Shown here: piece by piece, positions 1-64,000 of the stretch | Layout of the letters: every line of letters starts with the position of its first letter | Numbering within the stretch: the stretch's first letter is position 1 | NCBI GenBank assembly: GCA_965207455.1 | Contig: CBDBMJ010000001.1 | Location: 480,001 to 544,000, forward strand | Direction of reading: 5' to 3' | Origin: Bdellovibrionota bacterium | GTDB taxonomy: Bacteria; Bdellovibrionota; UBA1018; CAIPTA01; JAALKR01 | Length of the DNA: 64,000 nucleotides | Program-made: the position numbers and the translations under genes | The notes under the pieces: model-generated | What the model was told of the DNA's origin: nothing | What the model saw: the letters and a program-made list of their open reading frames with translations, nothing else | Database searches by the model: none

Positions 1-516
1 TCGAAAATGGGGCGTTCCCTCGGGTTGTATGCATTCCTGCATGGGGTTGGTGTGGATAATCATGGCCTTGGCTTCGAGGGACTCCACTAGTTCCACGATA
101 CGCGAGGTGGGTAGGTGGATTACTTGGGATAGTCCTAGGTTTCCTAAAAGTTGCACGGCTGGAGCAGAACGTCGAATATGGCGCCACTCCTGTTGAGCCG
201 TTTTATCTTCCAATTGACGACGTTGGGATCCCACTCCCATAAGCCACCCCCTCTCTTCCGAGGCTAGGGCCAGGGTCTGGTTGATGGAGAGGCTGTCTTT
301 ATGCCCTGCGGTCATGGAGCTAATAAACAGAGGGGTAGAGAGGATCTCGCCCTGAAATGTTGTTCGTATATCCACGTCTGTAAAATTTAAGTCGGGCAGG
401 GCGTTGTGGATCAGGGTGATACGATGGAGGTCGGAAAAGTTCTCAGTTTGAGAGCCGTCCTCCAAGGCGATCCGTATATGATCTCGCTTTCTTTTTTCAA
501 ATTGCTCTTCTAACAT
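1..516 (-). CDS. fni: Type 2 isopentenyl-diphosphate delta-isomerase (runs off window edge)
   Basis: Not in the ORF track. Manual translation from ATG at 516 gives MLEEQFEKRKRDHIRIALED...LIHNALPDLNFTDVD...PLFISSMTAG...MGVGSQRRQL, which are typical IDI-2 motifs. Confidence 0.9.
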   Translation of the reverse strand, partial: MLEEQFEKRKRDHIRIALEDGSQTENFSDLHRITLIHNALPDLNFTDVDIRTTFQGEILSTPLFISSMTAGHKDSLSINQTLALASEERGWLMGVGSQRRQLEDKTAQQEWRHIRRSAPAVQLLGNLGLSQVIHLPTSRIVELVESLEAKAMIIHTNPMQECIQPEGTPHFR

Positions 517-632
517 TAGATTCCTCTCTCTTCTTATAAACGCGGCTTACGAGGAATCAAAGGATAATCACGGGAATTTCTTTATAATGGGGAAAAACAC
601 TCAAGAAAGAATGAAGAAGAAAATTTTTTGGA

Positions 633-655
633 GAACCCCTATAACCTAGGGGTTC
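633..655. terminator. 9-bp hairpin downstream of the 698..1156 gene, probable terminator
   Basis: GAACCCCTA-TAACC-TAGGGGTTC perfect inverted repeat. Confidence 0.5.
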
Positions 656-697
656 CTTTTCTCTTATACGCTTAAAGATTTAATCCTTTGAATCTTC

Positions 698-1156
698 TTA
701 GCGGCTGTATATTTCTGGGAACAAACATTGCTTCAGTACTACTCCACGCATGTTTTCGCTCTCTCTCTCGTGAACTGTAAATCCATCTACAGGTCTTCCA
801 TTCGCATCGACTACTACCACAACTAATACCATACTGACAGAACCTTCCTGATCAGACACAGCATGATAATATGCCAGCCCCTCAATCGTTTCGTAGAATT
901 CTAGCGTAAACACTGGACCCGGTTTCAAAAGATTTGTGGTTAACGTAGTAGTTCCATCCTCACTTTTAACAACAGTCATCGTACAGTCTCCAGCATCCAT
1001 ATGTCCTTCGCCCGTATATTTTCCTAGTGCCACTCCTGGTTCCACTCCTGGTGTCACTCTGGGTACTTCCTCTTCTGTTTTTCCTAAGCTAGAAAGAGCA
1101 AGACTTGCTATCATTACCGTACTTAAAAGAACGGCTTTTATGTATTTTTTGTTCAT
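698..1156 (-). CDS. Hypothetical secreted protein
   Basis: Signal-peptide-like N-terminus and AAGGAG RBS; no family recognised. Confidence 0.7.
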   Translation of the reverse strand: MNKKYIKAVLLSTVMIASLALSSLGKTEEEVPRVTPGVEPGVALGKYTGEGHMDAGDCTMTVVKSEDGTTTLTTNLLKPGPVFTLEFYETIEGLAYYHAVSDQEGSVSMVLVVVVVDANGRPVDGFTVHERESENMRGVVLKQCLFPEIYSR

Positions 1157-1273
1157 TTTATTTCTCCTTTAATATTGCTGCCCATCATTGTTGATGGATA
1201 GCAATAAAATATAGGAAGTATTGCGACAGGTCAAGCTTATTTTTCCCAAATAAAGAGAAATTCAGCGCATTGC

Positions 1274-1906
1274 TTAAAATACAAGTGAGACTGGTTTCCT
1301 GCTGCAAGGATATTTTTCAGCACATATTTCCTTAGCATTAATGCCTATGTGCCCACCAGGGTTCAGTCCCCAACATTTTGTATCACTCTCATTGACGTCA
1401 GTAGTGCTAGGATCATCTCTTACAGTTGCACACATACTGTTTCCCCACACTACCCAAGCTCTAACAACATTTTTTAAGTTCAAAACCGAAACGCCTGTGG
1501 TTGGACTATTCATTTTAGTATTATTACCCAACTGACCAAAAAAATTCTCCCCCCAACACTTCATAGTGCCGCCCTCATTGAACGTAGAAGTACTTTTATC
1601 ATCTGCTAAAAGTGCGCATGCGTGGGAAAGTCCAACAAAAACTTCGGTTGCACTTGTTATACCAGAAATCCAAGTTACTTTAGTGTCTGTAGATTGATTC
1701 CAACATCCAACTCTACCTTGTTCATTGACTTCAGGAGTATTGGCATAGTCGGCTGAAACAACACAGAGTCGATTATTATTATTATGACCTATATAGGTTG
1801 CTTTTACATCTTTGGCATATTCTGGAAGATTTCCCTCAGGTCCAACTGTTGCCAATGCCAAATTTGAATATAGAGCAAGAAAACTTATTATTACTATACT
1901 TTTCAT
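1274..1906 (-). CDS. Secreted RCC1/BLIP-II-like repeat protein (short)
   Basis: Signal peptide; motifs HACALL...KCWGENFFGQLG and KCWGLN; AGGAGG RBS. Confidence 0.85.
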   Translation of the reverse strand: MKSIVIISFLALYSNLALATVGPEGNLPEYAKDVKATYIGHNNNNRLCVVSADYANTPEVNEQGRVGCWNQSTDTKVTWISGITSATEVFVGLSHACALLADDKSTSTFNEGGTMKCWGENFFGQLGNNTKMNSPTTGVSVLNLKNVVRAWVVWGNSMCATVRDDPSTTDVNESDTKCWGLNPGGHIGINAKEICAEKYPCSRKPVSLVF

Positions 1907-1943
1907 ACTGGTACCTCCTTCTTATTATCACGTTAGGCTTTAT

Positions 1944-1972
1944 ATCCTACCATAAAAAATGCAATGCGTCAA
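1944..1972 (-). promoter_or_regulatory. Sigma70-like promoter of the RCC1 gene
   Basis: TTGACG-N17-TAGGAT with extended -10 TG on the minus strand. Confidence 0.55.
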
Positions 1973-2059
1973 ACTCTTTTATTATGAGTCAATACGTACG
2001 ACAGCGCAGGACAGGACGGAATTCAGTTTTGGAGGTCACAGCAGTATTTCAATTTTTTT

Positions 2060-2839
2060 CTACTTCTTTTGTGTTGCTTGCGCTAAACTTTGAAGTTCTT
2101 TGAGCCATTCCTCAATATCTGCAGCGACATTATGGTCGCCATCGTTCTTATCTGCAGCTTGCTCAAGCACTGCTACCTTTGTTGCCACAGATGTGTTTAA
2201 TTCCATAATAGCACTGGCATACTTATATACTTCTGAAGGATATGCATTATGAGTTTCTAATGCGCTCTGGATCAGTTTTACGGCTCTTTCAGTTAGTGTG
2301 CTTTGTTCTGAAGTTATTTTTTCTAATCTGGGAATTATAAAGGCCACATCAGTTAATGCGTCGATTGTTAGGAGTAAGGCATAAGGAGTAGATCCATAAT
2401 CAGTGCCGTCCTTGCTTAAAGTTTCCTGATGATTCTCAAGATATGCTACAGTTTCTTCCACAAAAGCTAAAACTTTTTCGAGAGGATTTAATATTTTTTG
2501 CTCCATTTCCATGGCATTTTTGGGAGACACCTTTAGCTGGGAAGTGACAGAGAGCATTTTCCTCATTCCACCGGAAAGAGTTGCTTGATAAAATCTTTCT
2601 GTATAGGAATTTAAGACGGTGTTATGATGTTTTGATTTTTCTTCATCAGACAGGTCTGACTGATCGATTATTTGGAGTAGACTGGTTCGTAGTTCTTCCA
2701 CACCTTTTCGGTTATCATTTTCCATTTGAGAAAATCTAGATAGTACTTCTTTTTCAACTTCTGGATATGTTGTGTTGGCAAAAGATTGGGTGCTGATTGT
2801 GAGTAGGAAAATAATAAATAGATTTTTGATAGTTTTCAT
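2060..2839 (-). CDS. Hypothetical secreted alpha-helical protein
   Basis: Signal peptide ending SFA; AAGGAG RBS; helical composition. Confidence 0.75.
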   Translation of the reverse strand: MKTIKNLFIIFLLTISTQSFANTTYPEVEKEVLSRFSQMENDNRKGVEELRTSLLQIIDQSDLSDEEKSKHHNTVLNSYTERFYQATLSGGMRKMLSVTSQLKVSPKNAMEMEQKILNPLEKVLAFVEETVAYLENHQETLSKDGTDYGSTPYALLLTIDALTDVAFIIPRLEKITSEQSTLTERAVKLIQSALETHNAYPSEVYKYASAIMELNTSVATKVAVLEQAADKNDGDHNVAADIEEWLKELQSLAQATQKK

Positions 2840-2987
2840 TGGGTTCTCCTTATTTAATTTGTGTTAAGCATTATTGCTTAACTCTGTAGTTCTTTTAAAA
2901 GGAAAGGCTCAGAGATGTCAATAGTTTTTGTAGGGGGTGTAGGAGCAAAAGGAAAGATCATGCCACGGTGTATAATATTTTTTATTA

Positions 2988-3252
2988 TTAACAATTTAAT
3001 GTAACCCCAGCGGAGGAGTTAAGGCGCTTAGGGTAAGAATCACAGCTTAACTGGGATTTATTCTTCGCATCAGCTCTTACCCATGAACTCAGGATCATCG
3101 CTGCTGTTTTTTCTGCTGTGTCGGAGCTTAATAGTGCCAGCGACTTTGCATACTTTTGGGTGATCTTTAATATCCGTATGACCAGGAGCTGCTTGCATCG
3201 CAGATAGGTCACGAATTGTCATAAGTGCCATCGTAGCGTATGTGCTCCGCAA
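2988..3252 (-). pseudogene. C-terminal remnant of a tyrosine recombinase/integrase, frameshifted
   Basis: Joining two ORF-track frames at a 1-nt shift near 3165 gives LRSTYATMALMTIRDLSAMQAAPGHTDIK-ITQKYAK, matching box II (HxLRHT.AT...LGH.....T..Y). Confidence 0.75.
3005..3050 (+). repeat. 46-bp imperfect direct repeat, copy 1
   Basis: 35/46 identical (hand alignment, no gaps) to 5951-5996. Confidence 0.75.
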
Positions 3253-3253
3253 C

Positions 3254-5035
3254 TTAATGTAGAGATTTTCTAGCAATATCTAAGGCTTTTTCCTCATTTG
3301 CGACACCGCCATATTTTACTTTAAATCGTAATGAATCAATCGGCGTTACTGAATCACGAATTATAGATATAATTTGTCTAGGTGAAAGAGAAGGATTGAT
3401 GAATTTAATCTTGGCAGCAATTCTTGTGACATAAGGAGCGGCCATTGAGGTGCCAGATTTTTTGCCTATTGCATTTTCTGGTTCAAGAGAGCTGATATTT
3501 TCTCCGGGAGCGGCTACATCTACTGCTATTTTACTATAATTTGAAGAACGAGATAGTTTATTATTCTCATCGACAGAGGCAACAACTAACATATTAGCAT
3601 GCTCATACACAGCAGGGTATTGAGGTGATTTACTCAAATTCGAGCCTGTATTTCCAGCGGCAACAACAAATAATATATCTGGATATTTTTGCATAGCTTT
3701 GCTGAAGAGCTTCCAAGCACCTTCAGATTTAGCACCACCCAGGCTCATATTTATAATTCTTGATCCTTTCTTATGGGCAAGGGCAACTGCATCGGATAAA
3801 AAATTATGCATAATTTTTGAGGTTCTTATAGGGAATATGGCAATTTCGTCACTTCCCTGAGATGCTATACCTGCAACGTGGGTTCCATGATTTGATGAAT
3901 CATCGGAGATAGTAAATTGATTATAGTCATACGGCTGCGCATCATTATCTCGGTAGTCCCAACCGATATTAAGAGTTCCGTTGGGGCGTGGAATTTTGTA
4001 AGCTAAGTATGGGTGATTATAATCCACTCCGCTGTCCAGTATAGTGACTAAAACTCTATCAACTCTATTTACTGCAATTTCAAGCAATTCAGAAATTTGT
4101 TGTGGGTGATTGCAGTGGGAATAAATCTCTTCAAAAGTTTTCACAGCTCTGTTTACATATACAGTCCTTTTCACTTCTCCATCTGCTGTAAGCCATTGCT
4201 TTTTTTTAAGATGATTCTCACTATTATATTCCCATGTTTGTCCACCAATAAAATTACAATTTGAGTCATAACCTGCTTCGATTAATCCATTATCACTCTC
4301 ATCCCGGTCTTTTTTGTTATTAACGTTGATATATGATCCCTCTTTACTCTTTTTGTAATCATAGATAGTTATTTTAATGCTTGATGGTGGCGGAGAGCCA
4401 AACAATATCTCAACCCTTCTATTGTCACTGTCATGATTAGAATCAGGATATTTAATTTTTTTGACAACTTTCCCAGATAATTGTTCCACAATTTTTTTTA
4501 TTTTTTCCTCATCGAAGATTTCGTCATGATGCTCACATAGAATTTTTTCTCCAATTTTATGAAATTTAAACCAATTACCAAACTGCTCTTTAATAGCTTT
4601 GTTAACTTTTTTACGCCTATCTTTTAAATATTTTTTGTATTCAGGTTCTTTATCAGGATTGCTTGAAATTAATTTAATAAAAGATTCTGCAGGATTATTT
4701 GCTGGAAAATAGAGATCAATTTTCTTATCTCTTCCAATCGATCCATTATGCGTGGCAACATCTCCTTTATCTGATATCCACAAAGAATCTATATCTTTGA
4801 AACTGCGAATATTTTTTGTCTTATTCAAGGCATCTTTGAATTTTTTTAAACCCTCCAGATATATTTTTTCATTAACTCCAAAAAATCTTGGATTACCAAA
4901 TCCGCTTCCTTTGTATCCATGATTTTCCTTTAATATTTTATATATTTCACTTTCTAATTCATTGACGTCTTGAGCAAAGGATGTGCTCGATAGTAAAAGA
5001 AAAATGGAAAGTATTGTTAGTAAAGCTTTCCTCAT
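3254..5035 (-). CDS. Secreted S8 (subtilisin-like) serine peptidase with a long N-terminal extension
   Basis: ILDSG, HGTHVAG, AAGN and SGTSMAAP motifs all intact; signal peptide. Confidence 0.93.
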   Translation of the reverse strand: MRKALLTILSIFLLLSSTSFAQDVNELESEIYKILKENHGYKGSGFGNPRFFGVNEKIYLEGLKKFKDALNKTKNIRSFKDIDSLWISDKGDVATHNGSIGRDKKIDLYFPANNPAESFIKLISSNPDKEPEYKKYLKDRRKKVNKAIKEQFGNWFKFHKIGEKILCEHHDEIFDEEKIKKIVEQLSGKVVKKIKYPDSNHDSDNRRVEILFGSPPPSSIKITIYDYKKSKEGSYINVNNKKDRDESDNGLIEAGYDSNCNFIGGQTWEYNSENHLKKKQWLTADGEVKRTVYVNRAVKTFEEIYSHCNHPQQISELLEIAVNRVDRVLVTILDSGVDYNHPYLAYKIPRPNGTLNIGWDYRDNDAQPYDYNQFTISDDSSNHGTHVAGIASQGSDEIAIFPIRTSKIMHNFLSDAVALAHKKGSRIINMSLGGAKSEGAWKLFSKAMQKYPDILFVVAAGNTGSNLSKSPQYPAVYEHANMLVVASVDENNKLSRSSNYSKIAVDVAAPGENISSLEPENAIGKKSGTSMAAPYVTRIAAKIKFINPSLSPRQIISIIRDSVTPIDSLRFKVKYGGVANEEKALDIARKSLH

Positions 5036-5775
5036 TTTTTATTCATATCCTCATAAAGCTTATTAAGATGAAATTTGGCAGCTCTAATCTGTTTAAGCCA
5101 TGCGCTAGGTTCAAGATGTTCCGCATTTTCAATAAAAGCGTTGAAATGTTGAATGGCCTTCTTTTTATTATTTAAAATTTCATAACATTGCCCTATCCTG
5201 AAATGGGCTAAAAGAGCATGCTTTTTAAGTTTAAGTACTTCAAAATATTTATCAATAGCTTTTTTGCAATTGTTCTCTTCTTTATAAATTTCTCCTATTG
5301 CAAATAGAGCGGAAATATTCTTATTATTTATATTAATTGCTTTTTTGAAATATTTTTTTGCTTCTTTTAGATTTCCTTGATCAAGGGATAGCGCTCCAAG
5401 ATTATAATAGATAATATCATCTTTTTTTTCAAATTTAAGAGAATTTATATACATTTCTTTTGCTTTTTTAAATTTCTTTAAACGGTGATATGAGTACCCA
5501 AGACCTTTGATTGCAGTTACTGATTGAGATGATAGCTTCAAAGCTTTTTTATAATATTTAATAGCATCGTGATGTCGATTTTTTTGTGAAAATATTTGTC
5601 CAAGTTCTAAGTAAGAATTTAAATCATTAGGATCTTTTTTGATTTTGTTAAGGCGGTCATCAATTAAAATATCTTTATAGGAATTATTTTCTCTCCATAT
5701 TGGTTTGTCTTTTATTTTTATTTCAGCAAATGCTAAATTATGCAAGATACCTATTATCAAAAATGCCGCCTTCAT
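5032..5775 (-). CDS. Secreted TPR-repeat protein
   Basis: Repeated TPR patterns (YLELGQIF...AIKYYKKALKL; YYNLGAL...AKKYFKKAI); ATGA overlap with the S8 gene. Confidence 0.9.
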   Translation of the reverse strand: MKAAFLIIGILHNLAFAEIKIKDKPIWRENNSYKDILIDDRLNKIKKDPNDLNSYLELGQIFSQKNRHHDAIKYYKKALKLSSQSVTAIKGLGYSYHRLKKFKKAKEMYINSLKFEKKDDIIYYNLGALSLDQGNLKEAKKYFKKAININNKNISALFAIGEIYKEENNCKKAIDKYFEVLKLKKHALLAHFRIGQCYEILNNKKKAIQHFNAFIENAEHLEPSAWLKQIRAAKFHLNKLYEDMNKK

Positions 5776-5950
5776 AATACCTCTAGGCTCATTTTATCAT
5801 AATTATTTTGGACCCTGTTACATAAATATGTTCGTTCGCACGATAGTATACCAAGGAATTCGCACTTTAATGAACCGGGTCAAAACCCCAATTTGAATGT
5901 GATTAAATACCTGTTGTTCTTATTATGGAAATAAAAGGCATTGCTACCTG

Positions 5951-5996
5951 CCCCAGCAGACATATTAAGGCATCTAAGGTAAGAATCACAATTTAA
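5951..5996 (+). repeat. 46-bp imperfect direct repeat, copy 2
   Basis: CCCCAGC...TTAAGGC...GGTAAGAATCACA..TTAA shared with 3005-3050. Confidence 0.75.
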
Positions 5997-6162
5997 GAAG
6001 GGGAGTAACGAGTTGAAATACGCACTATTTTTCAGAGAATAGCGGAGTCACAGAAATGACACTATGAGTTATCTCCAGTCTTGGCACTCCTTTTGCATTA
6101 TGGTGCTTAGCCTGTGATGGGCTTTAAAAAAATAAATGAAAATAAATGAAAGGAAATATATA

Positions 6163-8961
6163 ATGGAAATCAAAAAACTTAGTATAATCATTGCCTGTAT
6201 CAGTATTGCGGCCTGTTCCTCTGATCCTTCTGGAGATGTATCGGAGTCTAAGCGGGATAATAATCTAACCACAGGTGATACAGAAACAAAACCACCTATT
6301 CTAAAAAGGAAGACTCAGGCGCAGGAGAGGGCATTTTCTCTATACCGGACGGTGTACAGTCAGTCTCAGTCTCAAGTATTGCAAGAGTCTCAATTTTTAG
6401 AGACTTTGCCCTGTTTTCTCATAGCTATGCAAAATAGCCATAACGCCGATGTTTCTGAAGTACTGCCTCAGATTGAGTCCTGTATGAATAGTGCTTTTGC
6501 TTGGCGACGAATACGTCAGCAGGAGTTTAAAAATGATCCATATTCCACGGTATATGATGAATTTCGGTCGGAAAATAAAAAATGGATCCCTTTACTTTTA
6601 TCCCGGGGTTTACCTAAGGGTGTTCCTTCTCGTAGTGTATTAGAAATATTGGGCATGTTGTATGAGGCACAGAGGTCTGCTTTCCATAGGGAAGCAATCT
6701 TCCTATCCAAGGTGTTTGAGAATCAAGGAATGAAATTGTCTGCATTAGCGCCATCCATACTATCCTTTGTTTTTTATCATGGGAATCGAGAGGATACAGT
6801 TTTGGAGTATGGAGAGTTATACTTAGGTACTATTTTTTCTAGAATCAATGAGTTGAGCAATTATGTGACGATTAAAAGCCCGGAGTCCTCTCCCAGTCAG
6901 TGGATGCCGTTTCAGAATAAAATTGTACTTTCTCCTGCATTTGATGCGCTTTTTAAGTATTTGCAAAAGGATAAACCAGTTGACGTAAAGGTAAATTTAT
7001 TGATTCAAAAACTGACATTGAAAAAAGACAGTATTGAAGAGTATTTTGAAGATGCTATTTATGAAATTTCTTCTCTACAGGAGCGATTGAAATCGGAAGA
7101 TAATACTTCGTTGGAAGCAAGAGAAATTCTCTATAGAAAAATAAGGAAGAAAGAAGAGGAAACGGGAAAAGCTATTCGCACATATATGGTGTTTTTAGAG
7201 GATAAAGATCCAAAAAAATCGAAAGAATTAAAAACAAGACTTGAAGGGTTGCTTACGATCTATAAAAATATATCTGATTTATTTGCAGAAAAGAAAAGTC
7301 CAGAGGAAGTTGTGAGTGGTATTGCCCACGCTGCCTTAAGTATTATTTCTCTTATCAAGGGAGACTCCTACCTTGGATTTTTTGGGAATAGAGCCATTTT
7401 GGATAATCTTATGAAGATACAGGAAAAAATAAAGGAATTAAGGGAAGAAATACATGAGAGATTTAATTTAATAAGTGATCAGTTGGATGAGATTAATGAA
7501 TTGATTTTAAAAAGTATTGATGTAAATCAAGAAAATTTTTCAGATATCAAGATAGCTTTAAACAAGATTATAAAAGAGAACAGATCTATTAAATTTATTG
7601 GAATGGAGGGTTTTAAGCATACCCTTACTCAGCCGTACGATAATAAGGAAGAGGTTTGTTTTGTTGCTCTTTCCGCATCTAAAGAGGAATCGCAAGAACT
7701 TCCACGGAATATATTATATGAATGTCTTGGAAGCTTCTCGAGCCGTGCCACCCATTTATCGAAAAATCCGCTTATATCAGGAAAAACTTATGAAGAAAAC
7801 TGGGATAACTTGTTTTACAAAAAGCCTGAGGAAATATTCGGACTTCTGCCCACTTTAATACGAAAATATAATTCCAATTTTCATATAAAGGATCTGCCTC
7901 ATCCAGGAGAATGGGCTAAAGGAGTTCAAAATTACCTAAGTTTTGCTTTAGAGACTAAAACTAGGATCAATAGTGAGGTTCTAGGAAGCATGAAAGAAGA
8001 AGGTAAAAAATTAATAGACACTTTAGGAGAATTAAGGAATGAAAATTTTCTGAATATGATTATTTCAGATACTAAATGGAATATGAAAGAAATACTGGAA
8101 AATATAAAATCAGAAATCACTCTTTTTGAGTCGAAGAATTTAAAAGGAAATGAATTTCTTTTATTGAAAAATCAAGACTTGAAAAAAATAGATACCGTTA
8201 GACTGGCTTTGGCACTGGGTCTTGTAAAAGAGAAGATTTCTGTGGATGTTTGGTTTACTGTTGAGGGGATGGGGAATAAACGTTATTATGCCAATAGCGC
8301 TAATCATATTTCAGGACGTCACTATCTCCAATGGCATGCCGTAAGAGCAATTCATATTATGGACAAGGATGGATCATCTTTGGGCGTGCACAGAAAACGC
8401 TATTATACTGGTAGAAAATATGGAACTTCAATCGGAGTTTCTTCCTCACGTAATGAAGATGTTGAGAGAACTAGCTGGTCAAGGTGGAATTTCCGCAAAG
8501 AGGCTGGGAGAGTAAGAGAATATGTTAAAAATTATTCATCGAATGGAAAAATTACTCCTGTGGATACAGCAGAATTGGAAGAGCTAGTGTATGCAATGGT
8601 TATTATGGAAAAAGAAAGGATGCATAGGAAAATAGCACTGGATTTTACAAGAAAGTTTTCCATGGAAGAGGGCAAGAAAATAAAAATGATCCAAAATCGC
8701 TTGCTGGCTAAGTTTATTGTCTCTTCCACATACCCACAAAACAAACAGGGATTGATGGAGGCAAAGGAAGTATTTCAAGTTCTTATGAGTCCCTTAGAGT
8801 TACAGGAGAAACTTCTGGAGTCTAAGGATTACCATGATCTAGAAAGTAAAATGCATATACCTACGGAAGTTTTAAAACTGCCTAAGGATACATTAAATTT
8901 GGATTCCTTTCTCTACACTGTACAGAATCAAATAGAAGCCATGGAATACTGGATTCCATAG
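6163..8961 (+). CDS. Large hypothetical lipoprotein with a central coiled coil
   Basis: Start at 6163 preferred (AAAGGA RBS); lipobox IAAC; long heptad-rich helical segment. Confidence 0.8.
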   Translation: MEIKKLSIIIACISIAACSSDPSGDVSESKRDNNLTTGDTETKPPILKRKTQAQERAFSLYRTVYSQSQSQVLQESQFLETLPCFLIAMQNSHNADVSEVLPQIESCMNSAFAWRRIRQQEFKNDPYSTVYDEFRSENKKWIPLLLSRGLPKGVPSRSVLEILGMLYEAQRSAFHREAIFLSKVFENQGMKLSALAPSILSFVFYHGNREDTVLEYGELYLGTIFSRINELSNYVTIKSPESSPSQWMPFQNKIVLSPAFDALFKYLQKDKPVDVKVNLLIQKLTLKKDSIEEYFEDAIYEISSLQERLKSEDNTSLEAREILYRKIRKKEEETGKAIRTYMVFLEDKDPKKSKELKTRLEGLLTIYKNISDLFAEKKSPEEVVSGIAHAALSIISLIKGDSYLGFFGNRAILDNLMKIQEKIKELREEIHERFNLISDQLDEINELILKSIDVNQENFSDIKIALNKIIKENRSIKFIGMEGFKHTLTQPYDNKEEVCFVALSASKEESQELPRNILYECLGSFSSRATHLSKNPLISGKTYEENWDNLFYKKPEEIFGLLPTLIRKYNSNFHIKDLPHPGEWAKGVQNYLSFALETKTRINSEVLGSMKEEGKKLIDTLGELRNENFLNMIISDTKWNMKEILENIKSEITLFESKNLKGNEFLLLKNQDLKKIDTVRLALALGLVKEKISVDVWFTVEGMGNKRYYANSANHISGRHYLQWHAVRAIHIMDKDGSSLGVHRKRYYTGRKYGTSIGVSSSRNEDVERTSWSRWNFRKEAGRVREYVKNYSSNGKITPVDTAELEELVYAMVIMEKERMHRKIALDFTRKFSMEEGKKIKMIQNRLLAKFIVSSTYPQNKQGLMEAKEVFQVLMSPLELQEKLLESKDYHDLESKMHIPTEVLKLPKDTLNLDSFLYTVQNQIEAMEYWIP

Positions 8962-8964
8962 AAG

Positions 8965-8992
8965 TTTTGTATTACTGATAACGTGATTCAAC
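8965..8992 (+). repeat. 28-bp direct repeat, copy 1
   Basis: TTTTGTATTACTGATAACGTGATTCAAC, 26/28 identical to 10704-10731. Confidence 0.85.
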
Positions 8993-9166
8993 CTAGCCGC
9001 ATTGCAATTCTCACCTGAAAACAGGTAAAAATTAGCCTAAACTCTCCTACGAAGAGATCAGCATAAAAATAATTAATTGAAATTATTAAAATTAATGATA
9101 TACTGTAATTGTCGGGTATTCTTAACAAAAGATGGATATTTTTAACACAATGAATGGGGGCATTCT

Positions 9167-10678
9167 ATGATGAGGAATAATTATTCTCTACAGCTATTCT
9201 CTATATTTTACGCTGTACTAACTTTATCCAGTGTGACTGCACTAATTGGGTGTATTAAAGAAACTGGAACCCAAGCTTCCGAAGGAGCAATCGCTACACA
9301 AATTGTCTCTGGAGGACAACATACTTGCGCACTTTTAGCTACTGGATCAGTAAAATGTTGGGGGTCCAATAGCTATGGGCAGTTGGGTGTTGAGACAAAT
9401 GAAGTATGTATCGAGAAGATCTATGATGGATCAGCGGTAGCATATGAAACTTCATTTCAGTGCAGTACAAGGCCAGTTGATGTTTCAGGTTTAAGTAATG
9501 TACGTCAAATTGCCTTAGGAAAAAACCACTCCTGCGCACTTATCAATGATGGATCAGTAAAATGCTGGGGAGACAGTTCTTCTGGGAGGTTGGGGTTCGA
9601 GGCGAATGAGGTATGTGGTGAAAATCCAAGGACCAACCCATGTAGTAAAAAACCAGTTACCATTTCTGACTTAAACAATGTTATTCAAATTGCTTTGGGA
9701 GATAACCACTCTTGCGCAGTTTTAAGTGATAAAACAGTAAAATGCTGGGGGTATAACTATTACGGTCAGTTGGGCAATAGCAGTGGTAGCAGTAACCTTA
9801 ATAAGCAAAATTCTGTATCCATGGGATCCTCAGTCAATGCAGGTGAGCAGTCCAATGTAAGTCTAACAGATTCTTCTCAAGGTTCTCCTCCATATCCTTC
9901 AATGGATTCTTCTCAAGGTTCAACTACTGGCGAGGGGAGTGCCGAAAGCTCTGTCTCAAGTGTAACGCCAGTTTTAGTTTCTAGCTTAAGCAATGTACGT
10001 CAAATTTCTTTAGGGCAGGATCACTCTTGCGCACTTTTAGATGATGATACCAGCACTACTGATAATGAGGCAGGCACAGTGAAATGTTGGGGAAATAGTT
10101 ACTTGGATAATGACAGTTCTGGCGAAGAAAGTTCAACACCAATTTTAGTTCCCAATCTAAGTAATGTAAGTCAAATCTCCTTAGCTTATCTTCGATCCTG
10201 CGCACTTATTAATGATGGATCAGTAAAATGTTGGGGGTATAATCTCGACGGATGGTTCGGTGGTAGTAGTACAACAAATAGAAACATACCAGTTAATTCT
10301 TTTGGTTTAACTAATGTACGTCAATTTTCCTTGGGAGCTTCCCACGTTTGCGCAATCTTAAATGATGATACCAGCACCACTGCTAATGAGGCAGGCACAG
10401 TAAAATGTTGGGGAGATAATAGCATTGGGCGATTAGGCGATGGTACTACTTCAGAAAAAAGCGTGCCAGTTAAAGCTATTGGTTTAAGCGATGTGAAGCA
10501 AATTTCTTCAGGGGGATACCATACCTGTGCACTTTCAGGTAATAGATCAGTACATTGTTGGGGACGTAATGTCGAGGGGCAGTTGGGTGTTTCTACCAAA
10601 ATCCTGTGCACTGATAATGATATCAAATGTAGTCCCGTGCCAGCTTTAAATCCAGTTTTTCAAGCAAGAAACCAATAA
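9167..10678 (+). CDS. RCC1-repeat beta-propeller lipoprotein with a Ser-rich insertion
   Basis: Lipobox LIGC; seven HxCA...VKCWG-type repeats. Confidence 0.92.
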   Translation: MMRNNYSLQLFSIFYAVLTLSSVTALIGCIKETGTQASEGAIATQIVSGGQHTCALLATGSVKCWGSNSYGQLGVETNEVCIEKIYDGSAVAYETSFQCSTRPVDVSGLSNVRQIALGKNHSCALINDGSVKCWGDSSSGRLGFEANEVCGENPRTNPCSKKPVTISDLNNVIQIALGDNHSCAVLSDKTVKCWGYNYYGQLGNSSGSSNLNKQNSVSMGSSVNAGEQSNVSLTDSSQGSPPYPSMDSSQGSTTGEGSAESSVSSVTPVLVSSLSNVRQISLGQDHSCALLDDDTSTTDNEAGTVKCWGNSYLDNDSSGEESSTPILVPNLSNVSQISLAYLRSCALINDGSVKCWGYNLDGWFGGSSTTNRNIPVNSFGLTNVRQFSLGASHVCAILNDDTSTTANEAGTVKCWGDNSIGRLGDGTTSEKSVPVKAIGLSDVKQISSGGYHTCALSGNRSVHCWGRNVEGQLGVSTKILCTDNDIKCSPVPALNPVFQARNQ

Positions 10679-10703
10679 AGCTTTATAGGGCAGATAGTAT
10701 GGA

Positions 10704-10731
10704 TTTTGTATTACTGATAACGTAACTCAAC
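10704..10731 (+). repeat. 28-bp direct repeat, copy 2
   Basis: TTTTGTATTACTGATAACGTAACTCAAC. Confidence 0.85.
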
Positions 10732-10816
10732 TTTGATATGGTCAGGGTCTTCAAAGAAAACAACATAGTTGCTTGGTCCACCGGCATGTGTGATTAATTT
10801 GATCTTGTCAACTTTC

Positions 10817-11692
10817 TTACACAAAGGGGCGAAAAAAGATGGCATCTACGAGTAGGAAGATAAATAGCCAAGTGATATAGAGAAGGCTTACAAAGAACAG
10901 GTGTTTGCAGTATGCGTGGGTCTTTTTTTGTAGCATTTCTACGGTTTTCCAGATGTAGACTGAATTTAAAACAATGGCACAGCAAAGATAGAAAGCGCTT
11001 ACGCCGCCGATGAAATAGGGGCTAAGGCTAACGGCAGCCAGTACTAGTGTGTACCAAAAAATAGCTTTTCTTGTTTTCGCTTCTCCAAATTTTACGGGTA
11101 GCATGGGAATATTTGCTCGTCCATAATCTTCTTTGAGGGTAATGGCTAATGCCCAGAAATGGGGAGGGCTCCAAAACAAAATAATGGCAAACAGGGACCA
11201 GGCTAGGGGAGAGATTTCTCCTGAGGCGGCAGCCCAGCCCATTAAAGGAGCCGTGGCTCCAGCAATACCGCCGAGGAAAGTATTGTGGTGTGTGGTGCGT
11301 TTGAGCCATCGGGTATAAATAAAAACATAAAACATAATGGTAAATAGACTCAGAAAGGCTGTCATTGGATTCAGGTACAGAGATAACAGAAAAGCTATGG
11401 TACCTGTAATGATTCCAAATAAGAGTGCTTCCTCTTTTTTTAATAGGCCTAGGGGAAGGGGGCGTTTGTGTCGAGTGCGTTCCATGATAGCATCTATATC
11501 TCTATCGCAATACATATTGAGAGCGTTGGCAGAAGCTGCGGTCAGGGTCATGGCAAGCAAGACCAATACGATTGCTTGGGGTTGGTCCAAGAGGCTTCCC
11601 TCTAAAACAAGGGAGGCAAAACCAGTGATTGTGAATAGGATCACAATTTTAGGTTTGGTGAGGTTAATGTAATGACTTACGGTAGAATACAT
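10817..11692 (-). CDS. ctaB: Protoheme IX farnesyltransferase (heme O synthase)
   Basis: LTKPKI, NMYCDRDIDAIMERTRHKRPLP and FWSPPHFWALA motifs. Confidence 0.95.
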   Translation of the reverse strand: MYSTVSHYINLTKPKIVILFTITGFASLVLEGSLLDQPQAIVLVLLAMTLTAASANALNMYCDRDIDAIMERTRHKRPLPLGLLKKEEALLFGIITGTIAFLLSLYLNPMTAFLSLFTIMFYVFIYTRWLKRTTHHNTFLGGIAGATAPLMGWAAASGEISPLAWSLFAIILFWSPPHFWALAITLKEDYGRANIPMLPVKFGEAKTRKAIFWYTLVLAAVSLSPYFIGGVSAFYLCCAIVLNSVYIWKTVEMLQKKTHAYCKHLFFVSLLYITWLFIFLLVDAIFFRPFV

Positions 11693-12578
11693 AATGGGAT
11701 ATCAGTATAAGGCTAAGAAGCAAAATAGCAATACCTAAATGGGCTACGCTTATCCATGCTGGGATTGTCGACGTGCTGCTTTTTACTCCAGCAACAATCA
11801 TTCCCACCCCTAGGGACCATTGGGTGAAGAGTAGAGTGGCAATAGACCAAGGGACAAAGCAGCGTAGGGATAGTTTCGTTTTTGGTAGTTTGCGCCATTG
11901 CCATAAAAAATAGATCGTAGCTAGGGTGAAGAGCAGGGCCATCAAGCGGTGGGTGAATTGTAGTCCGACCAAACCAGAAAATCCTGGAAACCACTCTCCA
12001 TGACAGGTGGGAAAATCGGGACAGGCTAGGCCCCCATAGTTAGAGCTCACGCTTCCGCCCAAAAGAATTTGTAGGAATAAAAGCACTAGGGCTATGCGAG
12101 CGCCATAGAAAAACGTAGGGGGTATTGAAACACTGGGGGAGTTTGGTGGATAGGCAATAAAAAAAGTTCTCAGGGTCATCCAGAGCAGTATGGAGTAGAA
12201 GAGTACAGCGACGCCTAAATGTAGGGCGACTATTTCCCATTGCAAAAGTTTTGCCACTGTGAGGTAGCCCATAAAAATTTGAACAAAGAGTAGGAGTAGG
12301 GCAACGCCAAAAAGTTTTTTTAATTGTTTTTGATCTTTAAGGAAGATAAAAAATCCTGCAATAAGAAGAAGAATACTCACTAGAGTGGCAGCTAATCGAT
12401 GACCATACTCCAGCATAATTCGATATTCCATGGGAGGAATGATTTGACCGTGGCAAAGAGGCCAGTCAGGACAAGAAAGACCTGCGCCTTCATTACGAAC
12501 CCAGCCACCTAGAACCATGGTGCAAAAGGTGAAGAAGACTAAGGATAGGAAAATATAAAATAGGGTTTTTGTATTCAT
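11664..12578 (-). CDS. ctaA: Heme A synthase (COX15/CtaA)
   Basis: GLSCPDWPLCHG, EYGHR and a second GLACPDFPTCHG motif. Confidence 0.93.
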   Translation of the reverse strand: MNTKTLFYIFLSLVFFTFCTMVLGGWVRNEGAGLSCPDWPLCHGQIIPPMEYRIMLEYGHRLAATLVSILLLIAGFFIFLKDQKQLKKLFGVALLLLFVQIFMGYLTVAKLLQWEIVALHLGVAVLFYSILLWMTLRTFFIAYPPNSPSVSIPPTFFYGARIALVLLFLQILLGGSVSSNYGGLACPDFPTCHGEWFPGFSGLVGLQFTHRLMALLFTLATIYFLWQWRKLPKTKLSLRCFVPWSIATLLFTQWSLGVGMIVAGVKSSTSTIPAWISVAHLGIAILLLSLILISHYVFYRKSLH

Positions 12579-13372
12579 TTTTTGTTTTCCTCTACCATTG
12601 TGTCGATTATCAAATCTATAGGAACGGTGGTTTTTTTAACGGAGCCCTTGCCGATTCCTTCGCTACTTAATTGTAAGATGTATTTTCCGTCGGCCTTGCT
12701 TGTGGTTTGGGGGTTGGGCGCTTTGCTGCGAATATAATGTGTTAAGGCCCAGCGGTCTTGAATGGAAAGTACGGTAAAACTGGCCATACCTGTGTTGGGT
12801 ATGCCTTGGCTGATGGAAACAAAAATAGATTTGGCAGATGTTCCGTTTGTCCATGTATTTGAGGGAGCATAAAAATTTCTAGGTTGTGGTTTTAGGGCAG
12901 CACCGGCAACGCCATCTCCCCGTCCTTTCGTGCCATGGCAGGCAGTGCAATTCGTATTATACAGTGCCTTTCCCTGGGTTATTTGTTGGGGAGAGGATAT
13001 CTCCATTTTTTTTACATCTGCTAAAGAAAGGGTGGGGGCAACTTTTTTTATGGTAATAAATTTTTCTTGGCGACGAGCCCAGAGGTCACTAGCGGTTAGC
13101 CAAACAAAAACAGCTAGTGTTAGGATTGAGCTCAAGATGGCAATTCGATTGGCGTTGCTGTCCCATTTTAGTCCCATAAAAAATAGGAGTACGAGGGAAG
13201 CTTTAGCGGATGCAATGGCCATGGCTACGGCTGCATTCATGGCAGTACTGCCAAAGTTAAGATAGGAAACGGCCACGGTTAGAGCGGTAAGGGCAAGCAG
13301 GGCAGTGATGGTAATAACATATATTTTTAAGGGAATAATATGATGTTCGTTATGATTTTTTTTATTGTTCAT
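12575..13372 (-). CDS. Cytochrome c oxidase subunit IV family protein fused to a C-terminal cytochrome c domain
   Basis: Three TM helices with IASAKASLVLLFFMGLKWD, followed by CTACHG...GDG...PQPRNF...MASF. Confidence 0.85.
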   Translation of the reverse strand: MNNKKNHNEHHIIPLKIYVITITALLALTALTVAVSYLNFGSTAMNAAVAMAIASAKASLVLLFFMGLKWDSNANRIAILSSILTLAVFVWLTASDLWARRQEKFITIKKVAPTLSLADVKKMEISSPQQITQGKALYNTNCTACHGTKGRGDGVAGAALKPQPRNFYAPSNTWTNGTSAKSIFVSISQGIPNTGMASFTVLSIQDRWALTHYIRSKAPNPQTTSKADGKYILQLSSEGIGKGSVKKTTVPIDLIIDTMVEENKK

Positions 13373-13375
13373 CGT

Positions 13376-14023
13376 TTATACCACCAAATAAAATAAGGGA
13401 AAAAGGAATATCCAGATTAAGTCCACTAGGTGCCAATATAGTCCCACAAATTCTACAGCAGTAAAGTTTTCAGAGTTGAAATCGCCTCGTCTGAGTCGCC
13501 ACATTAACCATAGTAGGCAAATCATTCCTCCTATAACGTGGATGCCATGGAGTCCTGTCATCATAAAATATAGGGAGAAAAACAGGGAGGCGTTTTCCAC
13601 ATGTTCCATGGCAGGGAAGTTAAAATACTTGCCTGGTAGAAGTCCTTCATGGATTTTATGGCTGTACTCAAAATATTTAATGACCATAAAGACACCAGCA
13701 CAAAGAAAGGTGAGTATTAAATTTATCATGGCTTTGCCGAGTTGGTTGCGTTGAACATAAGCAATAGCAAGGGCCATTGTTAGTGAGCTGACCAGCAAAA
13801 CTACGGTATTTATGGATCCCATAACTTTATCTAAGTGGTGATGGGCTTCCTTGAATGTTTCTGGGTAGAGGTAATTAAAGAGAATAAAAGCGACGAAGAG
13901 TCCTCCAAAGAGCATCACCTCTTGGACTAGGAAGAGCCACATGCCAAATTTGCTGGACTCAAACTCATGCTCCTTACTTTTAAACCAAGGAGCGAAATCT
14001 TGTGTTCTTTCTTTACTACTCAT
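13376..14023 (-). CDS. ctaE: Cytochrome c oxidase subunit III
   Basis: GMWLFLVQEVMLFGGLF, TGLHGIHV and YWHLVDLIWIFLF motifs. Confidence 0.95.
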   Translation of the reverse strand: MSSKERTQDFAPWFKSKEHEFESSKFGMWLFLVQEVMLFGGLFVAFILFNYLYPETFKEAHHHLDKVMGSINTVVLLVSSLTMALAIAYVQRNQLGKAMINLILTFLCAGVFMVIKYFEYSHKIHEGLLPGKYFNFPAMEHVENASLFFSLYFMMTGLHGIHVIGGMICLLWLMWRLRRGDFNSENFTAVEFVGLYWHLVDLIWIFLFPLFYLVV

Positions 14024-14026
14024 AGT

Positions 14027-15616
14027 TTATGTTCGTCCATACTCATACGGTCCTGTGTTCACAGAGGGGTCTTTTTCAAAGTTATGGGTAATGGGAGGGG
14101 AGGAGGCAGCCGTCCACTCCAAAGTGGTACTTCCCCAAGGATTAGAGGGAGCTTTTTTTCCATAGAATAGGCAGAAGATCCAATTGAAGAAAGCAATAAA
14201 TATGCCCGCAGCAATGAGGAACGCGCCTACTGTGGAGACTTGGTTAAGGAATTGAAATTTTTCTATATAGGAAAAATATCGACGGGGCATTCCGTTAGCA
14301 CCTAAGAAAAACTGGGTGAAAAAAGTGATGTTAAAGCCCACAAAGAAAAGTACAAAGCTTACTTTTCCCCAGAATTCATGGAACATTCTTCCCGTAATTT
14401 TCGGATACCAATGGAAAATTCCCGATAGTAATGCGGTTACGGTGCCTCCTACCATCACATAGTGAAAGTGGGCAACAACGAAATACGTGTCATGGTAGTG
14501 TTGATCCAAGGACAGCGCTCCGAGGAAAATTCCCGTTAGTCCTCCAATGGCAAGAGTAAAGAGAAAACCCAGGGTATAGAGCATGGGTGTTTGTAAACTA
14601 ATGGAGCCCTTATATAGTGTGGCTGTCCAGTTAAAGATTTTAATGCCAGTGGGAATAGCTGTGAGCATAGTCATTGCGGAAAATAGTATATTAGCTAGAG
14701 GACTTTCTCCGCTGGTAAACATATGGTGACCCCAAACAAAGAAACTTACCAAGGCTAGGCCTATGGAGGAGTAGGCAATCATCTTATAGCCAAAGATTAC
14801 TTTACGAGCAAACGTGGTAATGACTTCACTGATAATGCCAAAGGCGGGAAGGATCATAATATAAACGGCAGGATGGGAATAAAACCAAAAGAAGTGTTGA
14901 AAGAGGACGGGATCTCCTCCGAGGGCAGGGTCAAAGAATCCGATGCCTAATAGTCGTTCCATCATAAGAAGCACTAGTGTGATGGCAAGTACGGGAGTGG
15001 CTACTAATTGGAGAAGGCTGGTGGCGTAGATGGCCCAGACAAATAGGGGCATGCGCATCCAAGTCATACCAGGGCAGCGTAATTTATGGACAGTGACCAT
15101 AAAATTAAGACCGGTAAATATGGATGCGAATCCCATGATAAATACACCACCCACCATGCTTAGAACAGCAGTATTGGTTTGCATACTATAGGGGGCATAG
15201 AAGGTCCAGCCCGTGTCTGCCCCTGCGCCACTTATTAAGCCGTAGAGATTCAAACCCATGCCCGCTAATAGAATATAATAACTGGCTAGGTTTAATTTTG
15301 GAAAGGCCACATCCTTTGCTCCAATCATAAGGGGCAAAAAGAAATTACCCAATGCTCCTGGAATGGCAGGAATGATAAACCAAAAAACCATGATAGCTCC
15401 ATGGAGAGTAAATGTCCGGTTATAAGCGTTTGCGCTTAAAAAATCTTGAGCGGGAGTCCAGAGTTCTGCACGTATTACAAGGGCTAAGATGCCGCCAACA
15501 AGAAAAGATAACAGAGTGGTGGATAGGTAGAGGATACCAATACGTTTATGATCAAAGGTATAGATCCAACTCAACAGCCCCTTTTTTTCTTCTATATAAC
15601 TCAAATGACCAGACAT
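14027..15616 (-). CDS. ctaD: Cytochrome c oxidase subunit I, A2 type
   Basis: [16 protein letters not shown] (YS motif of the A2 family), WGHHM, VVAHFHY. Confidence 0.97.
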
Positions 15617-15637
15617 CTTTTTCCTTTCTAAAAATAG

Positions 15638-16633
15638 CTACTTTAACGTTTTTATATAAGCAATGAGTTCATTCACTTCTTCATCTGTAAGTGTCCCACG
15701 AAACGTGGGCATACTGGCAGGGTATCCTTTTACTACTTCTTTCATGGGGTCCATTAAAGACCTGCGAATATAATTTTCATCTACGGTTACTTTCTTTCCA
15801 TTGGATAATTCTGTGATGCGATTAAAAGCGCCCTTAAAGGTGGGACCCACAAGGCGACTGCCGTTTATGGAGTGGCATACATTACAAGTTTTTGTTTTAT
15901 ATAGGATTGCACCTCGTTGGGCTATGGTTAGGACGTTGGGGGGCTTTGTTTTTGCTGCTGTTGTTGGGGTTTTTGAATTTTCTGATGTTTTTGGAGCATA
16001 TAGGTTTTGCTCCCATCGTCGGAAATTTTCCGGTTCTAGCACATGCACTTTGCCTAACATCATAGAGTGGGAAGTGCCACAATATTCTGCGCAATAGATG
16101 ATATATTCCCCTATCCTAGTTGGGCGAAACCGAAGAGTTGTGAATAGACCGGGCACCACATCTTGTTTAATACGGAAGGCAGGAACAAAAAAACTATGCA
16201 ATACATCTTTAGATGTCATGATGAGTTTAATATCCTTTCCTTTCGGCACATAGAGTGTGTTGGCAAGGATTTTACCATTCGCATATTGCATTTCCCATGA
16301 CCATTGACGGGCCAAAATGTTTATTTCATACTCGTTCATTTTGGGAGTAATATTTTTTATATAATCTCGGAGGCCCCAGAAGAAAGTAATAGCAGCAATC
16401 AAGCCGATAACAAACATGCTTCCCCACTCTAACCAATGATTGTTTGGAATATAGGCAACTGTATCGGACTCTGATCGCCTGCGGTATTTCACCACAAAGA
16501 AGAGGCCCGATCCGAGGACAGCAAGGAATAGAACTAGGCTTACAGCTAATAAAAAGACGAAGAAATCCTGATAGTTTTGAGCACTATCGGAAGCGATGGG
16601 TAGGGTAGAAAAAAACGAAGACAGAATGGTCAA
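15638..16633 (-). CDS. ctaC: Cytochrome c oxidase subunit II with C-terminal cytochrome c (caa3 type)
   Basis: DVLHSF, CuA motif CAEYCGTSHSMM, heme motif CNVCH. Confidence 0.95.
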   Translation of the reverse strand: MTILSSFFSTLPIASDSAQNYQDFFVFLLAVSLVLFLAVLGSGLFFVVKYRRRSESDTVAYIPNNHWLEWGSMFVIGLIAAITFFWGLRDYIKNITPKMNEYEINILARQWSWEMQYANGKILANTLYVPKGKDIKLIMTSKDVLHSFFVPAFRIKQDVVPGLFTTLRFRPTRIGEYIIYCAEYCGTSHSMMLGKVHVLEPENFRRWEQNLYAPKTSENSKTPTTAAKTKPPNVLTIAQRGAILYKTKTCNVCHSINGSRLVGPTFKGAFNRITELSNGKKVTVDENYIRRSLMDPMKEVVKGYPASMPTFRGTLTDEEVNELIAYIKTLK

Positions 16634-17445
16634 GGCTTGCCTCTCTTTAAAAAATACCTGCGACGAATGAATAATGTTATATAAGTAAGCAATATTAGAA
16701 CAACGGTTACGCCTCCCCCAGCCTTCATCAAGCGACTAGCCAAGAGAACGTAACGATTTTCCTTTGGAGAATAATTATAACAAAAAAGAAGGATTCTTTC
16801 AGTGATTGTCCCCACTTTTCCCTTCGACGCTTCGAGTAAGGCTAATTTTAAATTTTGTCCACCATAATTGCTTCCATAGAGTACCCGGCTTAGCTTTCCT
16901 TTGGGGGAAAGAATAAAGATGCCTGCTCCGTGGGCGAAATCATTTTGTTCGGGGTTGAATCGATAGCCAAAGCCCAATTCTGAGGCGGTTTTTTTCGCTC
17001 CTTTTCCTGTGAGAAAGTGCCAATGTTTCGTGCTTTCCTTTTCTTCCCAGGATTCAAAGAATTTTTTTTTGCTACTAGCGGCCAATTGGAAGTCCTCCCG
17101 GGGGTCGATACTGATGGCAAGGACTTGGTACTTTTCCCCCAGCTTCCAGGAGAGTTGCTCTACGGATTCACGCAGCGCATTTAGTAAAATACCACACAGC
17201 ATTGGACACCCATAATAAGTCATTACTATAACGACGGGTCGGGTGCCGTCAAAATATTTTTTTAGTGGAACGGTTTTGCCTTGTTCATCTTGGAATGTGG
17301 TGGAAAGGCTAAGGGAGATTCCTAAGGAAGGGCGGATGCCTATATTTTCCAGTTCCTTGGGGATGGGTTCGGCAGATTGTACCAATTGAACGGGAAGAAT
17401 AATAAAAACGAGAGGAATGAGAAGAATTTTTTGACGTATTGTCAT
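16630..17445 (-). CDS. SCO family copper chaperone
   Basis: CPMLC motif and FAHGA His; start at 17445 supported by AAGGAG RBS. Confidence 0.9.
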   Translation of the reverse strand: MTIRQKILLIPLVFIILPVQLVQSAEPIPKELENIGIRPSLGISLSLSTTFQDEQGKTVPLKKYFDGTRPVVIVMTYYGCPMLCGILLNALRESVEQLSWKLGEKYQVLAISIDPREDFQLAASSKKKFFESWEEKESTKHWHFLTGKGAKKTASELGFGYRFNPEQNDFAHGAGIFILSPKGKLSRVLYGSNYGGQNLKLALLEASKGKVGTITERILLFCYNYSPKENRYVLLASRLMKAGGGVTVVLILLTYITLFIRRRYFLKRGKP

Positions 17446-17548
17446 AGCTTTGCTCCTTGACTTTTGTAACAAGTATACACAGGAAAAGCAATAAACAGAA
17501 AGATAAAAGGAGGGTGTGAATATGGAAAAAATCGCTGTATAAGAAGGC

Positions 17549-18304
17549 ATGGTAAAAGTCCGAGATGATGGGATTCTTTATAGATATAAAGAAAAAGATA
17601 AGGAAAAGGAAGTTCTTCTGGATTGGAAGAATGTAAAGGGACTCCACTGTTCTATTTGGACGGGTCTCATTTCCATTCGAGGAAAGCACACCATTCCTCT
17701 GCGACTACCTGAGAATGAGCTGGTGCCCCTTGTTATAGAGTTCTACACGCGATGGTCCAGAAAGTTTCCCAGCCAAGCCAAAAAGAATGCCTTCGACTAT
17801 TCAGAGCCACCGAAAAGTGCTGCGATTCTTATGATATTTATTAGTTTATTCCTGTGTTGTCTACTTTCTACTTTGCTATTTGTGGAGAGTTATACACAAA
17901 ATTTTTGCTCTCAAGCTTTAAAGAGAACTCCTGTGCGGATAGCGCCTCAGGTATTAAAAGCAAAAAAGAAAAAGAAGGGGAATTTCGCTCTCACCCTACA
18001 ATTCACTACCCTCAGTGGTCAAGTACTGAAGGGAAAGCGCTATACGGTCAAGACCTATGCGCCGGGAGAAGACCCCACTGAGTTTTCCATTATCTATGCC
18101 AGTGAGGAACCCAATTGTTGGGTTTTAAGTCAAAGTCCGGGAAAGACAGATATAAACTGGGCGAAACGTCGTTATATGGTGTGGTTTAATACCTTAGTGG
18201 GGATTGTTTTCCTTTTAACAGGTATTGCGGGGATTTTTATTGCCATACGCCGACTCACAGAAAAACGTCCTGGCCGGGATTTAATTGCCACAAATTACCC
18301 GTAG
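17549..18304 (+). CDS. Hypothetical membrane protein (2 TM)
   Basis: Two hydrophobic segments flanking a soluble beta domain; start uncertain. Confidence 0.7.
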   Translation: MVKVRDDGILYRYKEKDKEKEVLLDWKNVKGLHCSIWTGLISIRGKHTIPLRLPENELVPLVIEFYTRWSRKFPSQAKKNAFDYSEPPKSAAILMIFISLFLCCLLSTLLFVESYTQNFCSQALKRTPVRIAPQVLKAKKKKKGNFALTLQFTTLSGQVLKGKRYTVKTYAPGEDPTEFSIIYASEEPNCWVLSQSPGKTDINWAKRRYMVWFNTLVGIVFLLTGIAGIFIAIRRLTEKRPGRDLIATNYP

Positions 18305-18305
18305 C

Positions 18306-19133
18306 TTAGGGGTTAACAAATGTGGTGGTTTTAATTGGCAGGAACCTGTCTCCTATAACAAAGTGCTTTCGTACTTTCTGGACTGCGGTTTCTTGAAAGA
18401 AATAACGAATCACACATTTTTTAGGTGGGTCTTGACCTTGTGGCCAGTCTATTTGTATATTACCCGAAGTTAATTCGCTTGAATTAAATGCTTGGTCTGT
18501 TCGGTACATTTCCTTCCCGTCACATTCCAATAGTATCGTTACTCTTGGAATGGCATTTTGCTGGTAGGTTTGGCCATCCCGAGAGTTTAGTAGAAAAATA
18601 TTGGCTTGAAAAACATCACTAAAATTCTTTACCAAACTTTCTGACTGGAATCCATTGTCGTAGCAAATATCAATAAAGAAACTGGAATCATAGTGCTCCG
18701 ATCCTATATCAAATAATACTTTCGTAAGTCTTGTTTTAAGAGAAACCCTTTGTAGGTCATCATCAAGTCTGCTTCCAAGATTATAGTTTGGTTTATCAGA
18801 GTGCAGATCTGTGGTGTTATGAACAGCTAAATAAGGAACTTGATTTAAAGTAATTTCACCATAGGTGCTACTATACAGGGTTTTAGCTTCAGCAGTGCCG
18901 TTAGAATCGCTGGATGAGTATCTCGAGGTGTATTGAATACCATTTTTCCCATCAGCCTTAGAAATCCCCGCATTACAAGCATAGAGGTCTTGTCCTGAAC
19001 TACGAACATCAAAGGTAAATTCTAATCTGGATTCCACCATTGATCTTTCTTCTTGAGGAGTTATTTCACACCAAGCTGTAGTGGTATAGAATATATTAAA
19101 TAATAGTATTTTTATTATTTTATTTTTGAACAT
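18306..19133 (-). CDS. Secreted 4-Cys paralogue (family member 6)
   Basis: Signal peptide; LYACNAG, YDSSFFIDICY, LECDG, CVIRYFFQE. Confidence 0.85.
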   Translation of the reverse strand: MFKNKIIKILLFNIFYTTTAWCEITPQEERSMVESRLEFTFDVRSSGQDLYACNAGISKADGKNGIQYTSRYSSSDSNGTAEAKTLYSSTYGEITLNQVPYLAVHNTTDLHSDKPNYNLGSRLDDDLQRVSLKTRLTKVLFDIGSEHYDSSFFIDICYDNGFQSESLVKNFSDVFQANIFLLNSRDGQTYQQNAIPRVTILLECDGKEMYRTDQAFNSSELTSGNIQIDWPQGQDPPKKCVIRYFFQETAVQKVRKHFVIGDRFLPIKTTTFVNP

Positions 19134-19897
19134 TATTCATATCTCCTTATTACACTTAATTTAAGTACTGTTTTTATTTCGTTTGTTAGAGTTCGATTAT
19201 GACCACGGGGACCAGCGCTTTTTTCTTGAAAAATATAGCGGAAGCGGCAAATTCTTTCTTGACTGGAACCAATGAGTATTTTTTTTTGGCTTGCCAAATC
19301 TATTATCTCAGCATTCGCAACTATCCAGTCTTCGCTGTTTGAGACTGGTATTTGCGTCCAGCTATTACTGTCCTTTATTTTACAGAATAACTGGTATTTC
19401 ACCTCCAAACCAGAAATGATATTATATGCTTGTTGACCGCTGGTGCGGTAGTTATTGAATAGAAAACTTAATTTTGAATCTATATAAAAGTATTCATTTT
19501 TTACACCTTGAGCAGCTACAGATCGATTGTCTATACAAAAATCAATAAAATATTTTGCTCCGTAGTTATCTGAGAATAAAGCTATATTTAAGCCAGTGCC
19601 ATCTGACCCAATTTTTTTTGAAGTATCGTTTTCTGTTGTGATAGCTTCAGTAGTGTTTTCTGCACTTGGTGTTATACTTTTGTATTCTGATATTGATTCA
19701 CCCTCAAATTTGTAAAGAATGGCATCTCTTGAGGGTATACCGCGCATTATGCCAGCATTACAAATACTTAATTCTACTGTATTAAAATGAAGAAGCATCT
19801 TGAGTTGATGCTTAATAGGAAAGGCATTGATGCTTGGATAGAATAGCGCAGTTATTAATAGTAGTGAGCATAGTTTTATTTTTAAATTTTTCATCAT
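19133..19897 (-). CDS. Secreted 4-Cys paralogue (member 5)
   Basis: ICNAG, YGAKYFIDFC, LFCK, CRFRYIFQE. Confidence 0.85.
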   Translation of the reverse strand: MMKNLKIKLCSLLLITALFYPSINAFPIKHQLKMLLHFNTVELSICNAGIMRGIPSRDAILYKFEGESISEYKSITPSAENTTEAITTENDTSKKIGSDGTGLNIALFSDNYGAKYFIDFCIDNRSVAAQGVKNEYFYIDSKLSFLFNNYRTSGQQAYNIISGLEVKYQLFCKIKDSNSWTQIPVSNSEDWIVANAEIIDLASQKKILIGSSQERICRFRYIFQEKSAGPRGHNRTLTNEIKTVLKLSVIRRYE

Positions 19898-20734
19898 TTA
19901 ACTGCCTTCAATTATTTTTACTGCCTCTGTTCTAGTGTTAATTTTCACTTTGTCCGTTAACCCATTTTTTCTAGGCAGTCGTATTCCTCTAGAAGCCTCT
20001 CTGAATTCGTACCGGACTCTGCATGAGGTAACTGTAGCAGATTGAAGCTTTACGGAGAAGTTCTCAAATAAGATAGTGGTTCCAGTATTAAGACGTGTGT
20101 ATTCTCCCGATGATATTGTTTTGAAAGTATTTCTCCACACATTTCCACCATTTCTATCAGTTGATCGTTCTGTGCAAACTATTAAAGCTCGTGCTTCAAG
20201 AGCAGATTTCACCCTATATTGTGAATCATCATATACATTGTCAAAATCAATTGTAGCTGAGAGTTCGGTCCTTGGTATTCCAGTGTTAGTGGCAAAATTA
20301 CTTATGTTGGCGTAGCATATATCCACAAAATAGCTAGCACCATAATTCTTAGATTGTAAAATAAAAACTAGCTTTGACAATTTGCGCGTATTAAGGGCTC
20401 TATCTACATCCCAGTTTAGGTTGAGTTTTCTTGTAATGTCGTTTGAAGCAATCAATTCACCAGATATTGGAGCAGCTAGTTCTTTCTTATAACTAAGAAT
20501 TCCGATGTGGTCATCAGGAAGGTATTGATCAGTAGACACTGAAAAGAGCATTTTATCTAATTCGCCGGCATTTTCATGCCGCAGACCAGCATCGCAAGCA
20601 TGCAGAAAAACGCCTGTTCCGGAAGTAATAATGAAAGACAATTCTTTATCAACAGCCAAGGAGATCTTGGAGAATAGGAAAAAAGCGAGTGTTGGTAATA
20701 AAAAGATATGTTTTTTTATTGATTTTTTTCTCAC
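19898..20734 (-). CDS. Secreted 4-Cys paralogue (member 4)
   Basis: ACDAG, YGASYFVDICY, IVCT, CRVRYEFRE; GTG start with AAGGAGG RBS. Confidence 0.85.
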   Translation of the reverse strand: MRKKSIKKHIFLLPTLAFFLFSKISLAVDKELSFIITSGTGVFLHACDAGLRHENAGELDKMLFSVSTDQYLPDDHIGILSYKKELAAPISGELIASNDITRKLNLNWDVDRALNTRKLSKLVFILQSKNYGASYFVDICYANISNFATNTGIPRTELSATIDFDNVYDDSQYRVKSALEARALIVCTERSTDRNGGNVWRNTFKTISSGEYTRLNTGTTILFENFSVKLQSATVTSCRVRYEFREASRGIRLPRKNGLTDKVKINTRTEAVKIIEGS

Positions 20735-20768
20735 TTTTTTCCTCCTTCTTCTTTATAAGGTTATTGTT

Positions 20769-21461
20769 TTATTCTGCAGTAACAATACCGTGTACTCTTA
20801 CTGTCATCCTAACTAATTCGCCCTCTCGCACACTTGTAGAATTTTCTCTGAATTCATACCGAACTCTACAACCTGTGGATTGTAGTCCTACCACAGTTGG
20901 AGCACTTGTGTAGGCAATCAAATCACTGCTTCCCACATTCGTCCAGTCTAGATTCAGATAAGTAACAGTATCTGATGATTCACCATCTGAGCAGACAGTT
21001 GCAACTCGTGTTTGCAGGCTTGATCTAGTTCTATAGTCATTATTATATATTGTAAAAGTAGCATTAGCTTCTAGTTTATATGTTCTTTCTGCGCTATATT
21101 CTCCTGCCACATCATCCACATAACAGAGATCCACATAGTAGACTGCTCCGTAATTAGTAGAATCCATCAAATATACAAGTTTCTCAAGCAGACCTCCTTC
21201 TCCTCCTGGAGTTACGGAACTGTTAGCAGATGCCACAAGTGTTCCAGATGATGGTGCATTTTGAGTAACCTCGGCTGTTTGACCACTGAATTTATAAATC
21301 ATAGAGTCTGCTTCTGATTGATTCTCATGAGTTAAACCAGCATCACATACCCTCAGTCGGTCTCCTTTACCGGACAGCACTGTGAAATCAAATTCTTCTA
21401 CCGCAGCAAAAGCCTGAGTAGAAAAAAGAGCCATAATTAGACACGTTGTTATTTTTTTCAT
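20769..21461 (-). CDS. Secreted 4-Cys paralogue (member 3; candidate major subunit)
   Basis: VCDAG, YGAVYYVDLCY, TVCS, CRVRYEFRE; canonical signal peptide from ATG 21461 (in-frame ATGs also at 21497 and 21533). Confidence 0.85.
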   Translation of the reverse strand: MKKITTCLIMALFSTQAFAAVEEFDFTVLSGKGDRLRVCDAGLTHENQSEADSMIYKFSGQTAEVTQNAPSSGTLVASANSSVTPGGEGGLLEKLVYLMDSTNYGAVYYVDLCYVDDVAGEYSAERTYKLEANATFTIYNNDYRTRSSLQTRVATVCSDGESSDTVTYLNLDWTNVGSSDLIAYTSAPTVVGLQSTGCRVRYEFRENSTSVREGELVRMTVRVHGIVTAE

Positions 21462-21562
21462 TGTTGTTTCCTTTCTGTTTATTATTGTTGTTTTCATTGT
21501 TGTTTCCTTTCTGTTTATTATTGTTGTTTTCATTGTTGTTTCCTTTCTGTTTATTGTTGTTG
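21455..21562 (-). repeat. 3 x 36-bp tandem repeat, each containing RBS + ATG
   Basis: Minus-strand unit CAACAATAATAAACAGAAAGGAAACAACAATGAAAA; third copy has one mismatch. Confidence 0.95.
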
Positions 21563-21591
21563 TTTATGTACATAATCAAAATCATTCTAGT

Positions 21592-22482
21592 TCAGAGTTT
21601 AAACTCAGTATTGTATTTATTTTCATTGATGGATTTTATTTCTGTAAATGTGGATATTTCAATATTTATATTTCTGTCATTCCTTTTCTTATCAATATTA
21701 TTCTCCCTGAATTTATATCTGGTTACACATTTATTTCTAACGATATCGTTGTCTTTACTAATTTTAAATTCCTTGTTTTCAAAAGAAGTTTTTCCGGTGG
21801 CATGGATCCATTCTGATTCCAACAATTTTTCTCCATTGCACCAAAGTTCATACTTGAAGGATAGATATGAATCTTTTATATAATCTGCATTATTGGGAAG
21901 AGTTACTTCAGATCTGAAATACATTGTATTATTTTCTTTCTCCAAACCATCAGTGTTTGGGTCATTAGGGGTAGCTACAATTGTTCCTCCAGCACCATTA
22001 TAATGACAGATATCCACAAAATATTCTGATCCAGAGAAATCTGATTGAAGGTAGTATTTTAGGTTTTTCAAGACAATTAAACGATCAATTCCGTTTGCAT
22101 TTTTTACTCTATGTTTTGTTGTGTCACTGGAATATGTTCTATCATCTCCAGTCTCATTATTTGCAACAACCCATTTTTCATCATTTTTAGAACGCTTACT
22201 AGATGGAGGTCTAGTGAAATAGGAAGAGTTATCATTTAGGTCATTTCTCATAAATTTTCTAGGTTCATATTCAGCAAATTGATAATGTATTTCATCTCCT
22301 GATAAATCTCCAAGACTGTTAGGTGGCTCAACTGTTTCAGTAGAACTTATTCGCCTTAGACCAGCATTGCATGGGTAAAGATTATTTCCAGTGGTAATAA
22401 CTCGAAATGAGAAATTATTCGAAGCTCCCATTGCGCTAAATAAGATAAGAAATGAAGTTAAGATAGAAAGTATACTCTTCAT
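21592..22482 (-). CDS. Secreted 4-Cys paralogue (member 2)
   Basis: LYPCNAG, FSGSEYFVDICH, LWCNG, CVTRYKFRE. Confidence 0.85.
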   Translation of the reverse strand: MKSILSILTSFLILFSAMGASNNFSFRVITTGNNLYPCNAGLRRISSTETVEPPNSLGDLSGDEIHYQFAEYEPRKFMRNDLNDNSSYFTRPPSSKRSKNDEKWVVANNETGDDRTYSSDTTKHRVKNANGIDRLIVLKNLKYYLQSDFSGSEYFVDICHYNGAGGTIVATPNDPNTDGLEKENNTMYFRSEVTLPNNADYIKDSYLSFKYELWCNGEKLLESEWIHATGKTSFENKEFKISKDNDIVRNKCVTRYKFRENNIDKKRNDRNINIEISTFTEIKSINENKYNTEFKL

Positions 22483-23078
22483 GGTAATTGCCTTATTTGG
22501 GTTGTTATATTTAGTTCAATATTAAATACTTCTCCATTACAATAAGCGTACTTGGCTAAATTTGTTCTTCTAAATTTTGTTGTGCTGAAAAATACTATTT
22601 TTTGTGTTTTCTTCTCATTTTCATTCATTTTGCATAGATTTAAATACTTTTCTTCTCTGGCTGGGTCTGAATATCTTTCAAATTGATTAAAAATATTTTT
22701 AGGATGAAGTGTTACAAAATCTCCTGTTTTTAAGAGTTCCCTTAGTCCTTCGGTTGCTGAATTATCTTGGTATGATACTCTAAAAAAAGAATCCATTTGA
22801 TTAAAAATCAAGTGCATTGTAAGGCTGTTGCTTGCACAATTACGGCAGTATTTTTCATTTATATCGCAGGATAGCTGGTCTCCGCAAAGTTCAGCACAAA
22901 ATGTGCTTTCTGAGTTGCAGGAAATGGAGACATATTTTTGATACTTCATGCCATTATCTGTGAAATTTACTTCAATTTTTAAATCACTAAATTCTTCCAT
23001 TGCTTGTGCTGTATGTTGGAAGCATACGGATAGGAGTAGAAAATAAATAGGAATTATTTTTTTTGTATTATTTTTCAT
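22479..23078 (-). CDS. Secreted Cys-rich hypothetical protein
   Basis: Signal peptide; CNSESTFCAELCGDQLSCDINEKYCRNC cluster. Confidence 0.8.
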   Translation of the reverse strand: MKNNTKKIIPIYFLLLSVCFQHTAQAMEEFSDLKIEVNFTDNGMKYQKYVSISCNSESTFCAELCGDQLSCDINEKYCRNCASNSLTMHLIFNQMDSFFRVSYQDNSATEGLRELLKTGDFVTLHPKNIFNQFERYSDPAREEKYLNLCKMNENEKKTQKIVFFSTTKFRRTNLAKYAYCNGEVFNIELNITTQIRQLP

Positions 23079-23090
23079 ATTTCCAACCGA

Positions 23091-25892
23091 TCACCTAAAG
23101 TATTCTTTAGGTAGCCTACTTTTCCTTATTGTGCAATTTCCATCTGATTTTTGTTTTCCAAGACTAGACGCTCCTTGATAATCTAATGTTGCATAAATTT
23201 TTATAGAGTTTTTTGATTCGTTAAGTTTAACTTTTGCATAACCAAACTTGGCGAATTCTTTCATATCAATGTTTGATATAAAATTACTATTTTTTAAATA
23301 TTTCTGTGTTTGGTAATAAATGTTTTTCATGCATTTTGGATATGGATAGGGCCAGCATTTTCTGCCATTTTTTATTTGATTCAAGCAAATTTTAGGTATG
23401 GACTCATCATCGCCAAACTCTGAGCTAACAAGCTGTAGATTATCTAAATCTATTGTGCGAGAGTCTGGAATATTGTATGGGTCGTTTTCTTTTCTATAAG
23501 AGTAAGACAAAAGGCTTTCAATGAAAAATAGAGGATTGAAGTAATCTTGAATAATAGGGAGGGAACTGAGACTTATATAACAAGCGCCACAGCCGGCGAA
23601 GTTAGAGCTTTTCTTACTTAATTTACCATCATTGCCAATAATATGATCTATATTTTGACTGCTACCACAATATTGTGTAGTGATTCCAATGGACACGGGA
23701 GGCATAATAGTAGCATATTTTAATTTTTCATCGATGGATATGGTGCACGGTATATTGAATAAAGGTCCAAGATTTGCTATTAATCCAACCTTGATCGTTT
23801 GTTTTTCTTTATTGGTTTTAAATTTAATTTTTCCATCTTCAATCAATCTCTCTAAGCTAATCACTTCCCCCGGGTCTAAACGGACATTCAAAATGGCTAG
23901 CCAAGGATTTACAGCGAATAAAGCACCTCTAAAGATTGAAGCAATAATATTAAATATTCTTTCATTTGTTGCTGCCCAAGGATCGTATAATTCGCAAGCA
24001 ACTCTCTCTGAATAAGGATTGAACATGGCTGGTGAACGAATTTCACCCGACAAAGCAAGAAGTGGCTCCATATTATTCATGCTTGAGTATGTATTCATTA
24101 TAGAATCTTGAAGCAGAAGTGTGCAATCAAGTAGAGTACCGCATAATATATTTTTTGAATTTTTATTTTTACTGTATCCAGGTAAAACAGCAAATGGCTC
24201 TCTTAATGAGTCTCTACCATAGTTTCTTTTGCTAATTATATTTTCATTTTCTATCATTCCAACTTTCTTTAATTCATCTAAAAACCATTGACTGTGACCG
24301 CGTTTAGTGCCTTTATTTCTGTTGAATCTGAGGTCTCTTTTCTCACAGAAACGTACAACCTCATCTCTTATTTCTTGATAGTAACTTAAACTCTCTCGTA
24401 TAGTTGAAGCTGGAATAAAACCAGATAAATTATTTAATTGACCTATCTTCTCCATGGAATCAATCTTTGATTTCATTCCATTGATAAAATTATTATTAGT
24501 GAAAGTATATTCGGAGCACATAAAGTAAAGTCTATTGTCTTTTGAACTATCTTTGACCCAAGCATCATTATTGAAATTTATTAATAGTTTTTCTTTAGTG
24601 AGTTGACTTTTTATGAAAGATAGAACTTTTAGGGCAGAAGCCAGTTTTCTTTTAGTGTATATACCGGCCTTTGATACTTTAGAAAATAGATCGCTTGTCC
24701 ATTTCGATGCACTTGGTGATTGGTCAATATTATCCTCATAGTATATTCTGAGTGAATTATTGTTTACCGCAGGAAGAGGATTTTTCAATAGACTTTTTTC
24801 CAATTCCTCCGGCAGTGATGTGAAGTAATCATCATAAAGTTTCTGAATTTTTTGATTGGGATCTGCTAGCCTTCGCATGGAGTTCAAATATATGTGATTG
24901 CTGCTGCATGAAGGAACATTAATTGAAGCACACCCATTTGGCACAAATATAATCGATTCTTCTAAATTTATGCTTCTAAGTAAATAACTGTATTTGTTTT
25001 TTTTGGACTCATCTGAGTTTCTCCATGCCCAAGATAAATAAATCTTTAAACTATTCCAGTAATCGAATCCATTTTTTTCCCATGAATCCGTATTTGTATT
25101 TAAAATATCTAATTGATAAGTTCCATTTTTTTCTGAAGATGGATTATCACAGGAGCTTATATATTTACCCTTTTCCTTTAATGTTTTATTTAACTTAAAG
25201 ATCGAATCATCATCTGGGCGTGGTTTCACTAGATGGCTTTGTAGAGGAGAAAATTTCTTTATATAATGACAAGAAAGGTTTCCCAATACGCTAGGATTAT
25301 TTTTATTATTGTTACCCCATATTTTTTCAATATAATTGTCCATATTGGAACAATTCCACTCATTCCCTTGGCATGATTGCACCACTTTCCAATATTCGGC
25401 ATTATTTTTTAAGGACTTTTCATTGGAAGATGAAGGCAGGAGAGGTAATGAGCCAGAACTTAGTCTTTCATGGATATTGCGGATCAATAACAATAAGGTA
25501 TTTTTATACTCAATAATAGCTTCATTTATTCTGGAATTTGTATCTGATCCCGTTTCTTTACTTAACTGGTAGGCTGCCTTTCCCACATTTGTGGAATCGA
25601 GAAGGATAAAAATAGTATTTGTTGGGTATTGGGATGCATCTGCACAAGCTGCTCTGTTTTTAAATTGTAGTGGATTTAATGAAATAGGCTTTTGGAAGTC
25701 TACTGATTTTTTCCTACCTACTATCATACTTTGGCTAAAATCAATACTACTATCATTGCCTTCTACTCTTGGGGGAAAGTTATTTGCAAATGCATTCAGA
25801 TCGAAAAAAGAAATTACTACAATAATAGGAACAGAAATATACAGAGGTAATTTCCTATTTTTAACTAGTATTTTATTTTCAAATTGAAACAT
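23091..25892 (-). CDS. Large secreted Cys-rich hypothetical protein (933 aa)
   Basis: Long ORF, signal-like N-terminus, many paired Cys. Confidence 0.85.
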   Translation of the reverse strand: MFQFENKILVKNRKLPLYISVPIIVVISFFDLNAFANNFPPRVEGNDSSIDFSQSMIVGRKKSVDFQKPISLNPLQFKNRAACADASQYPTNTIFILLDSTNVGKAAYQLSKETGSDTNSRINEAIIEYKNTLLLLIRNIHERLSSGSLPLLPSSSNEKSLKNNAEYWKVVQSCQGNEWNCSNMDNYIEKIWGNNNKNNPSVLGNLSCHYIKKFSPLQSHLVKPRPDDDSIFKLNKTLKEKGKYISSCDNPSSEKNGTYQLDILNTNTDSWEKNGFDYWNSLKIYLSWAWRNSDESKKNKYSYLLRSINLEESIIFVPNGCASINVPSCSSNHIYLNSMRRLADPNQKIQKLYDDYFTSLPEELEKSLLKNPLPAVNNNSLRIYYEDNIDQSPSASKWTSDLFSKVSKAGIYTKRKLASALKVLSFIKSQLTKEKLLINFNNDAWVKDSSKDNRLYFMCSEYTFTNNNFINGMKSKIDSMEKIGQLNNLSGFIPASTIRESLSYYQEIRDEVVRFCEKRDLRFNRNKGTKRGHSQWFLDELKKVGMIENENIISKRNYGRDSLREPFAVLPGYSKNKNSKNILCGTLLDCTLLLQDSIMNTYSSMNNMEPLLALSGEIRSPAMFNPYSERVACELYDPWAATNERIFNIIASIFRGALFAVNPWLAILNVRLDPGEVISLERLIEDGKIKFKTNKEKQTIKVGLIANLGPLFNIPCTISIDEKLKYATIMPPVSIGITTQYCGSSQNIDHIIGNDGKLSKKSSNFAGCGACYISLSSLPIIQDYFNPLFFIESLLSYSYRKENDPYNIPDSRTIDLDNLQLVSSEFGDDESIPKICLNQIKNGRKCWPYPYPKCMKNIYYQTQKYLKNSNFISNIDMKEFAKFGYAKVKLNESKNSIKIYATLDYQGASSLGKQKSDGNCTIRKSRLPKEYFR

Positions 25893-25923
25893 ACTTTCGC
25901 TTTCCCATAAATGAAGAGATAAC

Positions 25924-26520
25924 CTACTGAATCATTCCAGAGCAGCTAGCTCCACTGTCACCTGATATAGTAATGAAAAGTGACATTATCTGTTGTTCTG
26001 AATGCGTTAACGATTCCTGTACTTCGCGATTTTCACCGTGCATGTTGGCGAGAGTTCCTGTAATTGATTTATATACTTGTCGTGTTACCCTAACTTTTAC
26101 AGTTGCGCGTCCTTGGGTGATCTTATGCTGGGCCTGTAGACTATAGTTGAGCTTTCTATCGCTGTTGGTCCCATTACTTGGGTTTGATCCGAAAAAATAA
26201 GAGTTATTACCGCCGTTATTGTAATTGCCCTTTCCTACTGATGCGCCGAAGGTGGTTTCAGTTTTGTCTCTCAGTTCACAGTCATAGGTAATTAATGTAC
26301 AACCACCCCCGTCACAGTCACGGCTTTCATCTTCTTCCAGTTCCTTTAATCTATCAAGCACCCCTTTACTAAGGGTTTTCTCATTATTTTCAGCTTCACC
26401 ATATTGCGTGGTTTGATCTGTTGCTACGCCAAGGTTGCTGATACTTATCCCTAAGAGCAAAACTCCTAGAAAAAATATGGGTTTCATTATTTTTGTTTTT
26501 TTGTTTTTTGTCATTTTCAT
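25924..26520 (-). CDS. Secreted hypothetical protein
   Basis: Signal peptide; AGGAG RBS; CDGGGC motif then an amphipathic beta-hairpin with a Gly/Asn loop. Confidence 0.8.
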   Translation of the reverse strand: MKMTKNKKTKIMKPIFFLGVLLLGISISNLGVATDQTTQYGEAENNEKTLSKGVLDRLKELEEDESRDCDGGGCTLITYDCELRDKTETTFGASVGKGNYNNGGNNSYFFGSNPSNGTNSDRKLNYSLQAQHKITQGRATVKVRVTRQVYKSITGTLANMHGENREVQESLTHSEQQIMSLFITISGDSGASCSGMIQ

Positions 26521-26535
26521 CTCCTTTTTTTGTTT

Positions 26536-28275
26536 TTATTTAGTATTTTTCTCACAAATTTGTTTTTCATTGTTAGAAAAGAATAAATAATCGTAGAATT
26601 CTGTTCGATTTTTTCTAGGCAAATCACATACGGATTGAATGCTTCTTTCATAATCTTCCAATAGCCTTGACTCTCTTCTCACTGTTAAAAAATCCAGTTC
26701 CCAAAGTATATCTTGTTCAGTAAATTCCCTTTTCTTCAAAGCCTTTAATTCAACTAATAATCTTATGTAGGGATGATATCTTTGGACTGAGGTGCAGGAT
26801 TTATTATTTTTATAACAAACTTTTTTGTAATTTGGCCAAATATAATTTCTATTTGCCCCTAAGCTTGATCCATTTTTAAAGGATGAAGGGATAGTATAAG
26901 AAGCGCCTACTTTAAATCTATTTATTTTTTGTATTTCTTCTATTTTATTTGTTTCTGGAACTGTTGGAATCTCCTGCAGTCCATCCTCCATCAGACTGTT
27001 AAATGATCTGTTCTTGTCGATGAGATTGACTGGTATTATGATGTTATTTTGTTTGAATCTCCAATAGTCTGTTTTTGGATTCCTGAATGATATTGCTAGA
27101 CCGTATTTTTGTTCTTTTTCAATCTTTAAATCTTTAAATATTTTAGATATTTTGATTATGCCTTGCCATTGAGGTGATAAAATTCTTCCCATTCGCCAAG
27201 TCCATGGACTCTTGCTGGGAATTTTTTCTCCTAGTTCGCTAATTTTGTAAAATATAATTTCTGCCGCTAGGGGCTTTAAGAATGAGCAATTACTTGTGCA
27301 TATGCCATTGCGGCACACCTTTGGACATACATTATTCACAGCAATGGATGCTTTTACTTTTGTTCCTTTTTCTCCAAGATCTTGTATTTCTAAAACGCCC
27401 ATTTCAACTTCAGGCGTATAATACTCTTTAATATAAATGGGGCGATTTCTTATCTCACGAGCTAAAATTTCAGGTTTTTGTGATGATTCTAAGTGCAATC
27501 GACCTGGAATACTTCCCATTAGTATAGTTTCTTGTCCTATTTCCCCGGGGGTTGCTACATTTTTTGGATTATTTATTATTCGAACAGAGGTATAGAAAAT
27601 AAACTCAATTGGAGCAAAATTATTTTTACTAAGGAATTTCTCATTTAAACAAGACTTTTTAAATTTAGATTTTATCTGAAATTTAGCACCTTTTCCAATA
27701 TGGAAAAAACAGTCTGCTGTGGTGTTCATGATAACCTCTCGGTCCGATATAATTTCCAATTCACATTGGGGAAGATTAAAATCACTGGGTGGCTTATCTA
27801 ATATTAAGGGTAGATTGGATGTGATTTTTCTTTCTAAACAATGGGTCAAAAATTTGTGTTGTTGCACAATATTTTCTTTTCTGGCATTGAAACTTTGTAC
27901 TGGAAATCTAGCGTTCAGCAATTTTTCTTCATCCTCAGTCTCACGCATGTCTTTCGATGGATCTATATATGTTTTTACTGCATCTAAAACTATGGGGGAG
28001 GAGGCAACAGTAAATGTGATATAAAGAGAATTATTATTTGCAGCACGCTTGTCGCAGTCATCTATAGTTATTCCATTATAGTCTAAACCTGTATAGCTTT
28101 TGGCAATAGTTCTAAAGGTATCTTTTGTAACCAGTGAACCACCATAGATCACTGTTCCTCCTTTTAGCCTATTTAAAGAACATAACCCACCAGTATTTAC
28201 ACGATTTCCATCAATTCCCAGAGAGTGTGCGGAAGAAAAAAATAGTATTAGGGATAAATAAATTTTTAATTTCAT
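26536..28275 (-). CDS. Secreted Cys-containing hypothetical protein (579 aa)
   Basis: Signal peptide; CPKVCRNGICTSNC cluster; ATGA overlap with upstream gene. Confidence 0.85.
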   Translation of the reverse strand: MKLKIYLSLILFFSSAHSLGIDGNRVNTGGLCSLNRLKGGTVIYGGSLVTKDTFRTIAKSYTGLDYNGITIDDCDKRAANNNSLYITFTVASSPIVLDAVKTYIDPSKDMRETEDEEKLLNARFPVQSFNARKENIVQQHKFLTHCLERKITSNLPLILDKPPSDFNLPQCELEIISDREVIMNTTADCFFHIGKGAKFQIKSKFKKSCLNEKFLSKNNFAPIEFIFYTSVRIINNPKNVATPGEIGQETILMGSIPGRLHLESSQKPEILAREIRNRPIYIKEYYTPEVEMGVLEIQDLGEKGTKVKASIAVNNVCPKVCRNGICTSNCSFLKPLAAEIIFYKISELGEKIPSKSPWTWRMGRILSPQWQGIIKISKIFKDLKIEKEQKYGLAISFRNPKTDYWRFKQNNIIIPVNLIDKNRSFNSLMEDGLQEIPTVPETNKIEEIQKINRFKVGASYTIPSSFKNGSSLGANRNYIWPNYKKVCYKNNKSCTSVQRYHPYIRLLVELKALKKREFTEQDILWELDFLTVRRESRLLEDYERSIQSVCDLPRKNRTEFYDYLFFSNNEKQICEKNTK

Positions 28276-29147
28276 TTTAATTCTCCCCCAGTTAATGTGT
28301 TAATTTTCATTGTAAGTTTGGTTGAGGGGCTTTCTCGAGCTTTCAGATTGCTCTCGGAAAACGTATGTCTCATTACACACTTTTTAGGCAAATAACTAGA
28401 AATAGAATAATCACTTAATATCGTTGAATTTGTGTTAGAAATTATTGAATCCTCTTTTGAATAAACCTCTTGTCCATCACATTTTATTATCAAAGAATGT
28501 GTAAGCTTAGCTGAAATGGCATAGTTAGCCACTGTCCTTGATAGATCATCCATTGTTATGGTTAAATATAATGGCTTATTTAAATAATCATTATTTTTAA
28601 GCCTATCGCTTGCGAATGGATTTGTCCTTCCGCTGAAATAGCAAATATCTATAAAGTACTGGAAACCATAGCTCTCAGAATTGAACTCGAATGTGATATC
28701 CTTTATAGCGACTACTGCATCCTGGCTGGTATTTTTATGGACGCTAAGATTACCAGAATAAAAATATCTTAGGGAGTGAAGCACAAAGACCTTCCATTGT
28801 TGAGGATCGCTTGAAATTTTTTGCATAGAGGATACAGTTTCTTGAGATCCATTCGGATTCAAGGATATTTCCTCTGTAGTATAAATAATATGATTCCGTT
28901 TATTCTCCCCGTTAACCGTGCTGGTGGTAACCACATCATCACTAGTATACAATGAGTTTCCCTCTCCATAATTGGGAGCAGGAGAAATTCCAACGTTGCA
29001 GGGATACAGCAATGTGTATAAGGGAAGACTTTGGGCAAAAGCACTTAGATTAGCAGTGAAGTAGAATAGGAAGAAACTACCAATTAGCCTTGTAAATATT
29101 TTTTTTATTTTTACATGTCTCACTTTCAAAATCCTCAATAATGACAA
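28272..29147 (-). CDS. Secreted 4-Cys paralogue (member 1; start uncertain)
   Basis: LYPCNVG, YGFQYFIDICY, IKCDG, CVMRHTFSE. Confidence 0.82.
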   Translation of the reverse strand: MSLLRILKVRHVKIKKIFTRLIGSFFLFYFTANLSAFAQSLPLYTLLYPCNVGISPAPNYGEGNSLYTSDDVVTTSTVNGENKRNHIIYTTEEISLNPNGSQETVSSMQKISSDPQQWKVFVLHSLRYFYSGNLSVHKNTSQDAVVAIKDITFEFNSESYGFQYFIDICYFSGRTNPFASDRLKNNDYLNKPLYLTITMDDLSRTVANYAISAKLTHSLIIKCDGQEVYSKEDSIISNTNSTILSDYSISSYLPKKCVMRHTFSESNLKARESPSTKLTMKINTLTGGELK

Positions 29148-29212
29148 GAGTCAATGCCTCGCACCCTCATCCCCAACAGTGATGACTCACAATATAACTT
29201 AAGTCTGTGTGC

Positions 29213-29241
29213 AATATATTGAAGCAGATGTGATGTGTCAA
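29213..29241 (-). promoter_or_regulatory. Sigma70-like promoter of the 10-gene operon
   Basis: TTGACA-N17-TATATT on the minus strand. Confidence 0.65.
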
Positions 29242-29531
29242 TAGTTTATTTTTAATTTTTGTTAAAATGCATTGCGTTATAAAATTAAGGTTAGAAACTT
29301 ACTAAATGAACTAAATCAATTATTATTTTTTTATAGATGGACAATGCAAAATTCTCTTTAAATACAGATCTTACTACTGTACTTTGCAGTGAATGGTTTA
29401 TGTTTAAAACAATTAGTCTTGATGCGTTATTTTTGTTGGTAATAGTATTGTTTTTTACTAAAGAAAAAATAATGGAATATGTTTGAGTGTATTGATACGT
29501 TAACGTAGAGTTTTTCTTAAAAATAAAAAAG

Positions 29532-30230
29532 ATGGCAGATAAAAAAGAAACGAGAATTTTTACAGATGGGGCTTGTTCGGGAAACCCGGGTCCTGGCGGT
29601 TGGGGAGCTATTGTACTCTTTTCAGATGGTCGGGTTTTAGAAATGGGAGGAAGCCACCCAGAAACAACGAATAATCGCATGGAGCTCACTGCAGCCCTCC
29701 TGGCCTTAGAAAAATTGAGAGAATTTCCAACAGAACTCCCGTTGATCACTCTCTATACGGACTCCAAGTACCTTATCCAAGGCATGGAACAATGGACATA
29801 CCTATGGCAACGAAACCAATGGCAAACCAGTCAAGGCAAACCAGTGCTCAATATGGGTTTATGGAAAAAACTCATCCAAGCAGCCAGCAAACTACGCATA
29901 CAATGGAAGCATATCCCGGCTCACTCCAACTACCCTGGAAATGAACGTTGCGACGAGATTGCTGTAGCCTTTAGCCGAAACACCCATCCAAAATTGTATA
30001 CTGGATCCCAGGTCAACTATGGTGTGGATCTCACAGTGCTGCCCAGAGCCTCTAGTAAAGGATCCTCCAAGCCCTATTATATGAGCTATGTCGACGGGGT
30101 TCTTTTTCGGGACAGCACCTGGAATGCCTGTCAAGAGCGGGTGAAGGGGGTATCGAGAGCTAGGTTTAAAAAATGTCGGGACGAAGAGGAGGAGAGGCGT
30201 ACCCTTGAAAAGTGGGGGATTTCCCCATAA
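29532..30230 (+). CDS. rnhA: Ribonuclease HI with a C-terminal viroplasmin-like (hybrid-binding) domain
   Basis: FTDGACSGNPGPGGWG, TNNRMEL, YTDSKY, GNERCD; tail TWNACQERVKGVSRARFKK. Confidence 0.93.
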   Translation: MADKKETRIFTDGACSGNPGPGGWGAIVLFSDGRVLEMGGSHPETTNNRMELTAALLALEKLREFPTELPLITLYTDSKYLIQGMEQWTYLWQRNQWQTSQGKPVLNMGLWKKLIQAASKLRIQWKHIPAHSNYPGNERCDEIAVAFSRNTHPKLYTGSQVNYGVDLTVLPRASSKGSSKPYYMSYVDGVLFRDSTWNACQERVKGVSRARFKKCRDEEEERRTLEKWGISP

Positions 30231-30348
30231 TTTCTAGCTCCATGGAGCGAGTGGATCAATAGTGCTAGAAATTCCAGCTAGGTTCGTATACAGTTTTTTC
30301 ATGTTAACAAAGAAGGAAAATTCTTATGAAATCCAACAAGGAGCTATT

Positions 30349-31677
30349 ATGAAAGATTATCGTGTTTGTCCCAAGGCAATGGAAAACCCCGACTTTTTTA
30401 AGGAGTTAGCCCGTTGGGGGCGCATGGAAATTACCATTGCAGAGTCAGAAATGCCGGGTTTAATGGCGTTACGAAAAGAGTTTGGTCCTCGGCAAATTCT
30501 TAAAGGAGCGCACATTACTGGGTGTCTTCATATGACCATACAAACTGCGGTTCTTATAGAAACGTTAATCGCCTTAGGAGCCAAAATTCGTTGGTCCTCG
30601 TGTAATATTTTTTCCACTCAGGATCATGCAGCCGTAGCAATGGCAGCAGCAGGGGTGCCTATTTTTGCGTGGAAAGGAGAGACGGAAGAGGAGTTCAATT
30701 GGTGTATTGAACAAACCATCACGGGCTGGGGTGATCAGGGTTATAATTTAATTTTAGACGACGGTGGGGATTTAACCAATATGATGTGTGAAGAGCGTTT
30801 CGCAAAAGAAATGGATCGGGTTATTGGTCTATCTGAGGAAACCACCACAGGTGTGCATAACTTGGAGTGCTTAGCTCAGAATGGAAAGCTTCCCGTGCCA
30901 GCGATTAATGTGAATGACTCTGTTACAAAATCTAAATTTGATAATCTTTATGGTTGTCGTGAGTCCCTTGCCGACGGAATTAAGCGAGCCACAGATGTGA
31001 TGCTTGCGGGAAAGACGGTAGTTGTTGCGGGTTATGGTGACGTGGGTAAGGGCTGTGCAAAGTCCTTACAGTCCTATGGTTCCAGGGTATTGATTACTGA
31101 GATTGACCCTATTTGTGCTCTCCAAGCATCTATGGAGGGTTTCGAGGTAACGACTATGGAAAAAGCAGCTCCTCAGGCAGATATTTTTGTGACCGCTACT
31201 GGTTGTTGCGACATTCTCACGTCCACCCATTTTGATCAGATGAAAGGTGGAGCTATTGTTTGCAATATTGGTCACTTTGATATTGAAATTGATATGGATT
31301 GGCTCAATGGACACTCCAAACTAGAGGAAATAAAGCCCCAAGTGGACAAGCATACTCTAAAAAATGGTCGAATTATTATTGTATTGGCAAAAGGTCGATT
31401 GGTGAATTTAGGCTGTGCCACAGGTCATCCTTCTTTTGTAATGAGTAACTCTTTTACTAATCAGGTGTTGGCACAAATAGAGTTATATACCAATAAAGGG
31501 TCCAGTAAATATGGGGAGAGAAAAGTATATAGATTACCTAAAGAATTAGATGAGAAGGTGGCATTTCTTCACCTAGAAAAAGTGGGTGCTCAGCTTTCGA
31601 AGCTTTCTTCTAAGCAAGCGAAGTATTTGGGTCTTCCAGAACAGGGACCCTTTAAGCCTGATTATTATCGTTATTAG
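30349..31677 (+). CDS. ahcY: S-adenosyl-L-homocysteine hydrolase
   Basis: [50 protein letters not shown]; start at 30349 after AAGGAG. Confidence 0.97.
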
Positions 31678-32026
31678 TTTTTGTTTCTTCTTTTATCCAA
31701 CGTCCATTGGAGAAAATAAATGTGGAGACTTTGCGGAAAGAAGGATTTTCAATGGTGGAAATATTCTCATCGCTATACCAAGTTGGAGAGCGAGTGTCAG
31801 AAGGGGCGCTGGAAGGGGTGCTAGAATTGGTGCGAGAGCTGGAGCTAGCATGCGAAGTATACTTTCCTACCCGTAGTTTATGAACTCGCCAAACAACTAG
31901 GGCATACAGAAGACCAAAAACAAAAGCAAAACCGCTGACGAAAAATACAGCGATAAAAGGATAGGAGAGGCACAAAAATCCAAAGGTAATAGAGACAATG
32001 GCAGGTGTATAGGAGCTTACTTTCAT
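31652..32026 (-). CDS. Small hypothetical membrane protein
   Basis: Two TM segments plus a Ser-rich tail; ATG 32026 preferred from promoter position. Confidence 0.6.
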
Positions 32027-32032
32027 GGTTTT

Positions 32033-32061
32033 TTTATACAATAGTTATAATGGATTGTCAA
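32033..32061 (-). promoter_or_regulatory. Sigma70-like promoter, possibly for a leaderless transcript
   Basis: TTGACA-N17-TATAAA, with 6 nt before ATG 32026. Confidence 0.55.
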
Positions 32062-32071
32062 TTTATAGCTC

Positions 32072-33241
32072 TTAGGTACTAGATGAACGAATCTTGAAAA
32101 TTTTGGCTAAGAAAACAGCGAGCAGGACACCGCTGACACTAAGAAGAGCTCCCATTTTAGCGGATCCCTGAAGAGTGGGATTTTCAAATGCCACTCCAGC
32201 CATGAAAAGGGCCACCGTTAAACCCACACTGGCAATAGCTCCCACCACCACTAAGTCTTTCCCGTTCATGCCTTTTGGCAAGGGGTAGCCCAGTTTTATT
32301 CCCAATAATCCAAACCCAAATATACCAATGGTTTTTCCCAACAAGAGAGAAAGTAAAATATACCAAGTTACATCATCTACTCCTGTTAATAAAACGCCAG
32401 CATTGGCTAAACCAAATGAGAAAAGACCGAAATCCACGAAGACTTTAAATTGGTGTTCAAAATTTTCTAGGGCGGAGTGGGAGTCTATTTTTTCCTCAAA
32501 TAGGTGACCAGGTTGGCGCGTTTTATATGGCATAAAAGGTACTACAGTTATAAGGGCTAGGGCAGGGTGTATTCCAGCCTTGAACAAACCAAACCAAGAA
32601 CATAGACCAGCGGTGAATAAATATACCCAAAAATTTTTCACCTTTTGCTTTCGTAAAGACCAGGCAAGGATCATGGAAAAAAGAACCAGCAGTAGCCATA
32701 AAGGGGCAGGTGGGTGATCGGGGGTGGGGTAAACGATGGCAATAATAGCTAAACCAATGGCATCGTCGGCAATGGCAAGCAAGAGTAGAAAGGCTACTGC
32801 TGGATGGTTCTTTCCAAATATAAATCGGGCGATTAACCAAGCTAGGGCAATGTCTGTAGCTGTGGGAATTCCCCAACCACGAATTAAGTGGAGATCTCCA
32901 TAGGCAAAACAAAGACCCAAATAGAAAAGGACAGGTACCACTATGCCACCAAACGTGGCAAAGAGGGGACCAATGGCACGTTTGGGGGGGTACAGGTCCC
33001 CTCCGGGCAGCACGCTTTGGGTAATTTCCACGGTGGCAATGCCAAAGAAAAAAACCATAAAAACATTATTTACCAAAAAGGCAAAGTCAATGGAGTTTTC
33101 AAATGGAGTGAGGGGATAGCGAAGAAATTCTCCATAGGAGTTATAATCTAGGTTTGCCCAAAGGAGTGACGCTAAGACTCCCATAACTAATGGAATAGAA
33201 AATTCCTGCAATAGCTCTACTGTATTTTTATTGCGCTTCAT
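32072..33241 (-). CDS. nhaA: Na+/H+ antiporter NhaA
   Basis: GWGIPTATDIA, LAIADDAIG, LGKTIGI, GLTVALF motifs. Confidence 0.93.
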   Translation of the reverse strand: MKRNKNTVELLQEFSIPLVMGVLASLLWANLDYNSYGEFLRYPLTPFENSIDFAFLVNNVFMVFFFGIATVEITQSVLPGGDLYPPKRAIGPLFATFGGIVVPVLFYLGLCFAYGDLHLIRGWGIPTATDIALAWLIARFIFGKNHPAVAFLLLLAIADDAIGLAIIAIVYPTPDHPPAPLWLLLVLFSMILAWSLRKQKVKNFWVYLFTAGLCSWFGLFKAGIHPALALITVVPFMPYKTRQPGHLFEEKIDSHSALENFEHQFKVFVDFGLFSFGLANAGVLLTGVDDVTWYILLSLLLGKTIGIFGFGLLGIKLGYPLPKGMNGKDLVVVGAIASVGLTVALFMAGVAFENPTLQGSAKMGALLSVSGVLLAVFLAKIFKIRSSST

Positions 33242-33287
33242 TCTTTCTATCTTTGCATATTCAAAAACTGAATGAAAGTCCTAGTTT

Positions 33288-36200
33288 TTAATAGTTGATG
33301 GGGTTTTTTGTAACTCTGATTACAGCTTCAGCAGAAAAACTCGAATTAGCTCCGCCGCTAAGTTTATCGTTACTACTATCCACAGCCCCGAATTGTCCGT
33401 GTTCATTGCTTCCCCAGCACCTTATATCATTCGCAAAAAGTGCTGGGTATGTTACTTTACGTTTTAGCTGAAACACACAGGAGTGATTCCCGCCTAAAGA
33501 AACTTCAGATATTTTCTCAGGATATGATGTGAGATATAAAGCTGGAGAAGGAACGTTCTGAGGGTTTGCAGTTTGAGTAGTTCCAGTTACTCCCAACTGA
33601 TAACTTCCGTTTGCGCCCCAGCATTTCACTTCAGGTTGATCACCTGTGCCAGAAATGGTACAGGAATGTTTAGAACCTGCCGCTATTTTTGCTACATTGG
33701 TGAAATTGGAAATATTCCCAAGTTGTTGATTTGTATTTAATCCCCAGCATTCAACCGTGCCATCTTCTTCTTCAGCGGTATTTGGATCGTCCGTAAAGAT
33801 AGCGCAGTTATGATTATCTCCAACAGAGAGTTGTTTTACATTTGTGCGTTCTGCAAGTTTATTATCTGAATCTTCTCCCCAGCATCTTACGGCTCCGGTT
33901 CCCAGAAGAACGCAGGTATGCATTGAGCCAGCAAAAATTTCATCCACACTTGTGCCGCTTATATCATTTAAAACTGTGGTTGGGGTTGCAATATAACTAT
34001 CGCTATCGGATTGAGTACCAAGCCTAGCACTTGTTCCTGCTCCCCAACAGCTAACTGTATTATCATTTAAAATAGCGCAGGTATGTTCGTGCCCCACTGC
34101 TATTTTTTTTACATTAGTAAGGAAGTCATCAGTTCCTGTTCCACTTTTTACTTGAACAGCAATAGTATTCATTGTGGTGGAGTTATTTCCAAGCTGTCCA
34201 TTATCATTTAGCCCCCAACAATAGGCGGTGCCATCGGATATGGTGGAACAGGTATGATTTTTGCCTACAGAAAAATGTTTTATATCAGAGAGGAAGTCAT
34301 CAGTTCCTGTTCCATTTTTTACTTTTACTGGAATAATACTATTTGTGGTAGAGTTGTTTCCAAGTTGTCCATTATCATTTAGCCCCCAACAATAGGCTTC
34401 TCCTTTATTAGTAGTTGAGCAGGTATATTCATTCCCAGCATAAAGCTGTTGGAGACCATCTCTGAGTACATAGTTAACACCTTGATTAAGGCAAGGAAGT
34501 GGAGTTCCATTGTATGTTTGTATGGTGGAAAACGAATAGGTTTGGACATTTGGAAGAGGGTCAATAATTCTCGGAGTCATACTTTTTGCATCAATATTTA
34601 CGGATAAAATTTTATTGGTGCAAGTTGTATCAGAATAAACAGAAATTGTTTCTCCAATTGTCAGATAGTTCAAAGAAAATCGAGGTCTAGTATCTGTTGA
34701 AGTTGAATTTCCGTTTATAAGTAATTGAGAATAAAGTTGATACTCTACCCTGTTTGAGCAATCATTGGAAATATTTCCTGCCAGATCCCGCTGTCTTGCG
34801 AAGAATGTATGGATAGCAATATTATTTGGGGAGACTGCATAAATGGAAAGAGTATTAGTATTCGGATTGAAGGGAGGGTTCGTTAAAAAAGTACTGCTGC
34901 TACAATCAGGAATATCACCGGGCATTAGTGGAGATCGGCTGGAATGGTATATGGATACGATGGCTCCAGGTTCTATATCTTCAGCGAGATAAAGAAGAGT
35001 TGCAGGACTATTTAATTTGGATGACAAATTGCTTAAAACAACAGCATCAGGAGGAATGGTATCCAATGTATAAGTGATTCCTGTATCAGCACAAGCAACT
35101 TCATGTCCTATTCCATCTTTCTGTATTGTGTGGAAATTATAGGTGATGTCGGTAGGTGAGGAGGTTAATAGGGATAATGTGTCTCCATCTGCTAAAGTAT
35201 TTTCTTGACCTGGGATATCTGGAGTTATGTCATTAGCGCAAAGGCTATCAGAGAATATTTTTATTATATCTCCACTTTTTACTCCACTAAGGCTCATTAC
35301 TGGGTTTTGATTTGATATAGATTTGCCTCCACTGACTGTTATGATAACATTAGGAGGAATGGTATCTAAATAATACTCTGTTTTATTAGAGCAAACCGAT
35401 TCATTTCCTATGCTGTCTGTTTGTTTAGCAAAATATACATATATATTATCTTCTTGAATACTTGGAATGGTGATTATATTGCCATTAATGGCAATGCCGC
35501 TTACTTCATTGATTCGACTATCATCACATTGAATACTACTCAATTGCTCTGTAGACGTTATTTCTAATTGATATAATTCAACTGTATTTCCAGCATCCAA
35601 ATTAGAGATTGTAAATTCAGGGGTTCTCTCGTTGTACGTATTGTTTGCGTTTGAATTATTCAGTACCAATCCGAGTGTTCTGGGAAGAATGTTATTTAAT
35701 GTATAGCTGATTCCCGTAGAGTTACATGGGATTTCATTTCCCCATTCATCTATTTTCGTTGTATAAAAGGTATAGAGAGTATTGGTAGTAATAGTTGTTG
35801 ATAATTCTAATGTGTTCTCTCCATTTACTAAAGTATTTTCTTCGCCTGAAATATTTGGAGTTATTTCATTTGTGCAAAGGTTATCAGAGAATATTTTTAT
35901 TATATCGCCTGTTTCTATTCCTTGTGCATTTACGATAGGGTTTTGATTGGATACAGTGAGAGAGTTTTCTTTGAGTGCTATGGTAACAGAAGGAGGTGTG
36001 TTATCTGACTGATATTCTATTGGATCGGAACAAGGAGATTCATTTTCTGCTAGGTCTTTTTGTTTAGCAAAATATATATGGGTTTCATCGATAGTTGCTG
36101 ATGGGATAGTTAATTTATTATCAATGGGAGTAGTGAAGCTTGTTAAAAGAGTGGCATCAGTGCATTGAGGATTGTTTCGTTGTTGCTCTGTGGTTGGGAT

Positions 36201-38066
36201 AAGGTGGTATATGGCAATTTTGCCTTCAGGTTCTAAGTTATTGGTGATGGAAAGTTCAGATATGGGCATAGATGTTGCAGGTAAACTCCCTAGAGTTATT
36301 TTAAGGGGAGGGGTGCGATCTACTTCATAGATTAGTTCTGTGTTAATACAACTAGTTTCATTTAGAAATTTATCGCTGGCTTTCATGTAGAAATTATAGA
36401 TATGATCGGAAGCGGAAACTGTTATGGTGATGGATTTATCCGCTGTGTCTGTTGTTTGTCCTGGTGCTAATGTGCAATTACTTTTTGTGTAAATTTTTAT
36501 TTCATCTCCCGTCTCTATATCATCACCATGAATATATACTTTAAAAGTTACTTCGCTTGATATCTTTTGTTTTTCTTCTGGCGATTGAGGCAGGAGAGTG
36601 GGACTATATGATAGGGAAAAAGAAGGGGGTGTTGTGTCTGGCTGGTATTTGAACGGAGCAGAACAAGAAGATTCATTTTCTGCTTGGTCTTTTTGTTTGG
36701 CAAAATATACATATATCTCATCATCAGGAGTTTCCGAATAAGTAATTATTTTGCCATTACTATCATTGGTGGGAACAATGAAATCCACTACTTGATTAAT
36801 TCGACTATCATCACATTGGATATTATTTATATTTTCTGTTGGGTCTGTTATTTGTAGTTTATATAATGCTACTGTGGCTTCAGTTTCAATATCAGAAATA
36901 GTAAACGTAAACACTCTTTCAGCATTGGGTTCGCTGCCTATTACCGCTTCTCTAAGCTCTAGTGTGGGAGGAGGAGCAGTGCTATCCAATCTATAAGTAA
37001 TGGATGTGCAGGCAGAATCAGTGCCATTTGTATTTCCTTGTTTTGCAGAAAAATAATAATCCACGTATGCTACTGTTGTATTTACTATTACAGATTGACT
37101 TGTAGGCTGAATATTGGGTTCATATTGTTCTCTTATAAGGTTTGATTCATTACAGTTATTTCCAGAATAAAAAGTAATTCTATTTCCTGACGATACGTCA
37201 GAGAATTGAAAGGTAATATTACTCTGATTCGATAAGTAATAACCATTGATGAATTTATTATCTGTTGTTATTATTATTGTGGGCACATTTAGTGTTTCTT
37301 GTGCAAGTGTGTAAGTGATTCCAGCGTCTGTACATGAACCAGCAATGGAGTCTGTAAGTATATAATAGAAATGGTATGGAGTATTGGAATGGGGCAAGTC
37401 GGCTGCTCTTTCGAAAAAAGTTGGCTCACTTTCATAAAATTCTCCTACCAGATTGCCGCAAGTACTATCATGGAAAATTTCTACTCTATCGGAACTGAAG
37501 TTGTTGAGAGTAAATTCTGGTTGAACTGAACCAGAATCGGCAGCTAAGGTTATGGAAAATTCAGTTCCCGATGCATTATTGAGTGTATAAGTAATGCCTG
37601 TGGTTGCGCATGGAGCTTGATTTCCCACTTGGTCACTTTGCTTTGTGTAAAAAGCATAGGTATTGCTTCCGCTTAGTGTGAGAGTGATTTGTCCACTACT
37701 AATAGATTGAATTGGCTTATCCGTACAGCTAGAATCTGTAAAAATTTCTATTACATCTCCTGATTCTATAGTTCCTATAATACTTAGCACGGGAGTGGTA
37801 ATATTGGATGGAGATGAGGTAAGGAGTTGAAAGAAAAGAGAAGGGGCTATCGTGTCTAGTGTATAAGTAATGCCTGTGGTTGCGCATGGAGCTTGATTTC
37901 CCACTTGGTCACTTTGCTTTGTATAAAAAGCAAAGGTCTTGTTTTCGCTTAGTGTGAGAGTGATTCCTCCATTACTGATGGATTGAATTGGCTTATCCGT
38001 ACAGCTAGAATCTGTGAAAATTTCTATTACATCTCCTGATTCTGTAGTTCCTATAATACTTAGCAC
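33288..38066 (-). CDS. C-terminal part of a giant adhesin-like protein (Ig-like repeats + RCC1 propeller)
   Basis: Begins inside a 92-aa repeat and ends in RCC1 repeats (HTC...CWGLNDNGQLG); continuation of 38252..41533. Confidence 0.85.
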   Translation of the reverse strand: MLSIIGTTESGDVIEIFTDSSCTDKPIQSISNGGITLTLSENKTFAFYTKQSDQVGNQAPCATTGITYTLDTIAPSLFFQLLTSSPSNITTPVLSIIGTIESGDVIEIFTDSSCTDKPIQSISSGQITLTLSGSNTYAFYTKQSDQVGNQAPCATTGITYTLNNASGTEFSITLAADSGSVQPEFTLNNFSSDRVEIFHDSTCGNLVGEFYESEPTFFERAADLPHSNTPYHFYYILTDSIAGSCTDAGITYTLAQETLNVPTIIITTDNKFINGYYLSNQSNITFQFSDVSSGNRITFYSGNNCNESNLIREQYEPNIQPTSQSVIVNTTVAYVDYYFSAKQGNTNGTDSACTSITYRLDSTAPPPTLELREAVIGSEPNAERVFTFTISDIETEATVALYKLQITDPTENINNIQCDDSRINQVVDFIVPTNDSNGKIITYSETPDDEIYVYFAKQKDQAENESSCSAPFKYQPDTTPPSFSLSYSPTLLPQSPEEKQKISSEVTFKVYIHGDDIETGDEIKIYTKSNCTLAPGQTTDTADKSITITVSASDHIYNFYMKASDKFLNETSCINTELIYEVDRTPPLKITLGSLPATSMPISELSITNNLEPEGKIAIYHLIPTTEQQRNNPQCTDATLLTSFTTPIDNKLTIPSATIDETHIYFAKQKDLAENESPCSDPIEYQSDNTPPSVTIALKENSLTVSNQNPIVNAQGIETGDIIKIFSDNLCTNEITPNISGEENTLVNGENTLELSTTITTNTLYTFYTTKIDEWGNEIPCNSTGISYTLNNILPRTLGLVLNNSNANNTYNERTPEFTISNLDAGNTVELYQLEITSTEQLSSIQCDDSRINEVSGIAINGNIITIPSIQEDNIYVYFAKQTDSIGNESVCSNKTEYYLDTIPPNVIITVSGGKSISNQNPVMSLSGVKSGDIIKIFSDSLCANDITPDIPGQENTLADGDTLSLLTSSPTDITYNFHTIQKDGIGHEVACADTGITYTLDTIPPDAVVLSNLSSKLNSPATLLYLAEDIEPGAIVSIYHSSRSPLMPGDIPDCSSSTFLTNPPFNPNTNTLSIYAVSPNNIAIHTFFARQRDLAGNISNDCSNRVEYQLYSQLLINGNSTSTDTRPRFSLNYLTIGETISVYSDTTCTNKILSVNIDAKSMTPRIIDPLPNVQTYSFSTIQTYNGTPLPCLNQGVNYVLRDGLQQLYAGNEYTCSTTNKGEAYCWGLNDNGQLGNNSTTNSIIPVKVKNGTGTDDFLSDIKHFSVGKNHTCSTISDGTAYCWGLNDNGQLGNNSTTMNTIAVQVKSGTGTDDFLTNVKKIAVGHEHTCAILNDNTVSCWGAGTSARLGTQSDSDSYIATPTTVLNDISGTSVDEIFAGSMHTCVLLGTGAVRCWGEDSDNKLAERTNVKQLSVGDNHNCAIFTDDPNTAEEEDGTVECWGLNTNQQLGNISNFTNVAKIAAGSKHSCTISGTGDQPEVKCWGANGSYQLGVTGTTQTANPQNVPSPALYLTSYPEKISEVSLGGNHSCVFQLKRKVTYPALFANDIRCWGSNEHGQFGAVDSSNDKLSGGANSSFSAEAVIRVTKNPINY

Positions 38067-41000
38067 AGGAGTGGTAATATTGGATGGAGATGAGGTCAGG
38101 AGTTGAAAGGAAAGAGAAGGGGCTATCGTGTCCAGTGTATAAGTAATGCCTGTGGTTGCGCATGGAGCTTGGTCATTTTGATTTGTGTAAAAAGCAGGTC
38201 TTGTTTTGTTAGTGTGAGAGTGATTTCTCCATTACTATGGATTGAATTGGCTTATCCGTACAACTGGCATCTGTAAAAATCTCTATTGTAGGTAGCACAG
38301 GACTTGAAATATTGGATGGAGATGAGGTAAGGAGTTGAAAAGAAATATTTGGAGCTATTGTCTAGTGTATAAGTAATGCCTGTGATTGCACATGGAGTTT
38401 CATTTCCTCCTTGGTCAATTTGCTTTGTATAAAAAGTATAGGTCTTGTTTTCGCTTAGTGTGAGAGTGATTTCTCCATTACTGATGGATTGAGTTGGTTT
38501 AACGGTACAAACTGCATCTGTGAAAATTTCTATTGTATCTCCTTGCTCTATGGTGCCCATAGTATTTAGTACAGGACTTACAATATTAGATGGAGATTGG
38601 GTGGCAAGTTGAAAGGAAATATTTGGAGCTATGGTATCCAGTGTATAAGTAATGCCTGTGGTTGCGCATGGACTTTCATTGCCCGCTTGGTCACTTTGCT
38701 TTGTATAAAAAGTGTATGTCTTGCTTTCGCTTAGTGTGAGAGTAATTTCTCCATTACTAATGGATTGAGTTGGTTTAACGGTACAAACTGCATCTGTGAA
38801 AATTTCTATTGTATCTCCTTGCTCTATGGTGCCCATAGTATTTAGTACAGGACTTACAATATTAGATGGAGATTGGGTGGCAAGTTGAAAAGAAATATTT
38901 GGAGCTATCGTGTCCAGTGTATAAGTAATACCTGTGATTGCACATGGAGTTTCATTTCCTCCTTGGTCAATTTGTTTTGTATAAAAAGTATAGGTCTTGT
39001 TTTCAGCTAGTGTGAGAGTGATTTGTCCATTGCTCATGGATTGAACTGGCTCATTATTACATGCACTATCTATGAAAACTCTTATTGTAGTTCCTGATTC
39101 TAAGGTTCCATTAATAGTCAATACAGGATTAGTACTATTGGATGGAGAAGAGGGATTGAGTTGAAAAGAAATATTTTGAGTTCTGTCTAGTGTATAAGTA
39201 ATACCTGTGGTTGCGCATGGAGTTTCATTTCCCAATTGGTCACTTTGCTTTGTATAAAAAGTGTATGTCTTGTCTTCAGTTAGTGTGAGAGTGATTTCTT
39301 CATTACTGATGGATTGGGTTGGCTTATCCGTACAACTAGAATCTGTGAAAATTTCTATTACATCTCCTGATTCTATAGTGCCTATAATACTTAGCACAGG
39401 AGTGGTAATATTGGATGGAGATGAAGTGAGGATCTGAAAGGAAAGAGAAGGGGCTGTGGCGTCCAGTGTATAAGTAATGCCTGTGCTTGCGCATGAAGTT
39501 TCATTTCCCAATTGGTCACTTTGTTTTGTGTAAAAAGTGTATGTCTTGTCTTCAGTTAGTGTGAGAGTGATTTCTCCATTACTAATGGATTGAATGGGCT
39601 TATCCGTACAACTAGAATCTATGAAAATTTCTATTATATCTCCTTGCTCTATGGTGCCCATAGTATTTAGTACAGGACTTACAATATTGGATGGAGATGG
39701 GGTAAGGAGTTGAAAAGAAATATTTGGAGCTATCGTGTCCAGTGTATAAGTAATGTCTGTGGTTGCGCAGGTTTTTTCATTTCCCGCTTGGTCGCTTTGC
39801 TTTGTATAAAAAGTATAGGTCTTGCTTTCGCTTAGTGTGAGAGTGATTTCTCCATTACTGATGGATTGGGTAGGCTTGACGGTACAAATTGCATCTGTGA
39901 AAATTTCTATACTATCTCCTGATTCTATAGTTCCTATAGTATTTAGCACAGGAGTGGTACTATTGGATGGAGATGAAGTAAGGAGCTGAAAGGAAAGAGA
40001 AGGGGCTATGGTGTCCAGTGTATAAGCAATGCTTGTGGTTGCGCAGGTTTTTTCATTTCCCGCTTGGTCACTTTGCTTTGTGTAAAAAGTGTATGTCTTG
40101 TTTTCGCTTAGTGTGAGAGTGATTTCTCCATTACTGATGGATTGAGTTGGTTTAACGGTACAAATTGCATCTGTGAAAATTTCTATTGTATCTCCTGATT
40201 CTATAGTGCCTATAGTATTTAGTACAGGACTTACAATATTGGATGGAGATGGAGTAAGGAGTTGAAAAGAAATATTTGGAGCTATCGTGTCTAGTGTATA
40301 AGTAATGCCTGTGGTTGCACATGGAGTTTCATTTCCTCCTTGGTGAATTTGCTTTGTATAAAAAGTATAAGTCTTGTTTTCAGTTAGTGTGATAGTGATT
40401 TGTCCATTGCTCATGGATTGAACTGGCTCATTATTACATGCACTATCTATGAAAACTCTTATTGTAGTTCCTGATTCTAAGGTTCCATTAATAGTCAGTA
40501 CAGGATTAGTACTATTGGACGGAGAAGAGGAGTTGAGTTGAAAAGAAATATTTTGAGTTCTGTCTAGTGTATAAGTAATACCTGTGGTTTCGCATGGAGT
40601 TTCATTTCCCACCTGGTCACTTTGTTTTGTATAAAAAGTATAGGTCTTGTCTTCAGCTAGTGTGAGAGTGATTTCTCCATTACTAATGGATTGGGTTGGC
40701 TTATCCGTGCAAATTGTATCTGTGAAAATTTCTATTACATCTCCTGATTCTATAGTGCCTATAGTATTTAGCACAGGAGTGGTAATATTAGATGGAGATG
40801 AAGTGAGGATCTGAAAGGAAAGAGAAGGGGCTATGGTGTCCAGTGTATAAGTAATACCTGTGGTTGTGCATGAAGTTTCATTTCCCGCTTGGTCACTTTG
40901 TTTTGTGTAAAAAGTATAGGTCTTGTCTTCAGTTAGTGTGAGAGTGATTTCTCCATTGCTGATAGATTGGGTTGGCTTATCCATGCAAATTGCATCTGTG

Positions 41001-41121
41001 AAAATTTCTATACTATCTCCTGTATCTAAGGTGCCATTAATAGTGAGTATAGGAGTGCGGATATTTGATGGGGTTGAGGAAGCAAATTGTAATGCAAAGG
41101 ATGGAGGACTTGTATCTAATG
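37585..41121 (-). repeat. 13 tandem ~276-bp coding repeats (Ig-like), one shortened to 230 bp
   Basis: GTATAAG anchors at 37585, 37861, 38137, 38367, 38643, 38919, 39192, 39468, 39744, 40020, 40296, 40569, 40845 and 41121. Confidence 0.93.
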
Positions 41122-41533
41122 TATAAGTAGCTCCTGTGCTAGTACAAATGTCTTGTTCGATATCTTTAACAAAATAGGCGTACGTTCCCTCGGCACTAAT
41201 ATCTAGTCTTATGGTTTGTTCACCTTCAGATGATGAAGTGACAGTGTAGTTTACTGTTGTGCCATTACAGCTATCTAAATATAGCTCTATTGTGGACTCT
41301 GTTCCTATGCCAGAAATTTGCAGGCTAGGGCGTGGATCATTGGATATATTATTTCCAATGATCTTTATGGACAGGGCTTTAATTTCCTCAATGGGAGCAA
41401 CTGCCACGTTTTCTCTAAAACAGCCACTCAGGAGGGAGAGGACGGAAAGGCTGATTAAAAAATAAACCTTATTTTGGCTCGCTTGTCTTAAGGGCGTAGT
41501 GAAATTAAAAAGTTTTCTTATATTTATCATCAT
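38252..41533 (-). CDS. N-terminal part of the giant lipoprotein adhesin with Ig-like repeats
   Basis: Lipobox LSGC; 92-aa repeats TYTLDT...DQAGNE.C; frame lost in the damaged repeat unit. Confidence 0.85.
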   Translation of the reverse strand: MMINIRKLFNFTTPLRQASQNKVYFLISLSVLSLLSGCFRENVAVAPIEEIKALSIKIIGNNISNDPRPSLQISGIGTESTIELYLDSCNGTTVNYTVTSSSEGEQTIRLDISAEGTYAYFVKDIEQDICTSTGATYTLDTSPPSFALQFASSTPSNIRTPILTINGTLDTGDSIEIFTDAICMDKPTQSISNGEITLTLTEDKTYTFYTKQSDQAGNETSCTTTGITYTLDTIAPSLSFQILTSSPSNITTPVLNTIGTIESGDVIEIFTDTICTDKPTQSISNGEITLTLAEDKTYTFYTKQSDQVGNETPCETTGITYTLDRTQNISFQLNSSSPSNSTNPVLTINGTLESGTTIRVFIDSACNNEPVQSMSNGQITITLTENKTYTFYTKQIHQGGNETPCATTGITYTLDTIAPNISFQLLTPSPSNIVSPVLNTIGTIESGDTIEIFTDAICTVKPTQSISNGEITLTLSENKTYTFYTKQSDQAGNEKTCATTSIAYTLDTIAPSLSFQLLTSSPSNSTTPVLNTIGTIESGDSIEIFTDAICTVKPTQSISNGEITLTLSESKTYTFYTKQSDQAGNEKTCATTDITYTLDTIAPNISFQLLTPSPSNIVSPVLNTMGTIEQGDIIEIFIDSSCTDKPIQSISNGEITLTLTEDKTYTFYTKQSDQLGNETSCASTGITYTLDATAPSLSFQILTSSPSNITTPVLSIIGTIESGDVIEIFTDSSCTDKPTQSISNEEITLTLTEDKTYTFYTKQSDQLGNETPCATTGITYTLDRTQNISFQLNPSSPSNSTNPVLTINGTLESGTTIRVFIDSACNNEPVQSMSNGQITLTLAENKTYTFYTKQIDQGGNETPCAITGITYTLDTIAPNISFQLATQSPSNIVSPVLNTMGTIEQGDTIEIFTDAVCTVKPTQSISNGEITLTLSESKTYTFYTKQSDQAGNESPCATTGITYTLDTIAPNISFQLATQSPSNIVSPVLNTMGTIEQGDTIEIFTDAVCTVKPTQSISNGEITLTLSENKTYTFYTKQIDQGGNETPCAITGITYTLDNSSKYFFSTPYLISIQYFKSCATYNRDFYRCQLYG

Positions 41534-41725
41534 ATATCGGCATAATTGTTAATTTTTCTTTATAATTCAATGGTATCATCTTTATCGACTCAGTGCTAGA
41601 GTCTTGATGAATAGTAACTAAAATTTATAATTCTAAAAGTACCGATAGCTATATAACTGTGAGCAAGTAAGTTGTAGAGTGTTTTGCGTTTGCTGAGTAG
41701 AGGGTCTTACACGGAAGGGGGTATT

Positions 41726-43204
41726 TTAGGACTTTATGTTTAATCCTTTGGGAGTAATTACCTTGTCTATAAGTTCAAATAACCCATGAATAAAAAGAGC
41801 GAAAATAGCAGCAGGTATGGCTCCAGAAAGAATTGTATTTGTATTATTGAGCGCTAGACCAGTAACAATGGGAACACCATATCCTCCAGCACCGATGAAG
41901 GCAGCTAGCGTGGCTGTCCCCACGTTAATGATAGCTGAAGTTTTAATCCCTGCCATAATTGCAGGAGAAGCCAGCGGCAAGTCGATTAGAAGTAAGCGAT
42001 GAGAACCTGAAAGTCCTATGGATTTTGCCGACTCTATCAACTTGGGATCAATGGTGAAAAGTCCCGTATAGGTATTTTGAACAATGGGGAGTAGACCATA
42101 GAGGAAAAGGGTAAAGAGAGCAGGAATGAGACCTATTCCCAAAATGGGAATCAATAAGCACAGTAGGGCAAGAGAAGGAATAGTTTGTAACAGACCACTA
42201 CTGACTAAGATAAATTGAGCAAGCCATGGATTTTTTACCGCAAGTAGACCCAGTGGCAGGGCCACCGCAATGGAAAAAAATAAAGAAACAAATACAAGAA
42301 AACTATGCTGTTTTGTGTATTTCCAAATGTTATGCCAAAAGATAAGGCTATCTTTTTTTGTCAGTTCCTGATTTAAAAAAAATGAAGCTGCTTCAGAGAA
42401 TTTTTTTTTATCCGTTTCCACCATTGAGTTGAGTGCTCTCATCTTTTCTTCTGTTATGGAATTTTCCAACTTTTTTAGGGCAGCCCATGTTTTAGGGTAT
42501 TGATCGAAGATTTGTTTTTTAGCTAGAATCACTGCATTGTAAGTGGGAAAGAAATTCTTATTATCTTGAAGAACCAGCAGTTCAAAGCGCTGGATTTTAG
42601 CATCCGTACTATATCCCACAATAAGGTCTGCTTTATTATTTTTAATGGCTTCGTATGCAAGAGAGTGCTCCATTTCTGTAATATTCTTAAAATAGAGTTG
42701 GTAGGTTTTTTTCAGCCCAGGATAGCCGTCCTTGCGGTTAGAAAACTCCCGGTCAAAAATTACTTTTATGGAGCCTAGGTGTTGAGTTAAATCACTAATT
42801 TTTTTAATACCAAGACGGTTGGCTGTAGATTTTCGCATGGTCAGGGCGTAGGTATTATTAAAGCCTAGAGATTTTGTGGAAATAAGATTTTTATTTTTAA
42901 TTTGAGCCTGGATTTGCTCTATAGACATGGGGTTAGGATTATGGAGCAGTACTCTGGATAGGGTGCCCGTATATTCAGGGTACATGCCTATGGAGCCATT
43001 TGTTAATGCGCTGTAAATCAGTCCTGTACCCCCTAAACCAAATTTTCGTATAACAGAAGTTTCTCCTACCTTCTCAATAGTTTGGGCTATTATCTCTCCA
43101 AGAATATAGGACTCAGTAAATGGTTTCGAACCCACTGTAATGGGCTCCTTAGCCATAGCCGTTGAACTTATAATCCATAGAAGCAAGAAATATAGATTCT
43201 TCAT
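41726..43204 (-). CDS. Osmoprotectant (glycine betaine/choline) ABC transporter, fused substrate-binding + permease
   Basis: VGSKPFTESYILGE, YPEYTGT, NNTYAL, QTIPSLALL, AAFIGAGG. Confidence 0.93.
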   Translation of the reverse strand: MKNLYFLLLWIISSTAMAKEPITVGSKPFTESYILGEIIAQTIEKVGETSVIRKFGLGGTGLIYSALTNGSIGMYPEYTGTLSRVLLHNPNPMSIEQIQAQIKNKNLISTKSLGFNNTYALTMRKSTANRLGIKKISDLTQHLGSIKVIFDREFSNRKDGYPGLKKTYQLYFKNITEMEHSLAYEAIKNNKADLIVGYSTDAKIQRFELLVLQDNKNFFPTYNAVILAKKQIFDQYPKTWAALKKLENSITEEKMRALNSMVETDKKKFSEAASFFLNQELTKKDSLIFWHNIWKYTKQHSFLVFVSLFFSIAVALPLGLLAVKNPWLAQFILVSSGLLQTIPSLALLCLLIPILGIGLIPALFTLFLYGLLPIVQNTYTGLFTIDPKLIESAKSIGLSGSHRLLLIDLPLASPAIMAGIKTSAIINVGTATLAAFIGAGGYGVPIVTGLALNNTNTILSGAIPAAIFALFIHGLFELIDKVITPKGLNIKS

Positions 43205-43968
43205 GAATTTTCCTTCGTCTGAGCCATACTCTCTAGACCCATATATAAAGGTAATTGGGCATGAATGAATGTTTGCACAAAGTTGTTATTGGGTTTTTGG
43301 AAGAGGCTTTCCATTGTTCCATGTTGTGCGATGTAACCGTCATTCAATAGAGTGACTGTATGACCAAAATAAGCTGCTTCTGCAATATTATGGGTCACAA
43401 TGAGAACAGTTTTCTTGAGAGAATTGAAGAGAATTTTTAATTCTTTTTGTAAACTAGCTTGCACAATGGGGTCCAATGCCCCTAGGGGTTCATCGAGGAA
43501 TAAATACCTTGGATCGAGCATGAGAGCTCGCATAATGGCAGCTCTTTGGCGCTGTCCTCCGCTAAGTTGCTGAGGGTAGCGAGATAGTATTTTTTTATCA
43601 AAACTCATCATTTCAGACAGTTCTGTTATTCGCTGGTCCATTCTTTCTTTGGACCATTCACGAACTTTAGCAATGAGACAAATATTGTCGTAAGTGGAAA
43701 GGTGGGGAAATAGTTCACCCTGTTGCATTACATAGCCCACTTGCTGTGCAATTTCTTTTTGTTTTTCTAAAAGAACCTGCTTGTTATCTAGAAAAACTTT
43801 TCCAGAGTCCGCCGGGATAAGACCTAAAATGATTCTAATTAAGGTGGACTTTCCGCACCCACTGGATCCAAGCAATACATGGGTCTTCCCAGAAGCCAAC
43901 TCCAAGTCTATTTCACTGATTATTTTATTTTTTCCATAAAATTTTGTAATGTGCTCTATTTTAATCAT
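43201..43968 (-). CDS. Osmoprotectant ABC transporter ATP-binding protein
   Basis: GSSGCGKST, LSGGQRQR, FLDEPLGALD. Confidence 0.95.
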   Translation of the reverse strand: MIKIEHITKFYGKNKIISEIDLELASGKTHVLLGSSGCGKSTLIRIILGLIPADSGKVFLDNKQVLLEKQKEIAQQVGYVMQQGELFPHLSTYDNICLIAKVREWSKERMDQRITELSEMMSFDKKILSRYPQQLSGGQRQRAAIMRALMLDPRYLFLDEPLGALDPIVQASLQKELKILFNSLKKTVLIVTHNIAEAAYFGHTVTLLNDGYIAQHGTMESLFQKPNNNFVQTFIHAQLPLYMGLESMAQTKENS

Positions 43969-43996
43969 TGTTTTTTAATAAGGTGGATTGGGAGTT

Positions 43997-44311
43997 TTAT
44001 TCGTATATTTCGATAATTTTTTTTTCTACAATTCGATATTTTAAATCGTAAGCATCAATCATGGCAGAAAAGACTAAGTTCCACTTGGTACTTTCCACGT
44101 CTATAGAAAAGGTCTTCTCCAAATCTATATTTTTAGAGAATTTCACCTGCCAACTTACCACAGCAAACAGCTTTCTCATAGCGTTTTGTAGAGTTTTTTC
44201 CTTAAAACTTAGTTTTATCACCTTCTGGGGAAGAGTAGTGGACAAGGCATGGTCCATAAGAAAAAAATTAAAAAAGAATAGGAGAAAATAAATAGATGGT
44301 TTTTTTTTCAT
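43997..44311 (-). CDS. Small secreted protein, STN-like domain
   Basis: Signal peptide; GGAGG RBS; pattern IKLSFKEKTLQNAMRKL...FSIDVESTKWNLVFSAMIDAYDLKYRI. Confidence 0.6.
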   Translation of the reverse strand: MKKKPSIYFLLFFFNFFLMDHALSTTLPQKVIKLSFKEKTLQNAMRKLFAVVSWQVKFSKNIDLEKTFSIDVESTKWNLVFSAMIDAYDLKYRIVEKKIIEIYE

Positions 44312-44344
44312 TTTAATGCTTCAACCTCCCTAGTATTCTAACCG

Positions 44345-44524
44345 TTTGTGGAGAAAATAGGCAAGCCTTTGTGGAGATAATAGGCAACAAGCCTTTGTGG
44401 AGATAATAGGCAACAAGCCTTTGTGGAGATAATAGGCAACAAGCCTTTGTGGAGATAATAGGCAACAAGCCTTTGTGGAGATAATAGGCAACAAGCCTTT
44501 GTGGAGATAATAGGCAACAAGCCT
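44345..44524. repeat. 26-bp tandem repeat (6 perfect copies at 44363-44518 plus partial flanks)
   Basis: Unit AAGCCTTTGTGGAGATAATAGGCAAC with no spacers. Confidence 0.97.
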
Positions 44525-47483
44525 ATTTGGAGTGTTTATGCACTTCTAGAATTTTTTCCATAATTTCTATAGTGTTCATAGATTCAAGCTCATCCATACC
44601 GAACCGATTACAAAGCACTTGAGGGAGTTCATGTAACGGCTCTGAGAACTGTAGGTTTCGATTGCCATAAGCCTCATCCACCCGATCCACAGGTGTAAAA
44701 TGGGGAGTGGTTTTTAAAACCTCTGGATGTTTTTTCGCAAGATCATAAATCGTGAGTACAATATCACAAAACCTGTCTAGCTCTTCTTTGCTATAACTTT
44801 CAGTAGGCTCCAGCATTAAACCAAGGGATTCGGGGAAAGCCACAGTGGGAGCATGGAGACCAAAATCTAAAAACAGTTTACCAACTCTAGGAATGACCTC
44901 TGATTTCTTCAAACCCACAGCCTCTGCTCTGGAAAATACTTCTTGCTCCAGTGTTAAAATAAATTCATGCATACGAGGAGTATCTTTCGCTCCCTGAGGT
45001 AGGGTGGGATATACTTGGGATAATTTTTTATAGAGATAGCAAGCGCTTAACACAGCTATTCCACTCATTCTCCGTATTCCCTCCTTGCCTAACGCACGCA
45101 AATAGGTATAGCAACGAACCTTATGGGCAAAATTTCCAAAGTGACGATGTACGGACCCGATGGATTTTTTAGGATGATACAAATCATAGTATCCATTTTT
45201 CCTTACCACCTGCACCCCCGGAAGATAGTCCAAGAGCCGCTCACTCACAGCCACAACCGCATCTCCAGGACCACCACCCCCGTGAGGAATCGTCCATGTT
45301 TTATGGGTATTGCTGTGAACCGCGTCCACTCCCAGTTTCCCTAAATCTACCCAACCTGCAATGGCATTCATATTGGCACCGTCCATATAAACCAAACCAC
45401 CCACCGCATGAATACTGTCCGCAATTTTTTTAAAATTTGTTTCAAAAATACCCGACGTGTTGGGATTTGTAACCATAATACCGCAAATGCGCTTTCCATA
45501 AGTATCCACTAGAGATTGGAAATGCTCCATATCTATCTCTCCACCACGGTTTGCTTCTACCCAAATAATATTTCTTTGCTGGAATCCTGCCATGGTAGCA
45601 GTTGCTGGGTTTGTTCCATGAGAGGTGCGGGGAAGGATAATAATATCTCGCGTATCTCCATTTTCTTCGTGATAGGCTTGGAACATTTTAATTCCCACGA
45701 GTTCTCCCTGTGCTCCAGCCACCGGCTGAGTGGTAACTCCAGGTAAACAAAAAATACTTTTAAAGTATTGTTGAATTTTATACAGTATTTCTAAAGCACC
45801 TTGCGTATCCTCCACAGGTGCCTGAGGATGAAGATCTGTAAAGCCGGGCAAAAGGGCAGCGTAGTCATTAATATAAGGATTATATTTCATCGTGCAAGAA
45901 CCCAAGGCATAGATGTTCTCATCCGGACTCACATTTTGCTCCCCTAGGCTCGTATAAAATTTCTTGAGTTCAGGGAGAGGAACCTGGAGGAGAGGGATTT
46001 TTTCTCGTCGGAACTGGGATCTTGGAATGCTCGTTGGTTCTTCTTTTGTGCTAGTTGGTTTTTTACAGCATTGCTTTTGAAAAAACTCCAATAATTTTTC
46101 ACAATCCTCCTGAGATTGCATGTCGGAAAAAGAAATAAGTAAATGATTCCCCTTTGAATTACTTATTCTTGAAGAGACATCCACACCCACATGGATACCA
46201 GCCCTAGCACCCAGACGAATGAAATTTTTGGCATCCATGGGAAGCGTTAGAGTAAACTCATTAAAAAATGGAACTTGAGGATAGGTTAGGTTCACGTTGG
46301 AAAGAGTAATAAGTTTTTGGGCCATTTTTTTTGCTTTCCCATGGGCAATAGCACCTATTTGGGCCACTCCCTCTCCCCCTCGCTCCAAGAGCGCTGCCCC
46401 TGCCACGGTGGCAATATACGCCTGATTGGAACAAATATTGGAAGTGGCTTTTTCCCTACGAATATGTTGCTCCCGTGTGGAAAGAATTACGGAATAGGCT
46501 GTGCGACCATTTATATCCTTGCCCTTACCCACAAACCTACCCGCAGTTTGACGAATATTATTCTTACACTCAGAATGGAAACGAATACCAAAAATTCCTA
46601 AGCCCGGTCCTCCCCAGTTGGGTCCAATGGCTAAGTGCTGACCCTCTCCCACAAACATATCTGCTCCCAAGGATCCAAAATCTTTGGGGGGCTTGAGCTG
46701 ACCCATAAGCATGGGATCCACTACGGCAATACTTAGAGCTCCATATTTTGCTGTAAGATCCGTCATTTCATCCACATCTTCGAGAGTGCCTAGGCAGGAA
46801 ATCTGAGGAAAGCAAACAGCAGCAGGGCTAAATTCTTGGATTTTTTTTCTGAGTTGATCCATATTGGTGGAACCCGTGTTGGGGTCCAAATCCACGTACT
46901 CCAAGCATAGACCAGTGAAACTTCTCATGGTCTCTAGCACCTCAATGTCTCCAGGGTATAGAGAGCGGCTGACGAGAACGGAGGAGGCCTTGGGGCGAAG
47001 ACGCATAGCGCATTTTATGGCTTCAAAGCAAGCGGTGCTCCTGTCATAAAAGGAAGCGTTTACAGCCTCAAACCCACTTAGGGCCGATAGGGCCGACTGG
47101 TATATCCAATGACTTATCAGGGTGCCCTGGCTTCTTTCAGGCTGGTAGGGGGTATAGGCTGTGGTGAGCTTACGAATACCCAGCACATGGGGGACCACCT
47201 GGGCCGTTGTGTATTGGGGGAGCCCGTCGCCGAGAAAGGAAATTTTTTTATTGTTTTTCTCAGAGCAGGCCACCAGTTCTTTCTGAAGATCCTCATAGCT
47301 AAGCTCTTCAGGTAGCGAGGGATCTGTTTGGGGACGAACGGAGCTGGGAATTTGATGGAAAAGCTCCTCTATGGACTCCAGACCCAAACTTTTGAGCATT
47401 TCCTGCACCTCTTCGTTTGTGGCAGAAATATAATGGCGCTTGAGCTCCCGGGGTAATTCCTTGGGGTTATAGGGTAGAATCAA
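44523..47483 (-). CDS. gcvP: Glycine dehydrogenase (decarboxylating), GcvPA-GcvPB fused type
   Basis: TAYTPYQPERSQG, TREQHIRREKATSNIC, LGSCTMKYNP, HKTWTIPHGGGGPG. Confidence 0.95.
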   Translation of the reverse strand: MILPYNPKELPRELKRHYISATNEEVQEMLKSLGLESIEELFHQIPSSVRPQTDPSLPEELSYEDLQKELVACSEKNNKKISFLGDGLPQYTTAQVVPHVLGIRKLTTAYTPYQPERSQGTLISHWIYQSALSALSGFEAVNASFYDRSTACFEAIKCAMRLRPKASSVLVSRSLYPGDIEVLETMRSFTGLCLEYVDLDPNTGSTNMDQLRKKIQEFSPAAVCFPQISCLGTLEDVDEMTDLTAKYGALSIAVVDPMLMGQLKPPKDFGSLGADMFVGEGQHLAIGPNWGGPGLGIFGIRFHSECKNNIRQTAGRFVGKGKDINGRTAYSVILSTREQHIRREKATSNICSNQAYIATVAGAALLERGGEGVAQIGAIAHGKAKKMAQKLITLSNVNLTYPQVPFFNEFTLTLPMDAKNFIRLGARAGIHVGVDVSSRISNSKGNHLLISFSDMQSQEDCEKLLEFFQKQCCKKPTSTKEEPTSIPRSQFRREKIPLLQVPLPELKKFYTSLGEQNVSPDENIYALGSCTMKYNPYINDYAALLPGFTDLHPQAPVEDTQGALEILYKIQQYFKSIFCLPGVTTQPVAGAQGELVGIKMFQAYHEENGDTRDIIILPRTSHGTNPATATMAGFQQRNIIWVEANRGGEIDMEHFQSLVDTYGKRICGIMVTNPNTSGIFETNFKKIADSIHAVGGLVYMDGANMNAIAGWVDLGKLGVDAVHSNTHKTWTIPHGGGGPGDAVVAVSERLLDYLPGVQVVRKNGYYDLYHPKKSIGSVHRHFGNFAHKVRCYTYLRALGKEGIRRMSGIAVLSACYLYKKLSQVYPTLPQGAKDTPRMHEFILTLEQEVFSRAEAVGLKKSEVIPRVGKLFLDFGLHAPTVAFPESLGLMLEPTESYSKEELDRFCDIVLTIYDLAKKHPEVLKTTPHFTPVDRVDEAYGNRNLQFSEPLHELPQVLCNRFGMDELESMNTIEIMEKILEVHKHSK

Positions 47484-47596
47484 AATTACTCCTTATAATT
47501 TGAAAAAACATTTCCATTGCTATACCATTACAAGGGTACCTTATTCAATAGACACAAAAATATAGGTCCGGGCTAAAATATAGGAGGGTAAAACTC

Positions 47597-48697
47597 TTGT
47601 TTTCTAAAATACAAATTCCAAAAGACCTACTTCCAGAGGATGGGCGTTTTGGGTGTGGACCGTCAAGGATTCGCCCTGAGTTCCTACACCGTCTCCTAGA
47701 GATACAAACCACTTATTTAGGCACCAGCCACCGCAAACCGGGGGTGAAAAACAGGGTTGGTCATGTTTTCGAACTTTTGCGTTCTTTTTTCCGTATTCCC
47801 GAAGACTACAAAATTGCTGGAGGCAATGGGTCTGCCTCCATTGTATGGGACATGATTACGTTTGGGCTGGTAGAAAAGCAATCCCTGCATTTTGTGAATG
47901 GGGAGTTTTCCTCCAAGTGGTATAAGTCTGCGTCCATGAGTAATTTTATTGAAAGTGGAAAAATAGAGGCCGCTCCAGGGGACTTGCCTGCTTTTCAAGA
48001 GGATCCTAACTACGACGTTCATTGTATTACATGGAATGAAACCTCCACAGGAGTAATGTATCCCTGTGCTCCTAAGTGCAAAGATTCCTTACTTGCCGTG
48101 GATGCCACCTCTGCTGCTGGATGTTTACATTGGGATCAGCCGGACCTTTTTTATTTTTCTCCTCAAAAAGCATTGGGGTCCGAGGGAGGACTCTGGATAG
48201 GATTCTTTTCTCCCCGTTGTATAGAGCAAATTGAGCGAGTAAAAAAAACAAATCGTTATATTCCAGCTATGCTGGATTTTACCACTGCCCTTAGTAATGG
48301 AGAGTCCAACCAAACCTATAATACACCCTCGCTTGTTACTTTATATCTTTTAGAGCAACAGCTGGAATATTATAATGAACTGGGAATGGAACGCATTGAA
48401 AAGGATCAAGAGGAGAAGTTTGCTTTGATGGAGCGTTGGGTGGAGAGTAGACCAGAGTTAAGTTTTTATGTTAAAAACCCAGAACATCGATCCAAAACAA
48501 CCGTTACTATTAACTTAGTAAAAGATATTCCCCATGGAGATCTTTGCACCACTCTCCGGTCCCATGGTATTTTAGATATAGAGGCCTATCGTAAACTAGG
48601 GGAAAATCAAATTCGTATTGCCCTTTTTCCCAACATCAGCAAGACGGAGTTGGAAAAACTTATAGCGTCGATTAATTATCTTTTGGACAAACGATAA
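47597..48697 (+). CDS. serC: Phosphoserine aminotransferase (actinobacterial-like subtype)
   Basis: LLPEDGRFGCGPS, GTSHRK, NETSTGV, DATS, FSPQK, QTYNTP; AGGAGG RBS. Confidence 0.88.
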   Translation: MFSKIQIPKDLLPEDGRFGCGPSRIRPEFLHRLLEIQTTYLGTSHRKPGVKNRVGHVFELLRSFFRIPEDYKIAGGNGSASIVWDMITFGLVEKQSLHFVNGEFSSKWYKSASMSNFIESGKIEAAPGDLPAFQEDPNYDVHCITWNETSTGVMYPCAPKCKDSLLAVDATSAAGCLHWDQPDLFYFSPQKALGSEGGLWIGFFSPRCIEQIERVKKTNRYIPAMLDFTTALSNGESNQTYNTPSLVTLYLLEQQLEYYNELGMERIEKDQEEKFALMERWVESRPELSFYVKNPEHRSKTTVTINLVKDIPHGDLCTTLRSHGILDIEAYRKLGENQIRIALFPNISKTELEKLIASINYLLDKR

Positions 48698-48713
48698 GAA
48701 CATTGCCGATATA

Positions 48714-49649
48714 GTGAAAAGCATAATGGTTGTAGAGAAAACAAAAAAAACTGCCTTTCTATTTCCCGGTCAAGGTGCCCAGTTTGTGGGCATGGGAAAG
48801 AAATTACTGGAAGATTTTCCGTTAGCGAATCAAGTTTTTGAAGAAGCCAGTGAAGCCTTGGACTTTGATCTAAAGAAACTTTGCCTCTTTGGACCGGAGG
48901 ACGAACTCCAACGTACAAAGAATACACAACCTGCCATACTGGGACTCTCCACGGCAGTTTATCGAGTGCTACAAGCAGAAACAGATCTAAGGCCTCATTT
49001 AGTGGCTGGACATTCCCTCGGGGAATACAGCGCGCTGGTAGCCGCAGGTGCATTGGAATTTCCCCAAGCTGTGCGTATGGTGCATAAGCGAGGGGAATGT
49101 ATGCAAAGAGCGGTTCCAGAAGGAGAGGGAGCCATGGCAGCGCTCATTGGCTGCTCCCATGCTATTGCCCAAAAGATTTGTGAAGAAGCTCAGAAAACCC
49201 ATGGTGTTTGTGAAGTAGCCAACTTCAATGGAGGTGGGCAGATTGTAATTTCTGGTCATAAGAAAGCCGTAGATGTGGCTATGATCCTAGCAACGGAAGA
49301 GAAACTTAGAGCAGTGCCCCTAGCTGTTTCAGCACCATTTCACTGCTCCCTTATGCGTCCAGCTGCAGAGGAGCTTCTTCCCATTTTAAACAAGCTTATA
49401 GTCCATGAACTTTCCCTTCCCTATATTCCCAACGTGTGGGCCCATCTTTGCGACGATCACCATCAGATAGTGAAGAACCTTTATCAGCAGGTAGATCAAT
49501 CAGTGTTGTGGGAACAGAGTATGGAGCAGTTACCACAACTGGGTATAGAACAGTGTTTTGAAATTGGACCACGCAGAACACTGAGTGGGTTTATGCGCAG
49601 GATTTGCAAGATTCCTTGTACAAGCTTGGACTATGTGCCTTTATCGTAG
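48714..49649 (+). CDS. fabD: Malonyl-CoA:ACP transacylase
   Basis: FPGQGAQFVGMG, GHSLGEYSAL, VSAPFHC. Confidence 0.96.
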   Translation: MKSIMVVEKTKKTAFLFPGQGAQFVGMGKKLLEDFPLANQVFEEASEALDFDLKKLCLFGPEDELQRTKNTQPAILGLSTAVYRVLQAETDLRPHLVAGHSLGEYSALVAAGALEFPQAVRMVHKRGECMQRAVPEGEGAMAALIGCSHAIAQKICEEAQKTHGVCEVANFNGGGQIVISGHKKAVDVAMILATEEKLRAVPLAVSAPFHCSLMRPAAEELLPILNKLIVHELSLPYIPNVWAHLCDDHHQIVKNLYQQVDQSVLWEQSMEQLPQLGIEQCFEIGPRRTLSGFMRRICKIPCTSLDYVPLS

Positions 49650-51110
49650 ACTTTGCTTGTCTATTTCCTTAGCTTTTTTTATAATATTCATTGTTCCAGA
49701 GTAGAATTTTTCTTTATTAAATCCCACTGTCCTTCTAAGAAGTATTGATTGTTCTTGACCTACAAATCGAGATGTGATTTTGTAAGCTGTATGGTTTTCA
49801 TCTATTGGTCGTACCATGAGTACAGTAGAATGGGACTTTACGGTAGTAGTGCATTCTTTAATAGAGCTTTGATTTGAAGGTGTGCAGCTCAAGCCTAGGA
49901 ACTGAATAATAAGATCATAACCATCGTTTTTGTTTCCTCTTTTTAAAATGGCATATGTGGCATTTATATCTTCTACAAAGAACTGATTTGCATCTTTCTT
50001 TGTAGAGTGGTTTAAATAGCTTCCCTCTCCCCAAAAAGCACTTCTATTTTCCATTGTCTCTTTTCTATGATCAAATAAGCTATCTGGAGGATAGGTTTCC
50101 GCAGTATTGCTTCCATTAAAGCCAGCAGTGGGTAGACCATGCAGGTATAAATAAGCCTTGAGTATGGAGTCTATTGAAGTAGGTACGATGGCGTAGATAT
50201 CGAAAGCAATGGTTCTATATTTCTCTAAATCACCGTCCTTTTCTTTTGAAAGCGTTTCCGCTAGCGCACGATTTACATCTACATAAATTTTATTTCTATT
50301 TTTTTCTATCTTTTTAAGAACCGTAGGTCGGAAGAATTTTAATTTTTTAGAGAAATTACTGTTTTTAGAAAAGTCTTTTACCCTATCCTGTAAAAGAAGA
50401 AAGCTTTCTTTTTCTCGTAATTTTTTAAAATCATCAATGAATTCATTTATTATGAGGTTTGAGGTATATATTTCTGAAAAATTAAAGAGAATTTCATTTG
50501 CATTTTTATGGAAATTTTTATTTACAGCATAAATCGATCTACTTTCTTCCATTAAGGAGTTCGATCGAGAATTGTTTGTTATTCCTATAGTAAGACTGCT
50601 AGAAGTAGCTTTCATTTTCTCGTATGCCAACTCTTTTTTATACCAGGACCAAACAACGTCAAGGAAAGCTCCCCCTTGGGGTCTAGAATAACTTCTCTTT
50701 TTATTAATAAAAACCTCTTTTTCATAGGTATGTATAAGAAATTTATTTTTTTCTTTTTGGTGCTGAGGATTTTCAGGGTCAAAGTTAGCCGTTTTACTTA
50801 ACCATTTTTTAAGAAGATTTTTCCATTTTTTTGACTGTTCAAAACTTGTGGGTTTGAATTTCTTAGAGAAATCAGTAATTTTTTCCTCCATATCCTCGAA
50901 GTTTTTTACTCTCTTTATAGAAAGAGTGTTTATTACTTTATAGAGCCAACGGTAGTAGTCCAGTCGATCTATGGAGCCGGGAATTTTTAGACTGCCCGGT
51001 GCTGGGACCACAGATTTTGAATCTACCCAAATTTTCTTATTTGATCCCAATGCATGGGTAGTATGTGTAGCAAGAATAAAAAGTAATAATAGGGTTTTCG
51101 TATGTTTCAT
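49641..51110 (-). CDS. Hypothetical secreted protein
   Basis: 489-aa ORF with signal peptide and GGAGG RBS; no family confidently recognised. Confidence 0.78.
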   Translation of the reverse strand: MKHTKTLLLLFILATHTTHALGSNKKIWVDSKSVVPAPGSLKIPGSIDRLDYYRWLYKVINTLSIKRVKNFEDMEEKITDFSKKFKPTSFEQSKKWKNLLKKWLSKTANFDPENPQHQKEKNKFLIHTYEKEVFINKKRSYSRPQGGAFLDVVWSWYKKELAYEKMKATSSSLTIGITNNSRSNSLMEESRSIYAVNKNFHKNANEILFNFSEIYTSNLIINEFIDDFKKLREKESFLLLQDRVKDFSKNSNFSKKLKFFRPTVLKKIEKNRNKIYVDVNRALAETLSKEKDGDLEKYRTIAFDIYAIVPTSIDSILKAYLYLHGLPTAGFNGSNTAETYPPDSLFDHRKETMENRSAFWGEGSYLNHSTKKDANQFFVEDINATYAILKRGNKNDGYDLIIQFLGLSCTPSNQSSIKECTTTVKSHSTVLMVRPIDENHTAYKITSRFVGQEQSILLRRTVGFNKEKFYSGTMNIIKKAKEIDKQSLR

Positions 51111-51448
51111 GTTAAGCCCTCCAGAGACCTTGTTTCACCTTTTAAAAAAAATCATGACGACCATGACGCGCAAAAAAATGATTTCCCTTTTAATACAGCA
51201 TTTTCTTAAAAAAAAGTAGTAAAAAACAGAATTAGAAATGTGCGTCATATCATTTTTTTATTATGTTATTTTTGTTCCTTAGGAAAAGGACTTTTCCGTG
51301 TAAAGAAAAAAACCAATCCCACTGGGTGCACCTCTTACCATGTAGCGCTTACTCATTCGGCAAAAATAGTTGACTATTAAGGTCTTGTTATGGTAACTTA
51401 ATAAGAATGATGAAAATTAAATATGGGAGAAAAGGGAGAAAAAATACG

Positions 51449-52372
51449 ATGAGTCAGACACTGAAAATACTATGCATAGCGCTAGTATCGTTACTGTTTT
51501 CCAGTGAGAGCTTGGCCTTTGGTTCAAAAGCGAAAAAATCGAAAAAGGAGGAAGCGATACAAGCTATTCCCATACGTTATGTGAATATGGAACACTTCAC
51601 AGTGCCTTCCTTTTATTTGCCTGACGGTAACCGTGTAGACATGAACGTTAATCTGGAAAGGATTGTGGAAAATGAAATTAATAATAGTAGTTATTTTCGT
51701 ATTAGAAATAATAATGAAAATGATGAAAATCAACTTTGCATTAGTCCCAGCATTACCAGCTTAGAACTTAATATATTGCAATTAAATTTAAAGATTGGTT
51801 GGAATCCCAAAGGTGCTGTATCCGTACCTATAATTAATAATATTAGCGGTGAGTTGGATATTAGTCTAAGTAACCTATCCATAGACGTAAAAGTATATAA
51901 CTGTGTTACTGGAGAAACGTACCTATCCTCTTATACAGATCAAACTCTTTCTGAATTACGTTTTACGCTTTCTGCAGGAATAAGTGAAATTCAAGCAGAA
52001 TTAAATTTTGTTACGAGGAGTAAACTTTCTGAAGCCGTTCGCACGGCTACCTCGGATATACTCAAAAATATGGAAGGTCATTCAGACTTCCATTCCGTAC
52101 CTTGGAATGCAAGAGTGAGTGGCGTAGATTCCAATAGAGGTGAGTTATTTATTAATGTTGGTACAAGGGCTGGTTTACGAAAAAACCAGGTGTATTCAGT
52201 ATATAGTCATTGTAATTCGAGGCCTCGTTGCTTTCAGCGATTTCTTTCAGATATAAAAATTATCAACACAAAGATTAACTCATCAACAGCCGTTCCTCTC
52301 ACTAGTAGTGATTCCATAGAAAGAGTTAAATCTGATGATCTTCTATATGTGAAAGTATTAAGTAGGGATTAG
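51449..52372 (+). CDS. Secreted CsgG/FlgT-like protein
   Basis: Signal peptide from ATG 51449; alpha/beta core with long beta hairpins; FlgT-C-like LFINVGTRAGLRKNQVYSVY. Confidence 0.65.
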   Translation: MSQTLKILCIALVSLLFSSESLAFGSKAKKSKKEEAIQAIPIRYVNMEHFTVPSFYLPDGNRVDMNVNLERIVENEINNSSYFRIRNNNENDENQLCISPSITSLELNILQLNLKIGWNPKGAVSVPIINNISGELDISLSNLSIDVKVYNCVTGETYLSSYTDQTLSELRFTLSAGISEIQAELNFVTRSKLSEAVRTATSDILKNMEGHSDFHSVPWNARVSGVDSNRGELFINVGTRAGLRKNQVYSVYSHCNSRPRCFQRFLSDIKIINTKINSSTAVPLTSSDSIERVKSDDLLYVKVLSRD

Positions 52373-52393
52373 GAAATTGTTTTAGATTGGGGT

Positions 52394-54790
52394 ATGAATG
52401 TAATGCAAAAAAATATATATTTAACTATATTCATTATTATCAGCCCTATACTTATATTAAATTCTTGCAAGGATGATGATGAGAAAGAATCCGCACCAAG
52501 AGTTAAACGTGTTATAAGATTAAAATCTATCCCCACTGTTTTTATTGAATTGGAAGATGGCGCTCGATATGGAATGGGGGAAAATTTATACAATAGATTA
52601 ACCACTGTTTTAAAAAACAGTGGTCACTTCATTGTTTTAGTGGATAGGGAAAACCTCGATGATCCTTCAGAAAAACAGAGCGATAAAAGAAATCTATCAG
52701 GGTCGGAAGAAGAGGAATTATCAAAATATGATCCAAGTGATAGGTTGCATTTCAACTTTCCTCCAATGGCAGCAGCAGAATTCTCTGCCGATATAGAAGG
52801 ATTAAGCTTCAGTCACAATAGTAAAGCCTTACGTACTTTCAATGGGTTTAAGAAGGATTTTCGCACTCCTTGGAATAGTGGTGAACTAAGTAGTGAAAAT
52901 GAATTTAAATCACGAAGCCATGAATTTCAAAGCAATTGGTTTGGAAATACATTTGATTCCATAGGGGATGAAACAGATAATACAATTTCTGGAGTGAATG
53001 CTGGACAAGAGGGAGAGTTTAGCATTGTGGTTGCAGACGTACATTACCGGCGAGATAGTTTTCGTTCAATGGCTGAATTAAATACTCGATTAAAAATCCT
53101 CTCAAAAAGAAAAATTCAAGAACAAACCATACTAGCACAGGGGAGTGGATTTTTATTTGCATTAGGTGTGGATCTTCTTGGACTCTCAGTTAATTTTGGT
53201 ATAGTAAAAAATGATGCTTTAAAGAAAGTTTTTGAGCAATCGGTGGCTTTAATAGCAGAAGAAATTAAAATCGAATTAGCAAAAATACCATTTCAAACTA
53301 GAATAGAGTTCATAAGTACTACAGATGGCATTATTATTAATGCTGGTAGACGAGAAGGGATTCAAGCTGGTGATATTTTTAAGCATAATTATGGGAAAGA
53401 AACCACAACGTTGAAAGTAATAGAAGCGTTTCATATTGGATCTGTGGTGGAGGTGGTGGATGGATCTTCGGAAGTTCTTAAAGAGCAAGCACTAATTACA
53501 TGGGACGAGAATGGCACTATCAATGAAAAAAGAAAAGAAAAAGTGGAGAAAATTTCCAGCAAGAGTGTGAAAAATATAGCGTTGAAAAGATTAAAAAAGA
53601 TAACTCTGAAGGAATTAGCATTAAATGAATTGTCAGATAACTCTAAAAATTTCGCTCTATTGGAAGGCTCATCTTCAGATAGTGGGATCGATAGGTCAGG
53701 TTCAGTGGAAACAAAAGAAACAAAGAAAGTTTATTTCGATGCTCCAGAGTTCTCTTATGCAGATGGGCGAGATTCCAGCGATTTAAATAAATTGAAAAAA
53801 ACAATAGTATTGTTTCGTTTGCTAGAACGCTGGCGTCAGTACGACCAGGGTGTGGTCATGGAACGAAACCTCCAAAATAAAATAAATATAATGCAAAAAG
53901 CACAAGAGCAGTGGAATTTAAAAGAAATCGAAACGGCTGAATCTTGGCGTGATTTCTTTCCTAACCTTTCAGGGTTAGGGAGTGGAGTGAAAATAGCTAT
54001 CATAGATAGTGGAGTGGATTATAATCATAATAATTTATTCCAAAGCTTTGTACGCAGCAATGTTGGCTGGGATTTTTTCGGCAATGATGAACGACCATTT
54101 GATGACAATAGCCATGGCACAGCTATTGCTGGTATCATTGCTGCCCAAGGTATAGGAGGGGAGCCTGTGGGTATTGCTCCAGATGCAAAGCTATTGTCCT
54201 ACCGGGTTTTTAATCCTTATGGAGAGACAAGCTCTGCCGCTATTTATGCTGCCTTTGAAAGAGCAGTTGCAGATGGTGCTCATATTATTGTAACAGCCTG
54301 GGATACTCAGAGAAAATCCAAAGCACTAGAGGATGGCATTAGGCTTGCAGGAAAAGCTGGTATACTTGTTGTGGCTGCCGCAGGAGATAATGGGAAAAAT
54401 TTAGAGGAAGAGGTTCACTACCCAGGGGAATGGGGTACATATCCTCATGTGATTACAGTGGCTGCTTTAAATAAAGAAGGAAATATTTCTCAAGTGTTTG
54501 CTCGCCATAGTAATTACAGCCCCAGTCTTGTAAGTTTAGCGGCACCAGGAGAGGCTCTTAATGTGCTAGCTCCCCGGAGTAATTATTTAACTAGAGGGGG
54601 ATCGGACATGGCCGCAGCCCATGTGGCAGGAGCCGCAGCTCTTATACTATCCCTATATCCCAGACTACAAGGACCAGAGTTGAAATACTTTCTCCTAAAG
54701 GGAGCCACAAAAGCAGAACACCTAAGACCCTATGTGCTTCGAGGACAAAAATTGAATATAGCAGAGACATTAAAGAAATTAAGTAATTAA
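52394..54790 (+). CDS. Lipoprotein: CsgG/FlgT-like N-terminus + S8 subtilase-like domain with altered catalytic site
   Basis: Lipobox LNSC; IIINAGRREGIQAGDIF; IIDSG and HGTAIAG present, but AAGD and GGSDMA replace AAGN and SGTSMA. Confidence 0.82.
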   Translation: MNVMQKNIYLTIFIIISPILILNSCKDDDEKESAPRVKRVIRLKSIPTVFIELEDGARYGMGENLYNRLTTVLKNSGHFIVLVDRENLDDPSEKQSDKRNLSGSEEEELSKYDPSDRLHFNFPPMAAAEFSADIEGLSFSHNSKALRTFNGFKKDFRTPWNSGELSSENEFKSRSHEFQSNWFGNTFDSIGDETDNTISGVNAGQEGEFSIVVADVHYRRDSFRSMAELNTRLKILSKRKIQEQTILAQGSGFLFALGVDLLGLSVNFGIVKNDALKKVFEQSVALIAEEIKIELAKIPFQTRIEFISTTDGIIINAGRREGIQAGDIFKHNYGKETTTLKVIEAFHIGSVVEVVDGSSEVLKEQALITWDENGTINEKRKEKVEKISSKSVKNIALKRLKKITLKELALNELSDNSKNFALLEGSSSDSGIDRSGSVETKETKKVYFDAPEFSYADGRDSSDLNKLKKTIVLFRLLERWRQYDQGVVMERNLQNKINIMQKAQEQWNLKEIETAESWRDFFPNLSGLGSGVKIAIIDSGVDYNHNNLFQSFVRSNVGWDFFGNDERPFDDNSHGTAIAGIIAAQGIGGEPVGIAPDAKLLSYRVFNPYGETSSAAIYAAFERAVADGAHIIVTAWDTQRKSKALEDGIRLAGKAGILVVAAAGDNGKNLEEEVHYPGEWGTYPHVITVAALNKEGNISQVFARHSNYSPSLVSLAAPGEALNVLAPRSNYLTRGGSDMAAAHVAGAAALILSLYPRLQGPELKYFLLKGATKAEHLRPYVLRGQKLNIAETLKKLSN

Positions 54791-54794
54791 AGAC

Positions 54795-54825
54795 AGAAAA
54801 CAGGTAGAGATACCTGCTTTTGTTC
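54795..54825 (+). terminator. Probable intrinsic terminator
   Basis: CAGGTA-GAGA-TACCTG followed by CTTTTGTT. Confidence 0.55.
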
Positions 54826-54864
54826 TGTGAACTTTTAAAAAAACACCATAATTGTAATACACCC

Positions 54865-54891
54865 TAAAGTTCACACGCAGGCTACCGATAG
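54865..54891 (+). promoter_or_regulatory. Sigma28 (FliA)-like promoter
   Basis: TAAA-N15-ACCGATAG. Confidence 0.55.
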
Positions 54892-54898
54892 GTATTAT

Positions 54899-55273
54899 AT
54901 GGATAGTGTTGTAAATAAAAGAAAACGGAGTAGAGCAAAGAAAAAAGCATTTTCAGTGTATAGTTCTGACCCTTTATTCATGATATTTGAAAAACAATTA
55001 TATGATTTCGAGTATAACGACAAGGATAGTTTTGTTGAAGAGGTTGTGAGTTGTTTTTTTGAACTGATAACGAAAAAAAATATTTCCTTTCCCGTTCAAG
55101 AAAAAATGGAATTAAAGAGCAACGCTTTTCGAGAAGTGCGCCAAATGCTAACGTATAAAATTTATGGTTGCCTTACTGTTATTGATGATAAAAAAAGCAA
55201 ACCAAAGAAGCTGAAATTTCTCCATGATCCAAACATGAATTTGCAACGTTGTTTAGAAAATCTCATGAAATAA
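54899..55273 (+). CDS. Small hypothetical cytoplasmic protein
   Basis: 124-aa ORF filling the intergenic space downstream of the promoter motif. Confidence 0.65.
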   Translation: MDSVVNKRKRSRAKKKAFSVYSSDPLFMIFEKQLYDFEYNDKDSFVEEVVSCFFELITKKNISFPVQEKMELKSNAFREVRQMLTYKIYGCLTVIDDKKSKPKKLKFLHDPNMNLQRCLENLMK

Positions 55274-55276
55274 CAT

Positions 55277-56536
55277 TTAGTAATGCATGGAAATGGGAGA
55301 AGAATTATTTGACTGGTGGTCTTTCCTATAAAAAGGACTAAGAACTCGTTTCATTGCCTGTTGCACTTGCGCAGCCTTATAGTTTTTGTGGGCCGCTAAA
55401 CCCACCTGTGACTCTTCAAAACCCTGGCTATCCATGATTTGCACTTCAAAGGGATAGAAGAAAGCCTGTTCTCTAAAGATATGGGTTAGGTCGATTCGTT
55501 CTGCGTAAGCTTTTAACGATTTATCAGAAGACTCTTTAATGGCATTCTTTAAATTTTTCACATCATCAAAAACAGAACTTCTATACTTGACCAACTGACG
55601 ACAGGTGAACTGTATGGCCATATAGTTGTTGTTCGTAAATGGATTTTTTAAATCTTTCTGATTTGTCAATTCACCTTGTAGGGCACGCTCAATGTAAGCA
55701 TCTATCTCACCAGTGGAACGTAACAAGTCTTTTCGTGCTTCAAAGCGTGCTCCTCTCCAAATTCGTCGGTAAAGAAAGGGATTTATCAGACTGTTTCGGG
55801 AACGGGAGGGCTTAATATTTCCAGGTATTACAATATACTTGTCTCGTAAATATTTAAGAACCCTTAGGGCATCGACGCGTGTGCCGGTCACAAATCGAAC
55901 CCCCACCTGATCATATATATCCTCTGCCACATTTTCTTTCTTATGTAAAAGTTTTAATATTTGAGATTCTCTAGATTTCCGAGGCTTTGTCTGGAACTTC
56001 ACCAGTGGTATGGATTCAGAAGATTTCACGGGACCTAAAGAAATAGTATTCTCTTCCCCGTGAATAGCTTTATAAAATCGGTCGAAAATTTGTTGCTGAA
56101 TAATTCCAAAATAGTCGGCACGAATGTCCTTATCCAAATGAATAATCGTGTGCATTACCTTCATGATGGCACAAGTCCAATGGGTACGTTCCGCACTTTT
56201 AATATCTTTATCTAAACTATAGGCAATGAGTTTCTTTAAATCAGAAATGTTTAAAAAATAACTGGGAATTTCTTGAAGCAATCCATGGGGATTTTCTGGC
56301 TGCAAAAAGTGCTTTTTGATAAACTGAATGGCCTCATGGTATACGCCCATGAGTTCTGCGGATTGAATGGGGTCGTCTAAATTATATCCATAGGATCGCA
56401 TAAAATCAATGATGCCACTTTCATCGTCCATCAAGGATATGTTAGTGTCCATTGCACTGTGTCCACCGATCATTACATCTAGAATATCCCGGTCGAGTCG
56501 CAAAGAGTCTAAATAATTTTCTAAGTCTATATGCAA
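55277..56536 (-). CDS. TIGR04552/TIGR04562-like protein (RelA/SpoT-like nucleotidyltransferase fold)
   Basis: KLLHKKENVAEDIYDQVGVRF, NYMAIQF, PFEVQI, AHKNYK motifs. Confidence 0.78.
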   Translation of the reverse strand: MHIDLENYLDSLRLDRDILDVMIGGHSAMDTNISLMDDESGIIDFMRSYGYNLDDPIQSAELMGVYHEAIQFIKKHFLQPENPHGLLQEIPSYFLNISDLKKLIAYSLDKDIKSAERTHWTCAIMKVMHTIIHLDKDIRADYFGIIQQQIFDRFYKAIHGEENTISLGPVKSSESIPLVKFQTKPRKSRESQILKLLHKKENVAEDIYDQVGVRFVTGTRVDALRVLKYLRDKYIVIPGNIKPSRSRNSLINPFLYRRIWRGARFEARKDLLRSTGEIDAYIERALQGELTNQKDLKNPFTNNNYMAIQFTCRQLVKYRSSVFDDVKNLKNAIKESSDKSLKAYAERIDLTHIFREQAFFYPFEVQIMDSQGFEESQVGLAAHKNYKAAQVQQAMKRVLSPFYRKDHQSNNSSPISMHY

Positions 56537-56644
56537 AAAACGTTCCTTTCCAGCTAAGGCTAAATGATTTTTTATAAAATTACCACAGCAGATCCCTAGA
56601 TTTTGTTGACTTTATGTGTTGCTGTCGTCAAAATAAAAGACAAT

Positions 56645-57100
56645 ATGCAAATGAAATTTATTAGCACACCCATAGCAACCTTTTTTTTTACTGGCTACCT
56701 TCCCAAAATGCCCGGTACCTGGGGGTCGCTGGCAGCTCTTCCCCTAGCTTGGTTTCTTTGGCAATACTCCCTTCCCATCGTATGTATTTTTCTTGTCTTG
56801 CTTGCCATACTAGGAACTTGGGCTGCCCACCAATACGATAAAGAAAGCCGGACCAAAGATAATAAACATATTGTAATTGATGAAGTCCTGGGCATTCTTA
56901 TTGCTGCCTCCTTAGCTCAACACCGTCTTTTAGATTATGCGATGGTGTTTCTATTATTTCGTTTTTTTGATATCTGGAAACCCTTTCCCGTGAGTTGGTT
57001 CGATCAGAATGTTTCTGGAGGATTGGGAGTTATGCTAGACGACGTGGTTGCAGGACTGATCGTTGTACTTCTATTTTTTATTTCTTCTTATTTCCTATAG
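56645..57100 (+). CDS. pgpA: Phosphatidylglycerophosphatase A
   Basis: PGTWGS, IVIDEVLG, FRFFDIWKPFPV, GGLGVMLDD. Confidence 0.95.
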   Translation: MQMKFISTPIATFFFTGYLPKMPGTWGSLAALPLAWFLWQYSLPIVCIFLVLLAILGTWAAHQYDKESRTKDNKHIVIDEVLGILIAASLAQHRLLDYAMVFLLFRFFDIWKPFPVSWFDQNVSGGLGVMLDDVVAGLIVVLLFFISSYFL

Positions 57101-57119
57101 TGAAGAGGAGGGTTGATGA

Positions 57120-57620
57120 GTGTCTCAAGATAGTAAAGTTTTTGATGAGTCCCTTCCTAAAATAGTGCTGGAACTTTTATCGTCGAAAAATAAAACATTG
57201 GCAACGGCAGAGTCCTGCACGGGCGGTCTTTTAGGAAAACGATTAACGGATTACCCAGGAGCTTCCCAGGTATACCAAGGAGGTGTGGTGACCTACTCCA
57301 ATCAAGCCAAAGAAATTGTTGGCGTGCGCCCAGCGACCTTAAAAAAGTACGGAGCTGTTAGCAAGGAAGTGGCAGAGGAAATGGCACGGGGAGTTTGTGA
57401 AAAATTACACGCTGATTATGGTATTGGGATTACGGGAATATCTGGACCTGGTGGTGGCAGTGCAGAAAAACCGGTGGGCACTACTTTTGTCGTTATTTTT
57501 GGCAACCAGTGTAGGATTTTCAAACATGCGTCGACTAAGAAAAGCCATGGGAGCCGCGCACAAAACCGTGACTATGCTTCCAACCTTGCATTGGATATGA
57601 TACGGCTAGAGTTAAAGTAA
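57120..57620 (+). CDS. cinA: CinA C-terminal / PncC NMN deamidase
   Basis: ATAESCTGG, GAVSKEVAEEMARG, TGISGPGGGSAEKPVG. Confidence 0.92.
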   Translation: MSQDSKVFDESLPKIVLELLSSKNKTLATAESCTGGLLGKRLTDYPGASQVYQGGVVTYSNQAKEIVGVRPATLKKYGAVSKEVAEEMARGVCEKLHADYGIGITGISGPGGGSAEKPVGTTFVVIFGNQCRIFKHASTKKSHGSRAQNRDYASNLALDMIRLELK

Positions 57621-57672
57621 TTTATAGTCAAATTGAAAGATAAACTAAAAACAATAAGGAGGGGTCTCAACT

Positions 57673-58749
57673 ATGAGCCTAGAAATAAACAAAAACGAAA
57701 ATAAAAAGAAAGCATTGGAACTTGCCATTCAATCTATTGAGAAACAGTTTGGACGGGGAAGTGTGATGAAACTTGGAGATAATAAGAAGATGTGTGAGGG
57801 AGTGCAGGTGATTCCCACAGGTTCTCTATCATTGGATATTGCCTTAGGTATTGGAGGGGTTCCCAGGGGAAGGGTCATGGAAGTGTTTGGTCCAGAATCG
57901 TCTGGAAAAACAACTCTCGCTTTACAGATAGTGGCAGAATGTCAGAAAAAAGGCGGCACCGCAGTCTTTATTGATGCGGAACATGCCTTGGATGTTAAGT
58001 ACGCTGAAAAGCTTGGTGTAAACACGAAAGAACTTTTAATTAGTCAGCCAGATACAGGTGAGCAAGCCCTAGAGATTGCAGACATGCTAGTGAAAAGTTC
58101 TGGAGTGGATATCATTGTTGTGGACTCAGTTGCTGCCTTGGTTCCACGTGCAGAGTTGGAAGGAGATATGGGTGATCATCAGATGGGTGCGCAGGCACGT
58201 CTTATGAGTCAAGCCCTACGAAAGCTCACGGGCTCCATTCATAAAACAGGGGTTCTCATGCTATTCATTAACCAAATTCGTATGAAAATAGGAGTAATGT
58301 TTGGCAATCCAGAAACGACTACTGGTGGTAATGCATTAAAATTTTATGCATCCATACGGTTGGATATTCGGCGCATTGGCACCATTAAGGGAGGCGAAGA
58401 AGGTGCAGTGGGCAATCGAACACGTGTCCGTGTAGTAAAAAATAAAATGGCCCCACCCTTTAAAACAGTGGAGTTCGACATTCTCTATGACGAAGGTATT
58501 TCCAAAGAAGGCGATATTTTGGACCTTGCGACCAATGCGGGGATTATTAAAAAGAGTGGCACTTGGTTTGCGTACGGAGAAGAGCGTTTGGGACAGGGAC
58601 GTGAAAAGGTGCGGAAATTATTTAAGGAGCAACCTAAGCTTTGTGAGGAAATAAGGGCAAAGGTATTGCAGGCATCGGGTCTTGAGGGCACATCAACGAA
58701 AGAGACTGGAAACAAGACAGATAAAAAAGAAAATACTCTCAAGCACTGA
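57673..58749 (+). CDS. recA: Recombinase RecA
   Basis: [40 protein letters not shown]. Confidence 0.99.
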
Positions 58750-58759
58750 AATAACCGTG

Positions 58760-58800
58760 AAAAGCCACCCTTATAAGATGGGTGGCTTTTTATTTTTTTT
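58760..58800 (+). terminator. Rho-independent terminator of recA
   Basis: AAAAGCCACCC-N9-GGGTGGCTTTT followed by a T run. Confidence 0.9.
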
Positions 58801-58830
58801 TGCGACCCACGGAAATATGATTTATGCTAG

Positions 58831-60696
58831 TTGTGTATGTCGCATTTTCTTCGTTTTCTTCTAGTCCTTTGTTTTCTTGCCACCCCCATTGCTTGGTGTC
58901 AAAGAGGGGGTTCGTCTCAGAGGTCAGATACTGACGAAACGAAAATCCCGGGTCCATTCCATAGTTCAAATGGGCTGGTAAAAACAGCAGACCTTTTACT
59001 CCATCGCTATAAAAATTCTGTGGTGGAGGTGACCACACACGATGGAGTTGGGCACGAAATTAGTTCCAACATGGGAGTGGCAGTGGGGATTACTGCCAAC
59101 GGGCTACAAAAGGGTGAGAGTATTTATATTGCCACAGCTCTTTCTCTTATTCCCAAAAATGCAAGACAATGGATCGATACCATTAAGATTAAGCATTATT
59201 CCGGGACTACCTATACGGGCCGTGTTGCTCTAGTGGATGAAAAAAGAAATTTAATTCTTATCAAGCCGAAGAATCAACCAGCTGGGATTCGTTTTATAGA
59301 TCCGTCCAACGAAAGGCCTTTGATGGATATTATTACCATTTATTTTGAAAAAGATAGTAAGAAAAAAATTGAACCTATTGCATTGAAAGGTGTATTAGCT
59401 GCTGTGGATGTAAAGGCAGGAACACTAGCGATTACTGGAGAAGATATCAATAAGTTGCGACCGGGAACAGCGGTTTTAAATACGCAAGGGCAGTTGGTGG
59501 GCATGCTTCTCCCCAATTCCGTTGGTATATTGTCCTCTGCTATTCTTGATGCGATTTTGAGATTAAAATCAAAAACTGCCTTCCATCCCCGACTCTTAAA
59601 TGTGGTATTGGGGCAGGGAGTTTTAGTGGATCCTAATATAAAAGATGCCTATCCCACCATAGAAAGTGCGATTGAAGCGATTAAACAGGGAAAGGCGCCT
59701 AAAGCACAACCTCAATATTATATACAATCCAAGAAAAAGAAAAAAGGTTTCAATCAAGTGATACTAAAAGTATCCAAGGGAAAATATAAATTAAAAAAAG
59801 CAATCTCTTTGCCATCCAATCTTTCTTTTACTGGTGTGAGTTCCAAAGAGACCATGCTCTATGGTACAGATCCAAAATACAATGTGATTGATGTTAGGAA
59901 CGCAAAGAATGTGTCCATTTCCAACTTTCAGATATTCCCACCCATTGGTCAAAAAAAAGCTACCCTATCTATTAGGAACTCCCAAGAAATAAGTCTTACT
60001 GGAAATGTAATACGATCGAAGGGATCACAAGCTATCTATGCATTGCGATCAAAAAAAGTATCTATCCAAGGTAATTCCTTTCCCTCTGGTGGGGAAAAAG
60101 CTATTTATTGTCAAAAATCTAATTTTATGGTGGAAGCCAATTCTTTTCTTGGAAAGTGGCCACAGGCACTTGCTGTGGGAAAGGGTTGCTATCTCCAAGC
60201 TCAGAATAATTTATTTCTTCAGAATCGTATTTCCATTGCGGTTTCAACTGAGAGTAAGCAGATTTCAATACAAAAAAATACTTTTTTGAATTCACAAGCA
60301 GGCATTCGGTTTTTTGGAAAAATTCCTAAAATGACTATAGAGGATAATATTTTCTTTAAAAATAAATTTTCTATTCTTACCACTCGCCCTATTCTCCCTA
60401 AAAAGATTGGTCGTAACGGTGCATGGAAAAGTTTTGCCTTCCATAACAATAAAAAAATAAATGATTTAGATTTCATTATAGGGCGGTCCGATTTTCGTAG
60501 ACCACAGGACTACGATTTTCGTTTACTCCCAGGAAGCCCCCATGCAAAGACGGGGAGACCAGATGAGTCCAATGAAAATACGGATATGGGAGCTTTCCAA
60601 AGAGATTCTTTTTTAGGTACTTACACACTTGAATTTTTAAATACTCTAGAAGCGGTTACTGGAGAAAAAAATCTCGCAGCAATATGGAATTATTAA
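58831..60696 (+). CDS. Secreted protein: degenerate trypsin-like domain + right-handed beta-helix
   Basis: KNSVVEV, GRVALVDEKRNLILIK, AVLNTQGQLVGM; then YPTIESAIEA, GKYK, parallel beta-helix repeats, DFRLLPGSP and DMGAF. Confidence 0.75.
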   Translation: MCMSHFLRFLLVLCFLATPIAWCQRGGSSQRSDTDETKIPGPFHSSNGLVKTADLLLHRYKNSVVEVTTHDGVGHEISSNMGVAVGITANGLQKGESIYIATALSLIPKNARQWIDTIKIKHYSGTTYTGRVALVDEKRNLILIKPKNQPAGIRFIDPSNERPLMDIITIYFEKDSKKKIEPIALKGVLAAVDVKAGTLAITGEDINKLRPGTAVLNTQGQLVGMLLPNSVGILSSAILDAILRLKSKTAFHPRLLNVVLGQGVLVDPNIKDAYPTIESAIEAIKQGKAPKAQPQYYIQSKKKKKGFNQVILKVSKGKYKLKKAISLPSNLSFTGVSSKETMLYGTDPKYNVIDVRNAKNVSISNFQIFPPIGQKKATLSIRNSQEISLTGNVIRSKGSQAIYALRSKKVSIQGNSFPSGGEKAIYCQKSNFMVEANSFLGKWPQALAVGKGCYLQAQNNLFLQNRISIAVSTESKQISIQKNTFLNSQAGIRFFGKIPKMTIEDNIFFKNKFSILTTRPILPKKIGRNGAWKSFAFHNNKKINDLDFIIGRSDFRRPQDYDFRLLPGSPHAKTGRPDESNENTDMGAFQRDSFLGTYTLEFLNTLEAVTGEKNLAAIWNY

Positions 60697-60712
60697 AAAG
60701 AACGGAACCATA

Positions 60713-63403
60713 ATGAGAAAATTAAATTCTTCAGAAATACGTGAAGCATTTCTTAGTTATTTTGAACAACAGGGGCATTATAGGGAAAAATCAGCTTCCC
60801 TGCTTCCCACAAGCGATCCCACCATACTTTTTACTGTTGCGGGAATGGTGCCGTTCAAGAATGTATTTACAGGTATTGAAACCCGTCCTTATAAAAAAGC
60901 CACCACCTCTCAGCGATGTTTGCGAGCAGGTGGAAAGCATAACGATTTGGAGAATGTTGGTTTTACTGGACGGCACCATACGTATTTTGAAATGTTGGGA
61001 AATTTCTCCTTTGGTGATTATTTTAAAAAAGAAGCTATTCATTTTGCTTGGGATTTGGTGACTAATGTTTTCAAAATTCCCAAAGAAAAGCTCTATATAA
61101 CCATACACACTAAAGATGACCAATCATTTGACCTTTGGAATAAGCAGGAAAAAATACCTAAGGATCGAATTTTTCGTTTTGATAAAGATAATTTTTGGGC
61201 CGCAGGTGAAGTGGGTCCTTGTGGACCTTGCTCTGAAATTTTTTTCGACCGTGGAGAGGAATATAATACTGGAGATCCTGAGAAAGATTGTCTAGGTGGT
61301 GATGGCGATCGGTTTTTGGAAATATATAACCTAGTGTTTATGGAATATAACCGGGATGAAGGAGGAAAAATGTGGCCATTGCCCAAGCCTTCTGTGGATA
61401 CGGGTATGGGTCTAGAGCGCATGACCAGTGTTTTACAATGTACTCATACAAATTATGAAACAGATTTATTTATGCCAATTATTAAAGAAATCTCTAAATC
61501 TAGTGGCACTATTTATAATCCTAAAAAACAAGATGATATAGGGATTGCCACTCAAGTGATTGCAGACCATTTGCGAGCAATGAGTTTTCTTATTGCCGAT
61601 GGGCTTCTTCCTTCCAACGAAGGTGCAGGTTATGTGTTGCGAAGAATTTTACGACGTGCAGTCCGTTATGGTAAAAAATTAGGATTTACGAAACCCTTTC
61701 TATCTAATTTTGTGCCCATATTGGCAAAACAAATGGAAAAAGCTCATCCTGTTTTGCAGAAAAACCTTTCCTTAGTACAGAGGGTACTGAAATCTGAAGA
61801 AGAGAAATTTTTTGTTACATTGGAAAGAGGCCTACAAATTCTTCAGGAAGAAATGAAAAAACTGAAAAAAGAAGAAGCGCTATCGGGAAATATAGCTTTT
61901 CTTCTCTATGATAGCTTTGGATTTCCTTTGGATCTTACTCAAGTCATTACACAAGAAAATGGGCATGGCGTGGATGAAGCAGGTTTTTTAAAATGTATGG
62001 AAAAACAAAAGACTCAATCCAAAAAACAAAAAGCTCAGAAAGGTTCTGCTAAAGAATTGCTCTTATATAAGGAATTAATTCAGGAAGGATTAACGGTGGA
62101 GTTCACTGGTTATACCACAACAATAGATAAGGGAAAACTTCTAGCCTTAATCACAGAGGGTGGTCGTGTGAAAGAAGTGCGGGGCCCTGCTAAAATTCAA
62201 GCTATTTTCTCCCCATCACCTTTTTATGGCGAAAGTGGGGGACAGGTGGGAGATAAAGGCATTATATGTCTGGATACGTCCCAAGAATCTAAGCTTATGG
62301 AAGTGCATGATGTAAAGAAGTTCGATGATTTATCTATTATTCATGGTGAATTATTAGAGGGTAAATCGTTAGAGGTGGGAAAATTTTATCAACAATATGT
62401 AACTGAGATTTTACGAAAAAATACGGCTAAAAACCATTCCAGTACTCATATTCTACACTGGGCTTTACGAAAAGTTCTAGGTACTCATGTAAAACAAGCT
62501 GGTTCTTTAGTAAATGAGAGATTATTGCGTTTTGATTTTACCCACGATAAGGTCTTAGAACCCAAAGAGCTGGAAGAAATTGAATCTTTAGTAAATGAAT
62601 GTATTGAAAAGGAATGTTCTGTGGAAACAACAGTGAGTACACAGGAGGCTGCTATTAAAGCTGGGGCCATTGCCTTATTTGGAGAAAAATATGACGATAG
62701 GGTACGCGTTCTTCATATCGGTCCCTCTGTGGAACTTTGTGGAGGAACCCATGTGGAGAACACTGGACAAATTCGATTTTTTGTCATTACAGGAGAGACG
62801 GGAATTGCTGCTGGAACTCGACGAATAACAGCACTAACGGGAGTCCATGCTTTAGAGTATTTCCAAACTCATATCCAGACTATGAAGCAACTCCAAAATA
62901 TTTTACGAGTAAGTGGGCCTGGAGAGACCATGGATCGAGTGCAAAAGCTACAAGAACAAAACCAGCAAATAGAAAAACGCTTAGAGCGCTCCTTGGAACA
63001 AACAGCAATGTATTTAGCTCATAAAATTTCTACAACAAAAGAAATAAAAAAGAATATGGGTAAGTCAAGAATTCCTCTGATTGCCTATTACATTGGCAAG
63101 GAATTTGACTTACATTTCATACGTATGGTTTCCGATAAAGTTCGTCAAAACACTCCCCAAGGAGTTATTGCTCTTGCTGGAGAGGATAGAGGTAAGGCAT
63201 TTCTCCACGTTTCCGTGTCCAAGGATCTTAGCTCTCGTATACATGCAGGAAAAATTATTCAATCCGTATCCTCTTATATTGATGGCAGAGGGGGAGGGAA
63301 GGCAGAGGCAGCCCAAGCCAGTGGCACAAAAACACAGGGATTAAAGATTGCTTTAGAAAAAATTGAATCTACTCTAGAACTATCTTATTATTCAACATTA
63401 TAA
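60713..63403 (+). CDS. alaS: Alanine--tRNA ligase
   Basis: AGMVPFK, HHTYFEMLGNFSFGDYFK, DTGMGLER, NHSSTH, ELCGGTH, GRGGGK. Confidence 0.99.
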   Translation: MRKLNSSEIREAFLSYFEQQGHYREKSASLLPTSDPTILFTVAGMVPFKNVFTGIETRPYKKATTSQRCLRAGGKHNDLENVGFTGRHHTYFEMLGNFSFGDYFKKEAIHFAWDLVTNVFKIPKEKLYITIHTKDDQSFDLWNKQEKIPKDRIFRFDKDNFWAAGEVGPCGPCSEIFFDRGEEYNTGDPEKDCLGGDGDRFLEIYNLVFMEYNRDEGGKMWPLPKPSVDTGMGLERMTSVLQCTHTNYETDLFMPIIKEISKSSGTIYNPKKQDDIGIATQVIADHLRAMSFLIADGLLPSNEGAGYVLRRILRRAVRYGKKLGFTKPFLSNFVPILAKQMEKAHPVLQKNLSLVQRVLKSEEEKFFVTLERGLQILQEEMKKLKKEEALSGNIAFLLYDSFGFPLDLTQVITQENGHGVDEAGFLKCMEKQKTQSKKQKAQKGSAKELLLYKELIQEGLTVEFTGYTTTIDKGKLLALITEGGRVKEVRGPAKIQAIFSPSPFYGESGGQVGDKGIICLDTSQESKLMEVHDVKKFDDLSIIHGELLEGKSLEVGKFYQQYVTEILRKNTAKNHSSTHILHWALRKVLGTHVKQAGSLVNERLLRFDFTHDKVLEPKELEEIESLVNECIEKECSVETTVSTQEAAIKAGAIALFGEKYDDRVRVLHIGPSVELCGGTHVENTGQIRFFVITGETGIAAGTRRITALTGVHALEYFQTHIQTMKQLQNILRVSGPGETMDRVQKLQEQNQQIEKRLERSLEQTAMYLAHKISTTKEIKKNMGKSRIPLIAYYIGKEFDLHFIRMVSDKVRQNTPQGVIALAGEDRGKAFLHVSVSKDLSSRIHAGKIIQSVSSYIDGRGGGKAEAAQASGTKTQGLKIALEKIESTLELSYYSTL

Positions 63404-63438
63404 CGTGTTATAGTCACCCTTTATATTTTTCTTAGAAA

Positions 63439-63468
63439 TTGACAATAATTATCACTATAAATTATAAT
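63439..63468 (+). promoter_or_regulatory. Consensus sigma70 promoter
   Basis: TTGACA-N18-TATAAT. Confidence 0.65.
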
Positions 63469-63515
63469 TATAGTACTACAAGAATTATCCAAAATACTAA
63501 AAAAAAAGAGTTTTA

Positions 63516-64000
63516 ATGTCTTATCCACTAGCAGAGTTACTTAGAGAAGAAAATCTAATCACAGATGAACAGTTGACTTCTGCTGATGAAAATTTTGAAA
63601 AAACAAGAGAATCTCATCATATTTTTTTATTGCGCAGTAAGGCAGTTCAAGAGAAGAAAGTTTTGGAACTTTTTTGTAAGCGATACCGTATTCAGCCATT
63701 TGATCTTTCTAATTATACAATTGAACCAGAAGCATTGGGATTATTAAGTGAAGATGATGTGAGACGTTTTTCTATAATTCCTGTGGAGAAAACAGCAAAC
63801 TCTTTAATTGTTGCCATAGCAGATCCTCTTGCTTTGCAGAATTTAGATGATGTTAAATTTCTTACTCAGCTTAATGTGGAAGCTGTATTTGTTGTTTTCA
63901 GCGCTTTTGAAAAAGCTGTGGAAAAATATTACAGCTCTCAGCAAGCTATAGAAGATATAGAAGATATGAATGATATGGAAAATGCACCTGTGGAGGAAGA
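63516..64000 (+). CDS. pilB: Type IV pilus/T2SS assembly ATPase N-terminus (runs off window edge)
   Basis: Not in the ORF track. Manual translation MSYPLAELLREENLITDEQL...IIPVEKTANSLIVAIADPLALQNLDDVKFLTQLNVEAV...AVEKYY fits the T2SSE_N domain. Confidence 0.8.
   Translation, partial: MSYPLAELLREENLITDEQLTSADENFEKTRESHHIFLLRSKAVQEKKVLELFCKRYRIQPFDLSNYTIEPEALGLLSEDDVRRFSIIPVEKTANSLIVAIADPLALQNLDDVKFLTQLNVEAVFVVFSAFEKAVEKYYSSQQAIEDIEDMNDMENAPVEE

Follow-up and report, generated by a model that had tools for sequence, protein, structure and literature searches.

Ten consecutive genes in a 64,000-nucleotide stretch of Bdellovibrionota DNA (hereafter, the window) encode five families of predicted exported proteins, A to E, that have no relatives or recognizable folds and are kept together as a cluster. 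The five-family cluster is specific to Bdellovibrionota and is not private to the window's genome. A first-pass annotation of the window had proposed a candidate undescribed system of secreted proteins at this position. Our results support a system of exported proteins that is both undescribed and conserved, since the families match no known family and their synteny is kept. Predatory members of Bdellovibrionota are under study as living antibiotics, yet most of their special genes are unnamed.

The ten ORFs form one co-oriented, operon-like run on the minus strand at 18306-29147, in the gene order A-B-C-D-E-A-A-A-A-A (Table 1). According to the coordinates, neighboring ORFs overlap by 4 bp twice and by 1 bp once, abut directly once, and are otherwise separated by 12, 15, 31, 34, and 58 bp, which bears out the tight packing that had been described. 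The one promoter named ahead of the operon is likewise the top-scoring match within 17500-30000. Because promoter-like sites are not enriched across that interval (53, versus 47.9 +/- 6.5 in shuffles), the case for this putative promoter comes from its position and quality. The operon also lies in AT-richer DNA than its flanks, as had been noted: 1-kb windows across 19000-28999 have a G+C of 0.32-0.38, versus 0.40-0.46 at 10000-17999 and 0.42-0.45 at 30000-32999. Its overall G+C is 0.343, below the genome value of 0.402; when the genome was cut into 2358 windows of 11 kb, 3.7% of them had a G+C equal to or below the operon's. All ten products appear to begin like Sec signal peptides, in agreement with the first-pass annotation; by a home-made charge and hydrophobicity heuristic, rather than a dedicated predictor, 10/10 N-termini carry 1-6 Lys/Arg and then a hydrophobic stretch whose best 10-residue Kyte-Doolittle mean is 2.1-2.9. 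One DNA sequencing entry contains 19200-29100 and is probably the source assembly; no RNA sequencing run is listed with this interval, which has no bearing on expression.

Table 1. Features of the cluster, with positions in the window.
Feature	Position	Strand	Remarks
Promoter-like site TTGACA-N17-TATATT	29213..29241	-	~65 bp upstream of first ORF; 11/12 match
A1, 4-Cys paralogue	28272..29147	-	291 aa from TTG at 29147; overlaps B by 4 bp
B, 579-aa exported protein, 14 Cys	26536..28275	-	Adjoins an A gene in nearly all other loci
C, 198-aa exported protein	25924..26520	-	Gly/Asn-rich center, conserved C-terminal segment
D, 933-aa exported protein, 20 Cys	23091..25892	-	Served as cluster marker
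E, 199-aa exported protein	22479..23078	-	N-terminal six-Cys block; overlaps A2 by 4 bp
A2, 4-Cys paralogue, 296 aa	21592..22482	-	ORF list, alignment, family profile
36-bp tandem repeat	21455..21565		3.1 copies, 98% matching; spans A3 5' end
A3, 4-Cys paralogue	20769..21533	-	Third ATG (21461) is a signal-peptide-like start, giving 230 aa
A4, 4-Cys paralogue, 278 aa	19898..20734	-	The modeled paralogue; A3 sister in tree
A5, 4-Cys paralogue, 254 aa	19133..19897	-	Most diverged; end branch 2.92
A6, 4-Cys paralogue, 275 aa	18306..19133	-	Last gene; A1 sister in tree

Family A consists of beta-sandwich proteins of ~280 aa and has six members in the window. The paralogues show 20-26% identity to the first of them in the alignment and share 14 invariant columns, which include the four cysteines and the motif blocks of the ordered signature that the first-pass annotation had recognized in six secreted proteins; the same four cysteines are kept in 79/79 aligned family members. 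Exactly six matches to the family profile occur in the window's own genome, every one within the operon, while one to three A genes were counted in the 65 loci fetched. The family was discovered by exhaustive profile search, a word-index search with the six paralogues having returned only the window's own proteins. The gene-caller version of A1 is 283 aa long, consistent with a GTG start at 29123, and each unit of the repeat near A3 encodes MKTTIINRKETT on the minus strand.

An AlphaFold2 monomer of A4 was predicted as a closed beta-sandwich in which neither terminal strand is missing and the four invariant cysteines all sit within core strands, the first cysteine lying in the first core strand. 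This model suggests that the four cysteines form intramolecular disulfides. The longest and most variable stretch of A separates the first and second cysteines: it spans 74-152 residues, whereas the two later spacings are 36-72 and 32-75, and it coincides with low-confidence parts of the model.

The remaining four families are also rich in conserved cysteines. Family B (~550 aa) has 6 invariant cysteines and further nearly invariant ones, family E (~190 aa) has eight, and family D (~900 aa) has at least 14. The N-terminal two thirds of D are helical and its C-terminal third is beta-rich, and its invariant non-cysteine residues include E311, E461, D804, W279, and W536. A long beta-hairpin in D (residues 736-774) was considered as a membrane-inserting hairpin and dropped, as it holds three conserved cysteines. 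Family C (~190 aa) is the most conserved of the five between strains; its C-terminal segment has the consensus FTPADQTMILFYTT and reads LTHSEQQIMSLFIT in the window. Many B homologues have a cysteine immediately after the signal peptide. A lipoprotein assignment for B was dropped, with a strict lipobox in 0/57 and a loose lipobox in 15/57 of its N-termini; the strict pattern occurs in 2/97 A N-termini.

We compared these families with collections of known sequences and folds. Families A to E had no match among PDB sequences or in Pfam, NCBIfam, PADLOC, or PHROGs, the last of which was searched for phage structural proteins. When all ten products were scanned with hmmscan against Pfam and NCBIfam at E <= 1, we found no usher, sortase, or other known family, in line with the first-pass annotation, and no chaperone; none of the products was recognizable as an ATPase, a membrane channel, or a member of a known enzyme family. 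Homologues in one further genome (G213, locus L020) gave no usher or PapD-like chaperone in hmmscan either. PADLOC returned two stray matches, both of E (E-values 0.0036 and 0.0056), and an anti-phage defense assignment was rejected. Matches of the A profile to antibody heavy chains in the PDB (E 0.002-0.03) were treated as chance matches of cysteine-bearing sandwiches, and the B, C, D, and E profiles gave nothing below E 0.03 there. The ESM Atlas gave no usable match for D or B.

Neither the A model nor the D model has a convincing fold relative. Foldseek of the A model against the PDB gave no match at E <= 0.001; its top rows, birnavirus VP2 jelly rolls at TM 0.24-0.27, speak to fold class only, as does the one match in BFVD (7e-4, TM 0.23). 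The best structural matches of A were carbohydrate-binding or sensor beta-sandwiches and phage tail-fiber tips at Z 5-7.1, and thus at or below the Z 7-8 that the search tool states as background. They included the RetS periplasmic domain (2xbz, Z 7.1), the Fbs1 sugar-binding domain (2e33, Z 6.5), CBM27 (1of3, Z 5.9), and CBM61 (2xom, Z 5.3), over 112-127 residues at 6-9% identity and with scores not above those of unrelated rows; no CBM family in Pfam matched A among the ten products and 79 family members. The D fold matched no enzyme, with a best Foldseek E of 0.2 and a best VIA Z of 5.3 over only 62 residues.

Using D as the marker, we found the cluster across a range from Bdellovibrio to Halobacteriovorax. 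D is present in 71/401 genomes sampled across Bdellovibrionota and in 6/127 genomes of the window's class (both counts include G000). The two bacterial families richest in D have it in 23/53 and 40/100 genomes, and its distribution within them is patchy. All five protein families occur together in 53/65 loci fetched through D. The incomplete loci were limited by their contigs (1.2-12.2 kb) in 10 of 12 cases, and the two long exceptions are L036, with D alone, and L081, without C at E <= 1e-5. Across six or more gene orders, two blocks persist: A-B(-A) and C-D-E. Given that the paralogue family stays with the four accessory genes, this synteny test favors the first-pass annotation, which had expected the association. 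The Bdellovibrio bacteriovorus reference genome has two copies, Bd0749-Bd0754 and Bd2928-Bd2930.

The five families diverge at different rates. Across five Bdellovibrio-labeled locus pairs, identity was 72-92% for C, 62-75% for D, and 53-62% for E, and it was 46-76% for the A copy preceding B, 33-71% for B, and 25-70% for the A copy following it; in one pair, the values for C, D, E, the preceding A, B, and the following A were 92, 72, 62, 49, 33, and 25%. Between related strains, then, divergence is slight in C and D but fast in A, in B, and most of all in the second A copy. In the A tree, similarly, copies preceding B form a short-branched clade of 23 rows, and those following B are long-branched.

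The window's lineage probably acquired the cluster by horizontal transfer, as suggested by its AT-rich DNA, by searches of 10 genomes from that family and order, which did not find the cluster, and by the D tree. In that tree (FastTree, midpoint rooting, with long branches for the window), the window's D falls in a clade of 18 members (0.989) and, within it, joins two Bacteriovoracaceae-type loci (SH-like support 0.943); three same-class genomes are placed apart from it.

The B. bacteriovorus homologues offered a view of expression. Every homologue looked up in Bd0749-Bd0754 and Bd2928-Bd2930 was flagged as silent in one RNA-seq table: RPKM values were 0-0.9 for attack phase and 0-37 for the 3-h growth sample, versus 224 for dnaA. 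Microarray changes were mixed. The homologue tags were absent from the accessible part of the supplementary lists of a Tn-seq predation screen. Bd0749, Bd0750, Bd0751, Bd0753, Bd0754, and Bd2929 were likewise absent from the accessible content of 7 supplementary files of a proteome paper (PMC12546842), but these may use other identifiers, and we give this absence no weight as evidence. None of the homologues is named in any text of the literature searched. Given the silent homologues, the mixed microarray changes, and the lack of a Tn-seq listing, we consider a role in ordinary laboratory predation unlikely in the B. bacteriovorus reference strain. Silence in both of the sampled phases also makes the cluster a poor fit to a constitutive attack-phase appendage in that strain. 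One attachment-defective, RomR-associated locus near dgcB, Bd0739, was considered as a cluster member and rejected as a different gene.

Several known surface systems invite comparison. Curli (type VIII secretion) combine CsgA/B subunits with the accessory proteins CsgC, E, F, and G in a csgBAC/csgDEFG two-block layout. The products of the cluster likewise all seem to be Sec-exported, with no ATPase, and pair paralogous subunits with small accessory proteins in two blocks. However, A is a beta-sandwich rather than a beta-solenoid, nothing recognizable resembles the CsgG lipoprotein channel, and Curlin_rpt, CsgG, CsgE, and CsgF had no match among the ten products; the only fold resemblance to a Csg protein is that of A to the small sandwich CsgC, a tie at Z 5.5. 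TasA/camelysin fibers, whose Peptidase_M73-family jelly rolls polymerize by donor-strand exchange, archaeal bundling pili, and Ena also have exported jelly-roll subunits of ~250 aa, although the host here is Gram-negative and the A cysteines lie in core strands in the model, not in a terminal connector. Ena is marked by a DUF3992 jelly roll with an N-terminal cysteine connector that makes intermolecular disulfides; A shares only the fold class, and neither Peptidase_M73 nor DUF3992 matched any of the 79 A-family members. Chaperone-usher and type V (FimA/Mfa) pili likewise place several diverged beta-sandwich paralogues and accessory genes in one operon. Yet Pfam Usher and PapD-like chaperone were not found with the A genes. 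Chaperone-usher subunits are Ig-like folds missing their last strand, which a donor strand supplies; the A model is closed but, as a monomer, still compatible with strand exchange. Type V subunits have a lipobox, mature by proteolysis, and carry a FimA domain; A had no FimA match and, as noted above, rarely a strict lipobox.

We tentatively read the cluster as an envelope or surface complex of Sec-exported, disulfide-stabilized proteins with variable binding subunits, an explanation that we regard as possible rather than probable. C, D, and E would be its constant core and A with B an exchangeable outer part, in which the A sandwiches may serve as modules that bind external ligands, for instance prey or surface glycans; the window's lineage may then have widened its binding repertoire by multiplying A to six copies. 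A conserved core with a fast-diverging, copy-number-variable periphery resembles a recognition device; if it is one, it could influence prey range or attachment to surfaces. Because no structural match of A exceeds background, the term binding module draws only on fold class and variability, and the fast divergence of A and B could also mean relaxed constraint. Alternatively, the A proteins could be major and minor subunits that polymerize outside the cell into a fiber or lattice, by strand exchange or disulfides, and B to E could export and nucleate them in a curli-like way that needs no ATP. The several diverged sandwich paralogues in one operon, Sec export with no ATPase, and the resemblance to the two-block curli layout all speak for such a polymer, as do two of the fold matches, TasA (8aur; Z 6.3 over 140 residues, rmsd 3.6 A) and an archaeal bundling pilin (Z 5.1). 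We nevertheless think it unlikely: most loci have just one to three A genes, and outer-membrane channel, usher, and chaperone families are not detectable. The sandwich of the one paralogue modeled is closed, its terminal strands are placed and all four cysteines are in core strands, and TasA and the pilin tie with many non-fiber sandwiches, including carbohydrate-binding ones, below the stated background. Bolder, and improbable in our estimation, is a sixth kind of Gram-negative surface assembly: a Sec-fed pathway that needs no ATP and exists only in predatory Bdellovibrionota, whose C-D-E core would export and nucleate disulfide-locked A into a fiber or lattice and whose interchangeable A proteins would determine the prey or surfaces that can be held. 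Such a pathway, if true, would add to the few known Gram-negative routes for building outside the cell.

It is also conceivable, but rather unlikely, that the cluster is a secreted enzyme set. D, perhaps together with B, would then be a novel hydrolase or lyase that attacks envelope polymers of the prey or of the cell itself, and A a set of substrate-binding helpers. D is large and conserved, has invariant acidic and aromatic residues, and carries a beta domain after a helical one; the fold class of A recurs in many carbohydrate-binding modules, and Bdellovibrionota export many hydrolases. However, D resembles no enzyme in sequence or fold, helpers are usually fused to their enzyme and not encoded by separate, multiplied genes, and the RNA-seq table shows silence of the B. 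bacteriovorus homologues in predation. That same silence, in attack phase and 3-h growth phase, would suit a conditional envelope coat, a disulfide-cross-linked layer made outside laboratory predation, for example in a resting stage, in biofilm, or under stress, as would the abundance of conserved cysteines in all five families and the patchy distribution within bacterial families. We see little likelihood in this coat, given that nothing points to any particular state and that a structural layer has no obvious need for fast-diverging paralogues.

The surface complex that we tentatively favor has a counterpart, by description only, in the mosaic adhesive trimer fibers of B. bacteriovorus, which are lineage-specific, multiplied, diversified, exported, and thought to recognize prey surfaces. 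Those fibers are long trimers encoded by single genes, whereas the cluster is a five-family operon whose homologues sit, in two copies, in a genetically tractable strain.

The ten-gene operon encodes five families of Sec-exported, cysteine-rich proteins, A to E, which form a cluster specific to Bdellovibrionota. Its ten ORFs are arranged head-to-tail on the minus strand (29147 to 18306). By their coordinates, neighbouring ORFs overlap by 4 bp at two junctions and by 1 bp at a third, abut at one, and are otherwise separated by 12, 15, 31, 34 and 58 bp. The sequence TTGACA-N17-TATATT (29241-29213; 11/12 match), roughly 65 bp 5' of the first ORF, is the top-scoring promoter-like match within 17500-30000, where such sites are not enriched as a class (53 versus 47.9 +/- 6.5 in shuffled sequence). 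G+C is 0.32-0.38 in 1-kb windows across 19000-28999, compared with 0.40-0.46 at 10000-17999 and 0.42-0.45 at 30000-32999; the operon averages 0.343 and the genome 0.402, and just 3.7% of 2358 11-kb genome windows are as low. Every product has 1-6 Lys/Arg at its N-terminus and a hydrophobic stretch after them, signal-peptide-like starts being scored by our own heuristic. These results bear out the first-pass annotation, which had described ten co-oriented ORFs with short junctions, a promoter site, AT-rich DNA and signal-peptide-like starts.

Genes of the operon, with family A comprising its six paralogues A1-A6
Gene	Position	Strand	Length
A1	28272-29147	-	
B	26536-28275	-	579 aa
C	25924-26520	-	198 aa
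D	23091-25892	-	933 aa
E	22479-23078	-	199 aa
A2	21592-22482	-	
A3	20769-21533	-	
A4	19898-20734	-	
A5	19133-19897	-	
A6	18306-19133	-	

The same annotation had proposed six paralogues of no recognised family, and both parts of that proposal held. The A paralogues align over their full length at 20-26% identity, and the motif blocks described for them were recovered among 14 invariant columns, four Cys included; the window's genome has exactly these six copies, all in this operon. None of the ten products met a curated Pfam cut-off or matched NCBIfam at E <= 1, a PHROGs search gave no match, and PDB sequences searched with profiles of all five families gave nothing credible, while PADLOC returned two stray matches only, both of E. 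When 1.84 billion cluster representatives were searched exhaustively by profile, 255 members of family A passed E <= 0.001 and 146 passed 1e-10, so the family is real but small. All four Cys are kept in 79 of 79 aligned members, no two of which have a Pfam family in common.

A search of 60 relatives with the A profile located the cluster in three other genomes of the window's class, each with the five families adjacent. Counting the window's own genome, D is present in 6 of 127 genomes of the class and in 71 of 401 sampled across the phylum, mainly in two families (23/53 and 40/100). Using D as a marker, with one genome per species, we collected 65 loci, 60 of them labelled Bdellovibrio, Pseudobdellovibrionaceae, Bdellovibrionales, Bacteriovoracaceae, Bacteriovorax, Halobacteriovorax or Oligoflexia; the remaining five have different or generic titles (a Sulfitobacter MAG, Proteobacteria twice, and Pseudomonadota and Deltaproteobacteria once each). 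The Sulfitobacter sp. locus (L045) holds a full ABACDE, and in the tree its D is nearly identical to the D of L040, an uncultured Halobacteriovorax locus. Mis-binning or mislabelling probably accounts for this contig, rather than a true occurrence in an alphaproteobacterium.

The first-pass annotation had suggested testing a paralogue HMM for synteny with the four accessory genes. Scanned with HMMs that we built for families A-E, 53 of the 65 loci contained all five; ten of the 12 incomplete loci are contig-limited (1.2-12.2 kb), and the two long ones are L036, with D alone, and L081, with no C at E <= 1e-5. L036, from B. bacteriovorus strain kdesi, is a third D gene (8836-11670) with no A, B, C or E within 9 kb either side, in a genome that additionally carries two complete clusters (L025 and L037). 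Gene orders include CDEABA (22 loci), ABACDE (6), CDEAB (5), ABCDE (5) and DEaABC (4), plus others, and the adjacencies A-B and C-D-E are preserved across all orders in the scanned loci; the cluster consists of two stable blocks. The six A copies in the window are a sixfold expansion, because the other loci hold one to three. In 19 Bdellovibrio-type loci a sixth conserved neighbour of about 390 aa, lacking a Pfam match, lies 3' of the last A gene (e.g. L022, 15763-16989); tblastn found no match to it in the window's genome. In L013 (10444-13253), from a GC-rich same-class genome (G036), E takes the form of a 567-aa ORF containing a pair of E-like Cys blocks, and a 441-aa ORF separates it from the A genes.

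Judged by sequence divergence, the cluster combines a conserved C-D core with a fast-changing A-B periphery. Across five Bdellovibrio-labelled locus pairs, identities were 72-92% for C, 62-75% for D, 53-62% for E, 46-76% for the A in front of B, 33-71% for B and 25-70% for the A behind B; in one pair they ran, in that order, 92, 72, 62, 49, 33 and 25. In a maximum-likelihood tree of 52 A proteins, 23 pre-B copies from Bdellovibrio- and Bacteriovoracaceae-type loci form a short-branched clade and post-B copies are long-branched. The window's six are all long-branched, none falling inside the pre-B clade with support, and include the sister pairs A3+A4 (99/95) and A1+A6 (99/82). The most variable part of A is the Cys1-Cys2 spacing (74-152 residues).

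AlphaFold2, run for A4 on a 79-sequence alignment, predicts an all-beta sandwich (pLDDT 70.9, pTM 0.70) with all four Cys within core strands and the low-quality parts in the long Cys1-Cys2 stretch. Foldseek gave no PDB match at E <= 0.001, and a viral structure library gave weak jelly-roll matches only. An all-against-all aligner ranked the RetS sensor domain highest (Z 7.1), above sugar-binding sandwiches, glycosidase accessory domains, TasA (Z 6.3), Bd1399 (Z 5.5) and phage tail-fibre tips, none of them above Z 7-8, the aligner's stated typical background for such models; A is thus a jelly-roll-type sandwich without a close relative. The D model, built on 20 sequences (pLDDT 69.3, pTM 0.70), is helical up to about residue 660 and beta-rich beyond, and its searches gave no fold relatives (Foldseek best E 0.2; best Z 5.3 over only 62 residues). 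We tentatively favour an envelope or surface complex into which the cluster proteins would assemble, with the A sandwiches perhaps serving as variable binding modules. The fibre of the first-pass annotation, in which the A paralogues would polymerise, seems unlikely to us, the results speaking neither for nor against polymerisation. A new set of secreted enzymes is somewhat less likely again. The cluster resembles TasA/Ena fibres, curli and chaperone-usher pili, like carbohydrate-binding modules, in layout or fold class only, and no membership test placed it among them. None of families A-E is found in any known system.

D's closest named relatives are B. bacteriovorus proteins annotated 'hypothetical' or 'secreted'. 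Gene coordinates in genome G243 are those of the NC_005363 table in the supplement of Karunker et al. 2013 (PMC3627812), by which one copy comprises Bd0754 (C), Bd0753 (D), Bd0752 (E), Bd0751 (A), Bd0750 (B), Bd0749 (second A) and Bd0748 (sixth neighbour), and a second Bd2930 (C), Bd2929 (D) and Bd2928 (E). Legacy annotations in that table call Bd0751 and Bd0754 each a 'putative protease', Bd0752 a 'putative cation-transporting ATPase' and Bd0749 a 'pilus assembly protein'. Two CDEABA operons occur in genome G213; their proteins gave no Pfam match, and searches of the L020 homologues from G213 left the legacy names unsupported. The legacy-named genes lie in L087 of G243 (6736-14082), a locus that also has Bd0748.

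All nine cluster genes looked up in the same supplement are flagged 'Silent', with RPKM of 0-0.9 in attack phase and 0-37 at 3 h growth (dnaA, 4 and 224). In the microarray data of Lambert et al. 2010 (PMC2797640), cluster genes are unchanged at 30 min in the bdelloplast (0.94-1.32) and mixed in host-independent growth (Bd0752 0.32-0.38, Bd0750 0.45-0.49, Bd0749 0.79-0.84, Bd0753 1.04-1.37, Bd0751 2.3-2.7, Bd0754 2.0-5.3). Such silence during standard predation speaks against a core role in attack phase; together with the patchy distribution, it fits an accessory or conditional function. A coat made conditionally is the reading to which we give least credence. Cluster locus tags are absent from the eight supplementary files of a Tn-seq predation screen (PMC6561027). 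Since those files list candidate predation genes rather than the whole genome, this suggests only weakly that laboratory predation does not require the cluster. Full-text searching outside subscription journals and preprint supplements gave, among the matches listed, no paper discussing the cluster genes; Bd2924, which came up in these searches, is an unrelated dehydrogenase.

The window's cluster was likely acquired horizontally, since it is AT-rich for this genome, was not found in the one other genome of the family or the nine of the order, and has a D that groups with two Bacteriovoracaceae-type loci (0.943) within an 18-member clade (0.989) in a FastTree of 37 D proteins, with the caveat that this tree has long branches and midpoint rooting. 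The three same-class genomes are placed elsewhere in it. Just downstream on the same strand, translations of 15638-17550 suggest a SCO1/SenC-like ORF and another that resembles cytochrome c oxidase subunit II and carries a cytochrome c motif (CNVCH) at its C-terminus.

Across the 5' end of A3 lies a 36-bp tandem repeat (21455-21565; 3.1 copies, 98% matching) whose coding-strand unit, MKTTIINRKETT, contains an AAGGA-like ribosome-binding motif and then ATG, so that the ORF has three in-frame starts 36 bp apart. Signal-peptide-like sequence follows the last of these only, and the repeat may have arisen by recent duplication or may act as a copy-number switch on translation.
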